From: Podarcis pityusensis
Taxonomy: Eukaryota
Assembly: GCA_964106645.2 (NCBI GenBank)
Contig: OZ067041.1
Length of the DNA: 64,000 bases
Strand: one strand, 5' to 3'
How positions within the stretch are numbered: position 1 is the first letter of the stretch; every line of letters starts with the position of its first letter. A program made the position numbers and the translations under genes. The notes beneath the pieces were generated by a model. It was not told the origin of the DNA, made no database searches, and saw only the letters and a program-made list of their open reading frames with translations. This document shows, one piece after another, positions 1 through 64,000 of the stretch.

Positions 1-1759
1 CTTATTCCAAGCTCTGAATGACCTTTAATGGAAAAACTAAGGATGTGCTGAAGGATATGGCCAGCGTGATTACAGGATTACAGAATTCATTTACAAGGCA
101 TTTTCCTGAGCAAACCCAGTAGATGGTAACCAGACATTCCTGCCCCAGCCACTTCTTCAAATGGGCTTCATTAAAATAATGGGCTGATATAGCACAAACC
201 CAGCTGTTATAGCCACAAAGTGCCTTCCTGCTCTAATTACTGATACCAGGGTATGGGCTCCATGTTAATTACAAATATTTGCTTCTCACTTCAATAGTCA
301 CCCTCACTTCCCCCCTGGTGTTCCTTGTACCAACGTTCTTCTCCTGTTCCAATTTTGCAGTTCCTAACTCACACCTGAAACTTTCTTAATTTCATGCCAG
401 AAACTTCTGCAGCAGTTTAAAAAGATGGTGTAAGCTAAAGCATAAGCCAGTGCCTCTGAAGATCTCTTGTAGAATTTTCCATTTGAAATGTTGCATGATC
501 AATGAGGTGCTACAGTATTTCATTCTGAAACATCCCCGAGAGATGAAGGATGTAAGATAGGAAGGAACAGTGAAATGTCATCTTTGGACAAAGGATAGTT
601 GGAAGAGAGGAAGAAAAGGGGAAGGAGAGTTAATCTGAAAAGAGATATAGTAAAAGAGGACTTGCAGTAGGGTGGGTTGATTGTTTTGAATAAAGTCAGG
701 GCTTTATTTTCCAGCTGGAACTCACCAGAACCTCTCAGGTGGGTGCCATTGCCATTATAAGAGAACAAGGGAGCATTCATGGCTAGTCCGGCATCTCTTT
801 TCCTAGAATAATAGCACTGAATAAAGTTATATAATGCAACACACATTTCATCAGAAACTACTTTCAGTTACCTAGAAAGCCTGTAGCTTAATTATGGTAC
901 CTGAACCACATGTGTAAGCTGGCCCTTAGTTGGCATCTCCTTCATAAGCTTCCTAGACGTTTGCACTGAAGGTAGAACAATAATGGTGATCATTTGTATG
1001 CAGCAATTATTAAGAAAGAAGGTTGGAGGGCAGTGAGAGGAGAAGGGTTACAAGAACATTCAGTTATGTAGGTATTGCTGCCTTCAATGCCATCTATTGT
1101 TGTAAACACAATATTAATATTTATTAAATTTGTTGACTACTGTATACAGGTAGATCTCAGGGTGGTTCACAACAAAAAATTACAATATAAAAAAACCACA
1201 AAATGCATACTAAAATAAGAACAAAGACAAACCAACCCACCCCCCTTCCACAGCACGTTTAAAAGGGTATTGGATGTCAATCAGTCAAAGGTCAGGTTAA
1301 AAAGGAACATTTTTGCCTGGCACCTAAAAGTGTCTAATTCTTATCTGAATTGAGCTTCAGTTTGTTAGCTCTCATCTAGTTCATGATCTAGGCAAGGCTG
1401 TTCATCTTAAAATATTATAAGGGCACCAACCCATCGCCTTGGTATAGGAGAGAGAGAAAATAGAAATTACACAAGGAGAGCAATCCTTTTTTTCAGGAGC
1501 AATAAAGGCAATGTTGGGGGTCGTGGTGCCCTCAGATGATGTTGGTCTCCAACTGCCGTCAGCCCCAGCCAGCAAGGCCAGTGTTCAAAGGATGGTGGGA
1601 GCTGCAGCGCAAAAATATTAAATGCCTTTGCAGGGAGGAAAGAGGCGGCTCTGCAGGAAAACTGAAGAGGAAAAAGCAGCCGCAGACACATCTGCTCTCT
1701 CCTTCCTGCAGAACCACACGAATGAATGGAAACACGTCATGAACAATACAAGCCACGGA

Positions 1760-3800
1760 CGTGAGCGCCAGGAAATACTAAGGCAACGAGTTGTTGTTGC
1801 TGCTACTGCTGCTGATTGGCATAAACGCAGCAAACCTCCCTCTCAACAGCCGAACCCGCAGCCTCTCTCCCCTCCCAGCAGGCTACACATATTCGACCCG
1901 CTTATCGCAAAGCCTGACGGGATTTGTAGTTCCGACTGCGAAGGACCGCACAACCCCGCTCTAAACTTCCGAAGCCAAGATTCCTAGAAACTACGAGCTC
2001 CCTTCCAGATGGAGTCCCGCTTTCGCAGAACCAGCCCTACAGCCCCGGGATTCGGACAGAAGCCGTCTCCTCACGCTGCCCTGAGTTGCGCGGTCATCGC
2101 CCGTCTTTTAAACGACCTCTTGTCCACTGTTTCTCAGCTGATCGAGCGTCTCCGCCATACTCTCGCGATACTTGTTCAGCGATTCATGTTCGGAGTTCAA
2201 GAGACCGGCGGCTAAAAGGGCTCCAGTCGCGATGGGTTTCAAGCCGCATTTCCGGTTACTGGCTGCATATCTCTCCCCGCCCTCCCCCGGCCAAGTGTAG
2301 TGGAAATGCATAGGGATCAACACGGGCTGGTTTTGGAAAGCTGCTCCGAGAACCATTTTAGCTAAAGGGCGGGGTATAAATGCCATAAATAAATAAACAA
2401 CAATGCCACCTTAACCGTTTCCATTCTTAAATAAGTCCTATTGAATTCAGTGATGCTCACTTCTAGGTAAGGGTGGGGGGCGTGGGATAAGTGCAAAATA
2501 AAATTTAAAAACAGCTTTCGTGAATGTGCTTTAAAAGTGGTGCCTTCTACCATAACAAAACGGGTCGCCCCCGCCGAATTTAACACATTATTGGAGGGAA
2601 AAGGTTTCTTCTGTACCTTTACAGATGGAGGCGGCTACCCCTGATGAATTTCTGTCTGTCGTGAGGATTTAGGCATGTACAGACTTCATGTCCCCTTTTA
2701 AACTTTACGAAGCTTCTTTTCTACTCTGAGGGAAACCGTTGTTTCAAAGCGCTGCGGCAAAGAGCGTTTTCTTAAAAAGACAAGCGGGGGGGGGGGGCGA
2801 CACTTCCCATTGCTGCCTCGCTATCTGTTGAATCTCTACCTGACACGAGGCCTTTCCAAGAGTCGCAGGCGACATGCCAGCGAGGAAAGCCTTGAATCTG
2901 ACCAGAATTATGGCATAATACCCGTGTTTCTTTTAAAACCCAGGCTCCTTTTCCACCTCCTGGGTGGGTAGAGTAGACCAGAATTAACTCAAAGCCCGGC
3001 AACGTAAAAAGAGCGAGCGACGTTGTCTGTTTTAACCAAGCCGTCCCCCAAATTCCCACCACTCCTGCCCCGCACATGGAGGATTCCTGGAAGTTCAATC
3101 TGTGACCGGAAGTGAAGTCTGTTCGGAAGCAGCGGCGGCGACTGGGCCTCCCCTCCCAACATCTCTGTCAAGAGGAGGAGGAGGTGCAGCTGGCCGGGCT
3201 TGGTCCCGCCCCTCCCTTCCTTTCAGCCAGTCGGGCCTTTGCTCGAGAATCCCCAGTCGAATTCTTCTGCCTGGCAGTGGGCGGGCGGGGCGGGCGAGGT
3301 CCCGGAAACGCTTCACGGCCCTGTCTAGTGCGCTGACCCGCCCCTTCCCACACTCTTCCCCCCCCCGCCCCCCGCTCGGTCTGCACTCTGCCGGTACCAC
3401 CCGGAGACGCCCCCCTCGCCTCACGCAGACGGAAAGGGGGGGGAGAGTTGCCCCACTCCACACACACACAAACACACCCCGGAAGCGACGGGGGGCTTGG
3501 CCTCCTCTGCTGCCCCCAACGCCCAGGGGCCGGATGGGAGGGGAGCGCGAGATGGTGCTGCTGGAACCGGCCCCCCCGCGAGCGGTGAGAGGGGTGGGGG
3601 GAGGGCCGGGGTGTGTATGTGAGAGAGAGAGAGGTGTGGAGGGATTGTTGGCAAAACATGGCAAGGCGGGTGAGGGGGGCAGGCTGGCTGTGTGTCCAGT
3701 AAGCAGGCAGGAAGGGGTCAAAGTGGTGACTTGAGGGGCAATGCTTGGGGTGGGGGCTCCTATGCCTTGAAAGGGGCGACCCCCCGCTCCACAAACAAAA
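1760..3800. promoter_or_regulatory. CpG-rich promoter region and probable non-coding first exon of TAB3
   Basis: Strong local CpG/GC enrichment against an AT-rich background. ETS/GABP motif ACCGGAAGTG at 3105-3114, GC boxes at ~3278-3297, ZNF143-like ACTACAAATCCC on the - strand at 1919-1930, and TCTCGCGATA at 2161-2170. Lies ~8 kb upstream of the first TAB3 coding exon. Confidence 0.8.
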
Positions 3801-6490
3801 GGCTGCAACAGTGGATGGGCTACTGGGGTGGATTAAAACCTTGTACGGGTTGGGAGGGGGGGATACCAAGTGTGTCCTGGCACCTGCTTAAAAATATGTA
3901 GTAAATGGAAGGCAGGGCATAAACTTTATTCCCCTGTTCTTTATCTGTTTTCATCTTACAAATTTAGCAGTTGTGGTGTTCATGAAGTTGGTAATCAATT
4001 TATAGATGAACTGGGGACTGAAGAAAGGAGGTATATTCTGGGTGATGGGGAACCTGTTTTTGAGGCCTGTTAATCGAGGACCAATGTTAAGGGGTCAGGT
4101 GTCCATCCCCTTGCGTGCACACAACAGGCACACTTTTGGACCTGTATTGCTTGGTTTTGAATGATTAAATCACAGACAGGGTGAAACTTCAATAGGGTGT
4201 GAGTCTTTTCTCTTACACCTACATGCTCAGGAAAACTTTTTGTCTGTTTTGGAGGCTGCTTTCAGGTTGCTTGGATATGCCACACCTTGCATGTATTTGT
4301 ATAGCAGGGATATGAGCAGTGCTACAATTATTACTTTGTTACTGTTGCAAGTAATTGCATATGTAATAGCTGCTTCTGCTGCCTTTATTTTTTGGCATGT
4401 CTCCTCAGCAGGGTGACTGCAGTATGATGCTGCTGCTTTGGTTTTGGCAGCTTTGAAGATAGACAGTCTTGAGTGGTAGCAAGGCCTTGGCAGTATACTG
4501 AAACTTATTCTTGCTAAATATTTTTATATCTTGTTTGGTGTAGGCAAATTTTAGAGTGTATATGTTCAAAAGATTGAGTAAGACCATTCAGGTGTTAGTT
4601 TTTTTCTGTGGGTTTTTTTATGCCATACTTGTGCTAGTCTGGGCCAAGAGCTACTTGTGTGTACTGCATTCATATATAATTAAGAAGCCAGGGTAGCCTT
4701 GCTTCAGGAGAACTGATCTTCACTACAAACCGAAAAAGCTATGAAATGTCAGGGCATTGTTGTAGATGGGAAACTGTGTCACCTGTTTGGCTTTTTTATT
4801 TTGTTTCTCTTCTGGGTAAGCCAACCATACAAATAAGGCAACAAAACAACTAGCCTTCCTGCCCATATGTACCTCTGGTAGTTATTTGTGGCACAAAGGA
4901 AATGGAGTAGAGAGAATCAGTGTTTGTAATGTTTTCATGCCTAAGTAACCCAAAGAAAACGCTTATATGCCTCTGGTTGTGATAAAGGGATTTTCCATTG
5001 TGGTGATGCAGTGGAATAATGCTTCACCTGTAAAAGTAAAATTATGATGATAAAACTTTTAAAAAATATGAGGCAGGTGGAAGGCGATGTGAGTTGTAAT
5101 ACTTGTTGCCTGTAATGTGAGTGTGTTATGTTGTAGGTGACTGTGGAACTTGCACAGCCATGTTTTTTGTTGCACTATTGCAATTGCTACATTTGGTACA
5201 TTAGCTAGGATAAAAACTGCATTTCCCTAGTGACATTGTACTCAGTGGTAGATAAATATGATTTCCTTACAACAGAAGCACAACCTGGATTACAGAGACC
5301 TTCAACCCCTATGATTAGATCTATTCTTATAAAATTATAAACTCTAGTATAGGGGTTTCCAAGCTGTAGTCTGTGAACCACCAGTGGTCCGCAGGCTTCA
5401 TTTAAGTCATCCATAGAATATCTGTAAAAATGCAAATAAAAATCATACATTACCTAGCATAGTACTTGTCAATTGTTATAGCAGGCAGAAAAACCATTAG
5501 GTTGTTTGACAGATTTTAATAAATGTTTAAGTAGTCCATGGGGACAAAGGTCTGGAGGCAAGCACAGTAGTGAACAATAAAAAATTATTCTAATTATGTA
5601 TTATTCCATCCCAAGTGCTTATGTATATTGTTTCTACTAGTGTAGAGGCAAGAGAAAGCATGGATATAACTTTATAAATATATGTATAATGTAATACCAA
5701 ATCTAGAATTTGGTACATTTAGGAAGCATACTTTGAGATGGAGATAAGTACTGATAATCATATTGGAAGTGTAGTAAAAATTGCAGTTTAACTTCTGTGT
5801 TTTGATAGATGTATGATGCCATCTGTGCCACTGTGTGTGAATTGAAGTGGAAGCAAGATTCTCTTGGGACATTCAAAAGGCAACAATAAAGAAGAAAATG
5901 AATCCTTTAAAAAACTGAATAATCTTTTAACTAAGATTTCTCCACATGAAGCATTATATCTTTAGCCCTGTGTCTTGTGAGACCTTTTTCACTTTCAGTG
6001 AAGAATTTCTGCCAAGCAGAGCAGTATAACAAACTTTCTGGCCAGCTGCTCCCAAGCATTGTAAACTGGGGGTTTTCTAGGTTATCTTCTAATTTCCTGT
6101 CAGTCAGTGAAAAGTATTACCTTCTGTAATCTTCACATATTCTGTTTCATAGGAACACAATAATACATCTTGAGCTAGTCTATTAATTTCAAAATAAAAG
6201 AGCTAGATAAATTAAAAGCAACATATATCAGCTGCCATTTACAATGAAATAGATATGCAATGATGAGTATAAACTAGAAACAACTGTTTTAAGGCATTGT
6301 CTCTCTATCTTTTAGTAAGTTCTAGAGTGCTAGCTAGAGATGTAAAATTTCTGGAAGTCTTTAAACTGTAAAAGCAGAAATAATGGGAATTGAAACTTCT
6401 GTAATACTTATTGTACTATTTGGCATATTTATCAATTTTAAAACTTCAAGTGTCTTAGTTTTGTACAAGCAAAATTGCAAATTGGATGTA

Positions 6491-6826
6491 AGGTAAAGGT
6501 AAAGGGACCCCTGACCGACTCTAGGGTTGCGGCGTTCATCTCGCTTTATTGGCTGAGGGAGCCGGCGTACAGCTTCCGGGTCATGTGGCCAGCATGACTA
6601 AGCAGCTTCTCTCGAACCAGAGCAGCACACAGAAATGCCATTTACCTTCCCACCAGAGCAGTACCTATTTATTTACTTGCACTTTGACGTGGTTTCGAAC
6701 TTCTAGGTTGGCAGGAGCAGGGACCAAGCAACGGGAGCTCACCCCGTTACGGGGATTCGAACCGCCAACCTTCTGATCGGCAAGTCCTAGGCTCTGTGGT
6801 TTAACCCACAGCGCCACCCACATCCC
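6491..6826 (-). mobile_element. Sauria SINE (tRNA-derived), near full length
   Basis: The - strand begins GGGATGTGGGTGGCGCTGTGGGTTAAACC, has a B box GGTTCGAATCC, and ends in an (ACCTTT)n-type tail. Flanked by the direct repeat TGGATGTA (6483-6490 and 6829-6836). Confidence 0.9.
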
Positions 6827-8798
6827 TCTGGATGTACTGTACCCAGTTGTAATGCACTTTCTTCTGGGGTTCTCACTCAAACATTCAGATGGTGTTTTTT
6901 TAAAGGCTTTGGTACCCACAATAGGTCTTTTGCAGTTTTTGTCCTACCATCTTCTGACTGTTTTATTTTCCAGCAAGGCAGAGCAATAAGGTGCGTGTTT
7001 CCCCAGTCTGTAAGAGGATGTCCATTGAGGGGTAAGATGAAAAAGTTGGCCACAAGGAAGGGGCCAGGTCAAAAGAAAGCAGAATCAAGTTACTTGCTTC
7101 TAGTCTACTAGTATCTCAAAATCAGACTAGAAGTCGCCAGAAGAAGGCAAGTAGCAATTCACACGTATTGAAGGCCTTTTATAATCCTCTCATGAAGATG
7201 CCACATCCTCTAAATGCAGAAGTGCATTTTGAATTTCAGTGTTATAGATGTAATAATTATCATTATTTAATGCTGCAGATTGCCTTACATTTTCTACCCT
7301 GCATTTCTTCCATCATGGAGTAGAGTTGTCTCCCTTATATCCACAATTACAAGCTAACATCTTACATCAAATCCTGCTTTAGCCCTACTATCTTTGGGCA
7401 TAGACCTGGACTCCACTCTGCACCACAAAGAACACATAGGCTTCTTACTGACTGCAGCATGATTAGCAATAGCTTAACAATGGAAGAACCAGACTGAAAT
7501 ACCCCTGAACATATGTGAAAATAATAGCTGGGATCCAGCAATGTCTGAGCATCTCACCAGACACAGAAGAGCAATGTGGACCCTTTTCTTTAACTATGTT
7601 AATGAACCAAATCAAGACCTTGTTGTACCAACTGATGAGTCTTCTTAGTGGAGATGGTATGTTCAGTAATATGTTTGAACATTGAATGTATAAGCTTATG
7701 TCTAAAGCCAATGGATAGAAGAAACACCATTAGCTGTACATCTGAATGAGTGTTTAATGGTTCTTGTATTTGTATTTGTTAAAAAACCCAATAATAATTG
7801 TGTGTTGTTGTTTTTTTAAAAAAAGACTGGAAATTGGATTCTCAACTTTAGACCCCATGTAGCTTTTAAGTTAACCAGGTAACCATGGCCACATCTGAAC
7901 CTATTTGTATGTGATTGAAGTAGTATAAAAACCAGTAATTTAATATTGAGTGGGCAGTTAGTAATAGGATGTTAGATTTCCCCTCCCCTTTCTAATTCTC
8001 CAGTAGTGGAGAGAGGTGGTGGTGTCATCTTTGTAGGAACCTGGGCAATGCATATAGAGATGCTGTTGTGTGGTAAGTGAAGGATGGATGTGATATAGCA
8101 GGGAACAGTTCTGAAGATGCTGGAAAACGGGAATATATGGTTTGTTGTAGGTAATCCGCCACCAACTCTACACAGCCTGCAAAACTGTCCTATGATTTCT
8201 TGCTTGTGAAAGCAATCTACATCCTGACTTCAGATCCTGTTTGACCATTTGTTGTAGAGCAGTAGGACTGAACATGGAACTGGAATTTTAAGCTGGTTGT
8301 GCAGCAGCCTCTTCATGGGGCTGTCTTTGCATGCTAGCTGTCAAACTATATGGTGCACCTCTTACTATAAGTGAGGCGGCACTTGGCCTAGAAAAGCTAA
8401 AGCAATACAACTCTTTTATTTTTACATTGCAGAATAGTATCTGGAGTCACATTAGTGAACTATCATGGGGAACATGACAGTGGTAGTTTGAACGAGTGCC
8501 ACAAGTTGTATCTACACTGTTGCCTGCTTTTAGTAATTTTTTGGGATTGCTGTGATCATGGCTTCTGAGGACCAACTCGCACAGTTATACTTTACCACTT
8601 ACATTGTAGGATTGGGATCACTTCTAACAGTAATCAGGTGTACAGTATTTTCTGAACCCATGTTCTGCACTCTTCTGGAACAGAATCCAGCCTTCATAAA
8701 TAAGTAGTGAAGCAATCAATGGATAATGTCTTCATTATCCTCTTATTTTAAAATCTATCTTCGTGCATTTGTGTGCCTCTGTTTCATATTCGTAGTTA

Positions 8799-9038
8799 CA
8801 GTCATACCTTGGAAGTCTAACGGAATCCGTTCCAGAAGTCCGTTTGTCTTCCAAAATGTTTGGAAACCAAAGTGTGGCTTCTGATTGGCTGCAGGAAGCT
8901 CATGCAGCCAATCAGAAATACCATCAGATGTTTGGCTTCAAAAAATAGTTTGCAAACCGGAACAGTCACGTCTGGGTTTGTGGTGTTCGGGAGCCAAAAC
9001 AGTCAAGAATAAGCTGTTTGAAAACCAAGGTACAACTG
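8799..9038. mobile_element. Non-autonomous Tc1/mariner (Tigger/pogo-like) MITE
   Basis: Imperfect TIRs CAGTCATACCTTGG ... CCAAGGTACAACTG, with TA on both flanks. Confidence 0.8.
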
Positions 9039-11328
9039 TATTTAGCTTATGCATTTCTTGTACAATTCTGGTGTTGGGAAGCAGACATATTTGTGAAGAT
9101 TCTCTAGTAACAAAATACTAATTGTAGTCTTGCCTGAAAAATTCAGTACTTGAAATAAATGAGTTTTACATTAGACTGTGCCAAGTATTTCTTCCTGATT
9201 TTGCAAAAAAGTATCTTTTGAGTGCATGTTTGGGAGACAAAGTGTGTGAATGAGAGACAGAAATGGAGCATATTATTGTTTGTTGGACAGGGGTGGAGAA
9301 AACAGTTCTAACTTGTTCCACTGTCAAATCTGGGATCTTCTGTCTGGATCCTTGAACTGCATAAGTGTAACACTTCACTTCAGCAAATGCTGAAACAGGA
9401 GTTTGAATTAGGTCAAATCCTTAAACTGTAATCTCCTACCACTCATGTTTAGGAATATGTAGCCAATGATAGTAACATCTACTGAAGCCGCTTCATGCTT
9501 GGTTCCTCTCAATGTATTGATCTGTATTTGAATGTTAGTGGCAATGCTGACAGTATGAGTGCATGGCCAGCCAAATTTCATTCCAGTGAGATTTTTACAT
9601 TTATAAAGATTATCTCTCTAGACTGTCAGATGTAAATGTTGCAGTATGCCTTCTTCCCTAAATGACGTGGAAGGACTGAACTATGCGTTATGCTATACAA
9701 TGCAGCTATCTTTATGTTACAGTCCAGTTCGGGAGTCAGAACTGGAGTGCTAACATATTAAACAGCATTGCTGTGTGTTCCAAGGTGATCAGGCCTGAGA
9801 CACATCCTGGGATCTCTCTGTGCAATGGGATGCCAAGACAAACACCTACAGCCTGGGATCTTACTTTGCCAGTGAATATATGGACACACAAGCAGACCAA
9901 TAACGAAATTACTACTTGACCAAGTTTTCCACAGCTAGTGCATCCTCTCCCTCATGGAGAAATGGGGACTAGAAATTGGATGGAAGGAGTTATCCTACCT
10001 AAGCAGACTAGCCCTCATCCACACCAATACCAAGGATGGGGTAATACTCGCACAAAGGATCCTGGCTAGGGACCCTTGTAACAAGTGAAAATAGGAAAAG
10101 GGTGAGGCATGAGAGAAGGAAGTGCTGCAGAGACCTTACCTCTTTGAAGGTTCTCTGTGTGGGCTTCTTGGAATTGGCACTGAGAGAGAACTGTCTTTAT
10201 ACAGGTACAAAATGGAGAACAAAGCCCTATCTCTCGGGATCCAGAATGCCATAAGTCTGTAGAAACAACATTATCCATTGCCAAAATCCAGGCTTCACAC
10301 ACATGGGAACATCCATTATGTAGACCTAGATTCTCTGCATATTAAAGTAGCAAAGTCCAGATTACTTGCATCACAGTTGCAGCTTGATTTTCACACCTCA
10401 TATCCACTAGTCCTAGTCATCTTTTTTGCTTCCAACCTTTGAAAGGGAAAAACCATTCACATTCCCCACCCCCGCAAATGTCTCATTTCTGCTTATGTGG
10501 TCACTAAGCAGTTACTAAGGCTCCTTATCTTCAAGGTTGGATTGCTTCTACAAAGCTTCATTCACTGTACTAAGTTTCTGGTCTTTCTGGGTTACATACA
10601 TGTACTTAACTTTAAAATGAAAGGATAGGACAGAATTAAGAAGTTTGATATATGTAATATTATATATACTATAGAATGAATACAGTATGTCATAAGCATA
10701 AATACTTCAAACATTTACTTACCAGGTTACCAAATACACAAGGTACATTTAGCAATGTTTTCAGATACATGGGTCACCCACCTCTGCTTGCCATTAATTT
10801 GGGAAAATCCAAGTAACTATTCATGTTAGTTTTGAAGTGTATGTTCAGAGTGTGATTTGCTATGTAGTTCCTCTTCTATTTTGAACTGAAGAGAAATCTA
10901 AAGGTGAGGATGGTAGAGATGTACTGGTCCCAAGCTCTCTTGCTAGAAGAAGCATAATTAAGAAAGTTACTTTTGGGAGGGACAAGCTTGCTCATGTCTC
11001 ATTTATTTGAAGATTCCTGTCCCAAGTCTAGGAAAGGAAAGTTGTTTTCAAGTACAATCCTATAGAGTATATGTTGTAATTATTCTTCACTGTGGCACTG
11101 AGTGATGAAAGTCATAGCCTTATGAAATAATAATCTGAGACTTTGATATTCATATGTCCATCAGATATGTATATGTTTTTGTGTGATTGTCTAAATCATG
11201 TTAAACTATTTCTTCATTTTATTTTATTTGTATTTATAGAAGATGCCAAAAGCATCAGAAGAGCATAGCCACTGGGAAGCCTGTTGACTGCTATTTTCTT
11301 AGAGTCTTGAGACTAACATCAGACTGAC

Positions 11329-11430
11329 ATGGCACAGAGCAGCCAGCAACTCGACATGCAGGTACTCCATGACCTCCGGCAACATTTCCCCGAGATTCCA
11401 GAGAGTGTGGTGTCACAGTGCATGCTCCAG
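11329..11430 (+). CDS. TAB3: TAB3 coding exon 1 (N-terminal part of CUE domain)
   Basis: Translates [34 protein letters not shown], containing the CUE FP motif and matching the TAB2/3 N-terminus. Donor CAG|gtaaga. The exon acceptor is at ~11239 in the 5' UTR. Confidence 0.97.
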
Positions 11431-11615
11431 GTAAGAGATAAAACAGTGGTTTCTCTTTGAAAAGAGTTCATTGTAATATGCTAGTAAGATCCACACACAA
11501 TTTCATCTTCTTTGTTTCTAAAAGATAAAGGCTTTTTTTGTGGGGTTGAGGGTGAAAACTTAATTCCAAGCTAGGTCTTCAGGCTTCCCATAGCATACTT
11601 CATTATATGTTAACA

Positions 11616-12060
11616 CAAAGATTTTCAACTTTTTTGAGTCCGTGGCTCCCTTGACCAACTACATTCTTTCTGTGGCTCCCCTGTGGGGAAATGCACTTTG
11701 AGTCTCAGGAGCTTATTTATGTTGCCCCTTGCCTGCTGAGCTGTCAGCCCCTCACCCCTTTGGGACACCTCTCCTCAGGAATCCTCACCTGCCTGCTTGC
11801 TTGCTTGCTTGCTTGCTTGCTCACTCCAAGGCCACCTCAGCTCCTGGCAACCAGCACCTCCTGCCCTGCCCTTGTGGCAGCATTCACCTAGAGAACTTGT
11901 AGCCAGGGCCGGTGCAAGAAACCGCTGTGCAAGCCTTTGGAGGCATAGACTTGAGAGGGCACCAGAGGAGGGGAAGGAGGCCAGGGCTGCCCATGGCGCA
12001 CCTGACCACCACCATCTGAAGTGCCCCAGGGTGCCATGGCGCACTGGTTGAAAACCACTG
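11616..12060. mobile_element. hAT-like non-autonomous DNA transposon with internal (GCTT)n
   Basis: Imperfect TIRs CAAAGATTTTCAAC ... GTTGAAAACCACTG, TTAACA repeated at both flanks, GC-rich interior. Confidence 0.6.
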
Positions 12061-12204
12061 TTAACATATCTTTCACTAATAAAATAGATTCTACTCGTAC
12101 CACTTTAATTTAGTTAAAAATCCCATTGCATCTAATTAGCACAGGTACAGGTTATGTCCTGTTGAGATCAGCGAGATTAAAACAATGGTTAAGCTCTTAA
12201 ATGC

Positions 12205-12250
12205 TATCTATCTATATCATCTATCTATCTATCTATCTATCTATCTACCT
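12205..12250. repeat. (TATC)n microsatellite, imperfect
   Basis: Tandem ctat/atct units seen directly. Confidence 0.85.
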
Positions 12251-15200
12251 ATGCATTTTTATTTTCCTCTAGTCATCCACAGGGCATTTTGTGTTCTAAT
12301 TTAAATAATTGTATTTTATTATCAATATATTATTTTAAGTGGAACACAAAATGCCCATGGGGGAAGCAGAAAGAAATCAAATGTGTGGCAAATAAGTATA
12401 GGCATGTAATCTGCAATCCGGAGGAATGAAAGATGAGCATGCCTGGGTCCTTTTAAAATCATCCTCATTCCAATATGACACCGGCCTGTTGGTAGTTCTT
12501 GTGCTGTTTAGCTGTGATAAGATTTTAAACAAAGTATTCCTACATAGAATAAAATAGTGTTGTGCAAATATCACTAAACAATTTGCATTGGAGACTTTCA
12601 ATGACTTGCAGAGGAAAGGGGAAATGTTTAAAGCAAATAAGGTATTTCCTCCCTGTAGTGTAAGCTCCTAAGGTGGAATTCTCTCACAGTAAGATACCTG
12701 TTACGTTTTTGTTTTGTTTGTGCATGTGTTTTGGGTAATACTGCCCTGAACACATTTAAGTGATTTCATATGGGAACAATGCCAGAATAAGAAAGGTGTG
12801 TGCTTTTGATGCCAAGACAGTAAGAAAAGGTTCTGTAGGTAGGCAGTTGCAAGAGCCAGGAATCGACTGAAGAAACAATGAATGCACTGGTTTGAGGCCT
12901 CAGTAGAAAGATTGAGGCTGCTTAGCTACTTGGCAAACACATTTTCAAATACTTATTTTGATTTTTCTACCCTTCAGTAAGGAGGAAAATTTTGTTTGAC
13001 TCAGAGTATTATGATTTAAACTTGGAATGTTGGCATATCTGGGGAAGTTCTTTACCAGACCTTTCCACAGATGCTCCCTTTTCCCTCTCCCTCAATGAAG
13101 TGTTCAGGAAACCAGTCTGGTAATGGCAGAAGCTGTGTAGGCCTGATCCTTAAGACCTTGGTGCTCCTACCATTGAGCTTATCAAAAACAATACTTTGGG
13201 AGCTATAGCTCTTGTGATCCTGCGGTAGTGGATGGTTAGGAGCCTCCAGATCTTATGGATGAAGCCTACAAACCTGTCACCAACCATCTTTCCCCATTGA
13301 AGGGTGGGAATGTGGTGGGCAATGACCCTATGGAACTCCCCATCCTAAAATTCAGGTATTTCATGCTACAGGTAAAGCTTTAGAATTTCCAAATATTTGT
13401 TTCACTTAATAAGTGATAGGGGGTGTCATATACACCGGGGTGTGTGTGTGTGTTATACACGGAAAAATATGGTATTCCACTGACCTCTGACAGTATTGCA
13501 AATTAACATTTTCTGGAAAAAGCAAAATAAAAAATTATAATGGTTCATGATAAAATTATAAGAAGTTTGCTATAGTCCTGCACATGGAAAAGGGAACAAA
13601 ACCATAGGAATAAAACAATATTGAAGAAAAAACACTCTTCTAAAGTAAAGACACATGCACAACAGGCGGCTTGGAGGAGGCATCTCACTGGAGGTTGCAC
13701 TGGCAGATTCCTTGAAACCCAAGCACAGCAGAGTGTAGATCTCAGTATTCTGCACTTAGCAAACTTCAGTGTGTTCAATCCTGTTGATCACAATTTGAAG
13801 AGAATGTCAATAAATTTAAGAGGTTTCATTAGATAGCAACAAAGTGTAGATTTTAAAGCTTACATTATTAGGAATCATTTAATATATCCCTCCAAATGTT
13901 TTTTGACCAGTGTAGTTATTGCTTTTAGAGATGTTAAGAGATGCTTGAACGTTGTATGTCTCCCACCTGCTCCTGTTTCCTCACTTTCAAGCTACAAATA
14001 AGGACAACATTTAACCTTTCCCATCAGTTATGAAAAGAGAGAGAGAATAAATGTTGTAAACAGTGGGAAGCTTATTCGGGAAAGGGGGTTTGGATAGGCA
14101 ATATTTTCACTGAAAATCTTCTTTATAATGTTCCCACAACCCAGTCCTTTTATTGACATGCTTATATTTTTTTAAAATGAAACAATGCATGCTGAAGAAA
14201 CGTGTGACAATTTTGTTTCCTGGCTATGATTGGCAGGTGTAATCTTAGAAGAAACTGGAGCTGGGCTGAAATTATGGTGGTGGTGGAGAAAAGAGAATGG
14301 ATTTTAAAATTTGGGGAGGGGAGGAGGTAAGTTTCCCCAAAATGTTGGGGTGGAGGTTGGCTTACCTTTGTGGTGAATAAGACATTCTTCCCCTTTCCTG
14401 TACTTGTAAAAAAGCCTCATAGCCCCTTGCAGCATCAGCAGGGTTCAGTAGTAGCCTACCACTTGTGTTTCTTAAGAAGTGCTGAATCTTGCTGCTGCTA
14501 TAAGCAAGCATGAGGCTTTTTAAAAAGTGCTGGAAAAGGGAAGGGCTTTAGCCAACTTGTAAAATTAACTAAGGTAAGTCATCCCTCTTAAAATTTGAGA
14601 AATTTGCTTCCCCCTCCCCCACACTTTTGCAGGGGGTAGATAGCCTCCTGAAAGTGCCTGAGAGACTATTTAGCCCAGACTTAGGAGAAGCAGTCTTCCA
14701 TCTCACACCAGGAGGAGAAACTCTTCTGAGATGGTGGCTACTGCCTAAGTTTTTCCCCCTCTTCAGTTCAAGCACTGCTTTCCTTTGTGGGCCAGAGGCA
14801 AAACTTCAGTGGTGTGACAGATAATGATAACTCTTATTTTTGTACAGTAGGCTACATTCCAGCCATGCTTTTTTAACTACACACTCAACTCTCTATCCAG
14901 GCAAATGAGACGTTATCACAGTTGAAGTATCCAACAAGGCAAATTACTTGAGGAGGGAGTGACTGGTGGGAAGAGTGGCCTGAGGAGAGTCCTGAGGGTC
15001 AGATGGAGAGGCCCAGAGGGCTCCGTATGATCCCAGGACCTGGATGTAAAGTGTACCTTCTTTAAAACTTTTGTTTGTATACAAATGCTGCAGCTTTAAT
15101 TGAGTACAAAAAGAGGATCATTCAGCTAATGCTCCTTAATTCAGGTGAGAGTCTTAACTGAAATACGATGTTCAAACTAGGCTTTATAGGTATGTTGACA

Positions 15201-15285
15201 TGTATGCATATGGAACTACATTATAGCTTGTCAGACTCATTTATTTAATTTTAAACCCTTCACATTTTCTATTTCTTATTACTAG

Positions 15286-16735
15286 AACAACAACAACCTT
15301 GATGCTTGTTGTCGAGCTCTTGCACAGGAGAGTAACAAATACCTATACATGGAGTACCACCCAGATGACACTCGTCACAGGAATCGCCATCTGCATATTA
15401 ACCTCGGCATCCATCCTCACACCAGCTATCACGGAGGGGATGGAGCTCAACTTAATGGTGGTCGTACACTGGTACATAGTTCAAGTGATGGACATATTGA
15501 TCCACAACACACAGCAGGTAAACAACTGATATGCTTAGTTCAAGAACCACACTCTGCTCCAGCTGTTGTGGCAGCTTCTCCCAACTACAATCCATTTTTT
15601 ATGAATGACCAGAATAGAAACGCAGCTACTCCTCCTTTGCAACCACCTCAGCAACCTTCTTCCATACAACCTGGAATGAATACATCTGCTATGCAAGGCC
15701 CACCTCCTCCTGCGTATATGCACATACCTCGGTATAGCACAAATCCTATAACTGTTACAGTGTCGCAGAACCTCCCATCTGGACAGACTGTACCCAGAGC
15801 TTTACAAATTCTTCCTCCAATTCCAAGCAATCCTTACGGGAATCCTGGATCTCTCTATATTAGGCAGACATCTCAAAGTTCTTCAGGACGACAGACTCCT
15901 ACTCAAAGTGCACAGTGGCATTCATCGCCACAAGGCCCAGTGCCCCATTATAGTCCACATCCACTGCCTGTTTATCCGCACCAACAAAACTATCAGCCTT
16001 CTCAGTATTCTCCAAAACAGCCCCAGATTCCTCAGTCGCCTTTTCAGTCGCCACCTGCTTCTCAGTGTCCTTCTCCTTTTGGCTCTCCTCAGCATCAAGT
16101 TCAGCCTAGCCCGTTGGGCCATCAAAGTTCCCATGTGTTTATGCCTCCTAGTCCTTCAACTGTGCTACCCCATTCATATCAACAAACACCCCAAACATAT
16201 CAGAAACCAAGTGGACACTCAGTATCTTATCTTCCATATGGTGGACCTAGCTTATCCAAAAGCTCCATGAACAAGATAGAAATTACCGTTGAGCCACCAC
16301 AAAGACCTGGGACTACAATGAATAGGAGCCCTTCACCTATAAGTAACCCACCTTCGCAACGGAATCAGCACCCACTGTACGCACCTGCTACTCCTCCTTC
16401 AAGTTCTCCTTCCAGAAGTATGTCAGGTCAGCCCAAACCTCCTTATAGTGTTAATCCTTTATATATAACATATACACAGCCAGCTGGACCTACGGGTGTG
16501 CTTACTCAGTCACCTCGGGTCATGGTATCTCAGCCAAATCCAGCAATTTTTAAAATCACCGTAGGCAGAGCACCAGCTGAGAACCTTTTAAATTTAGTGG
16601 ACCAAGAAGAGCATTCTGCAGCACCAGAACCAATTCAGCCTATTTCAGTTGTACCAGGATCTGGATGTGAAAGAGGAAGCCATAAGTATCAGAGGAGCTC
16701 CAGTTCTGGGTCCGATGACTATGCTTATACTCAAG
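15286..16735 (+). CDS. TAB3: TAB3 coding exon 2 (end of CUE domain plus long Pro/Ser/Gln-rich region)
   Basis: Acceptor ttattactag|AAC. Reads NNNNLDACCRALAQESNKYLYMEY...RYSTNPITVTVSQNLPSGQTVPRALQILP...SSSSGSDDYAYTQ. 1450 nt, phase 0 to 1, donor G|gtaaac. Includes the 492-aa ORF of the track. Confidence 0.97.
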
Positions 16736-17679
16736 GTAAACTTATTGAATTGCATGTTGCAGTAATTATCGAAAAGAATTATTTGCACTGTGGTACATCC
16801 TCCGTGCTTTGGTTTCTAAACTACTAACAGTCTTTCAATTTCTTAAGCCATTGCGGAATGCCATGGTTATTTTATCGGGATTCATTAATGGCAAATATAT
16901 ATCACCTTATTTCATAAGAGAGAAGATAGAATGAGCATATACTCTGGAAGTTCATTGTCTCTGCAGCAGCAAAGGAGGTGTCAGGATGTAGCTTAAGGGC
17001 TACTTTGCCACTGTAGTGTGGGACGATGTTGCAGTATATTGCATTGATACAATGTGGTTCAGAAGAAACAGTTGTTGATGCCATATAATGCATAACCTAA
17101 TTAGCACAGAAATGGTCTGGGGGTTGGAATGGATATGCTTAATTCAACTGACTGAATACCACCCTAGAGTAACTTCTGCCCATATAGAGCTAACACAGTC
17201 CTGCATATCTTAGCGTACTAGACTTACTGTGCAAGGTTAGAATTTACAGAGCAAGTAGTGGTCTTGATGTGCAATAACATTACATGCTGTTGAGGCTTTG
17301 TCAGCGCAAACTCCTGTGTAATGTCAAAACTGGTTGAAGTTTTTGGATTGAAGATGGGTTTATCTGCAGTTCAATAATTTTTGAAGTGCGTTATTGAAGC
17401 CTTTTTAATTTTTTTCATGTTTTTGAAGTACATCTGCTAAGAAACTAGATGCTTTAGCAAAAACACCATAGTTGATGTGGAGAGGAGAACATGCATAAAG
17501 GTGCATTATTGTGGAGTGCTTTTGAAACCTAATTAAGCTTCCAATTGTATGATGAGCTACTTTTCCAAGGCTGCATAGGAAGGTTAACAATAATGTTTGT
17601 TACCTAGCAAAGAGAAAGGAGACAAATGGATCTGGGCCCTTGATAAATTTGGTTTGGGATGACTGTAGCTCTGTAATTG

Positions 17680-17750
17680 GGGAGCAGCTCAGTGGTAGAA
17701 AACCTGACTTGCATGTGGAATGTCCCTGATTCAATTCCCTGACAACTCCG
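17680..17750 (+). mobile_element. Degenerate tRNA-derived SINE head
   Basis: A-box-like GCAGCTCAGTGGTAGAA and B-box-like GATTCAATTCC at tRNA-like spacing. No intact cloverleaf is evident. Confidence 0.55.
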
Positions 17751-20700
17751 GTTAAAAGTATCAGATACCAGCTGATGTGAAAGGCCTCTATCTGTGACCT
17801 GCTAGTCAGAGTAGGCAATATTTTATTATTTATTTTCAGCATCTATAAGCTGCCCTAAAAACAAATAGGGTGATTCACTAATTAAAAAAAAACACAAGTT
17901 AAAAATCATAAATAGTAAAAATGATGATACAATCTGATTCGGCATGATAGAGCAGAAAATAAAACCGTAAAAACCAAAGCAAACTTTGATTTAAAAGGAC
18001 TGCAGAGATAAAAAGGTATTTATATAGCGTTGAAAAGATAGTAAAGAAGGTGCTAGGCGAACCTTTTTAGGGAGGGCATTCCATAGCTAGTATGCCATAT
18101 CTCTCCTGGAGATGACAGCCAGAGAAGGACCTCTAAAGATGACCTCAGGGTCTGGGTAAATAACATGGGAAGAGGCAATCTTTCAGATACTGGACCTATC
18201 TTCAATATTGGGTAGATGTACACATAGTTTTGGCAACATTATTGTGTCTGGTGATCTAAACATGTTTTTAAAAAAACAAAATATGGCAGAGTTTATATAG
18301 TTGTTCGGTTTTACCCTACTTCTCAGATCTCCAGTTTAGAGACCTAAGATAGCATAACACTAACAGATTTCTGTCTGATCTCCTAAAGCATTCCTGCTTA
18401 GCAGGTTGACAACGCTAGCGTAGATGGACCTGTTGGCATAGCTCAGTATGAATCAAAATTTGTATATAATTTATAACAAGGAAGAAGAGCTAGCTTTGAT
18501 GTATTGTTTTCAGCTGTGGAATAGTCTGAAACCATGGCACTGGTTAACATGACAATGGTTAGAGCCAAGCTAAGTTACTTTTGTTGAGGTCACTGAAATC
18601 TACAGGACTTAAATCATAACTAATATATCCCATTGATTTCAGTAGAACCTAACTTCAGTTAACTTAATTTAACTCTATCTATTGAAATCTAAGCCTTTCA
18701 TAGGAACAACTATATCTTGTATCTTGCATCTTGCTCTTCTACCAAAGTGCTTAGAGATGTTTATACAAACATACAGAGTTTGTAACTCAAAGCAGTTAAT
18801 TATATTTTTAACTCTTGAACTTGCATACTATTTCATGGATAAATTGGACTGCCGATGTATTACTTCATTCCCATACTATGTTTTTTTGCTCTGGGCTAGG
18901 TGCAGGATTGTTTTACTCTGTACTAAAAAGAAATCCACATCCCGTGCCAAGATAATTCCAGTTTCTGTAACTTGTATAAATTATTCCAGTTAAGCCCCCT
19001 TGCTGTATTTCTCTTGCTTTTGTATGAGCTATTCTAAAGTTTACACTAGTTTGCACAGTTTATGCTTCTCCTGCTAGTCATGGGGGGAAATGAAGACTTC
19101 CAAAGTATGGCAACTCTGCCCTCAAACCCGTGGAAAAGGTACAAGTGTTGTACCTTAGTACCACAAGTGTTGTACAGTACCCCATATATTTGAATATATG
19201 GGGTGTAGTTCATTTTACTTCTCAGTATAGCATTCCTTACAATGTAAATTTGAAAAGGCGCATATGTGTTTAGATAAAAGAGTAGAATGCTGGCTATGGA
19301 TGATTGGAGGAGACTTGAGAGAGAAGTATGCAGAATGACGAGGATGTATCAAGAGAAAGTAATGAGTAACAATGTGCTAAATAATTGAGCTGCAAAACCG
19401 AACACTGAAATGTAATATCACAGTTCATACTGTCCTCATTCATTTTGTGAATGAACCATTGGCCTTGCTACAGATGTCTAATTGTGACATTTAGCAGAGA
19501 AATAATGCAACTATGCATTCAACTCAATTTACAGGACCTCTTCTAAATGTCTTTATAATGTGGAGGGAGGCTTTGTAGATCTATATTCGGATGGTGGGAA
19601 ATCTTGTGTACTCATGTTTTAAGTAACACAAGCTGCAGAATATTTCAGAGGAACAGAGGATGGTCAAGAATAGCTGTGCTGAAGGGCTCCCATGTTGTGA
19701 CTCTGTTTGTGCTTCAGTTTCTCCCACTACCACTACAATGCAGTTGGCAGCAAGTGGAAGAAACTGCTTTCCTGCTGTCTGCCACATCTGAGCTGCCAGG
19801 GAGTTGGGTGCTGTTCAATTGGCAGGCAGCCCGAGACCTCAAATTCTCCCTAAAGACAGACGGTGTGAGTACTTTGAACAGTTAGGAAGAGCAACCCTGC
19901 ATTTCCAGTACACTACAAAAAGAGTCATCAGTTTCTTCAACACAGCAGATTGCATTTCTGGAAGCCCTGTGGAAAGAGCAAGAAAGAAGGGTCTTCAGAA
20001 ATTTATAGACCCTCTGCTTGTAGAGTGCTTTTCACTCATTCCACCCACTCTCTAAAGCAAATGCCTTTACTTTGCAATCTCTCTTGATTTCCCCCCACTA
20101 AGGACAAAAATGGAGAGTTGGGAATTACTACAAAATCTAGAATTCGGTCCAGTAGTTAAACTTATACTCTACAATGAAGTCAGTTAAGGAGGGTCAGCCT
20201 CATCATAAGTTCTGTTCTGTTAACTAATTTGTATGTCCTAATCTAGTCACAGGCTGCTGCAGTTGATTAGAGCACTGATTTTGTAATCTTTTAGGTTAAA
20301 ACTGCTTTTCCAAAGAGTAAAAGCAGCTTTTGCTATAGTAATATGCTCCATTGTATCAAGTGAACTTGATTGCAAGCAGTGGAGATCATCTTGTAGCCCA
20401 GTGTCTTATACCTTTTGATTTTTTAGGATTTAGTCTTGTCAGTACACTGTTACAATTAGATTGCCATTTCATCCTGCACAGGTGCCTTTTATTTTTGAGC
20501 GGACAAAGAACAAAAAAAAAGAAGCAGTGGCCAGAAATGGTAATATCCAAGTTACTGTCTAAAATAATTATTTTTATGATGGAAGAACTTTATGTCTACA
20601 AGTATAGTTCCATTAGCATGAAACATTTCTACACTGATGTTTGGCTGCATGTTTATAGTCACTTTCTGCTCTTAAAAGCTCACTTGTATACTATTCCAGT

Positions 20701-20761
20701 TGCAAGTTGGGTTTTTCAGTCTTGTGTATTTGCACTGACTTTGTTCTCTATACCACACTAG

Positions 20762-20922
20762 CCTTGTTGTTACACCAACGTGCAAGGATGGAGAGGCTAG
20801 CAAAGGAACTGAAGTTTGAAAATGAGGAGCTTGAGAAGCTCAAAGCTGAAGTGAATGGCATGGAACACGATCTTATGCAAAGGCGTCTGAGAAGAGTAAG
20901 CTGCACAACCTCAATCCCGACA
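20762..20922 (+). CDS. TAB3: TAB3 coding exon 3 (coiled coil, TAK1-binding region)
   Basis: ALLLHQRARMERLAKELKFENEELEKLKAEVNGMEHDLMQRRLRRVSCTTSIPT. 161 nt, phase 1 to 0, donor gtaagt. Confidence 0.97.
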
Positions 20923-21450
20923 GTAAGTAAGAAGCTTTTAAAATATTAAAGTTGTTCCCTCCTAATGACAGGGTTTGTCACTGTCATGCCATATATATAT
21001 TATATATCATTCATATTCTGCCAGATAAGGTTCAGTAACCAGTCCACTTCAGCAGCTGGGTATCAGCATATTCTGGTAGCTGGTCCATGGTTTTCCCCAG
21101 ACCAGAAAGAGCATGGTAGTGTTTTCTTTGGTATTAGCTGTAGATTTGCCCCAACAGCTTGCATGTTAGCAACATAGTGGTCTCATCAGCTGGGAATAAG
21201 AACTCAGGCTGGGATAAGCTATGATAGGAAAAACAACTTTGTGACCCTGGTAGAAGCACTGTCATACTTGAAGGAAGGGAGAGGTGAAAGGAATAGGGCA
21301 GGTGACTGATTTTAAATTTTAAATACGCTGCAGTCTATAATAAACTTTTCTTGAGATAATGTCATTCAACATCCAAATGTTTTATATTTCTAAATTGGTG
21401 GTTCTTTCCCTTCTGACAAGGAAACTTAATCTGACTATGATATTCTAAAA

Positions 21451-21585
21451 CAGGTGTGGGGAACCTTTGACCTTTAAGATGTTGCTGAATTGCAGCTCCC
21501 AACAGCTCCAGCAAGCATGGCCAATGACCAGGGATGATGGGAATTATAGTTTAGAAACATCTGGAGGACTATAACCCCACACTTG
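21451..21585. mobile_element. hAT-type MITE
   Basis: TIRs CAGGTGTGGGG ... CCCCACACTTG with a near-perfect 8-bp TSD (TTCTAAAA / TCCTAAAA). Confidence 0.8.
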
Positions 21586-22142
21586 TCCTAAAATCTATAT
21601 TTTGTGGAGATTCACAAGTACAGGATGAATTAATTCTTTGCCTGTATCATTCAAGAAATTTACCAAGTTTTACTTATCATGAAACAAAACCACACATAAG
21701 TGCATCTAAGCTACATTGGTTTGAAACTTGTTTAACTGTCTTGGTTTATTCGCAAGATACATTTGGAGTCATACTACTGTGATGGTGCTGAAACTCCTGT
21801 TACTGATCAATACAGAAAGTATTAATTTTAAATCAATATAATTTAAATCGGAAATTTATGTCTTGATTTCAGTTCCCAAGCTGATAAATTGGCAATAATG
21901 TTTTGCCTGGAAAAAAGTCCATACTAATTTAGTACTATGCCAGTGGAAACGTACTGGTTCTCACTTTTGAAATGTTCTGGTCAAGGGACCCCACAAACCT
22001 TTTACACTACACAATTCCATCTGCATAAAAATAAGGAGAGGAAGAACAGCTAAATTAATATTTCACTGTACTTATGTATGTGCATGGCTTAACAAAAATG
22101 GTTATGCTGACTTCTGTTTCTATTTTTGGTTCTGCTTTCTAG

Positions 22143-22236
22143 CCTGAGGAGATGACCAGATTGAGAAGCAAGAACAGGCAGCTCCAGATAAACGTTGACT
22201 GTACACAGAAAGAAATAGATCTCCTTCAGTCTAGAG
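22143..22236 (+). CDS. TAB3: TAB3 coding exon 4
   Basis: [31 protein letters not shown]. 94 nt, phase 0 to 1, canonical AG/GT. Confidence 0.96.
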
Positions 22237-22294
22237 GTATATATTTTAAAATACTTACAAAAATATGTGTTTGTTTTGAGCTGTATATTTGAAT

Positions 22295-23270
22295 GTTATT
22301 GTTGTTGGCATCTGCCTGTCTCGGGAGACAGTAGAGAAGTGTGCCTTCAGGGGTAAAGTCAAACTGTTGGTTACAGCGCCTGCTGTGGCTGTAGAGACTG
22401 GTGCAGTTGTCCCATGTGTGATGATCCTCCCCAACTCTGGGATTGCATTTTCCCAGCAGGATTAGGAGTTTGGAGGCTGGAACTCTCCTGGCAGCCTGGT
22501 CTAATTCCTCATAGAACAGGTTCTTGGCCTGTATGTCAGAGCACATAGTGGAAGCGTAAATGCTCAAGGTGTTAACTGGACCAGTGGTGATTGAGAGGCA
22601 GCAGGAAAGCAAGCATTCTGAGCCCTCGGTTAGTGGTTCTATTGCAAACAGAAGGCAGTGCCTCACTGCAAAGCCTATGTCATTAACATAGGGTTCTTCT
22701 GGATGCCCTCCTTGCCAGAAAAAGGGTGTAAGTCTTTTCTTGGAGGTTGCCATTCAAAGCGAGTCTGGTCTCTTGCAAAGTGGCAACGTCACTGTTGAGT
22801 GTTTTCAGCTCAGGGTCAATGATGTCCATCTTCTCTGAGTCGTTGACCTGCAGCAGGTCGGTGGACAAGCCAGGACACATGGTCCTGATGTTCTGGCTTG
22901 CTAAGCACAAGAAGGGTTGTTTCTTTTCTTTCTTGCCTGGTGCCGTACTTCAGTCTGCTTGTCAAGTGATACTCTGAGTACCCACTGAAGCAGTCGGACA
23001 GTGGCAGGTCAGCACTTTATTGACCAGGGGCTGCCCAGCTTAAGGGTGAGTAATAGCTGACTGGTGAGACATGATGATCTCTCCTGCTGACAAAGGCAAC
23101 CCCTAGTGCTTGTACCTTAGACCATGGTGTTTTTTGCAGCATTTGCATCACCAAAGTGATCTCTTCAGGGCACAAGCCTGGGCAGTGTATATGGAGGTCC
23201 TGGGCTGCGCAGATGACCCGCCCCCTGTGTCCTTGCCAGTGAGGCCCAAAGGAAAGCAAAACAATATACA
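22295..23270 (-). mobile_element. RTE-clade LINE remnant (5' region and frameshifted AP-endonuclease, internally deleted)
   Basis: The - strand ORFs 22683-22910 and 22226-22753 give ...DVATLQETRL...YTLF / FWQG...IGFAVR...SIYASTM...FYEELD...LILLGKCNPRVG, which are APE endonuclease motifs. No reverse transcriptase follows. Confidence 0.85.
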
Positions 23271-23984
23271 AATGTGACTGGTTTCATGCACATTACTAAC
23301 ATGTTTTGACTGTCCTATATCTAGTGCAAAGTGATATAAACCTGCAGTTGTTTTCTCTTTGCCAGTTATTTATGCTGTTGGATGCTGGGTATTTCAGTTA
23401 TGCTAAACGTTGTGGTTTCTAATTTTTTTTGTTCCTTTCATTAAGGAGTATAAATTGAAAAGGGCACTTGCAAAAGCTGATTCTGACAGTGTTCCAGGGA
23501 ATTGCATTTTTAATTACAAAACAGACACAGCCTTTTCACCCTGAAAACACAGTCTCCTCAAAGAGCAAGGCATTATTTACTTACTGATTGATTTAAAAAG
23601 TAAACTTCTCCTCTGCTAATTCACCATAAGGTCCCAAGGCAGGTTACAGCAGGGTAAGAATACAATATTAAATCCGTTAAAATAACTTAGAATCTGAAGA
23701 ATAGGGTGGGTCCTAAAATTATTAATATCAGGTGCCAAAGGCCAGGGTAAAGAGGTGCATTTTCAGCATACAGTGAAAGCTATACAATGAAGGTGCCAGA
23801 TGCACTGGTGTGAGGAGGAAATTCCACAGACTTCCATGACAGGAAAGTCTAGACAAAGACCTGAAGGAGACAGTGTAGGCTGTCAACATCTCTCACGTTG
23901 AAAACATGCATGTGAACTAAAGCTAGTCACTTTTGTTACTATTTGTTCCATGGGGAGCATAATTTTTCTGTTTTTCTGTTTTAG

Positions 23985-24068
23985 GGAACTTTGACCCAAA
24001 AGCCATGACTAACTTTTATGATCATATAGAGCCTGGTCCTGTTGTGCCACCAAAGCCATTTAAAAAAG
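23985..24068 (+). CDS. TAB3: TAB3 coding exon 5 (84 nt, symmetric)
   Basis: GNFDPKAMTNFYDHIEPGPVVPPKPFKK. Phase 1 to 1, donor G|gtgagt. Confidence 0.96.
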
Positions 24069-24258
24069 GTGAGTCGCTAATAAAATGTTCAATATTTAGT
24101 TTCTAGTAGATCGCTGCTGAAGAATTTTTATGCTGAGTATTAGTATTTCAGTGTGTTGTATCTAATAATAGATTTGTTGAGACTGTTGTCTTGTGAAACA
24201 TATTTTGCCTTTCATTATTATATGCTGTACAAGTGGTGTATGGAAAAACCACTTAGCC

Positions 24259-25566
24259 CAGGGGTCTGCAATCTTTAAGACAAAAAGAGCCACTTGGACC
24301 CGTTTCCGAAGAGGAAAAAAACTGGGAGCCGCAAAACAAGCCAAATGTAAATAACCACACATTCTTCCCCTTCCCCCATTCTCTCTCTTTTCCCTGAGTC
24401 TATTTCAGATAGGAAAGAGGGGTATGGTACCTCTCATATCCATTTTTTGCAAAGCACCATGTGCACAGAGGGCATTATACAAATTAATACATAGAAAAGT
24501 GTCTGTCCCTCCCTCTCTTTTTACTAACAGCACATATCCATTCCTTCTGCTGGTGCAACTTTCTCATCATTTCTACATAGCAGCATTTATAAACCAGTGC
24601 CAGAGAAACTGGGTGAAAGGAAGGTGAGAGGGAAGAGATATGAATATTTATGTCTGTATATGTATACATACATACACCTACACAATTACAGGTTTGAAGC
24701 CAACTTAAAATAAAAAGAGCTGGTAAGCAAAGGAATCTGTGGTGCTTTCCTTGGGATCCGGGGACATGTCAGCTAATACTCTTCCCTTTCTTCCTCATTT
24801 GCTTGTCTCTGCAGCAAATCTCGAGGGGGAAGGGAGAAGGGCAGGGATTGCATAGGCACGAGAGAACGGGGGAAATCCCGCATGCAGGATTTTGGTGCCT
24901 AACCGCCCCCCCTCCCTCTGCAATTGCTCTCATGCTCCCCCGCCTGTCTCTGAGGCCGAGATGCTGCATCACGGCACCTGCTGGCTACCTCTGGACCCCC
25001 TCCTCGTCACTGACGTAATTCACCCCTTCCTCCCTGACAGGGAGGGCGGGCCCATTTTGTGGTTCACCTCAGGTGCTCTCCCTCAACTCGGCGGCCACTC
25101 AGAAGCAAGGCACGGAAAAGGATCCCGAAGCACCACCGCCACCCCTCTCTCTCTCACACACACAAAAACCCCGCCCCGCCATTTCCCTCGAGCACACGCT
25201 CTCTCTCTCTCTTGCCTCAGGTGCCTTGCGCGCGGGGCTGAGGAGAGCGTGGCCTGGGAGAGTGTTCCCCCTCACCGCCGCCCCCCCGTCCTACCCTGGG
25301 GGAAGCTATGAGCCATGAAGCTGCCTGGCAGAACTTCCCTCCGGCGGCAGCAGCAGCAGCCCTTCTCCGGCCGCCGCCGCCGCCTCCTCCTCCATCCCAG
25401 CAGCCGCCGCCTCTCAAGCTCCGCTGCCGCCGCCACCTTGCTTTGCCCGGCTCGGCTGCCCAGCTCCATCCCCCTCCTCTTTCTGGCACTTCTGCTTTTC
25501 TGCTCAGGGTCCCCGAGGATCTGCGGAGCCACGGCAAAGGTGTAAAAGAGCCGCATGCGACTCCCG
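24259..25566. mobile_element. hAT-like element carrying a GC/CpG-rich interior
   Basis: Begins CAGGGGTCTGCAA. ACTTAGCC is repeated exactly at 24251-24258 and 25567-25574 (8-bp TSD). AAAAGAGCC/GGAGCC subterminal motifs occur at both ends, but the right TIR is not visible. Confidence 0.7.
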
Positions 25567-26045
25567 ACTTAGCCTAATGTATTGTGAATACAGAAATAGT
25601 TAGAGCAGTATAAACGGCCATTTCACGACACATTTAGATTATGTTTATGCATGAAGTAGGATGTTGTGAAAAGGAGCAGACAATCAGCTTGACATTTTAG
25701 GTTCACCTTTTTGTTTTTTTAAGATAGCTGTTTCTTGATTAAGATGATTTTGCGCTTTCAGCTTTATGTACCATGATTTTCCCAGCTTGTACAAATTATT
25801 TTTTTATTTCCCCCTTTATGTTATTTAAGTGCAGCACCTTCTCCTAACTGGTTTCTTCTTTTGCTCAGCCGTTTCCCACTCCCTGTCTGTCCCTGTTACC
25901 GCTGCTGGAATTTTGTCTGCTTAGGAGAGAAAAATACAACTCTGCAACTACAGAAGTGTTACTGTCTTTCTTCCCTACCCTGCCCTTCCTTACTTTTGAG
26001 TGTGATCTGCCTCCTGTATCTCCACTGGGAAAACCCCTCTTGTAG

Positions 26046-26123
26046 CAGGGACAAATTCAGGGACTGAAAACACCACAGCGAGAACTGGCAGTGTGAAAGC
26101 CCAGGTGGCCAGTTCTGATGACC
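26046..26123 (+). CDS. Candidate TAB3 cassette exon (78 nt)
   Basis: Acceptor cccctcttgtag and an open phase 1 to 1 frame AGTNSGTENTTARTGSVKAQVASSDD. The donor C|gtgtga is weak. It sits where mammalian TAB3 has an extra segment (from recall). Confidence 0.4.
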
Positions 26124-27351
26124 GTGTGATCAAATAATGAATCAATTAATCTTCCTGTCTCTTTTCTTTCCTCTCCCCTGCTTTTCATGTTCATTATAGT
26201 TGGACACATCTTACAGAAATTTCTGTTCACCTAAACCCTTATCATCGTTTCACCGTGGCTCTGTTGGACAACCTACAGTCATTTGGGAAAACTAACACAG
26301 CTTAAAAATAAATCTGTGAAATGTGATTGCCATAAGTCAGCCCTATGGATATTTCCAGAAGAATAGAGGATGTACATTATATAACCTAAAGAACTTGATG
26401 CCAAGTGCTAAAATAATACACAAAAGGATGTTTGTGGCTTTCTGCCAAGTATTAGCTACAGTAATTTGATAGTGCTTTGATAGTGCTTTGACAATGTAGC
26501 ATGAATGTTTAAACACTGATGTTGCATCATTTAACCTTTTACGGAAGACACAGGACATACGTACTACATACTTCTCCCTACATTCATTTTGCTATCACTC
26601 TAAAAAATGCTTGCTAATGTGAGGGTAGGTGGCTATAGTAAGCCGTTTGTGAGGAACTGAGGGCATAAAAGAGAGGCAACATTAAAGCCTCTCTTGATAT
26701 CTAGTGGCAAAATTTGAACAGCATGGAAAACATAGGACACTTGAGTAAGCAAATTATCTTTGGCTTAACTTTGTGGTTTTGTGCCAAATCTTACTGTGAC
26801 AAATTCATTCTGGTTGAATTCACATGGGTGTAAATAGATTCGTCTCACACATGACTGAAACAATAAGGTATGAAGTAGGTATGAAAGTAATGCAGTATAG
26901 GGATTTGTAGATGCTATAGAATAATTAATGATATAATGAAGTTATGGCAGTGGTAATGTTCTGTATCATGCCGAACATCTAGGGGACCAGAGTAATGTTT
27001 GCTATACATTCAGAAGCTGCCTGGTCCATCTCCTCCTTGCAAAGAAGAGCAAGAAGTAAATGGTAGTGTTTAATGTTAACCTGCGCCTTAGTAGTGATAT
27101 CTTCCAGACTGGGGTCCCATACTATGCTCTGACATAGCCTCATAATGCTGGGATGTAGACCATGTCTAAGAAACACTTTATAACTGAAATATTTTGTGTG
27201 TTTTGGCCTCCCCTGGGAACAAAGGTAAAATCAGAGGTGGATAACAATGTGGTTCCAAAATGTTAAAACTTCAGTAGTCTTATTATATTATCATGCATGG
27301 CTTTGGTGTGTTTTAAAACTGAAGAGTTTAAAAGAAAATATTTCTCTGTAG

Positions 27352-27500
27352 ATCATCAGAGAAGTTCCAAGCAAGCTCCACGATCACAGCCAAGAGACGA
27401 AGACTTTGAAGGAGCTCCGTGGAATTGTAAGAGCTGTACTTTTTTAAACCACCCAGCAATGAATCGCTGTGAGCAATGTGAAATGCCACGGTATGCCTGA
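27352..27500 (+). CDS. TAB3: TAB3 last coding exon (NZF/RanBP2-type zinc finger)
   Basis: [49 protein letters not shown], matching W-x-C-x2-C-TF-x-N-x6-C-x2-C. Acceptor tttctctgtag. Confidence 0.98.
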
Positions 27501-30500
27501 ATCCATAAAGGTCTGCTTTGGATTAAAAACAGGCTCTTGAGGACACAGCCATAGGAGACGAATATATGAGACACCTTTCAGTCATCTGCCAGGCGTTTGC
27601 CAGCCAATTATTTCAAATTATAAGGGAGAGATCCCCCTTCCATTCATGCTGCACTAAATAATAGTTTGGGGAAAATACTCTTATCCCACTGCGTTGAGCA
27701 AGACTGAAAGGATACCCAAAATGGATTCCCTCTGTGAAGAATGTATAAGGAATCAGATGATTGCTGCTGTTCTAGCCCCTATAATTACATTTGCTGGGTA
27801 GTAGCCCTTATATATATATATATTTTTATAAGCATAGAACTATTACTTTGTGGTGTGAAGTGTTACAGGTATCCAGACAAACTGTGAAGAACCAGATCTG
27901 ATAATCTGGCCACAGCCGTTTGGAAAACAAAGACTCCCTATGTTTCCAGATTGTAAACTACTGAAAAAGAAGGAAGGTGTTTTTCTTTTTTGGGGGGGGG
28001 GAGGTGGGGGTGGGCAAAAAAAGTAAAAAATAAGGATATTTGTAAATGCTGCTTTTTTCAGGGTAATTTAATTCTACACAAATGCTGTTTTGAAATTGTC
28101 GATCATGGTGAGGAGGGAGACGTACTGTATGAGCCTTATTTATAGAGTACAATCAGAGGTGATTTTACAATCCCTTTTGCTTGTACAGCACTCACCAAGT
28201 CATGTTAACACTGGTAATTAAGTAATTATATCATATTACAGAGGAAAAAAATAGTGCTGCATGCTTTTATTAGGCCATTGTGTTTTAAAGCTAAAAGTAA
28301 ATTATGCTTTTATAAACAACGTTCCCTTAAAACTGTGCTTGATGACAGTAGAGTGGACGTATGCCAAATGCAGAACTATTCCAAATTCTTTTTGGAAGAC
28401 TTGAGCTCAGCCATTGTTATGTATGAGAAGTGTTTGCACCCTTTTCCTTAGGCCTTTTCAGCTTCCAATTATGTGAAGAATTCATTATGTTTACAGCACA
28501 GAAGGTACTTTGTGCCCCCATTCTGATTTAGCTGAAAAACAGTAATCAATATTAGCTCTTCAATAAAGGTTTATTTGCACACTGTCAATAAACCAGTCTG
28601 TATTAATTAGTAAGAGCAGCAGATCTTTAAATGCATTTTTTTAATAAAAAAAATTGGGCAGTTAATAGGCATAAACAAAACAAAACAAAGTGGAATTGTA
28701 CTGGTACTTTTATGCATCTGATTATTATAAAGAGGATGTTTGATTTGTTTGAGTGCTAGGTTGCTGAAATAAAGCACTCTTTTTGTGAAGGTTTCTTGGT
28801 TTTGAAGTTGAGTCATTCTATAACAAAACTGTTCAAGAACAGTCAGACTGTTATTTTCCTCACTGATAAAGCACTGGAACAATGTGTGTAATTTCTTGCA
28901 CTCTTCAATTATATTACTCCAAATACTTGCACCTTGTGCAAGCAAGTTTCACATCTTGCCCATGTAATAAGATGTAGAGGTTGTCCATGCAAAGTGGAAT
29001 TTATCTGGTATGTAAAATCTTACTGATTTATATCAAACAGCAAAGGAACACAGTGAAGTGAAAGGAACCAGTGTTGAGATTTCTTTTCTAAAGTCATGAC
29101 TTTGACACTTACAAATATGACTGCTGAACATCCTGATGAAATTTTAAGAATTCTACTGCTCTAATTAACAATTCAGTTATGGAATTGTTTTGTTCTTAGG
29201 AAATGGAAAAACAAAGAGATAAGAAGCATGGGGTTTTTCAGTTAAATTGCATCATGTGTTTGTAACACTTGCCATGATTTCATATTGATCCTCTTGCCTT
29301 CTTTGAACATAAGCTCCCGTTTGGCACTATTAGGTGCTGCCATTGGTGAGGAAACTGAAGTCATTTGAGTTATGAGTAGAGAGCATGTTTGAAAGGTATG
29401 TACCACTTTTTCATACCTGTGTGACTTGAATGGTTTTTGGTTGGGGAGTGCTAACCTATCACTTCTGGGTGCAATCCACTATAAGTGCATGCTTTCTGAA
29501 GTCAGTCAGTGTAAGTCCTACAGGGTCTTTGCTGTAAGCATACAGCTCTGTGCTTTTAGGCTTTCCCTGTTTCATTTTTTTTGGTAGGGAATGCTCTACT
29601 GCACGTATTATTTCCGTATTATGTGAACAGTATTTTCTGACTCATGGGAGATAACAGGGAAGATACATATATAAATTGCAGTACTGCATGGTGGATCTGT
29701 GACCGTGTTGTTATGGAGACCTATTTCCTTTTACTCATAGTTTTACTTGTGGAGTAGAAGGTGAGAACGTAGTTTGTTGTGGGGGAGATGGTAGCTAGTG
29801 GTCATGTTGATTCTTAGGAGAAAACGTTAAACTAATCAGTTACACTCGTTGATTCTGCAAAAAAAAATCAAACAAAAGCAAAACTAGCGTACATGCTGCA
29901 AAAAAGCTGCTGCAAAACTGTTGTAAATATCCACACTGTAAAACTGATGATGGTAATAAAACTAATTTTCATCTGGAAGTTATATACGAGCATTAGGTAT
30001 CAATTTCCACTTGGAATTCACTTGTGAATAGGTGACACCAACCAAAGTGGGTTTAGGTTATGCCAGAATAAATGTTGATTGCATAAAACCTTTGGTTAAT
30101 GTGTGAAAGACCCCATGATACTAAATGCAGTGCAGTGTATACAACTTCGAATGTGCACATCTGTGTGTGATGGGCGTTTGAGGTCATCATGAATATTTAA
30201 AATGCACTACTTCTTAGTAACAGCTGGTCTTTTCCTTGCCCATAGAACTTGGGTCAGTACAGGGAGTACCCTTATTGGATGCTAGTTATTCAAGACTGTC
30301 CAGTTTCTCAAGTAAATGTCTGTTTATAAATGCCTGTTTTATATTTAACTGCTGGTAAAATGATTCCCCTTTCCATATAAAATATAAAAGCTCCTCCAAG
30401 TTTTAGTCAATAGAATAGCTTGTGGAAAACATTGGAATATACTATAGCATACAAAAATTAAATCCTGTACTTGGATATATGATATTGCTATCAAGCTAGC

Positions 30501-31490
30501 TTGCGTAGCAAAGGAGGGGCTAAGAAAGCAACGAGAAAATGTTTTGTGAAATAGATCAACTTGAGAAGTGTGTTTGTGTGTCTGTGGTATGTGTGTATTT
30601 CCCCGTTATGGCAGATGTGTGAAGCAAGTATATTTTTTAAAGAGCTGGTCTCAGTCATACTACTAAGTCAATGTTTCTTTCAGTTGTGTTATGCTCCATT
30701 TATGTACTGTTCCTTCACTTCCCCACCCCTTTGATTATAAATCTCTTTAAAATTTCTTGGATTTAGTCTTTTTGAAGACATTTTTTTTTTAATTTTAAAG
30801 ATGATGAAAAGTTTAAACATGCTGATGGCTAATGGTATTGTGATCTTGGCTTGATAAACTTTTAACACAAGAAGCCTGAAACATGTAATTTGAAATACAA
30901 AATTTTACAGTGTAGTTATTGAAGTATCCAGCCGGACTCTCAATTCCTCTGTCACCTGCTCAGGTGCTATGAGTCTACAGAGAGCTGAAAATGTGCGCAG
31001 AAATAAATGCATATTATAGCCAACGCTGCCTCTGTGTGCTATCTGTTTTTCCAAATAATTGTTCGAAGTTGATATGTATTTGAGCTATTGACATCTTGTT
31101 TCTGTTATTACTGAGAGGTCTTCTTGTTTTTGAAACGAGCAAAGGCCAAGAGTCAAGCAATATTCTAATTCTCAAGACCTTTGAACAAACTTTTGAATTG
31201 TGTTATCTGTGACAAAGCCAATGTATCTGATCTATACTTTTTGCTCTGTTGAAGTCCTGTTAATTTTTTTCACTATAAAACAAAAACCACGATCTTTTGA
31301 AATCCTGTAAATAGGGTGTTCCTTACATTCTAGATTTATGTATGCTGTGAATGGAAACAATTACTGCAAGATGAAATGTGTAAAGGCATTAAGAGGCTAT
31401 GCATGCATGGGACCTCGGAATGACATATACTGGGAGCTGCAGTTTCCTAAAATAAAATAAAAAATCAATAAACTAAGAAAATGTAACATC
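27501..31490 (+). other. Probable long TAB3 3' UTR
   Basis: AT-rich stretch without recognisable transposons, ending at clustered AATAAA (31451, 31456, 31467). Proximal AATAAA at 28562 and 28587. The true end is inferred. Confidence 0.6.
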
Positions 31491-33362
31491 CTGCATTTGT
31501 TTCCATATGTAGTAAGAAACCTTTTAAAATACTTCTTGCTGTGTCATCTACTCTATCAACTTCATGCGGATTCTTTCTCCGTAAGTAACTGCTGTATTAT
31601 ACATTCTAACCAGAAAATCAGTGCCTATCTTGTTTGGTGACTACATTAAACTTGGATCTCCACCGTGAAGAAGAAAAAATGTGTTTTGGTCTTGTCAGTT
31701 TCCAGTGAATCTGTGGAACTCCATAAAAGTCAAAATTAGGTACCTGGTTATCATCTTACAGAAATGGTGTCTCATTGTTTATGAACATCAGAAGTTTTTG
31801 AATTATAGTTGCTAAAGGAACTCTTGCATTTTAATATCCAATGCAGATATTTCACATTTGATCGTGCATGGGAGTTACATAAAGGTATCTATATCAAATT
31901 CCTAGGTTGTTGCAGAAAGAATAAATTTGGTTGCTAGATAAGAAATGACACCTTAACCATTAAAAACTCTTGCTTTGTAATCTTCAGGCTTCCACATTTC
32001 AGTCACAAGGTGCAACTAAGCACACCATCAGCTGCTTCTATAGGTTGCTGAACTGATGCTAGCTAACATTTCAGCATGGCTGAGATCCACAGTGAGCTAA
32101 AGGATCTTTAGCAAAAATCTGCTCCCTCAGGCTGTATCCTTAACTATGGTTCCGTCTTACACAGGAACCAAAGCCAAGGCACTATTACCATAAAATCATT
32201 TTAGATTCAGTGTTTGCCGTCAGAACTTACTTGCAGGTAGCTTTGGACAGGGCAGAGGGTAACTTAGATAATGTTAACATGAGTAGTGCAAGGGAGGGCT
32301 GAAGTTAATCAGCTGGGGCTGTTTCAGGTGCCTTGTTTTTTGGTCTCCCTTAGGTAACATAAGCCCAGTGCCTTGCCTATGATCTGAGCTGAAGCACAAG
32401 AGCCAAAGGACTCTTAGTTAGGGCTGGGCAAAATCCTTGTTTAGAATACTTGGGGCTGCTATTGTTGCCATTTTATGATGTCACTTCACTATTTCATCAT
32501 AGATCCAGCAGGTCCAAGTACAGTTCAAGCCAAGTGGTGAATTAGGAGCTTGGTAGATAAAATATATGTAATCATGTCTTCTGAACCTATGGCTGATAAA
32601 TATCAAATTCCAAACAATGTAAGCTAGGTCCGTTTTTACAACCAGTGAATAATAAATTCTCATGCCTAGTCAGATATACCAGCTCCTTCGTACTTAGATG
32701 AAGGACTTTTCTATTACTACTGCTATCAGGAAAAGGTTCTAACTCTCGCCAGGCACTCTGTTATGACTGGTGAAATGGTACAGTTGATTTAGAAGAGCCT
32801 GAAAACTAGCTAAAATTTATTTTCATACACCAGTACTGTGAACTGTGAACCCAAAGAGGGAGAAGTTGTTTACAAATGTGCTCCCAACCATGGTAGATTC
32901 AATTCAGCAAGTTTGTGATAAGCATTTCTCTAATTTTCAGAGGGATAGCTGTATTAGTCCGCTGTAGCTATTTATGAATGGTGGAAGAATCCAGATTCTT
33001 TGCTATCTTGGGGTCATTTGCTATCTGGGCTTACTTCTTGTACACAGAGGCTATCCTAGCCATGCCTTCAGGTACATTTTTTTTTAAGTGGGGGTGGCGG
33101 AAGCAGCAACAACTGTATCTGCAGTTATGATTGCATATTTTTCCTAATGGAAAATCATGGAAATCACTTCAGCTGTTTTTGTTTACCACTTTGTTCATGT
33201 GTTTCCATTCTCTGTAAAAATATGTAAGCAATCATAAGCTTGATTGCTCTACATGGAAAGGAAAATAAATTGTTTTAAATCAGTTCATTGGGGGAATTCA
33301 TACCTATTATGACTTGAGTCCAGATGTTTGCTGTTTGCATTTTCAGTAATAGTACAACTAGT

Positions 33363-33368
33363 TTTATT
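33363..33368 (-). terminator. Candidate polyadenylation signal (AATAAA) of the CAP-Gly gene
   Basis: TTTATT on the + strand, ~170 nt past the stop codon at 33538. Confidence 0.5.
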
Positions 33369-33537
33369 TTCCAAAAAATACAATACTATAAAATGCTCAA
33401 ATACAACTTAATAAAAATGGAAGAAATACACTGATGAACAGAGTTCTAAACACTTTGTTTCTTCTTTGCACCAGAAGCACAATATATTGGAAGGCTTTAA
33501 AGTCCATGCATTCATTGTTCAGGATGTAGTGGAATCG

Positions 33538-33595
33538 TTATTCCCAGGCAATAATGATTTTGCTGAAGTTAACAAAAACTCCTTTGTTAGGTGCA
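33538..33595 (-). CDS. Uncharacterised CAP-Gly protein, last exon (end of CAP-Gly domain)
   Basis: Acceptor tttgttttccag. Phase 2 entry gives (C)APNKGVFVNFSKIIIAWE*, completing the YFxCxxxxGxFV CAP-Gly motif. Confidence 0.93.
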
Positions 33596-33870
33596 CTGGA
33601 AAACAAATTTTGAAAGTCAGTAATGTGGATATGGTTCTTTGACATGACTTTTTTACGACATAAAGTTAACTAACCAACAAGAGTTACAAACTCGGTGAAA
33701 GTTACTTCGATGGTCATGCAAACAGAAATCTGCTGCTGGACAGTGTTTTCTGTTTGGATTCTAAAAGGCCACAATTTAAAGACAACAAAGACATTTCTGC
33801 ATGACAGGGGAAAAATGCACAATTTTCTGTTAGTTGGAAACCCTTTACTATCTTTTAATTGTGACTTTAG

Positions 33871-33890
33871 TCTCTCTCTCTCTGTCTCTG

Positions 33891-33926
<36 letters not shown>

Positions 33927-33959
33927 TCTCTTTTTCTTTCTCTCTCCCCCCCCCCCCCC
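33871..33959. repeat. Compound (TC)n/(TCTCTG)n/poly-C microsatellite
   Basis: Seen directly. Confidence 0.9.
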
Positions 33960-36096
33960 GGGTGGAATATCTTTGCTGTTGAGGATAGTTTCCGTTTCAC
34001 CACTTTATCACCTATACTCTGGGAGATACAATAGTGGAGATGTATACTGTAGCACTGGTAGAGACAGGAAAAAATAAATTGAGGAAAGGATCAAGAAATG
34101 ATAAGGCATTGCTGAAAGTAGATATCAGGATTATTTGAGGGGATAGATAAACGCTCCCTGCAGCAATGAAGTTACAGCCATTGCTCAGGCGGTAAAGCTA
34201 GTATTAAAATTTGAAGAACACAGCATGGTTCAGACTTGGAATGGAGATACAAATTGCTAGAGATGGCCAATATGGTGCCTTCTAGGTGTTGGACTACAGC
34301 TCAGCAGGGATGCTGAGAGTTGTAGCTTAGCAACATCTGGAAAGCACTATTTTGGCTATTCCTGTTATAGGTTGTAGTTAATAGGCGATACATGCACTGT
34401 TCCAGTCACACAAAACTCTGAGGTTTCCAGCAATTTAAAAGCACTCATTTTTTACGTACTAGTTTTGTCCCCAGAAACTCCAGGAAAGCAAAGCCAGCTA
34501 ATGTTTTGAAAAGTGCACAAGCAAGAATACACACAACTCAGCTCCCTCTTAATTATTTTAAGTTATGAAAAAGCAAGACACAAGCCCCCATGCTTCCCTG
34601 AACTTGAAAATATTAAACTAATATGGATTTTGGAGTTTTAGTTGGCCTAGCAAATGCATTGCCCTAATACTGATTATGGAGAATGTGAGTTCCTTTTACA
34701 CCCCCCACAGAAGCCTCTGGCAGGCTTAATCTAGTCTGGAGGAGTTCTGCAAAGATTTATGCAGTCTGAAGAAAAACTAGAGGGTTCATGCACTTGCAAA
34801 TTTCAGCAACTTCTGCCAAAAAGAAGGAAAAGTAATTTTTAGATTCACCATAAGAATGAATTTGTTTTATACAAAGTGCCTCTGAACCCAAAGCACAGAA
34901 TGAAGTGGAAAGAACAACTCAGGTATATATATATATATATATATATATGCGCATGCACAAATATAAGGTGAATCTTGGGCTCATGCACACATCTTGTGTT
35001 TATAGAGCTACTTTAAACTATAGAATTTCTGAGTGCAAGCTTTTCTCTCTAGTGATGCACGAAGCAATTTGTTCTTTAGAATTTTCATAATGTCCATTAT
35101 ATAAAGGAAGTTCTCAGACATTTATAATACATAGATATAAAATAATTGATTAGAGGCAGAAAGTGGGCAGGAACAGGCATATATAGAGTGCCAGGAAAAC
35201 ATTACATTTTCAGGATTTTTCTCCTACATCCATTGCAATGCTTAATAGCACCAGTAAAACTTTTTTTTAGATTTATTACCCACTTCACCAGACAGACACA
35301 GGATGAGATACAAACAGTTTAAAACGAATTACAATCACAACGAGAGTGGGTTCTAGAAATATGTAATAATGCATAATGAAGGTGCCAGACACCTCTGTTG
35401 GGAGGGAATTCCAAACCTGCCACAATTATGGGAGTCAAACATTTAATACCTTGTAGTTGATGGTGTAAAGCATTTACACATGTTTTAAGTTGCGAATGGT
35501 GCATTTACAAAGCTCTGTGAGAATAATGCTTTTTAAATGTTTGATAACAGCACATTAATTTGCCATCACTCCAAATTAGGAGTACAAGGCATGGTTACTG
35601 TTTGATAAAGTGCAAAAAAATGTGAAATTCTAGTCTTGATGAGGTGGTGATACAGGATTTCCCACATACTTTGCTTTTTCCATATCTTGCAGGTGGGAGG
35701 ATGCAAGGTACTTGCATTCACACTGATATCAATGCTTAACACAATTTGCTACAGACAGTAGCTAAATCCTGAAGCTCTCATCAATAAAAAGTGAACTTAC
35801 TGCTATTGTTAGTTACATTCTAAGGAGCATGCCACGAACCCTGTCCTCACCAGTAATATATTCAATTGAGTAGTATAGCTTTTGTAATGTTGTATTTTGC
35901 ACAATACTTCAAAACCACAAACTTGCCAACACACATTTGTGATCCATTAGTGGTTGCATATTATGCACGGTAAAGGTAAAATGTTGAACAAGAAGACTGT
36001 GAAATTGCTTTATTTCTGCCCCTGGGGAAAATTGGGTTCGGGGTGGGAAAGGAAGATCTCAAATATACTATTGCCAGGTAGAAGAGTAAACATTAC

Positions 36097-36333
36097 CAAA
36101 GAAAGTAGCGTGTTCCTTGAAAAGTTCCATCATGCCTTCCTATTTGATCCCCTTCCAGCTCTATTCCAAGGTAGTCCTCTTCTCTCCCCAAAAGTGGTCC
36201 CAAATACTTAACAGTTCCCTTGCTGATTTTTCCTGCTGGGCATGAAAATTTCACTAGGTTTCCAACTTTCAAGTCTGTAACATTCCTGGGTGCAAATGGT
36301 CGTCTTGATAGTGCCGCCTTATCTAGACAAATC
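36097..36333 (-). CDS. Uncharacterised CAP-Gly protein, main CAP-Gly exon
   Basis: Acceptor aactttttatcccag, 237 nt, phase 2 to 2. Reads (R)ICLDKAALSRRPFAPRNVTDLKVGNLVKFSCPAGKISKGTVKYLGPLLGREEDYLGIELEGDQIGRHDGTFQGTRYFL(C). Donor TG|gtaatg. Confidence 0.95.
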
Positions 36334-38615
36334 CTGGGATAAAAAGTTGTAGAAAATCAATAGCTTTCCTTTAAAACGTAAGAGTCCTTTTTTTTTTGGT
36401 ACTCCAGCACAACTTTATTATTCAGACTCTTCATGATAACCAAAGAATCCTACATATCTTATGAACAAACTAGACATGACAGGGGAAACCTGGGACTGAA
36501 TCTCCCAACAACTTTTTGCAGAAACAAAATTGGATTGGGCCATGTTGCTGAGTGTTTACCCTCACAATTCCATTTCCTTCAGTCAGTGCCCCCTACCCCC
36601 AAGCCAATGTTAATTTGTAGGAAGCGCAAGGATAGACACCTATATTGTTCCCATCTTCTTCCCATTCTAGGGATAATCACAGTTCTGTAAATTTTTAAAT
36701 AGGAGAAATGCCCACAGGGGGAAATGATGGGTACAAAATGGGTGCCCATAGTTATCTCTCCTCTTCCTTGACAGCTTCACTGGATGGTATTTATATCGGT
36801 GAAATGACATGCAAGAAAATGGTTACACACCTCTCCCATAGTACTGTGGTTCTTGTACAATTTGTGGATCCACACTGCTGGTTTAAAGTGTATAAAAATA
36901 CCTGAGATGTGATCACAGATCTCTCACATCATGTCTACTTTGGCCCTTACAGGTACCTGAGAAAAACAGTTGTTTTCCTTGAACTTAAGTAAAAGAGCCA
37001 TGATTTTTTTTGGGGGGGGGGGTAACAATAACATCTGTTCAAATTCTTTATTCTAACATCATGTGGGAATCTTCATGCACAAAATTAGGGGACAGCTGGC
37101 TGCTATTTGGTCTGCAGAAGAAACAAGACACAGCCCTGCTATTCTGATGTAAGCCACAGCTCTGATGTTACAGGGAAGTTGCAAGAAAAATCTTTTATGT
37201 AGCAGGTTCTTTCAACTTCAACCAGTGGTAGCTGCTGTACACATTTTAACAAAATCAAACTCCTCTCTTGGCAAAACTTACTCTGTGTTTTAAACGGTAG
37301 TGATACATGAAAGAGACTGAGGACAAGCTGCTTCATTTGTCTCTAGGAAAGCAAGGAATTAATTATTATCCTTGTAAAGTATTTGTAAAGTAAAATCCTT
37401 GCAGTATTTGTGGAAGATTTGGATTTAGGTTTGTCCATGCCTCTCTTTAATAGCATTATAGAAGGTCTTTTTAACAACATTGCAGGACAGATAAGAAAGG
37501 CAAAGGAGGAGGCAGAGATCTAAAATGCTGTATGTGGGTCATGGAAGGGTCCTGGTCAGAAATAGAATATCGGTCATTGTTTTTAAGTGCTTTTATTCTA
37601 TGGTTTTGCCATAGGATCACCAGGTTTAATGAAGGGTGGGATAGAAATGAAATAGATTTTCACTGTACATAGCTTTGCCTTTTTTATGTGGAAATTGCAG
37701 AAATAAAGGGCCATATTCCCTCATGGCCAACTTTTCAAAGCCTGCATTCACGTGGTGTTAGGTCCAAAGGCAAAAGTGGGTGCAGCAATGGAAAAAATGC
37801 TTTATAAAATATGACACGTTCCAGACACACAAAGCCAAAGGCTTCTGCATGCACAGGCCCCTCTCTATTGCACCAAGCAGGCAAGCAAGGGGCATTAGCA
37901 CAACTCGAGGGCACATTCCACTCCAGCAGAATTACTTAGAGGGCGTGGAGTAGGGCTGGTGAGGTGTGTGACCTAGGGAGAGTCCTGAAGGGTTAGGGGT
38001 CCCCTTCCCCTGTGCTAAAGAGAATATTTGGTGGTGATCTTTTCCTGTCATTTGTAATGTTAAAACCATCATGCAGTAGGCTTGGATTGAGATTTAGGTA
38101 TGTTTTAGTGCCTATCTTGGTTTTGGCTTACTTAGCATTAAGGGACCCCCTATGCTACTGCTTCCCCTCCTATTCAGTGGATTTGCTGTGGCAGTCAGTG
38201 TACCCACAGTTGTCAATGCAACACCTGCCACTCATTCAGTTCCACGTAGTTCTCACAGCCCTACCTTTCTGAAGTGAGCCTAGCATTATAGCCATAAATT
38301 GAAACAATCCTAGCTGTTGCGTCTTGGAGCGCACAAAAGATCATGATTGATCTCATCTAATGTGCTGGCTGACATCTATACACAATCAGAGCAAAGGGGA
38401 AAGTCAGTCCTTGATCTTGTGATGAGCTCAAGCCCAGCAGACATGTTTCAGTGCTTTCCTGCTTTAGCTAGACTGTTGCTGAAGAGTTACTTGACCTTTT
38501 TGCATTCATTAAGTTGGCAGTACTACACAGTGTGGGGTCTCAACCTTTTTCTTTACAGCAGAAAACTACCGGTACATTTACAACACAATCATATTCACAT
38601 CCATTCAATTCTTAC

Positions 38616-38775
38616 CTGTTTGGATAATATTTATTGCAAGTGTCCACTTGAGAGACACCACTCGAAGATGAACTTGAGATGCTTTGATCATAGTTCTCAT
38701 GACTTGTTTGATTGTGTTGAGTAATGCAAGGAAAGTTGATGCTGCTCGCCTTTGTGACCTCTTCAGATGCATCAT
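38616..38775 (-). CDS. Uncharacterised CAP-Gly protein, Ser-rich linker exon
   Basis: 160 nt, phase 1 to 2. DASEEVTKASSINFPCITQHNQTSHENYDQSISSSSSSGVSQVDTCNKYYPN. Donor AG|gtaaga, and the phase matches the CAP-Gly exon. Confidence 0.8.
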
Positions 38776-39410
38776 CTTGATTAAAAAATAAATAAATTAC
38801 ACTGCAGACGTCTGATCTCCCTGGAGACCAAGAGATGTGATGATAGACTGCTCTGCCTCCTTTCTTTTAGCAAATGTTTGTGCCACTGGGGAAGTGGTAA
38901 TTCTGCATTGATTTGTTTTGGATGTTGTATGTGATGCCAATAAAAGGTTTACGAAATACGATTAAAAAAACATTAAAAAGCTGCTCGAAAATTTGGGTCA
39001 AATCTAGTTGCAAGGTTTTGTTCAAGGATGCCCAACTCAAATAGGTAATGTGGAACCAGTTCCCTACCAACAGATGCTCAGGGAATATTCTATAATTTTG
39101 TGTGCAAAAAACTAAAAAACCTTATCTCACCTCAGATACTTAAGTTGTAAAATTCTAGATATTTATCCTGGAAACCATTAAAGTGCATCAATCCATGGTT
39201 TGTTTGGTTGTTGTTTTTTACGAAAAATGCTAGAACACTGTAATTTGCATAGCCTGCTCCAGTGCAATCAGTTTGATCAAATGTCTCTTTACTTGCCACA
39301 CTTCTTGAACCCATATCGCTAATTTGAAAGGGGACAAGGGAAGAGACACTGATGTGGCCTCAGTCATTGGCTAGTCTGCTTCATAGCCCTGGAGATGTCA
39401 TTGGACGTAC

Positions 39411-39479
39411 TGGGGATTCTTGAAGGCCCTGATAAACTCCCAGGGCTAAAGGTTTGACTTTCCTGGTTATTTCTGTGCT
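39411..39479 (-). CDS. Uncharacterised CAP-Gly protein, symmetric (skippable) exon
   Basis: 69 nt, phase 1 to 1. EHRNNQESQTFSPGSLSGPSRIP. Acceptor catttttccaag, donor gtacgt. Confidence 0.55.
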
Positions 39480-39639
39480 CTTGGAAAAATGATATGGAGT
39501 TGCCAAAAGCACATTCGTTCAAATAATAAGATATACCACTACAGATATATTGTGACAACTCCAAGGATGAAAATAATAGTTAAATCTATTGGTCAGATAA
39601 GAATAGATAAGATAAGAATGGTCAGATAAGATAACCCTG

Positions 39640-39959
39640 AGATAATCTTCTGAGGCCCTTCTTTGTGTGCCTCCTCCACAACAGGTCCAGAGGGTGGCAA
39701 CACAAGAATGGGCCTTCTCTGCAGTGGCTTCCCATCTGTGAAATGCTCTCCCCAGGGAAGTTTGCCTGGTGCCTTCATTATACAACTTTAGGCGCCAGGC
39801 AAAAACATTCCTCTTTAACCAGGCCTTTGGTTGATTTGATTGACATCCTATGCCCTTTTACAAATATGGTGTGTGTGTGTGTATGTGTGTTACTGGGTTG
39901 TTGTTTTATTTTGATTATGTACTTTATGGTTTTATATTCATGCAGGCATATGGCAGTAT

Positions 39960-40007
<48 letters not shown>
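39640..40007 (+). mobile_element. LINE (L2/CR1-group) 3' fragment ending in an (AAT)n tail
   Basis: GGCCTTCTCTGCAGTGGCTTCCCATCTGTGAAATGCTCTCCC...GGCAAAAACATTCCT resembles the recurrent squamate LINE 3' end. About 15 AAT units at 39963-40007. A reverse-complement relative lies at ~1120-1335. Confidence 0.65.
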
Positions 40008-40564
40008 TAAATTGGACTCCCAGCTCCAAGGTTAGTCTTTTCTTCAGTTGTCTGTCTGAATGCCTTTATGATAATGTAAAATCCTTACATAGCCATCACA
40101 TTTTGTGGCTGTTTTGCCAGTACTGAAAACAGTATGTTGACCAATGTTCCTTTCCCCCATATTGGACGAATGCAGGGAGTCTACACTTTTGAGGTTCTTA
40201 ATTTATCCCAATCCAATAAAGCATGCAGATGCATTACTAAAAGCAATAACACCCAAGCTCAGAATTTTTCCTATATTTTGGGTCCACTGAAATCTGGCAT
40301 GTTTTGTGGGGAAAGGCCATAAAAAATAATGAATAATATCCAAAGCAAGGAATGTTTGGAGGAAGTATTTCACAACTCTAAGCAGCCAAATAGATCTTAC
40401 TTTTCACTGACTGCATAAAAAGAAAGCTGAAAACAGAAAACCAATTAAGTGATTTTTCTTTCCATATGAAGATTCATGGGAACATGCAGTATACTTTTTT
40501 ATTCTTTTCTGTGCTAACAAGGCAAAATAAGAAGATGTGCAATTGCATATTTTAATTACCATAC

Positions 40565-40690
40565 CTTTTAAGTCTCTGTTTTCTTTTGCTAGCCCTGTGT
40601 CACAGTATCCAGAAATCAGAAATTCTGTAGATTCACTATTTATGGATGATGGGGAAGAAGCATTTTTCCTAGAACGTTCTTGTATCTTTT
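40565..40690 (-). CDS. Uncharacterised CAP-Gly protein exon
   Basis: 126 nt, phase 1 to 1. EKIQERSRKNASSPSSINSESTEFLISGYCDTGLAKENRDLK. Acceptor tttttatctag, donor G|gtatgg. Confidence 0.8.
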
Positions 40691-42323
40691 CTAGATAAAA
40701 ATAAAAGCCTTGCTTATTATCAAATTCTGCTTAGATGTTTTAGATATTATAAAGCAATAATATTTCATTCAGTCAATCTTTTTAAATCACTGTTGATGCA
40801 GTCTATTAAAACTAAACTATTTTTTATTAAGCACTGATGCTTTAATTATTAAAATGATGTATTTTCAAAAAGTGAAATGTCTTTTCCGTTTGTTGGTTGA
40901 ATGTCTTCTGAAAGAGCAACTTCCTGCTTTATTATTAGTATTTTAAATTAAGATGTGAGAAATACACTTTGGCTTTAGTATAGCTGGGAACAGAATTGTC
41001 TTACTTATCACAGATGCCACATTTAAAATAAACTGTAATCAAATGAGTAACATTAGATACGCATTGGAAGAACTTAATGTAAAATAAATATACAAACTGC
41101 TGCTAGTTGCACTGATCTTCAAGCACTTTTAGTTTTAAGAAAGCTATTTTATAGCTATTTGCCATGATTCAGCATTGCTGTGACCGCAGTAGAAAGTTGA
41201 AGTCCCTTTTCTGTAGTGCTGGATCTCTTTTTGCTAACCATCAACTCTGACAGTATTAATTACCTGTTGAGGGTTAATCACCTTTACAGTTAATCAACAA
41301 ATACCTCTTCTGGCATTTCGAATTCCAATAAAGATTTGTTTTGGTGAATTTCACTGTGGTAGTATTGGTGTTAATGTTATAGCTTTGCCTCGGATAATTT
41401 ATAAATACTTGGGATAATTGTTGAGGGTATAAAGATGTACCTAATGACTAGAGACAAGATCTTTTAAAATGAAAACAGTCATTCTGGGCACAAACACAGA
41501 GGCAACCCAGAATGATGAGGTGATGTATATCTCAGACCTTTCTCTCCATGATAGGATTCATATTGAAGTTGGTGGTTGAAATCAAGTTCACTGTCACTAT
41601 ATCTTCAGTGATTATGATTATTGTTATTATTGTTATTATTATTGAAAACCTGTTAAATGCACTTTATCCTCTTAAGAAACCCCAGTACCAGGTCTATCTG
41701 ATTGCATGGCGAGTAGCAACTATTTTTTATATATCAGCCAGTGCACAATAGTGATGGATAGGGGCCTGTTATAGTCAGTCTTCCTCCTGTATTAGTTACA
41801 TTGCAGTGGACACATGATGAACCCATGCAGAAGAATGGGCTCAATGAGCAGTGGTGTAGCATGAGTTGCCAGCGCCCGGGGCCACACAGAGAGGGGGTGG
41901 GAGTGAGGGAAACGGACAGAGTATGCATGCACATTCAACTGCCTAATGGCATCTGCATCGCCCAGAAGATCACAGCTGCAGAGACAAGAAGAGTCGTTCC
42001 ATTGTCTGCAGAGGTCACTTCCTAGTTTGCACAGAGGAGCCATTTTCAACAGAGCCCAGTGATGGAACTGTGAATTGAGGCAGCTGTATTGAGGTGTTGA
42101 AATTTTGTGCCCCTAACAATTATGCACCTGGGACAACTGCCTCTGTGCCTGCCCATGCTACGCTACTGCCATGAAGCTCTGCTATAAAGTCATTGCTCAA
42201 AAGTAGCTGGTGTTAATGTTGTTAATGAGATGTGGCCTCCTATCTTTGCTGGAGCAACATACTGGGCTGTTTACTGATCATCGTAAGAACCCAAGCAATA
42301 TACCATAATGGTGGTTCCTTTAC

Positions 42324-42531
42324 CATCCTGTTTGTCAGCAACTGTATGCACGAGCCATTCATATTTCCTCTTTACATCCCATAGCTCTTCTTTCAGCCTG
42401 TGGTTTTCCTCATTCAGCTGGTGGCCGATTTCCCTCAGTCTCCTGGACTCAGCTCTTAGCTCACAAATCTCTTCATGCAAGGTCTGCTCATAAGTGTCTA
42501 CTGGATCATGTCTGCTGTGCATCCTATTGAT
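42324..42531 (-). CDS. Uncharacterised CAP-Gly protein, coiled-coil exon 2
   Basis: 208 nt, phase 0 to 1. INRMHSRHDPVDTYEQTLHEEICELRAESRRLREIGHQLNEENHRLKEELWDVKRKYEWLVHTVADKQD, with a heptad pattern. Alternative donor at 42304. Confidence 0.9.
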
Positions 42532-43192
42532 CTTTAGAGGGGGAAGAATTAGTTTAAATTGTGTTTTGATTCTTGATCATGAAGGAGGAAAGCAATAAAG
42601 AGTAGAAATCAACATATAAGAAATCAATTGTTTAAAGCAGAACTGATCACTTCTGAACTGCTGTAATTCCCAGGTTGGTTAAAGTTTTGCCTAATGGATT
42701 ATATTCATGTGCAGAGAAATTGCACAATGCACCCTACCTGGTCTTGTGCCAATGCAGACTGCAGGACAGGTTCTTATGTTTGAATTTCCCATGTAAAAAT
42801 AAATTCTAAGTCACATAAAATATTGCACGTCGCTTAGAGTTGCCGTGGCAAAGTAAGTGAACAACGAATTTAATAAACAAACAAACCAAACATGCAAGTA
42901 AAAAGGCCAGAACATTTTCTCTTCTGTGGTCCTTTTCTGCATGCAGTGAGTTTATCATTCTTTACGGCAGGGTTTAGCAGTGAATGTGTAAAATATGCAA
43001 TTATTTTATAAAACATTTAGGAGACAAATACATACTAAGAATGTTTAAGCTCACAGTCGTAGGCATAAAACAAATGAATATCACCCGTTGACTAATTATA
43101 GCTTTGGTTACTGTTTGATACATGATTAAATATATATTACCTGTCTTCTACCCCACTTAAAGAAAAACACAGGTTTAAAATTAAAGTATATA

Positions 43193-43810
43193 CCGTATTT
43201 TTCGCTCTACAGGACGCACTTTTCCCCCTTCTAAAATGAAGGGGAAATGTGTGTGCGTCCTATGGAGCGAAGACGCCATAGCCCCGCGACCCTCTCCCGG
43301 CTGGAGAGGTGACGCGCGGCTATGGCAGGAGCCTCTATAGCCGTGCATCACCTCTCCAGCTGGGAGAGCGCGCGCGGGGCTAAAGCAGCCCCCCGCGACC
43401 CTCTCCCGGCAGGAGAGGTGACGCGCGGCTATGGCAGGAGCCTCTCCGCTGTGCCTTTCCGCTGCTCCCTGACCTGCTCTTTGGGGCTGGTGGTGGGCTT
43501 CCCCCCGCCAGCCCCAAAGAGCAGGTCGAAAGGAACCTGAAGCCTGGAGAGCGAGAGGGGTCAGTGCACACCAACCCCTCTCGCTCTCCAGGCTTCCAAG
43601 GTAGCCGCCTGAATGCCCCTTAAACGGCACCTTGTTTTAGAGCGGGAAAACAAGAGGGGGAAAGTTCTCCCCCTCTCTGCGCAGCGCCTCCTGCCGCTTC
43701 GCTGAAGGGGCGCTGGGCAGAGAGGGGGGGGATTTTTTTTTCTTGTTCTCCCCCCTCTAAAACAAAGTCCGTCCTATTGTCCGGTGCATCCTATGGTGCG
43801 AAAAATACGG
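43193..43810. mobile_element. Tc1/mariner (pogo-like) non-autonomous element with internal repeats
   Basis: Perfect 13-bp TIRs CCGTATTTTTCGC ... GCGAAAAATACGG, TA flanks, CpG-rich interior. Confidence 0.9.
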
Positions 43811-43845
43811 TAAGTTATAATAAAGGATTGTCTCAGACCCCTTAC

Positions 43846-44021
43846 CTTTTTCTTCAGATTAAGATTTTCTTCGTTAGAGTCTGCTAACTTCTGCATATAG
43901 TCAGATTTTAATTGAGCCATTTCATTCTTCAGTTGTGAAATCTCCTCATCTGCCTTTGCTAGCTCTAAGACCGCAGTCTCATTGGCTTCTTGAAGATCGG
44001 TGATCTGGCTTTTAAGGTTTA
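43846..44021 (-). CDS. Uncharacterised CAP-Gly protein, coiled-coil exon 1
   Basis: 176 nt, phase 1 to 0. VNLKSQITDLQEANETAVLELAKADEEISQLKNEMAQLKSDYMQKLADSNEENLNLKKK. Donor AAG|gtaagg. Confidence 0.92.
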
Positions 44022-44811
44022 CTGTGTATCAATATGCAAAAATATTCAGTATGCATCGTCTAGTCACATTTAAGGCCTATTGTGCTTAAGACTTTAATGC
44101 AAGATACACTTACCTGGGGAGTAAGTCTCACTGAGCTTATTTCTCAGTAGACGTGCATAGGATTGCAACTCTCCTACTGAAATAAAAGGGACTTCAAAAT
44201 ACTTAGCTTGCATCCCAGGACTACACTTGTTTCTCAGAATGAATTAAAAGTGTGCATAAAAATACAGCCTTGATTGAATGGTGCCTAGTATTTGTAAAGG
44301 CATAGGATACGCACTTTGCGCAAAAGACTCATGCACTGCAGGGGTCGAACCAGATGACCCTCAGTGTCCCCTCCAACTCTGCAATTCTATGACTTTGACT
44401 TTGAGTACAGTTTTGGGGGAAAATTGTACAGCTTGAAATGGTTTGGGGTGGAAAGTTTGTTTACTTGAGTGCATTTAGAGATTTTAGCGGGGAAGGGGGA
44501 AATAATGCATTAAGATGATGCTTAAATTTATTGCCATAGTGTTGGCTGTTTGTAGTCAGTGTTAACCAATCAGTTGTGGGATTGTAGTGGTGCCGATAAC
44601 CTGAACACTCATCCTATAGTACTTAGAAGGAGTAGAACATGGTTTCAAGGTTTTTCTAAAATGCTATTTGAACTTTCACAGAAATTAATAAATGTGGATC
44701 ATCATGTGGACTGATGCATATAAAAACCAATTAGCACACATTCAAATGGAAATTAAAATAAAGGCACTGAATGTTGAATGATGAAATTAACAAGCCTACA
44801 TGACTTCATAC

Positions 44812-44899
44812 CAATCTGTTGCTGTAGAATTCCGGGAGAGTTGCATTCAAATTTTGGCAGGCTACAAGTTGACAGCTCTTCATTAAGAAATTCTATCTC
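44812..44899 (-). CDS. Uncharacterised CAP-Gly protein exon
   Basis: 88 nt, phase 0 to 1. EIEFLNEELSTCSLPKFECNSPGILQQQI. Acceptor is a long poly-T followed by AG, donor G|gtatga. Confidence 0.87.
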
Positions 44900-46339
44900 C
44901 TAAAAAAAAAAAAAAAAAATTGCATTAGTTTGTTCATTTGAAACATTCCAGTTTCAAAAACCACATTTTTTATTACACGGAGAAGATAAAAATATGGCAT
45001 TCTATTTGTAATTCTGAATATGTGAATTCTGAATTCTTAATATGTGCTTTCCCCATACTTCTGAGTTTTCTAAATTGATGTCTTACAATATATCTATATA
45101 AAGTCACACATACTTATATCCATCTGTGTGTGTGAGACACACACACACACACACACACATGAATGATGCAAACAAGTGGAGGCACTAACAATAAATGATT
45201 GGATTGATAAAATCTGGGAGTTTGCAACAACAGCAAAATTGGGACAACCTCTAAGAACAAAGGAAATAACAAGATATTTGAATACTGTATAATGCATTTT
45301 TTACATTCTTGCTTATAGTATGCCTCATCCTATCAATGAATATGAAATAAGTTCTCTATGTTCACTTTTGACTGAGCCTTCTTTGTAATTTAGGAAGAAA
45401 AACCCTGATCTATTATCTTGTATCTTATGTTTTTTATTATTAAGCTTTTATTTTTTCCACAAATTTACTTTGCATACTGGCATTCCCATACTTGTAAAAA
45501 TCGTCATTGTTATATTTTGAGAGTTCAAGTATTTATTTGGATAGCTTTTGTTTATTTTTGGTGTGGTATGCTATCTCTTAGATTCATTACTGGATAAAAC
45601 CTGTGGTTTTTCCATACCCATCCATTAGTTTGTTTAGCTGAGAAAACGTAAAGCTTAGAATTTTTGTCTTTGACTTTTGTTGCTCTGATTACTTTTCTTT
45701 TTTTCATTACTGGCTATGCGGTGGCATATAAGTGTTAAATACAAAAAAGTGATTTCTCTCCTCTCTATGTTTTCTTTTTACCCTTCTGTTCTTAAAGTTT
45801 CTGTGTGATAAGCTCCTAAAAACCTGTGCTTACAGCCCTCACTAAGAGTCTGCAGCAACTCACTCATTGGACTATTTTTATCTCTTGAGTTCCTGCCATT
45901 GCCATCTGTTTAGTGTACAATCAAGATTATCTATTTCGGAAGCATTTCAGTTCACTTGACTTGCCACTCCCCTGTTCAGAAGTCAAATCACGCAAGTACA
46001 CAACCGCTTCATTAATCTATTCAATCAATTGTTCTTTAAGTATACTGTATAATATGGAGGGAGGAAGCATAGGAATGGGGAATTACACGGTTTTTATTTC
46101 CCATGCCCCCACTTCTTTTAGAAGGTTTTGCTGGTGAGTTAATTGTAGCTTCACTCCTGCAGCTGTCATATGCCTATTTAAGAACAGAGCATTCTCTATT
46201 CGTTTTTGAATTTCATAGTATGCCAGAACTAAGGATAACAGCAAAGTGAAAGTGTTTCAGTTGATGAAGATGTTGACCTGGTGTGTGTAGAAAAGGAATG
46301 GAAAATAAAACTGCTGGTATCAGAACGCTGGTCTACTGA

Positions 46340-46870
46340 TCTGTGGTGTGACCACATTTGGAATATTCCGTACAGTTCTGGTACTCAAAAAGGATATTGC
46401 CAAGTTGGAAAAGGTCCTGAAAGGGGAGAAAGAGGTGCCATGACAGATGTTTACAAAATTACACGTGGCATGGAAAAAGTGGATAGAGAGAGGTCTTTCT
46501 CCCGCACTTATACGCTAGAACTCATGGAGATTCAATGAAGCTGGACTCAATGAAGGTTCAGGACAGGTAAAAGAAAGTACCTCTTCACTCAGTGCATAAA
46601 CAATAGGCCATGAAGCTGGATAGTTTTAAAAGGGGATGAGATAGATAAGGCTATCAGTGGCTACAAGCCATGATGGCTATGCTTTGCCTCCACCGTTGGA
46701 GGCAGTAATGCCTTTGAATACCAGTTGCTGGAAGCCACAGGATGGGAGAGTGCTTGTGCTCCAGTCATGTTTGGGGCTTTCCCACAGGCATTCAGATGGC
46801 TGCTTTGAGAATAGGATGCTGTACTAGATGGGCCATTGGCCTGATCCAGCAGGCTCTTCTTATGTTCTTA
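46340..46870 (+). mobile_element. CR1 LINE 3' fragment
   Basis: Degenerate CR1 RT C-terminus (…TDVYKITRGMEKVDRE…) and the 3' end GGCCTGATCCAGCAGGCTCTTCTTATGTTCTTA. Confidence 0.8.
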
Positions 46871-46915
46871 TAATGAAAGAAACTATATATATATAAAAAC
46901 ATGCAAATCGTTCAC

Positions 46916-47080
46916 CTTCCCATAAAGTTTGCCATCATCTGCGTGTGGACTCTGTCCATTCAACAGTACTTGACGTTTAGCCTGCACATTCTTCATGGGT
47001 TGATGAAATTCCTGTTTGTTCTCATCTGGAGATTTCAGCAGAAACTCTGACATTGCAGGAGACCTTCCTTTCTTTGTTAA
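46916..47080 (-). CDS. Uncharacterised CAP-Gly protein exon
   Basis: 165 nt, phase 0 to 0. LTKKGRSPAMSEFLLKSPDENKQEFHQPMKNVQAKRQVLLNGQSPHADDGKLYGK. Strong pyrimidine tract, donor AAG|gtgaac. Confidence 0.85.
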
Positions 47081-47678
47081 CTAACAAAAAAGGGAAAAAA
47101 GAAAGTCAAGAAGAAATTTCAAGTGTTTAATTTAATTTGTGCTGTGTAATGAGAACTGTTGCATGGTCCTGTATATTGTGACGCGTGCTGTATGTATTAA
47201 GAATAAAGCTCTTTTGTTTAAAAAACAAACAAACAAACCTGTGCATTTATACAGTATACAAAGATTGCATTTGTATATTATTATTATTTTTACTACTACT
47301 GAATTGATAGGATACTTTTCAGCTCCTCTGTGGTCCAGGTCCATTAAGCAGCTTATAGTTAACACAATACAAAACCCCCACAAAGATTATGAAATTATGA
47401 CAACTCTAATCCATATCTATGCAACATAAATGGTTCAAAAGAGCAAGTCAGGTGTTCATATACTAGATTCAAACTTCAGAAGTTTAGCCCTGTCTTGTGG
47501 CACCCTAAAGACTAAGAACTTCAACCTTGTTATTTCCAACAATCCTTAAAGAAAAACATTTTTTTTTACCATCTGAAATATGAACATTGAATATCTGAAA
47601 TATATGAATGATTAAAGCTTCTTATCGTATAAACAGCACAAAACTGAAGAACGATATACATTTAAACTTAGATGGTAC

Positions 47679-47716
47679 CTTCACTGCTGAGAAAAAGTCT
47701 GTGATTAGACATGTTA
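47679..47716 (-). CDS. Uncharacterised CAP-Gly protein, small exon
   Basis: 38 nt, phase 1 to 0. VTCLITDFFSAVK. Acceptor tttcatttacag, donor AAG|gtacca. Confidence 0.55.
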
Positions 47717-48471
47717 CTGTAAATGAAACACAGCAAGTGGATTGTTAAAACCATAACAAAGGATACGCTTCTCACATATCCATATAAAGCTTGCTTTATA
47801 ACCCTCAATTTGCTGATATCCATATATACTAATCTTTTGAAGATAAAGAAACTGCAGTGGTTGTAGGGTTCAGTAAAAACTTAGTGAAGATAATAAACAA
47901 ATGCAACATAAAAGTATCATTGGGGAAAATTCAGAGTGCTACAATGTAAGTGTGCTCAAAATGAGAAAAAGAGCAGAGAAATGCAAAATCTTGAAAACAC
48001 CAAACAGTTATATACATTCAGACAAAAATCCATGAAGTCTGCATTATACAAAGAGCTCCTAAATCTTGCATTGGTGAAACCAGTAAAAAATACTTCAGTT
48101 TCTGTAAAAAGAAAACAACGGTAGTGGCAGATAATCTTGATTTGGATTCTTCACATAAGCATAAGCATATATTTTGTGCTTCAGACATTGACTGAAATGT
48201 TTTATCACAGAGAAAGGGTTATTTTAAATATGTTGCTACCATATTTAATTTATGGTTGCTACCATAGTTTTTGTTTAGTGCTTGATGACGGCTCTATTCA
48301 TATTTTATAAAAAGAAAACCTTAATTTAACAGCACTTTACCATTTTACCTCTGCCGTTTTTTCTGGTTGGCCGGCTTTCATGATTCCACATCCAGCATCC
48401 CCAACAATCCTTGTGTAATGTCACTGCCCTCCATTTACATCAGAAAAGAGCTTTTGTGTTGGGAATCTAAC

Positions 48472-48538
48472 CATCATCAGGCCAGAAGGCAAGGCTATTG
48501 TCAAGAGGCACAGCTTGAGCAGCTGCTGCTGCAGCAGC
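48472..48538 (-). CDS. Uncharacterised CAP-Gly protein, small exon (tentative)
   Basis: 67 nt, phase 0 to 1. AAAAAAAQAVPLDNSLAFWPDD. It is needed to put the 38-nt exon in phase, although both could be skipped together in frame. Confidence 0.45.
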
Positions 48539-49389
48539 CTGGTTTAGCATGTCCAATGCAAAGAAAACAATGGAAAAAAGGAGGAAGCACTGGAGCTTGT
48601 AGAAAGATGTTCAAACACCTGGAATTTCTTCCTTCTCCCCGCTACCATCACCAGTGCTGCTTTTTGGAAGTTTTACATTTTAGTGCAGAGGCACATATAC
48701 CATTCAGACTTCAAAAAAATATTTGACCCTTCCAGTCTGCATGTAATCAAAACTATCACATATAAACAACCATAGTAACATTTACAAATATTTTCCTCAT
48801 TTTATGCTCTATTTTATGGGTTTCCATGGATTTCCTTTTAAAGACTTGAACTATTTGCAGATACCTAGAAGGCAAGTATAAATTGACCATATCATGCAAT
48901 AGCTGGGGCTGCTAATTATAGGCTGAATACAGCGTCCATTGTCATTAACCAAAACATACTATCCTCACACATTGCTTATTGAACTGTGGTATATGAGATG
49001 TATTTGGGCCAGCCAAACTAGAGGCAAACCTATCATTTTCAAATAAAGTACTAGTTCACAATTGATCCTCCCAAACACACATCTTAAGAAAAGGAAGTCA
49101 AGTATATTCTATTTTTTTAATGTCACCTCTCTGGAGTTTTTTTTTGAGGGAGATATTTTTGTTTTTTTCATTTCATATGCCAGGAACTTTATGCCTTCTT
49201 TCCCGATTGCCACTGTCAGTTATTTTATTATGAATGTCTTGCACAACCAAGGTTACAAGGACGAGCCCTTTCCACATATATATAGTTTGGATACTAATGA
49301 TTAGTAAATAAGCTGAACCACCATATCCAAACCTTCATGTTCCAAGTTTATCCCACGAAGCTGAATGTTGGAATATAACATAGTTAAAC

Positions 49390-49680
49390 TGTCGAATTCA
49401 CTCCCACAAGACGTAATGATGGCCAACAACGTGAGTTGCTTTAAAAGGGAACAGATGAATGGGTGATAAGGCTATCAAAGGCTACTTGCCATGATGGCTA
49501 TGTTTCTTCCTCCACAGTTGGAAGCAATCGGACTCTGAATACCAGTTGCTGGGAATCACCCATGGGGAGAGTGCTCTTGGGACCTCTTTGCAGCATCCCA
49601 TGGGCATCTGGTTTGCCATTATGAAAACAGGATGCTATGATGGATCTTTGGCATGATTTGGCAGGATTCTTATGTGCTTA
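49390..49680 (+). mobile_element. CR1 LINE 3' fragment
   Basis: Closely resembles the 3' half of the 46340-46870 copy (GATAAGGCTATC...GAATACCAGTTGCTGG...TTCTTATGTGCTTA). Confidence 0.75.
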
Positions 49681-49687
49681 GGAGTTA

Positions 49688-49946
49688 CCGTATTTTTTGC
49701 TCTATAAGACGCACCAGACCACAAGACGCACCTAGTTTTTGGAGGAGGAAAACAAGAAAAAAAATATTCTGAATCCCAAAAGCCAGAACAGCAAGAGGGA
49801 TCGCTACGCAGTGAAAGCAGAAATCCCTCTTGCTGTTCTGGCTTCTGGGATAGCTGCACAGCCTGCATTTGCTCCCTAAGTTGCACACAAATTTCCCCTT
49901 ACTTTTTAGAAGGGGAAAAGTGAGTCTTATAGAGCAAAAAATATGG
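49688..49946. mobile_element. Tc1/mariner-type MITE with internal palindrome
   Basis: TIRs CCGTATTTTTTGCTCTATAAGAC ... GTCTTATAGAGCAAAAAATATGG with TA flanks. Internal inverted repeat AAGCCAGAACAGCAAGAGGGA / TCCCTCTTGCTGTTCTGGCTT. Confidence 0.9.
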
Positions 49947-50023
49947 TAATATGCATAAAGTCCAGAAACATATGTAACATTTGAATTTATATGACACTAA
50001 AGAAAACAATTTTTTTAAAATAC

Positions 50024-50142
50024 CTTGTGATGATAAGAATTGCCTTCCCAACCATTTGACACGGCGATATTATGTAAGTTATTTGCTGATGCAGCAGCTG
50101 TCCAAAGCTGGTCAGTCAAACTTGAATCTTTTCTATCAGCTG
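50024..50142 (-). CDS. Uncharacterised CAP-Gly protein exon
   Basis: 119 nt, phase 1 to 0. AADRKDSSLTDQLWTAAASANNLHNIAVSNGWEGNSYHHK. Acceptor tcctttttcag, donor AAG|gtattt. Confidence 0.78.
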
Positions 50143-50235
50143 CTGAAAAAGGACATGTGAAGAACATTACGCAACTGAATCGTTCGTTCGTTCATTCAAA
50201 GAACCTAGTTAATTGTCCTAGTTACCTGAGTTATG

Positions 50236-50443
50236 AGCTGGCCTGCTTAAATGTTCTGGGAGCAGACCTGAGTGGAGACTAGGGCAGCAAGGGCAGCTCC
50301 CTGTCGTCCCCCCCAGCCAATGCGGATTGGTTCAGAATTCAAATCTGGGTCTGGTGGGACCCCAGAATGCACCATGACGGCCAGGTGGATGGGTTGTGTG
50401 TGAAGGAGCCACCACGCCAGGTCACAACCACTACCCACCCATG
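50236..50443. mobile_element. 208-bp insertion of unknown family flanked by 24-bp direct repeats
   Basis: ATTGTCCTAGTTACCTGAGTTATG is identical at 50212-50235 and 50444-50467. The insert is GC-richer than its flanks. Confidence 0.75.
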
Positions 50444-50457
50444 ATTGTCCTAGTTAC

Positions 50458-51136
50458 CTGAGTTATGTGCTTGATTAACTTGCATTCCAACATCTGGAAA
50501 CTTTTCTGTTCTTGGGTGCAGTATATGTTTGCACTGTGAACTATCTGAAGTTTTCTTTGAGTAGTTTGCATCTTTAGGGCTGGGTGATCCATTGTGTATT
50601 ACGGGAAAGGCTGTCCTGGAATCTGCAGTGTAAGCAGCACCTAAATTATGGTTGAGCATACGAGTACATACTTTGAAAGCAACTTCATCTCCAATTATAT
50701 CATCCACAACATCTTGGTTATTGTCTGATGAATCTTTATGTCCTCCTTCTGTGTTTTCTAGAGTGGCATCAGAAAAATGTGCCAGTGTGTTCTCTGATTG
50801 ACTAGATCTCAAAATTTTCCATTCAAGAGGTAGGAGAGAATGGGAAGAAGTTAAAGATAATATGCTATCAGCAGAGCCTCCTAACCTATACCGTGAGCGT
50901 CTCAAGGATTCTTCCTCCTGGCTAGGTAAAGCCCGTGGATCCCAATCTGTTATCAGCACAAGTGGCTCTTTCATTACTGGTTCTTTTTCAGTGTCAGTGT
51001 GAATGTTCTCCCTCGCAGTAGCTTCATCTTCAGCATCGCTGATAGTTCTCGGAGAAGCCAACCAATCATCTGTCCCTAGATGAGCTCCCGTCACAAGATC
51101 AGAGTTTTCTGTGGTTGCGTTCGATGTTGCCTCCAT
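50458..51136 (-). CDS. Uncharacterised CAP-Gly protein, large N-terminal exon with provisional start codon
   Basis: The 228-aa ORF of the track (MEATSNATTENS...QAHNS), with good Kozak context ACAATGG. Exon acceptor at 51181, donor CAG|gtaact in phase 1. Acidic and Ser-rich, probably disordered. Confidence 0.8.
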
Positions 51137-52498
51137 TGTAACCGTCAGATCCCATCAACTCTGATGGCTCTTTGCGAACCCTAACAAGAAAGAGTAAAAA
51201 CGAACAAAACAAACCCACAGACATTAAAAGATACAAAACATATTTCAGACATACTGCGCATCTTGCAAAAATGGGGAAATTGCTCTGCTTCTTGCTATTG
51301 CATTTTTATGCTTGTGTATTATTAAACAATATATGGAGAAATGTAAGGGAAATATATTTCACTCTTCCTGACTAATTCCATTAACGTGCTGCTGTAGAGA
51401 TTGTAAAACTCCTTCTCAAAATAGTTTTCTTCGTCCTTAGTCTTAGGAGGGTGCCTTTAATCTGTTAATCTCCCATTGGATATTTATGTCCTTCTCATGC
51501 TGATTTTTTATTTATTTTATTAAATAAATAAATAAAATTAATATTGAATCCCAATTCTGTCTTCTGTGGCATTAGCTACTCCTCCCAGGTTGGAGTCATC
51601 TGCAAATTTGATGAGCATCTCAGTTCGTTTGTCCAAGTCATTTATAAAGCTGTTGAACAATGATGGGCACAGGAGAGAACCCCACAGCATCCCACTCATC
51701 ACTTTCATTGGGTTTTTCCATTTCTATGCTTGATTATGTTTCATGTGAATATTAAACCGTACATCATCACTGTAGCCATGGGACAGCATCTGCCCTGAAA
51801 GTATGGCAGAAGCTACTGAATCAGCTAGAAACTGCTATTTTTGCTATCTGCTGACAAAGGCTGGGGCATGGCGCCCCATGGAATGAATGCAGACACTAAG
51901 GACGCTGCTGCTGCTGCCAGAGGTTAGCCCTTCCTTCAAAATGCAAGTAAATGTCACAATCAGGGAACTGCTTACAAAGTGGCTTGGTGGGCAAGTGTTA
52001 TTTTTAAGGTTATAATTAGGTAGTATCTGAAAACACATTAGCTGTCATTAAATGTAGCTATCTCAACTTAATAAGACAGTGTAAATTAACTGAGAGTGGT
52101 AATATTAAAACATATTTAGTAAGACTTAACTGTTAATGATTTGTGTCTATGCAATTATTTCTTAATATACATTAAGAGCATTTTTTTATGAGCATGCAGT
52201 TCATGCTCGTTTTAAAGTGCGTTTGGGAATGTTACTGTAAATTAAAAGAGTTAATGAAGCTTACTATTATGGACAGCAAAGACACATCCAGTTGGAGTGC
52301 ATACTTTTCTGTGGTGAAATATTGAAGTTTAATATTTAATATCCCAGAGAGTATTATCTCAGCATTAGAACACTTATTTCATGCTGTGTTTTCAACACAG
52401 AGGTTAACTGTGTGAAACAAAATAATAACTAAATATTCATTTTTTAATTGGAGGTTACAACTAGAACAAGGGCTATGCCAGAAAAGCTGTGGCTTTCA

Positions 52499-52970
52499 TG
52501 TTGTTTTTGTTTAGCCGTTTAGTCATGTCTGACTCTTCATGACTGTTAAGTTGTGGGCAATTCTTCAAACAGCTCTTCTTTATTCAGATGTCAGACAGAA
52601 CTGAACTGAGGAGCTCAGCCAGCCTGCTTATATAGAGCTACAGAACAATTGTAACTGTTGCAACGTTCTAAAACTATCCAATCACTGAACGTCACTTTTT
52701 GATCCTTCATTTGCATACAAAACTATCCAATCACTAAACGTCACTTTCGATCCTTCATTTGCATAACTATCTACAGTATCCCCCTGCTGGCCCAGGGTGA
52801 GAACTTCAATACATAACAATGACCCCATGGACCAGAGCACGCCAGGCACTCCTGTCCTCCACTGCCTCCCGCAGTTTGGTCAAACTCATGTTAGTAGCTT
52901 CGAGAACACTGTCCAATCATCTGGTCCTCTTTCGTCCCCTTCCCCTTGCGCCCTCAATCTTTCCCAATCT
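52499..52970 (-). mobile_element. BovB (RTE) LINE 3' end, interrupted by a solo LTR
   Basis: TTGTTTAGCCGTTTAGTCATGTCTGACTCTTCATGAC rejoins CCCATGGACCAGAGCACGCCAGG once the insert is removed. This is the reverse complement of a BovB-type 3' end with its short-repeat tail. Confidence 0.8.
52544..52818 (-). mobile_element. Solo LTR (275 bp)
   Basis: TGTTA...TAACA termini and a perfect 5-bp TSD ATGAC. TATATAA and a downstream AATAAA lie on the - strand, and there is an internal ~48-bp tandem duplication. Confidence 0.9.
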
Positions 52971-53912
52971 TTCATAGGCAACTTTTAATGGCTGTTTAGG
53001 TTGGTTGTTATCACCCTACTACCTTACCCAATGTGGGATATTCACTTATGAATGGGAATAAATGTTGTTCATCTTGCGTTTATCTCCTCAATTATTCAAT
53101 CGGAATACTTATTATGGGCTCAGTACAGACCCATTGAAACTAATGAACATAACTAAGTTAGGTACATTAATTTCAAAGGGTCTGTTCTGTAACTGAACCC
53201 TACCCTATGAAATAAAAGCCCAACCTAAGAACTAGCTTCTAGTATTATTTTGTGTAGAATAAAATTTCTATATAGTGAATTAATTGAAGATGCAAAAGAA
53301 TGAAAAATATTTGTTCTACATGTCCTATATCTTTCGTATTGCGGATCTGCAGAATTGTGTTTTAAAACCTATTTCTAATTTTACACTGCCTCAATGCATT
53401 AAAATGCTTGTAGCAGTTATTACCAATTTAAAAGTTGAGAGCACAGTGTTTCCCAATGGAATGAATGTTAGGGGAGAGGGGTTCTTACCCAGAGGATCAG
53501 GAAAGTTATACCAGTGTTCTAGCATCTGGGTTTCTAGTAGCAAAAACGACAGCGCAGAGATTTAATGGTGTATAGCAGCATGGGCTCTCCTCTCACAAGC
53601 AACAACCTATGTTATCGTATACAACAATGCTTGCAAGCTAGTTGACTTGCCATTAATTTTGTTGGGTTTGAGATTACAGGTACAAGAAGAGATATAGCCC
53701 AGGTGTGCAAGTATCAGTCCGCTCTCCCCACAACAATTTTGAGGACATAATTATACTAGTCATTCCCCCCTTTCCTGTGAACCATGGGACTTGTAGTTCT
53801 GTGAGGGCCTTTAAAACGAATTATCAGCATCTCACCACAATTCCCTGTATGACTTGGCGGGGAAGTTGTGATTATTACATTTGTATTGATTGTCATAACA
53901 GTGGAGCCTTAC

Positions 53913-54047
53913 ACAGATCAGATAGCTTTGGAACGGAGTCAGGGCTGTATGGTCTCAGCAATAATCTTGGATGTGTTTTTTCTCCCTCAGCGCTCCTGAT
54001 CTTTGCTTTTGACTCTTCCACAGAGGAATGTACATACTGATGGCAAG
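53913..54047 (-). other. Candidate upstream exon of the CAP-Gly gene (coding status uncertain)
   Basis: Acceptor ttctcataaacag, donor gtaagg, 135 nt open in phase 1 to 1 (CHQYVHSSVEESKAKIRSAEGEKTHPRLLLRPYSPDSVPKLSDL). Splicing to 51180 meets a TGA. Confidence 0.5.
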
Positions 54048-54160
54048 CTGTTTATGAGAAAGGAAACACTGCATATCTTTTTAAGATCGTTTCTCTCTGT
54101 GGATCAGGTTGTGCTTGTAGGGTTTGTTTGTTTTTCTTGCATTTATATCCTGCCTTTCAC

Positions 54161-54770
54161 AAGAACATAAGAAGAGGCCTTCTGGATCCGGCCGAAGGAC
54201 CACCTAGCTCCATATTCCCAGTGCATCCAACATATAGGAAGCCCACAAGCAGGACCTGACTGCAACTCCAGTCTCCCCACTTGTGATTTCCAGCAACTGA
54301 TACTCAGAGGCATATTGCCTCCAGTAGTGGGAGGAGGAGACAGCTAGTAACCATTGATCAAACACAGGTAGAACACAGTCATCATAGCTAACAACCATTG
54401 CACACGAATGCCCATGATCCTCTTTCAAAGCCGACACTGTTAGTGGCCATGACTACATCTTGTGGAAGCAAATTCCATACTTTAACTATGTCCTGTGTGA
54501 AGAAGTCTCTATCATGCACTGCTTGCCTTTTTCCTAAAGGAAAAAGCCCCAAATTTTGTAACATTTTCTCAAAGGGTAGTTGCTCCAATCCCTTGATCAT
54601 TTCAGTTGCCCATTTCTGAAACCTTTCCATTTCTACACCTTTTTTGTGTGTGTGACAAGGTGACCAAACGTGTACACAGTATTCCAAATGTAAGAGCATT
54701 ATAATATTGGCAGCTTTATTTTCAATCCCCTCCCTAAAGATCCCCAACATGGAATTCACCTTTACCTGCA
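54161..54770 (-). mobile_element. CR1 LINE 3' fragment
   Basis: The ORF 54388-54870 contains HLEYCVHVWSP...MERFQKWATEMIKGLEQLPFEKMLQNLGLF...VKVWNLLPQDVV, typical of the CR1 ORF2 C-terminus. Tail AAGAACATAAGAA. Confidence 0.9.
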
Positions 54771-55818
54771 GTCCCAACCCAACCCTAATTAGCTCCAGCA
54801 AATCAGTAACCTCAGGTGTCTTCAGATCATACCCTTCGAGCACACAAACAAAACCTTGTGCAGACACCATTGCATGTGAAAGTCATGGACTCCCTTGAGG
54901 TTCAAGAAAAACCATAAACAGGAAGGTGTCGCAAAGCTTGTGGTAATAAAATTTATTACTTTCCTCAGCAGGGAAGTTATACTGGATCCATGGTGATAGA
55001 TGATTTTCCCTTTAAAGAGAGACTAAATACTTGTACTGGGAAAGCAGAAACCACTTGGGGCAGGCATCAAGCCTGTCTGGAATAATGTCAATCAGGACAA
55101 AGATGCTGATCTATCAGCCTTGTATTCCTAGTAATCTGTTATAAGGCAGTGGGGAAATGGATAATTTCCAGCTTTGAAGAAGTAGTAACTCAACAGTTTT
55201 TTTCTGTTTACAGTGCATTTCTTAGCAACATAAGGCTACCGATGCACTATCCTTGCCCCAACCAACTTCTGAAGCATTTTGACTCAAATAGGGACATCTA
55301 TCTATATAGTTAGCTATTTATATTCATATCCCAAGCCGGGGTAACAACAGCATTAAAACAACAAACAATAAAGGAAATATTTAAATCAGGCAGGCCTGAG
55401 AACAGGCATTCAAAATGAATGTGGTATACCAAAGAAAATGCACTCAAGACAGCCAATCCTACCTTAGAACAAATACCGGTAAATAAAAACCCTGAGGTTG
55501 AGTATTTCATACAGTAGCCTCTTCATCAGCTACAGAAAATGTAGTCCAGATTACTCTCCAAAGGGAGATCATAATAAAGAAACAGGAGGCTGCCATTAAA
55601 GACCAGTTTTGAAGTTTGCACGCACCGGTGGAAGAGGAATAGACTAAAATAGTTACATTTTAGAGGGAACCAAAGTTTATATTTGGGACTATGATTTGAA
55701 GTGGATATGAAGGAAAAGTTGAAGTATAATCTGAGTATGACTGGTAGAGGATTAACCCCACTGACTTGTCACTTGTAAGGCTCTTTGGGGTGTGTTGGTG
55801 TGGGTGGGTTTATATATA

Positions 55819-56060
55819 CCGTATTGCCCCAAATATAAGCCGCACCTGAATATAAGCAACACATTTAAAATTGGAGGCAGGGGGGAAGTAGAAAAATCTG
55901 AATATAAGCCGCTCCCTTCCTTGCTGCTCCTGGCTGCATGCGGGGCGGGGGGGGGGGAGAGCCGCGCTGTGTTGTTGGGGGCCTTTCCCCTTCCTCGCTC
56001 TCTCCCTTCCCTTGGGGGGAGAGGACGGGGGACATGCTTATTTTCCTTCCTCAGTTTTTG
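55819..56060. mobile_element. Truncated Tc1/mariner-type element
   Basis: TA followed by CCGTATTGCCCCAAATATAAGCCGCAC with repeated AATATAAGC motifs. Only one end is visible. Confidence 0.55.
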
Positions 56061-57174
56061 AAACATAACATATGATTGCCACAGCTAGTGCACACAACAT
56101 CAGTTGAACACGCAGCAAATTAATCATGTAGAAAGATGTCATGGATAAATTGCGACACACAAAACCCTTTCACTATACTCTGAAGTATCACGTTTTCTGT
56201 ATTTTGCATAGAATTTACCAAAAACGCAGAGAGTCTTGAACCTCAGAGAATGGCCATTCAACACAGCTATTTAATCTTTATTGCAGTGAAATGTCTCAAT
56301 TGCAGCAGATGTTGACGAGGCCATCTGGAAGTAGTAGTGACAGGACAAATAAGTAAAATGCAGTTCTTTTTTTTTTACTGCTCCCCGAAGAGGCTTAACT
56401 AAAATGTCCTTTTAATTTAAAAGCATCTGGAGCTATTTATCACAAACAGTTTAACAATGCTACTGGCTGTTATGGGAAAATACAGAACAAAATTGACTAC
56501 AGAAGGTTGCAGAGCCCACTGCGGGAAATGAAGAATGTATGTTAATTGTGGTTTCTGATTCTTTGTTATACTCATAAGCATGCTTTAAATCGAATGTCTA
56601 AGGAGCGGTTTCTCAAACAGGGCTACCAGTGCACTGTCCCGCCAAAATCTGCCCCCCAAAATTCCCTTTAAAGACCATAAATCTATACCTTGTAAGTGGC
56701 TGTGCAGAGAGGTGATTGCCTAGCTCACTGCAAAGACAGAAACAATTCCAAGGGGAAATTGCCTTTCTGCGCAGCCAGTCACAAAGCACTGCTATGCAAG
56801 CAGGTCTCCACCTCTTGTCTCCAGGTTGGGGCACATTTTACCAGGGATGCTGGATCCTCAATTTGGCCAGATTTCTATCTTCCTCTTGGATGGCAGCACT
56901 ACCCAATCAGGACACACAATTAGCATATCAAGACATGTCAGATTAACAAAGGTGTCAGGGTGGACCTACAGCAGCCCCCCAGAGCCAGTCACAAGAATTA
57001 TGCTTTTGCTGTTCTGAGCCTGTGCACTGGTAATTGTTTCTTTGTAGGCTGCAGAAACATGTTTTGAGAGCCAACAAGGCAAGAATCTTTTCAGTGTTTA
57101 CAATCTGTGAAATCTGTTATCCTGTAACAGTATATAACCCTGAGACCTGTGGGTATAGGGGAGTATACAAATTT

Positions 57175-57213
57175 AACAACAACAACAATAATAATAATAA
57201 TAATAATAATAAT
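57175..57213. repeat. (AAC)n(AAT)n microsatellite
   Basis: Seen directly. Confidence 0.9.
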
Positions 57214-57739
57214 ACAACCTGCAGTAGCAGCCTCATTATTTTTTTTACTAATATGTGGTTACAATTTAGTTTGGCTGTTGAAAATGTAGTGCGTTTTCCA
57301 TATTGACTTATAGAATGAAGCATTTTCATAGACTTTGAGGGCAGCAGACTCCAAAATTTCCATTCTTGGGTAAGGTATATGTTGAGTATCTGCTTCTCCT
57401 GCAGCTCTTAAAAGCATAGGTGTATGTAGAAAAAGGGGGAGCAAGGTCTACTGTCTCTGATACTGTAAGCATAGATATCCATGTTATATAAATGTTGGAT
57501 AATATTATCATCACCCCAGAATTTACCAGATGCTTATTGTAAACTGTGATGTCAGAGGGAAACGAAATGCAGAAATGTAACCCCCCCCCCGCCTTCAACA
57601 AACAGGTACAGATAAATTTACTGAGCCTACTCAGAAGTAACCTCCATTGAGTTCAATATGGCTTATTACCCCCAGTTAAGAGAGTAGAAGGCTGCAGTCT
57701 TTGTTCATTTTGTGAAATAGTGCATATGATTTCTGACTA

Positions 57740-58078
57740 CAGTGGTGCCTCGCAAGACGAAATTAATTCGTTCCGCGAGTTTTTTCATCTTGCGGTTTTT
57801 TTCGTCTTGCGAAGCACGGTGTCGGAAAAGTTTTGGAAAAGCTTCAAAAATCACCAAAGTCTTCAAAAACCTCAAAAAAGGCTACCACACCGCGTGCTAT
57901 GAGTTGCTCCTCGAAGTCAAGTTGCAACTGTATTAACGGTTTTAAGAAAAAGGAAACAAACTTGCAAGACGTTTCCGTCTTGCGAAGCAAGCCCATAGGG
58001 AAAATCGTCTTGCAAAGCAACTCAAAAAACCAAAAACCCTTTCGTTTTGCGAGTTTTCCGTCTTGCGAGGTACCACTG
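57740..58078. mobile_element. Tc1/mariner (Tigger-like) MITE
   Basis: 20-bp TIRs CAGTGGT(G/A)CCTCGCAAGACG with one mismatch, TA flanks, and internal repeats of CGTCTTGCGA. Confidence 0.92.
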
Positions 58079-58984
58079 TAATTTCTAAGGAAAGATATTA
58101 CCATCCACTTTTGAGTAAAACTTCTACATGCTAGGATTATTCTCCAATAGAAATTACTAGGCCCAACAGAGACCAGCTGTCACTGATAAGTATAAACTAC
58201 CACAGGAACTAATAAGCACCCACTGGAAAAAAAATCTTCTGTACATATCAGGAGAGGGAAGTTTGCATGCTTGCACTCTGTGTACAAAAGCGACCACAAT
58301 ACCCACCCATGGTTTACAACAGCTGTGGGAAAACTTTGGCCCATGGATCTAATTATGCCCACCAGGGCTCAGTGTTTGGCCCACCAAGGCATTGTGGGCA
58401 AACTACACTCACTTTTCCTGGGCCCAGTGTCATATATAATGTCAGGTGAATGTAACTTCAAGCTGTGGCTAAAGGAAGAGAATCAGGAGGGCAGTCACAG
58501 TGTGCTCCACATTCTTCATTCTCAGCCAGAAGTCGGTGCTTTTCCATTTTGTGCCTTTTTCTGCCCAAGAGGATGAAAAAAGCAATTTTCAACTTATACC
58601 TACTGCAAGGTTACTTATATTGCACATGGTTTAAATTCATTCCAAGCAGGTATCAAATCACACAATTCTAGATGAGCTAAAGGTTAACTATGGTTCTAGC
58701 CTACAGTTTACAACTGCCTTGCTAATTATTTTGTTAGTAGTTAGCTCTCTGTTAGCCACATTAGAAACTCTGCTTTCATACATTGGAGAGTACGATACTG
58801 GAGAGTCTGTTGCCTTTTTTGGATATTTAAGACTTATGAAAGGGTCTCCTCAGTTTTGGGGAATTAAAAATGTTCTGAATATTCAAACTCATTGGTCCAA
58901 ATTCTGCATAATTTTTAAAATAGTGTTTTTAAAAGCAACATTTAAATTTGAGGGGGGAGCTATAGTACACTGCAATTCTATATA

Positions 58985-59230
58985 CAGTGGTACCTCTGGA
59001 TGCGAACGGGATCCGTTCCGGAGCCCCGTTCGCATCCTGAGCAGAACACAACCAACGTCTGCACGTGTGCGGGTCGCGATTCACCGCTTCTGCGCATGAT
59101 GTCATTTTGAGCGTCTGCGCATGCGCGAGCGGCAAAACCTGGAAGCAACCCATTCCGTTACTTCTGGGTTGCCATGGAATGCAACCTGAAAACGCTCAAC
59201 CTGAAGCGACTTTAACCCGAGGTATGACTG
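58985..59230. mobile_element. Tc1/mariner (Tigger-like) MITE
   Basis: CAGTGGTACCTC ... GAGGTATGACTG with TA flanks, CpG-rich interior. Confidence 0.85.
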
Positions 59231-62059
59231 TATATGTAAGAAAGTCCCATTAAACTCCAAGGGACTTATCTGTGAGTAGAAGGCATCTATAGGATGCAAC
59301 TGTATGTTTTCAGAACATGAATGAGAGAAGGAAAATTTAAAAGCTTCCTCAGATATAAATTAACACAGTGAAAACCTTTAATGAGAGGTTTGTAAAGAAA
59401 AAGAACAATGATATAAAATGTGTTATTTTTTTCTCCATGCAAAATTAAACTTTCTGGAGAATTGGGATCTTGTTATGACCAGGAGAAGGAATTTGGGTAT
59501 ATTTATTATTCACATCATCTAAAAGCAGCAGATATGCAATATACATATTGAGAATTAACCTTCTTTCCATTCTTACTGACAAAGACTTCTGTGTAATCTG
59601 AAAGGTTGCACCTGCAGAAGCTGGCTGTAACACAATGCTCATCTATCTGCAGTGATGTATGACACAAGAGAAGAATAAGGGAAAAAACCACATAAAATGA
59701 AGTCAGGAGGTGACAAAACTGTAACAGAACCAAAGGCCTGAGGGATAAATATGTTTTGAAGTGAAAAAAGGAAGTGAAGGTTAATTAAACAATATCTGAC
59801 AGCTCAATTTCATATGCAGCCCATATTGAACAATGCAATGGATCAGGTAATTCTCAGTATGCCCATAGGCTTGCCATATGTTCAGTAAATTATTCAAGTC
59901 ATCAATTAATATTTACACACTGAAACCTTCTCCAACAAAGCAGCACACATATTGGAGAAGAATTCACCAAGAAAAAAGATAAATCTGGATTTAGGGGCCT
60001 GGGTTTTACTTTGGCATATATTTCAGAATTCTGAGGCAAACAAAGGCATTATCCCTAGTTACAGTACCTAAGGCAGCTGCCTACACATATTCATATTTCT
60101 TCTTATGCTTTATTTTGTGGAGATATGAATGCGAGTGGATTATAGATTTGCTTAATGAAAGTTTAAAAATAGAACTTATTTAACAGGATATGAAAAATGT
60201 ACTGAGCTGGAAGATGTTCACTTTCCAGAAACCACTATATAGTGTACAGATATATCCACTCTGTACGTAAGAGGGAGAAATTAGATTATTGTTGCTAAGC
60301 AATTTGAAGCGCTTTTCCTTTAAACAGTGCACAGAATTCTCATTCCATTGGAACAGTTATACAGGAGGTTACCTGAATGTTTATTTTCTTCCTTTTGCTT
60401 TCATTTTCCCCAATATAAACATTTTTAAAAGCAATTTTTAGTTCTCCAATGAGCAGTTTGTGGTCCCTTTGCATAGAGCATTTGACCATCAACTTGACAG
60501 CTATAGAATTATTTTGCTGTCTCTCCCATTATTGATTTAAAGCCTCCCAGCATTTAAAGCCTCTGAAACATTTATTACCTCTGAAACCTTTCTTAAAATC
60601 AAAACCTCATCTAGTTTTTCAAGTATATCCACATATTGCTTCAGATATTGAAGCAGATATTAGAATCTGAACATGCAATGCCTTAGATTGCAGGTGGAGG
60701 CTGAAGCTTGCATGCAAGGATTTCCAAGCATTTTTGGTTGAACACACTTAGAAACCTCCCCGTGACTGGAATCCCTGATAAGGCAGAGCTCTGGCCATGA
60801 GTAGCTTTATAACAAAACAGACCTCTGCAGACATCTAAAAGAGGAGCATACCTAGGGAGGCTGGAGGTGCGGCTTGTGTGTGCAGCGCTGTCCAAAGTTT
60901 AAAAAGTCATATTGAGCATTTAGTGACCTGGATTTCAGGCTGTCTATTTATATTATTGCAGCTGAAAAGGCTTCTAAATTAGTGTGGTAGCAGTAATGTT
61001 TAATTATTCAAAACTGTGTAGGAGGTCTTTCTCAGACTTCTTAATAACAAGCAAACATCATCCCACAGAAATAAAATACTGGGGGACGGGAGGGGGGGCA
61101 GGTGAGCACCTTGCATAATCGACCATATGACACACATTTGAATGGCAATGCCTATCAAATTTGTGAGGCCCTGGCCTCCTCAAATATTTCGGGGGGGGGG
61201 GGGGCTGAAGGGATCTTGGCCCCTGGGAGTTGGCACCTATGCATAGAAAGGAATGCTGAAAATCCCATTTACTGTAATATACTTTGCCATCAACACCCAT
61301 ACAGAAGGTTTTACTGGAAGAGTTCAATTGGTGCTACTGGATTATTGCTGTGGGCTAATCAGGGCTAAGAATAGTAATAAGCTCATCAGAATTGTCTCTC
61401 ACCAGTAGTTTGCCACATTATTTGGTACTGGCTTGGGACTGCTTTCCTTAATCACTTTTCGTAATTCCCATATTGAATTTTAAATTCACATCGCAATTTG
61501 ACAGAAACTGATAAAGAAGCTTACTGTAAATCTAGTCAGAAGCCATACAAACCTGGTAAGACATCATAAATCATGGACAAATATGACATTCAATATATTT
61601 TGAAATCCAGAGCGTGATGAAATCAGAATCAAGGCACAGCTTTACAGGCGTCAATGGCTGAGTGAATACTTCCCTGGGAAGTCAACATGTATTTTTGTGT
61701 TTTTATATTGTAAACCATCCTGTGATACTCAGATGGAGGGCAGTATAGAAATTAATTAATTAACTAACTAACTAACTAACAAAACTCACATTGATTATAA
61801 TGGCACTGGATAGCAGAGGGCAATTAGGAAGGTGTGGGTTATTTGTAGAATTCTTTATATATTTAAGAGAATAAAAATGGCTTTCTGAAATTTCCTTCCA
61901 AAATCTACTTTGGAGAATCAAAATAAGAGAGAAATTCTTAGCTTTATACACAAACACAAACACCCACACACCCAATAAATGTCAGCCAGCAATGTCATTC
62001 CCAAACTGTGAACAGATGTCTATATGTACTTTTTTGTTTCACTCTATTTTGTTCATACA

Positions 62060-62540
62060 GAAGAAGAATCCAGTGGCATCAGACCAGACACCCATTCAGC
62101 CTAGCGTTGTCTTCCTAAAATGACCAGCCAGACACCTATGAGAAGCCCACCAGCAGCACATACAATAGCACTCGCCTGCTGGTGTTCCTCAGTAACTGGT
62201 ATTTTAGAGGCATGCTGCTTTTGATACTGGATGCAGTATATATTCCACAAATTTGTCTAATCCCCTGTTAAAGTCATCCTAGTTGGTGGCATCGCTACGT
62301 CCATAGCTTAATTACGTGCTATGCAATGATGTACTTCCTTGGGTCTTGTCCTGAATCTTCCAGCATCTAGAACCATTGGATAATATCAGATTTTATAATT
62401 ATGCAAATGGATTTCCACATGGTGCCTGATTTTATACGTTGCTTTAATATTTTCTAATCTAAAAAGCCCAAACTTGGTAACCATTCTGCAATGAGGAGCT
62501 GCTCTTTGCTCCACCTGGCCCCTTGATCATTTTAGTTACA
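62060..62540 (-). mobile_element. Old CR1 LINE 3' fragment
   Basis: Degenerate similarity to the copy at 54161-54770 (GAAGCCCAC...AACTGGTATT.AGAGGCAT...CCCTTGATCATTT). Confidence 0.6.
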
Positions 62541-63869
62541 TGTTTGTGCAGAAGCATGGGGAAAAGGGTGTGCTGGCTCCATCAGCTGGTTAAAAAAAGG
62601 GGGGGAAAAGAGCTACCAACTCAAGCAATGATGCCTTCAAGGAAAGATCATCCTGGCCCCAATGGATATAAGTGCCTGCTCATCTCTTTGTTTTGGCCTC
62701 AAAGAACTGATATATCTCCTCTACCTTTGCTTTTCACTTCTCTTGTGCTTCTTTGTAAGCCTGATGGCACTGCGCCTGTCTGTTTTTTAATTGATGTGAG
62801 ATGTTTTAGGAGATAATTACATGAAAAACAGGATAAAGGTAGAGTAAAACTGAGATTCCTCTTGCTTTGCTTGGCACTATATCCTTGAACTATAGAGTGA
62901 CACCACTCCCTCCCCATCCTTCTTGTAAAGCAGACATAGCAAATCTGCAACCCATATCAGGCACACTAAGCCACTGCGATGGCTGGTCATCCTTGACCCC
63001 ATTTACTGGCAATCCTTGCAGCCACCCCACCCCCCACTGGATAAAAGCCCCTCACCTCTCTAACCCAGTATACCCCCCCCCCCCGTGACAAGAAAGATTA
63101 GTGCACACTGGGCAGGAAAGAAAGCCTTTTGAATCTCCCCCCTCAGATCTCTCTTTGTGTGGTATCTGTGGCGAGTGCATGTGCTGTTTGTGAGATGGGT
63201 GTGTGTGTGGATGGGGTGGCAATGCCTGCTTTAACAATACCCACTTTTGCTTTGGCCATGCCCACCAGTGGCATGTGGCCCTCAGAGGGCTGGCATACAG
63301 TGAATGCGGCTTTCAAGCCAAAAAAAGTTAAGTCGCCACTGCTATATAGCATTTTTATCTAGAGATGACCACATCTCACCCTTCATTCTACCAGGTTTCC
63401 ACAATGCCTGGTGTATTTATGTTCTCCTTTAACATCAAGGACTCCAATTACTCTATTTGGGCTCAGGACCATTCAGCAATAGCAGAGAAACATCCTTCTA
63501 GGCACCCTAAGTGCCACCCCAAGAGGGAAACGCAGCAGCCAAACCAAAGTTTCAACATCCCTAAAAACAAACACCTCAAACCCCACTTTATTTAAGAGCT
63601 ACCATTTCTTTGCAGCACCAAGTTATTACGCCGGCAGGTGCATTTGAATACTGTGTTGTCAATCCTGCTGGCTACAGGGTTTTTAACTTGCTAGGATGTT
63701 TCGCACAACTTTTTTTTTTTAAAGAGAGATACAAAATGCAAGGAGCCACCTTGCGGATAATCTGTTTAGGGGACCGAAAGAGCCTTTCATTATAATTACT
63801 GCATCAAATACAACCTGGAAGAGGAGAATAATAATAATACCCTCAATGCAACCAGATATGAAGCTGTTA

Positions 63870-64000
63870 GACGCCCACAGAGGAAATCACCGTCACCATT
63901 CTCGCTGGCTATTGCTGCCGCATTAAACCCTCCGCTCCCCATAACTCCCTGCGCCATCAATGCTTCGGCAAGGATCGCAGGGGAGTCGCCGACCTGCTTC
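63870..64000. promoter_or_regulatory. Edge of a CpG-rich region, possible promoter of the - strand gene
   Basis: Abrupt rise in CpG density in the last ~130 bp. It is truncated by the window edge. Confidence 0.4.

What the first reader, a model, noticed from the sequence alone, without database searches (positions are those of the whole stretch)
33538..51136. Unnamed multi-exon gene encoding a coiled-coil protein with a single C-terminal CAP-Gly domain, tail-to-tail with TAB3
Seen: 13 GT-AG exons on the - strand join in consistent phase into a 2190-nt frame (~729 aa). It has a long acidic/Ser-rich N-terminus, a ~130-aa coiled coil (44021-42324), a Ser-rich linker and a complete CAP-Gly domain ending ...FSKIIIAWE*. 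The domain is absent from the ORF track because it is split across exons 36333-36097 and 33595-33538. Established: CAP-Gly domains bind EEY/F C-termini of alpha-tubulin, EB1 and CLIP-170. The named vertebrate carriers (CLIP1-4, DCTN1, TBCB, TBCE, CYLD, KIF13B, CEP350) have other architectures, such as N-terminal CAP-Gly, ankyrin, ubiquitin-like, LRR, USP or kinesin domains. Inference: this is a separate, uncharacterised microtubule/+TIP or centrosome/cilium linker that probably dimerises through the coiled coil.
Basis: partly seen in the sequence, partly recalled or inferred. Interest (0 to 1): 0.9.

Follow-up and report, generated by a model that had tools for sequence, protein, structure and literature searches.

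The report
Unnamed CAP-Gly gene lost in mammals
A real, expressed lizard gene next to TAB3 encodes a coiled-coil protein, predicted to pair up, that ends in a CAP-Gly domain of the kind that usually grips microtubule tails; it belongs to an old, never-studied family found here from molluscs to frogs and lizards but not in mammals, birds or teleosts.

Summary
The gene is real. Ten GT-AG exons on the minus strand (51136-33538) join in phase into 2016 nt, giving 671 aa. The same ten exons are used by Podarcis muralis LOC114596189 isoform X3. An eleventh exon (44176-44114, 63 nt) is an in-frame cassette. RNA reads and a spliced contig confirm junctions E7|E8, E8|E9 and E9|E10, which link the Ser-rich linker exons E7-E8 to the split CAP-Gly domain (Pfam 43.9 bits on exon 9 alone). 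A TAB2/3-type gene ends at 27497 on the plus strand, so the tail-to-tail layout holds.

Every relative found is an automatic "uncharacterized LOC" entry. They occur in cartilaginous fishes, non-teleost ray-finned fishes, coelacanth, amphibians, turtles and lizards, and also in molluscs, a brachiopod, a nemertean and an annelid. None was found in mammals, birds or teleosts. No named CAP-Gly protein is close (at most 40 bits, against 111-203 bits within the family).

Predictions give a disordered N-terminus, a parallel in-register coiled-coil dimer, and a confident, basic CAP-Gly fold carrying GRHDG in place of GKNDG. The best reading is a dimeric tether that captures acidic-aromatic C-terminal tails. 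The ligand is untested.

The parts
50458..51136 (-). Exon 1 (coding part): ATG at 51136, residues 1-226 plus 1 nt. Acidic, Ser/Thr-rich and predicted disordered. Carries the gnathostome-conserved Ser cluster (GGSxxSxxSxxS) and the DVVDDVIGDEV-like motif.
   Evidence: ORF; donor CAG|gtaact; 96% identical to the Podarcis orthologue; conserved motifs; pLDDT about 30.
50024..50142 (-). Exon 2, 119 nt, phase 2 in and 0 out.
46916..47080 (-). Exon 3, 165 nt, phase 0 in and 0 out.
   Evidence: (100% identical to P. lilfordi P0107).
44812..44899 (-). Exon 4, 88 nt; start of the conserved coiled-coil module.
44114..44176 (-). Alternative cassette exon, 63 nt (21 aa), in frame, with GT-AG sites; present in the 692-aa P. 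muralis isoform X1.
   Evidence: P0112 residues 351-372, 91% identical; sequence and splice sites.
43846..44021 (-). Exon 5, 176 nt: first long coiled-coil helix (LQQQI...QEANE...LAKADEEISQLK block).
   Evidence: helix 343-415 with pLDDT above 90.
42324..42531 (-). Exon 6, 208 nt: second coiled-coil helix (NHQLNEENHRLKEELWD block).
   Evidence: helix 422-485; in-register dimer contacts.
40565..40690 (-). Exon 7, 126 nt: end of the helix and the conserved N-x-S-P...S-T-E-x-L-x-x-G-Y motif.
   Evidence: The E7|E8 junction is seen as a loose end of 3 RNA reads at 38778 whose letters match 40568 onward.
38616..38775 (-). Exon 8, 160 nt: Ser-rich acidic linker.
   Evidence: Joint 36332/3|38615/6 appears in RNA runs X24 and X21 and in the X1 contig.
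36097..36333 (-). Exon 9, 237 nt: the RRPFAPR lead-in and most of the CAP-Gly domain, including the GRHDG loop.
   Evidence: Pfam CAP_GLY 43.9 bits; 94-98% identical to lacertid orthologues; joint 33595|36097 in RNA.
33538..33595 (-). Exon 10 (coding part), 58 nt: last strands of the CAP-Gly domain, C-terminus ...IIIAWE, stop TAA at 33540-33538.
   Evidence: The spliced 674-nt contig of run X1 covers E10-E9-E8.
33292..33537 (-). 3' UTR, at least down to 33292, with an AATAAA near 33368.
   Evidence: Sequence; the X1 contig reaches 33292.
27267..27497 (+). Neighbour, not part of the gene: last coding exon of a TAB2/3-type gene with its NZF zinc finger. This defines the tail-to-tail arrangement.
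   Evidence: Pattern scan; 63-66 bits to solved TAB3 and TAB2 NZF chains.

Best explanation
This is an intact, transcribed protein-coding gene of a lacertid lizard (closest to Podarcis). It is the orthologue of the unnamed LOC100495307 (Xenopus tropicalis) / LOC114596189 (Podarcis muralis) family.

The 671-aa product has three parts. The first is a roughly 300-aa disordered, acidic, Ser-rich N-terminal region. The second is a roughly 140-aa coiled coil, conserved in sequence, that is predicted to form a parallel in-register homodimer. The third, after a roughly 100-aa Ser-rich linker, is a basic 90-aa CAP-Gly module that ends at the protein's last residue.

Inferred mechanism: the dimer presents two flexibly tethered CAP-Gly domains. 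These capture acidic C-terminal tails ending in an aromatic residue, such as alpha-tubulin or EB-type EEY/F tails. That would attach whatever the conserved coiled coil and N-terminus bind to microtubules or their ends.

Shown: gene structure, splicing, family membership, domain fold, basic charge and conservation. Predicted: dimerisation. Inferred only: the ligand and the cellular site.
For: Gene and splicing. There are 10 GT-AG exons in consistent phase, 2016 nt with no stops. They are colinear with P0041 and P0107 at 93-100% identity per exon. Spliced RNA joints E7|E8, E8|E9 and E9|E10 are seen in runs on record as RNA, and in one contig that spans three exons.

Family. A phmmer search with exon 1 against 1.8 billion representatives finds only 9 proteins. 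Eight are 'uncharacterized' LOC entries from seven species, and three of the four long ones carry a C-terminal CAP_GLY domain. Further searches extend the family to chondrichthyans, bichir, sturgeon, gar, bowfin, coelacanth, frogs, caecilians, turtles and lizards, and to molluscs, Lingula, Lineus and Owenia.

Conserved modules. The C-terminal 90 aa are 48-53% identical between this lizard and molluscs, and 60-66% between coelacanth and molluscs. The vertebrate coiled-coil HMM hits Lingula at 1e-31 and oysters at 1e-26.

Fold. AlphaFold2 gives the module pLDDT 88, and Foldseek gives probability 1.0 to more than 30 solved CAP-Gly domains.

Charge. Median net charge is +6 and median pI 9.7 across 58 members.

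Loop. The motif is G-[KR]-H-[DN]-G. PMC3806363 states that Asn-to-His in GKNDG is conservative and does not affect peptide binding.

Dimer. ipSAE is 0.47 against a best control of 0.00. The mark was reached by 21 of 30 proteins solved as pairs of one chain and 0 of 23 solved as single chains. On eukaryotes it was reached by 17 of 29, but by only 1 of 7 with no older solved relative. The runs agree in at least 91% of contacts and the partner pLDDT is at least 77. Contacts such as 353-353 and 378-378 follow a heptad pattern.
Against: No binding or localisation data exist for any family member. In the HMMER alignment to p150Glued, Gly replaces the residue aligned with Phe in 'tlfatgkw', and Tyr replaces the Trp. 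I recall both as lining the tyrosine pocket; that is memory, not tested here. The same Gly and the DGTF-GTRYF-C block are shared with CYLD CAP-Gly3, which is the top hit by both sequence and structure and is not a tubulin-tail binder. Squamates have Arg where others have Lys in the loop. Annotated isoforms that skip exon 9, and so lack most of the domain, exist (P0055 and P0122). The dimer pass may partly reflect the predictor's memory of coiled coils in general.
Confidence: 0.6

Rival explanations
1. Same gene and same dimeric architecture, but the CAP-Gly module is a non-tubulin binder of the CYLD CAP-Gly3 type, recognising ubiquitin, a proline-rich motif or some other partner. The protein would then be a signalling or scaffolding adaptor rather than a microtubule tether.
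For: CYLD CAP-Gly3 is the best hit both by sequence (37.6-40.5 bits) and by structure (7owc_B, E 5.6e-5). Both have Gly where p150Glued has Phe, and both share the DGTF-GTRYF-C block. CYLD CAP-Gly3 binds the Ile44 patch of ubiquitin.
Against: The margin over p150Glued is negligible (40.5 against 40.0 bits). The family keeps a basic residue and His in the loop where CYLD has GCTDG. CYLD's ubiquitin binding uses a C-terminal helical extension, whereas this protein stops right after the last strand. The same paper concludes that ubiquitin binding seems restricted to CYLD. The strongly basic charge suits acidic tails.
Confidence: 0.22
2. It is a diverged orthologue or lineage-specific duplicate of a named CAP-Gly gene (CLIP1-4, CEP350, DCTN1 or KIF13B), as some automatic names such as 'CEP350-like' suggest.
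For: [quoted passage not shown]
Against: CEP350's CAP-Gly is among the weakest solved matches (25.9 bits). All named paralogues score at most 40 bits, against 111-203 bits inside the family. Pfam finds no ankyrin, USP, kinesin, LRR or UBL domain. The family has its own conserved position between GK and TAB3, and its own coiled-coil signature reaching back to lophotrochozoans.
Confidence: 0.03
3. The exons are 3' exons of the upstream glycerol kinase gene, as in the records named 'glycerol kinase isoform X1-X5' in Podarcis raffonei and the GK/CAP-Gly fusion models in Polypterus and Acipenser.
For: Fused or mis-named records exist: P0055, P0110 and P0114 (P. raffonei), and P0060 and P0105, which carry PF00370 + PF02782 + PF01302.
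Against: The 671-aa 'glycerol kinase' records map only to the ten exons described here and start at the same ATG. P0041 carries only CAP_GLY in Pfam. The N-terminal region starting at that ATG is conserved from sharks to lizards. No GK exon lies in the window.
Confidence: 0.03
4. The locus is a decaying relic in this lizard, on the way to the loss seen in mammals and birds.
For: The gene has been lost repeatedly in other lineages. RNA depth in the runs sampled is low.
Against: All ten exons are open with intact splice sites. The transcript is correctly spliced. Identity to other lacertids is 94-100% in the conserved modules.
Confidence: 0.02

Closest known systems
The unnamed orthogroup itself: X. 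tropicalis LOC100495307, P. muralis LOC114596189, Anolis carolinensis LOC103278344, Callorhinchus LOC103186410, Latimeria LOC106703278
   Same: Same gene. It has the same ten exons (P0041), the same N-terminal motifs, the same coiled coil, and the same C-terminal module ending in MAW[ED]. By the evidence of fused annotations it also keeps the same neighbourhood, GK - gene - TAB3.
   Different: Nothing of substance. These entries are 'known' only as automatic predictions and as rows in the WINEGRET supplementary tables (PMC10416458). [quoted passage not shown]
CLIP-170 / CLIP1 family
   Same: A CAP-Gly domain, Ser-rich regions and a long coiled coil. The general logic is a dimer presenting two tail-capturing heads.
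   Different: Orientation is reversed: one CAP-Gly at the extreme C-terminus instead of two at the N-terminus. Pfam finds no second domain such as a zinc knuckle, and the protein ends AWE rather than ETF. The loop is GRHDG, not GKNDG. Similarity is only about 30-36 bits.
CYLD, third CAP-Gly domain
   Same: Best sequence and fold match. It shares a Gly in the loop before the central strand and the DGTF-GTRYF-C block.
   Different: There is no USP domain and only a single CAP-Gly. A basic residue and His are kept in the loop where CYLD has GCTDG. The C-terminal helices that CYLD uses to hold ubiquitin are absent.
p150Glued (DCTN1)
   Same: One basic CAP-Gly domain attached to a dimeric coiled coil; 40 bits, essentially tied with CYLD.
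   Different: The p150Glued domain is N-terminal, has the canonical GKNDG, and has Phe and Trp where this family has Gly and Tyr. It is a dynactin subunit with a wholly different remainder.
KIF13B and CEP350
   Same: The CAP-Gly domain lies towards the C-terminus.
   Different: Their CAP-Gly domains are among the weaker matches, 26-32 bits. The 'CEP350-like' labels on some family members are automatic and not borne out.

Membership tests
CAP-Gly domain superfamily (Pfam PF01302) | Match to the CAP_GLY profile above the curated cut-off | tested here: met
   43.9 bits on exon 9 alone, cut-off 26.5; 60.3 bits on the near-identical full-length orthologue P0041.
CAP-Gly domain superfamily (Pfam PF01302) | CAP-Gly fold | tested here: met
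   AlphaFold2 model of P0041:572-671 (94-98% identical to the window's exons 9-10) has pLDDT 88. Foldseek gives probability 1.0 to more than 30 solved CAP-Gly domains.
CAP-Gly domain superfamily (Pfam PF01302) | GKNDG tail-binding loop | tested here: inconclusive
   The window has GRHDG and the family has G-[KR]-H-[DN]-G. Asn-to-His is reported as tolerated (PMC3806363). Lys-to-Arg in squamates is untested.
CAP-Gly domain superfamily (Pfam PF01302) | Binding of EEY/F C-terminal tails or microtubules | not testable with these tools
   Needs peptide-binding or co-sedimentation assays.
CLIP family (CLIP1-4) | N-terminal CAP-Gly domain(s), with zinc knuckles (CLIP1/2) or ankyrin repeats (CLIP3/4) | tested here: not met
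   A single CAP-Gly at residues 610-666 of 671 and no other Pfam domain.
CEP350 | Closest similarity of the CAP-Gly domain to CEP350's, within a very large protein | tested here: not met
   2coz scores 25.9 bits, below CYLD, DCTN1, CLIP and TBCB. The protein is 671 aa.
CYLD | USP catalytic domain and three CAP-Gly domains | tested here: not met
   Pfam finds only one CAP_GLY domain.
Unnamed LOC100495307 orthogroup | C-terminal module RPFAPR ... G-[KR]-H-[DN]-G ... F-x-K-[IV]-[IV]-x-A-W-[ED] ending the protein | tested here: met
   Window exons 9-10 compared with the 58-member alignment.
Unnamed LOC100495307 orthogroup | Conserved coiled-coil signature (QEANE...LAKADEEISQLK; NHQLNEENHRLKEELWD) | tested here: met
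   Window exons 5-6 compared with the alignments. The HMM also reaches invertebrates.
Unnamed LOC100495307 orthogroup | Position between GK and TAB3, convergent with TAB3 | tested here: inconclusive
   The TAB2/3-type neighbour is confirmed. GK lies outside the window and is inferred only from fused or mis-named annotations.

The most novel reading that the evidence does not exclude
This is an eleventh CAP-Gly lineage, dating back at least to the protostome-deuterostome ancestor. Its sequence-conserved coiled coil is a docking site for a specific, still unknown partner. Its atypical CAP-Gly pocket (Gly and Tyr in place of Phe and Trp, His in the loop) reads a tail other than the classical EEY/F. 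Its repeated loss in mammals, birds and teleosts would then mark a dispensable microtubule- or signalling-linked pathway that no mammalian model can reveal.
Probability: 0.25. Interest if true: 0.7.

Novelty: new member of a known kind. Interest (0 to 1): 0.5.

Why it matters
CAP-Gly proteins are a small, heavily studied set: CLIPs, p150Glued, the tubulin chaperones TBCB and TBCE, CYLD, KIF13B and CEP350. This work shows a further family with its own architecture. It is under strong constraint, with its two modules kept from lophotrochozoans to vertebrates, yet it was not found in mammals, birds or teleosts. That probably explains why it has never been studied. Xenopus has it (LOC100495307), so localisation, binding and knock-out tests are straightforward. 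The family also offers a natural case of repeated loss of a conserved cytoskeletal-type gene. On a practical level, several public records mislabel it as glycerol kinase, CEP350-like or myosin-like.

Tried and rejected
- Pfam on exon 1 and on the coiled-coil exons gave nothing above cut-off, only generic coiled-coil noise.
- The ESM Atlas search of residues 1-480 gave only hits below 0.9, used as leads only. One was a rotifer CAP-Gly cluster at 0.85.
- Full-length AlphaFold2 with 26 sequences left the CAP-Gly region at pLDDT 50-62. The domain folded confidently only when run alone with 58 sequences.
Only the 63-nt cassette was found.
- The N-terminal extension of the 741-aa P. lilfordi model maps only as read-through of the 5' leader just above the ATG. 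The rest is not in the window, so I treated it as a doubtful annotation.
- An SxIP-like SLLP in exon 1 is not conserved outside squamates, so I dropped it.
- Literature searches for twelve LOC ids found no paper text. Searches on CAP-Gly with GK or TAB3, and on CAP-Gly with 'lost in mammals', found no description of the family.
- The search of earlier findings returned nothing for this place.
Bit-score gaps stand in for it.
- The spliced protein of the window was never sent to a search, fold or complex tool. Exons were searched one by one by reference, and the public orthologues P0041 and P0107 (93-100% identical per exon) stood in for folding and the dimer test.


Full report
**What is in the sequence**

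Exon 36333-36097 reads ...RRPFAPRNVTDLKVGNLVKF...GRHDGTFQGTRYFL, and exon 33595-33538 reads ...APNKGVFVNFSKIIIAWE followed by a stop. The split codon TGT supplies the conserved Cys of the YFLC motif. Pfam scores exon 9 alone at 43.9 bits for CAP_GLY, against a cut-off of 26.5. The acceptor ttttccag|T at 33595, the TAA stop at 33540-33538 and an AATAAA near 33368 are all visible. The first coding exon opens at the ATG at 51136.

**Gene model**

I mapped public orthologues onto the window with tblastn. I then listed GT/AG sites and phases. Ten exons fit:

- 51136-50458
- 50142-50024
- 47080-46916
- 44899-44812
- 44021-43846
- 42531-42324
- 40690-40565
- 38775-38616
- 36333-36097
- 33595-33538

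All ten have AG/GT boundaries and compatible phases. None has an internal stop. Together they total 2016 nt, giving 671 aa. Podarcis muralis LOC114596189 isoform X3 (P0041, 671 aa) aligns to exactly these ten exons at 93-100% identity. P. lilfordi P0107 aligns at 97-100% in most exons. The window therefore comes from a lacertid lizard close to Podarcis.

An eleventh exon at 44176-44114 (63 nt, with GT-AG sites) is an in-frame cassette used by the 692-aa isoform X1. The total of 13 exons and 729 aa is not reproduced, and 111 nt of that model have no counterpart in any orthologue.

I did not send a joined protein of the window to any search, fold or complex tool. Exons were searched by reference, and near-identical public orthologues stood in where a whole protein was needed.

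**Expression**

I laid reads from four runs of a closely related organism on 33250-39249; most reads were 95-99% alike.

- The joint 33595|36097 is seen in 5 reads of a single-cell RNA run and in a contig.
- The joint 36332/3|38615/6 is seen in two RNA runs and in the same contig.
- That 674-nt contig runs 33292-33595, 36097-36332 and 38615-38748, which is exons 10, 9 and 8 spliced together.
- Three reads that end at 38778 continue with letters that match 40568 onward, which is the E7|E8 junction.

The CAP-Gly exons are therefore spliced to the upstream Ser-rich linker exons E7-E8 in real transcripts. No read joined them to a coiled-coil exon: exon 7, which holds the last residues of the predicted helix, lay outside the stretch and was reached only through the loose end, and exons 5 and 6 lay outside it too. 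Depth was low, and the tissues are unknown because the run records are coded.

**Neighbour**

The plus strand carries a large Pro/Ser/Gln-rich exon at 15349-16827. It also carries a last coding exon at 27267-27497 ending in an NZF zinc finger. That finger scores 63-66 bits against the solved TAB3 and TAB2 NZF chains. The two genes converge, so 'tail-to-tail' is right. Calling the neighbour TAB3 rather than TAB2 rests on synteny with GK and is an inference.

**Family**

A phmmer search with exon 1 against 1.84 billion representatives finds only nine proteins. Eight of them were looked up. All are 'uncharacterized protein LOC...' entries, from Varanus, Anolis, turtles (two), a caecilian, Xenopus tropicalis (LOC100495307) and Latimeria. 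Three of the four long ones carry a C-terminal CAP_GLY domain.

A profile search and two domain searches widen the range. Among vertebrates the family occurs in sharks, rays and chimaera, bichir, sturgeon, paddlefish, gar, bowfin, many frogs, caecilians, turtles and lizards. Among invertebrates it occurs in gastropods, bivalves, the brachiopod Lingula, the nemertean Lineus and the annelid Owenia. Two weevil proteins look like diverged members. None of the three searches returned a mammal, bird or teleost; crocodilians and snakes were also absent from the hits.

A published synteny-aware screen agrees independently. [quoted passage not shown] The orthologue ids given there are the same Anolis, Chrysemys, Pogona, Callorhinchus and Latimeria genes I found. 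The same tables list the gene as differentially expressed between the 0 h and 72 h samples of a tadpole tail regeneration series, with log2 change -2.8 and p 5e-4 (PMC10416458). No paper text in the library mentions any of twelve LOC ids.

Several records fuse or confuse the gene with glycerol kinase. This places GK as the upstream neighbour on the same strand.

**What is conserved**

Two modules are ancient.

- The C-terminal 90 aa run from RPFAPR to ...MAW[ED] at the very end of the protein. Identity is 60-66% between coelacanth and molluscs, and 48-53% between this lizard and molluscs.
- The coiled coil is conserved in sequence, not just in heptad pattern. An HMM built from vertebrates hits Lingula at 1e-31, Owenia at 2e-27 and oysters at 1e-26.

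The N-terminal Ser cluster, the DVVDDVIGDEV motif and the linker motifs are confined to jawed vertebrates.

**Relation to named CAP-Gly proteins**

Against all solved structures the module scores at most 37.6-40.5 bits. CYLD CAP-Gly3, p150Glued, CLIPR-59, CLIP-115 and CLIP-170 all fall within a few bits of each other. TBCB, TBCE, KIF13B, CLIP4 and CEP350 score lower. Within the family the same stretch scores 111-203 bits. The gene is therefore not an orthologue of any named gene.

**Structure predictions**

The full-length AlphaFold2 model of P0041 shows residues 1-296 at pLDDT about 30. It shows two long helices at 343-415 and 422-485 with pLDDT above 90.

Two copies of residues 335-480 were tested with controls.

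- The score was 0.47, against a best control of 0.00.
- The mark was reached by 21 of 30 proteins solved as pairs of one chain and 0 of 23 solved as single chains.
- On eukaryotes it was reached by 17 of 29, but by only 1 of 7 with no older solved relative.
- The runs agree in at least 91% of contacts, and the partner pLDDT is at least 77.
- The contacts are in register (353-353, 378-378, 452-452) with heptad spacing, which indicates a parallel dimer.

The C-terminal module folded alone with 58 sequences reaches pLDDT 88. It matches more than 30 solved CAP-Gly domains. CYLD CAP-Gly3 and TBCB are the top matches.

**What the domain is likely to bind**

Points for the classical role:

- The module is basic throughout the family, with median net charge +6 and median pI 9.7.
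- The loop is G-[KR]-H-[DN]-G. An Asn-to-His change in GKNDG is reported as conservative for tail binding (PMC3806363).

Points against a simple transfer of function:

- The alignment to p150Glued puts Gly where p150 has Phe, and Tyr where it has Trp. I recall these as pocket residues; I did not test this.
- CYLD CAP-Gly3 shares that Gly, and it binds ubiquitin rather than tubulin tails.
- That CYLD binding mode, however, needs C-terminal helices, and this protein ends right after its last strand.

I put the tail-capturing microtubule-tether reading at about one half and a different ligand at about one fifth. The gene model and family assignment are close to certain.

**Verdict**

The microtubule role is plausible but not shown. 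The gene is already predicted by annotation pipelines, so the window itself adds no new kind of element. What is worth recording is the family: it is ancient and constrained, it is apparently missing from mammals, birds and teleosts, it is mislabelled in several databases, and it can be tested in Xenopus.

Noticed in passing
window 15349-16827 (+) and 27267-27497 (+): Exons of a TAB2/3-type gene. One is a large Pro/Ser/Gln-rich exon. The other is the last coding exon, with the NZF zinc finger (63-66 bits to solved TAB3 and TAB2 NZF chains).
   Followed up: partly
window 2001-4000: GC-rich stretch (GC 0.55 against about 0.40 elsewhere) with long overlapping ORFs on both strands. It looks like a CpG island and could be the promoter or first exon of the TAB2/3-type gene.
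   Followed up: no
window 51541-51723 (-) and 54388-54870 (-): Open frames that look like reverse-transcriptase fragments of CR1-type LINEs, lying upstream of the CAP-Gly gene.
   Followed up: no
window 38794-38954: A stretch in intron 7, just upstream of the exon 8 acceptor. It has much higher RNA depth than the exons, and many reads run on into unrelated sequence. This suggests a dispersed repeat transcribed elsewhere. No second copy lies in the window.
   Followed up: partly
window 43100-43700: GC-rich segment in intron 5 that holds a 149-aa chance ORF. It is made of local direct and inverted repeats, and one piece recurs at 49868-49948.
   Followed up: partly
window 33865-33966 and 34916-34960: Simple repeats in intron 9. 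The first is a GA/TC-rich run that reads as Arg-Glu/Asp repeats in one frame. The reads tool flagged and skipped both.
   Followed up: no
public records P0055, P0110, P0113, P0114, P0120 (Podarcis raffonei); P0060 (Polypterus); P0105 (Acipenser): Orthologues of this gene are named 'glycerol kinase isoform X...' or are fused to GK domains. This is evidently an annotation merge of neighbouring genes. Other members are auto-named CEP350-like, myosin-11-like, golgin A5-like or futsch-like.
   Followed up: partly
isoforms P0055, P0122, P0123, mapped to window exon 8 joined to exon 10: Annotated lacertid isoforms skip exon 9 (237 nt, in frame) and so lack most of the CAP-Gly domain. No such joint reached the listing threshold in the reads laid here.
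   Followed up: partly
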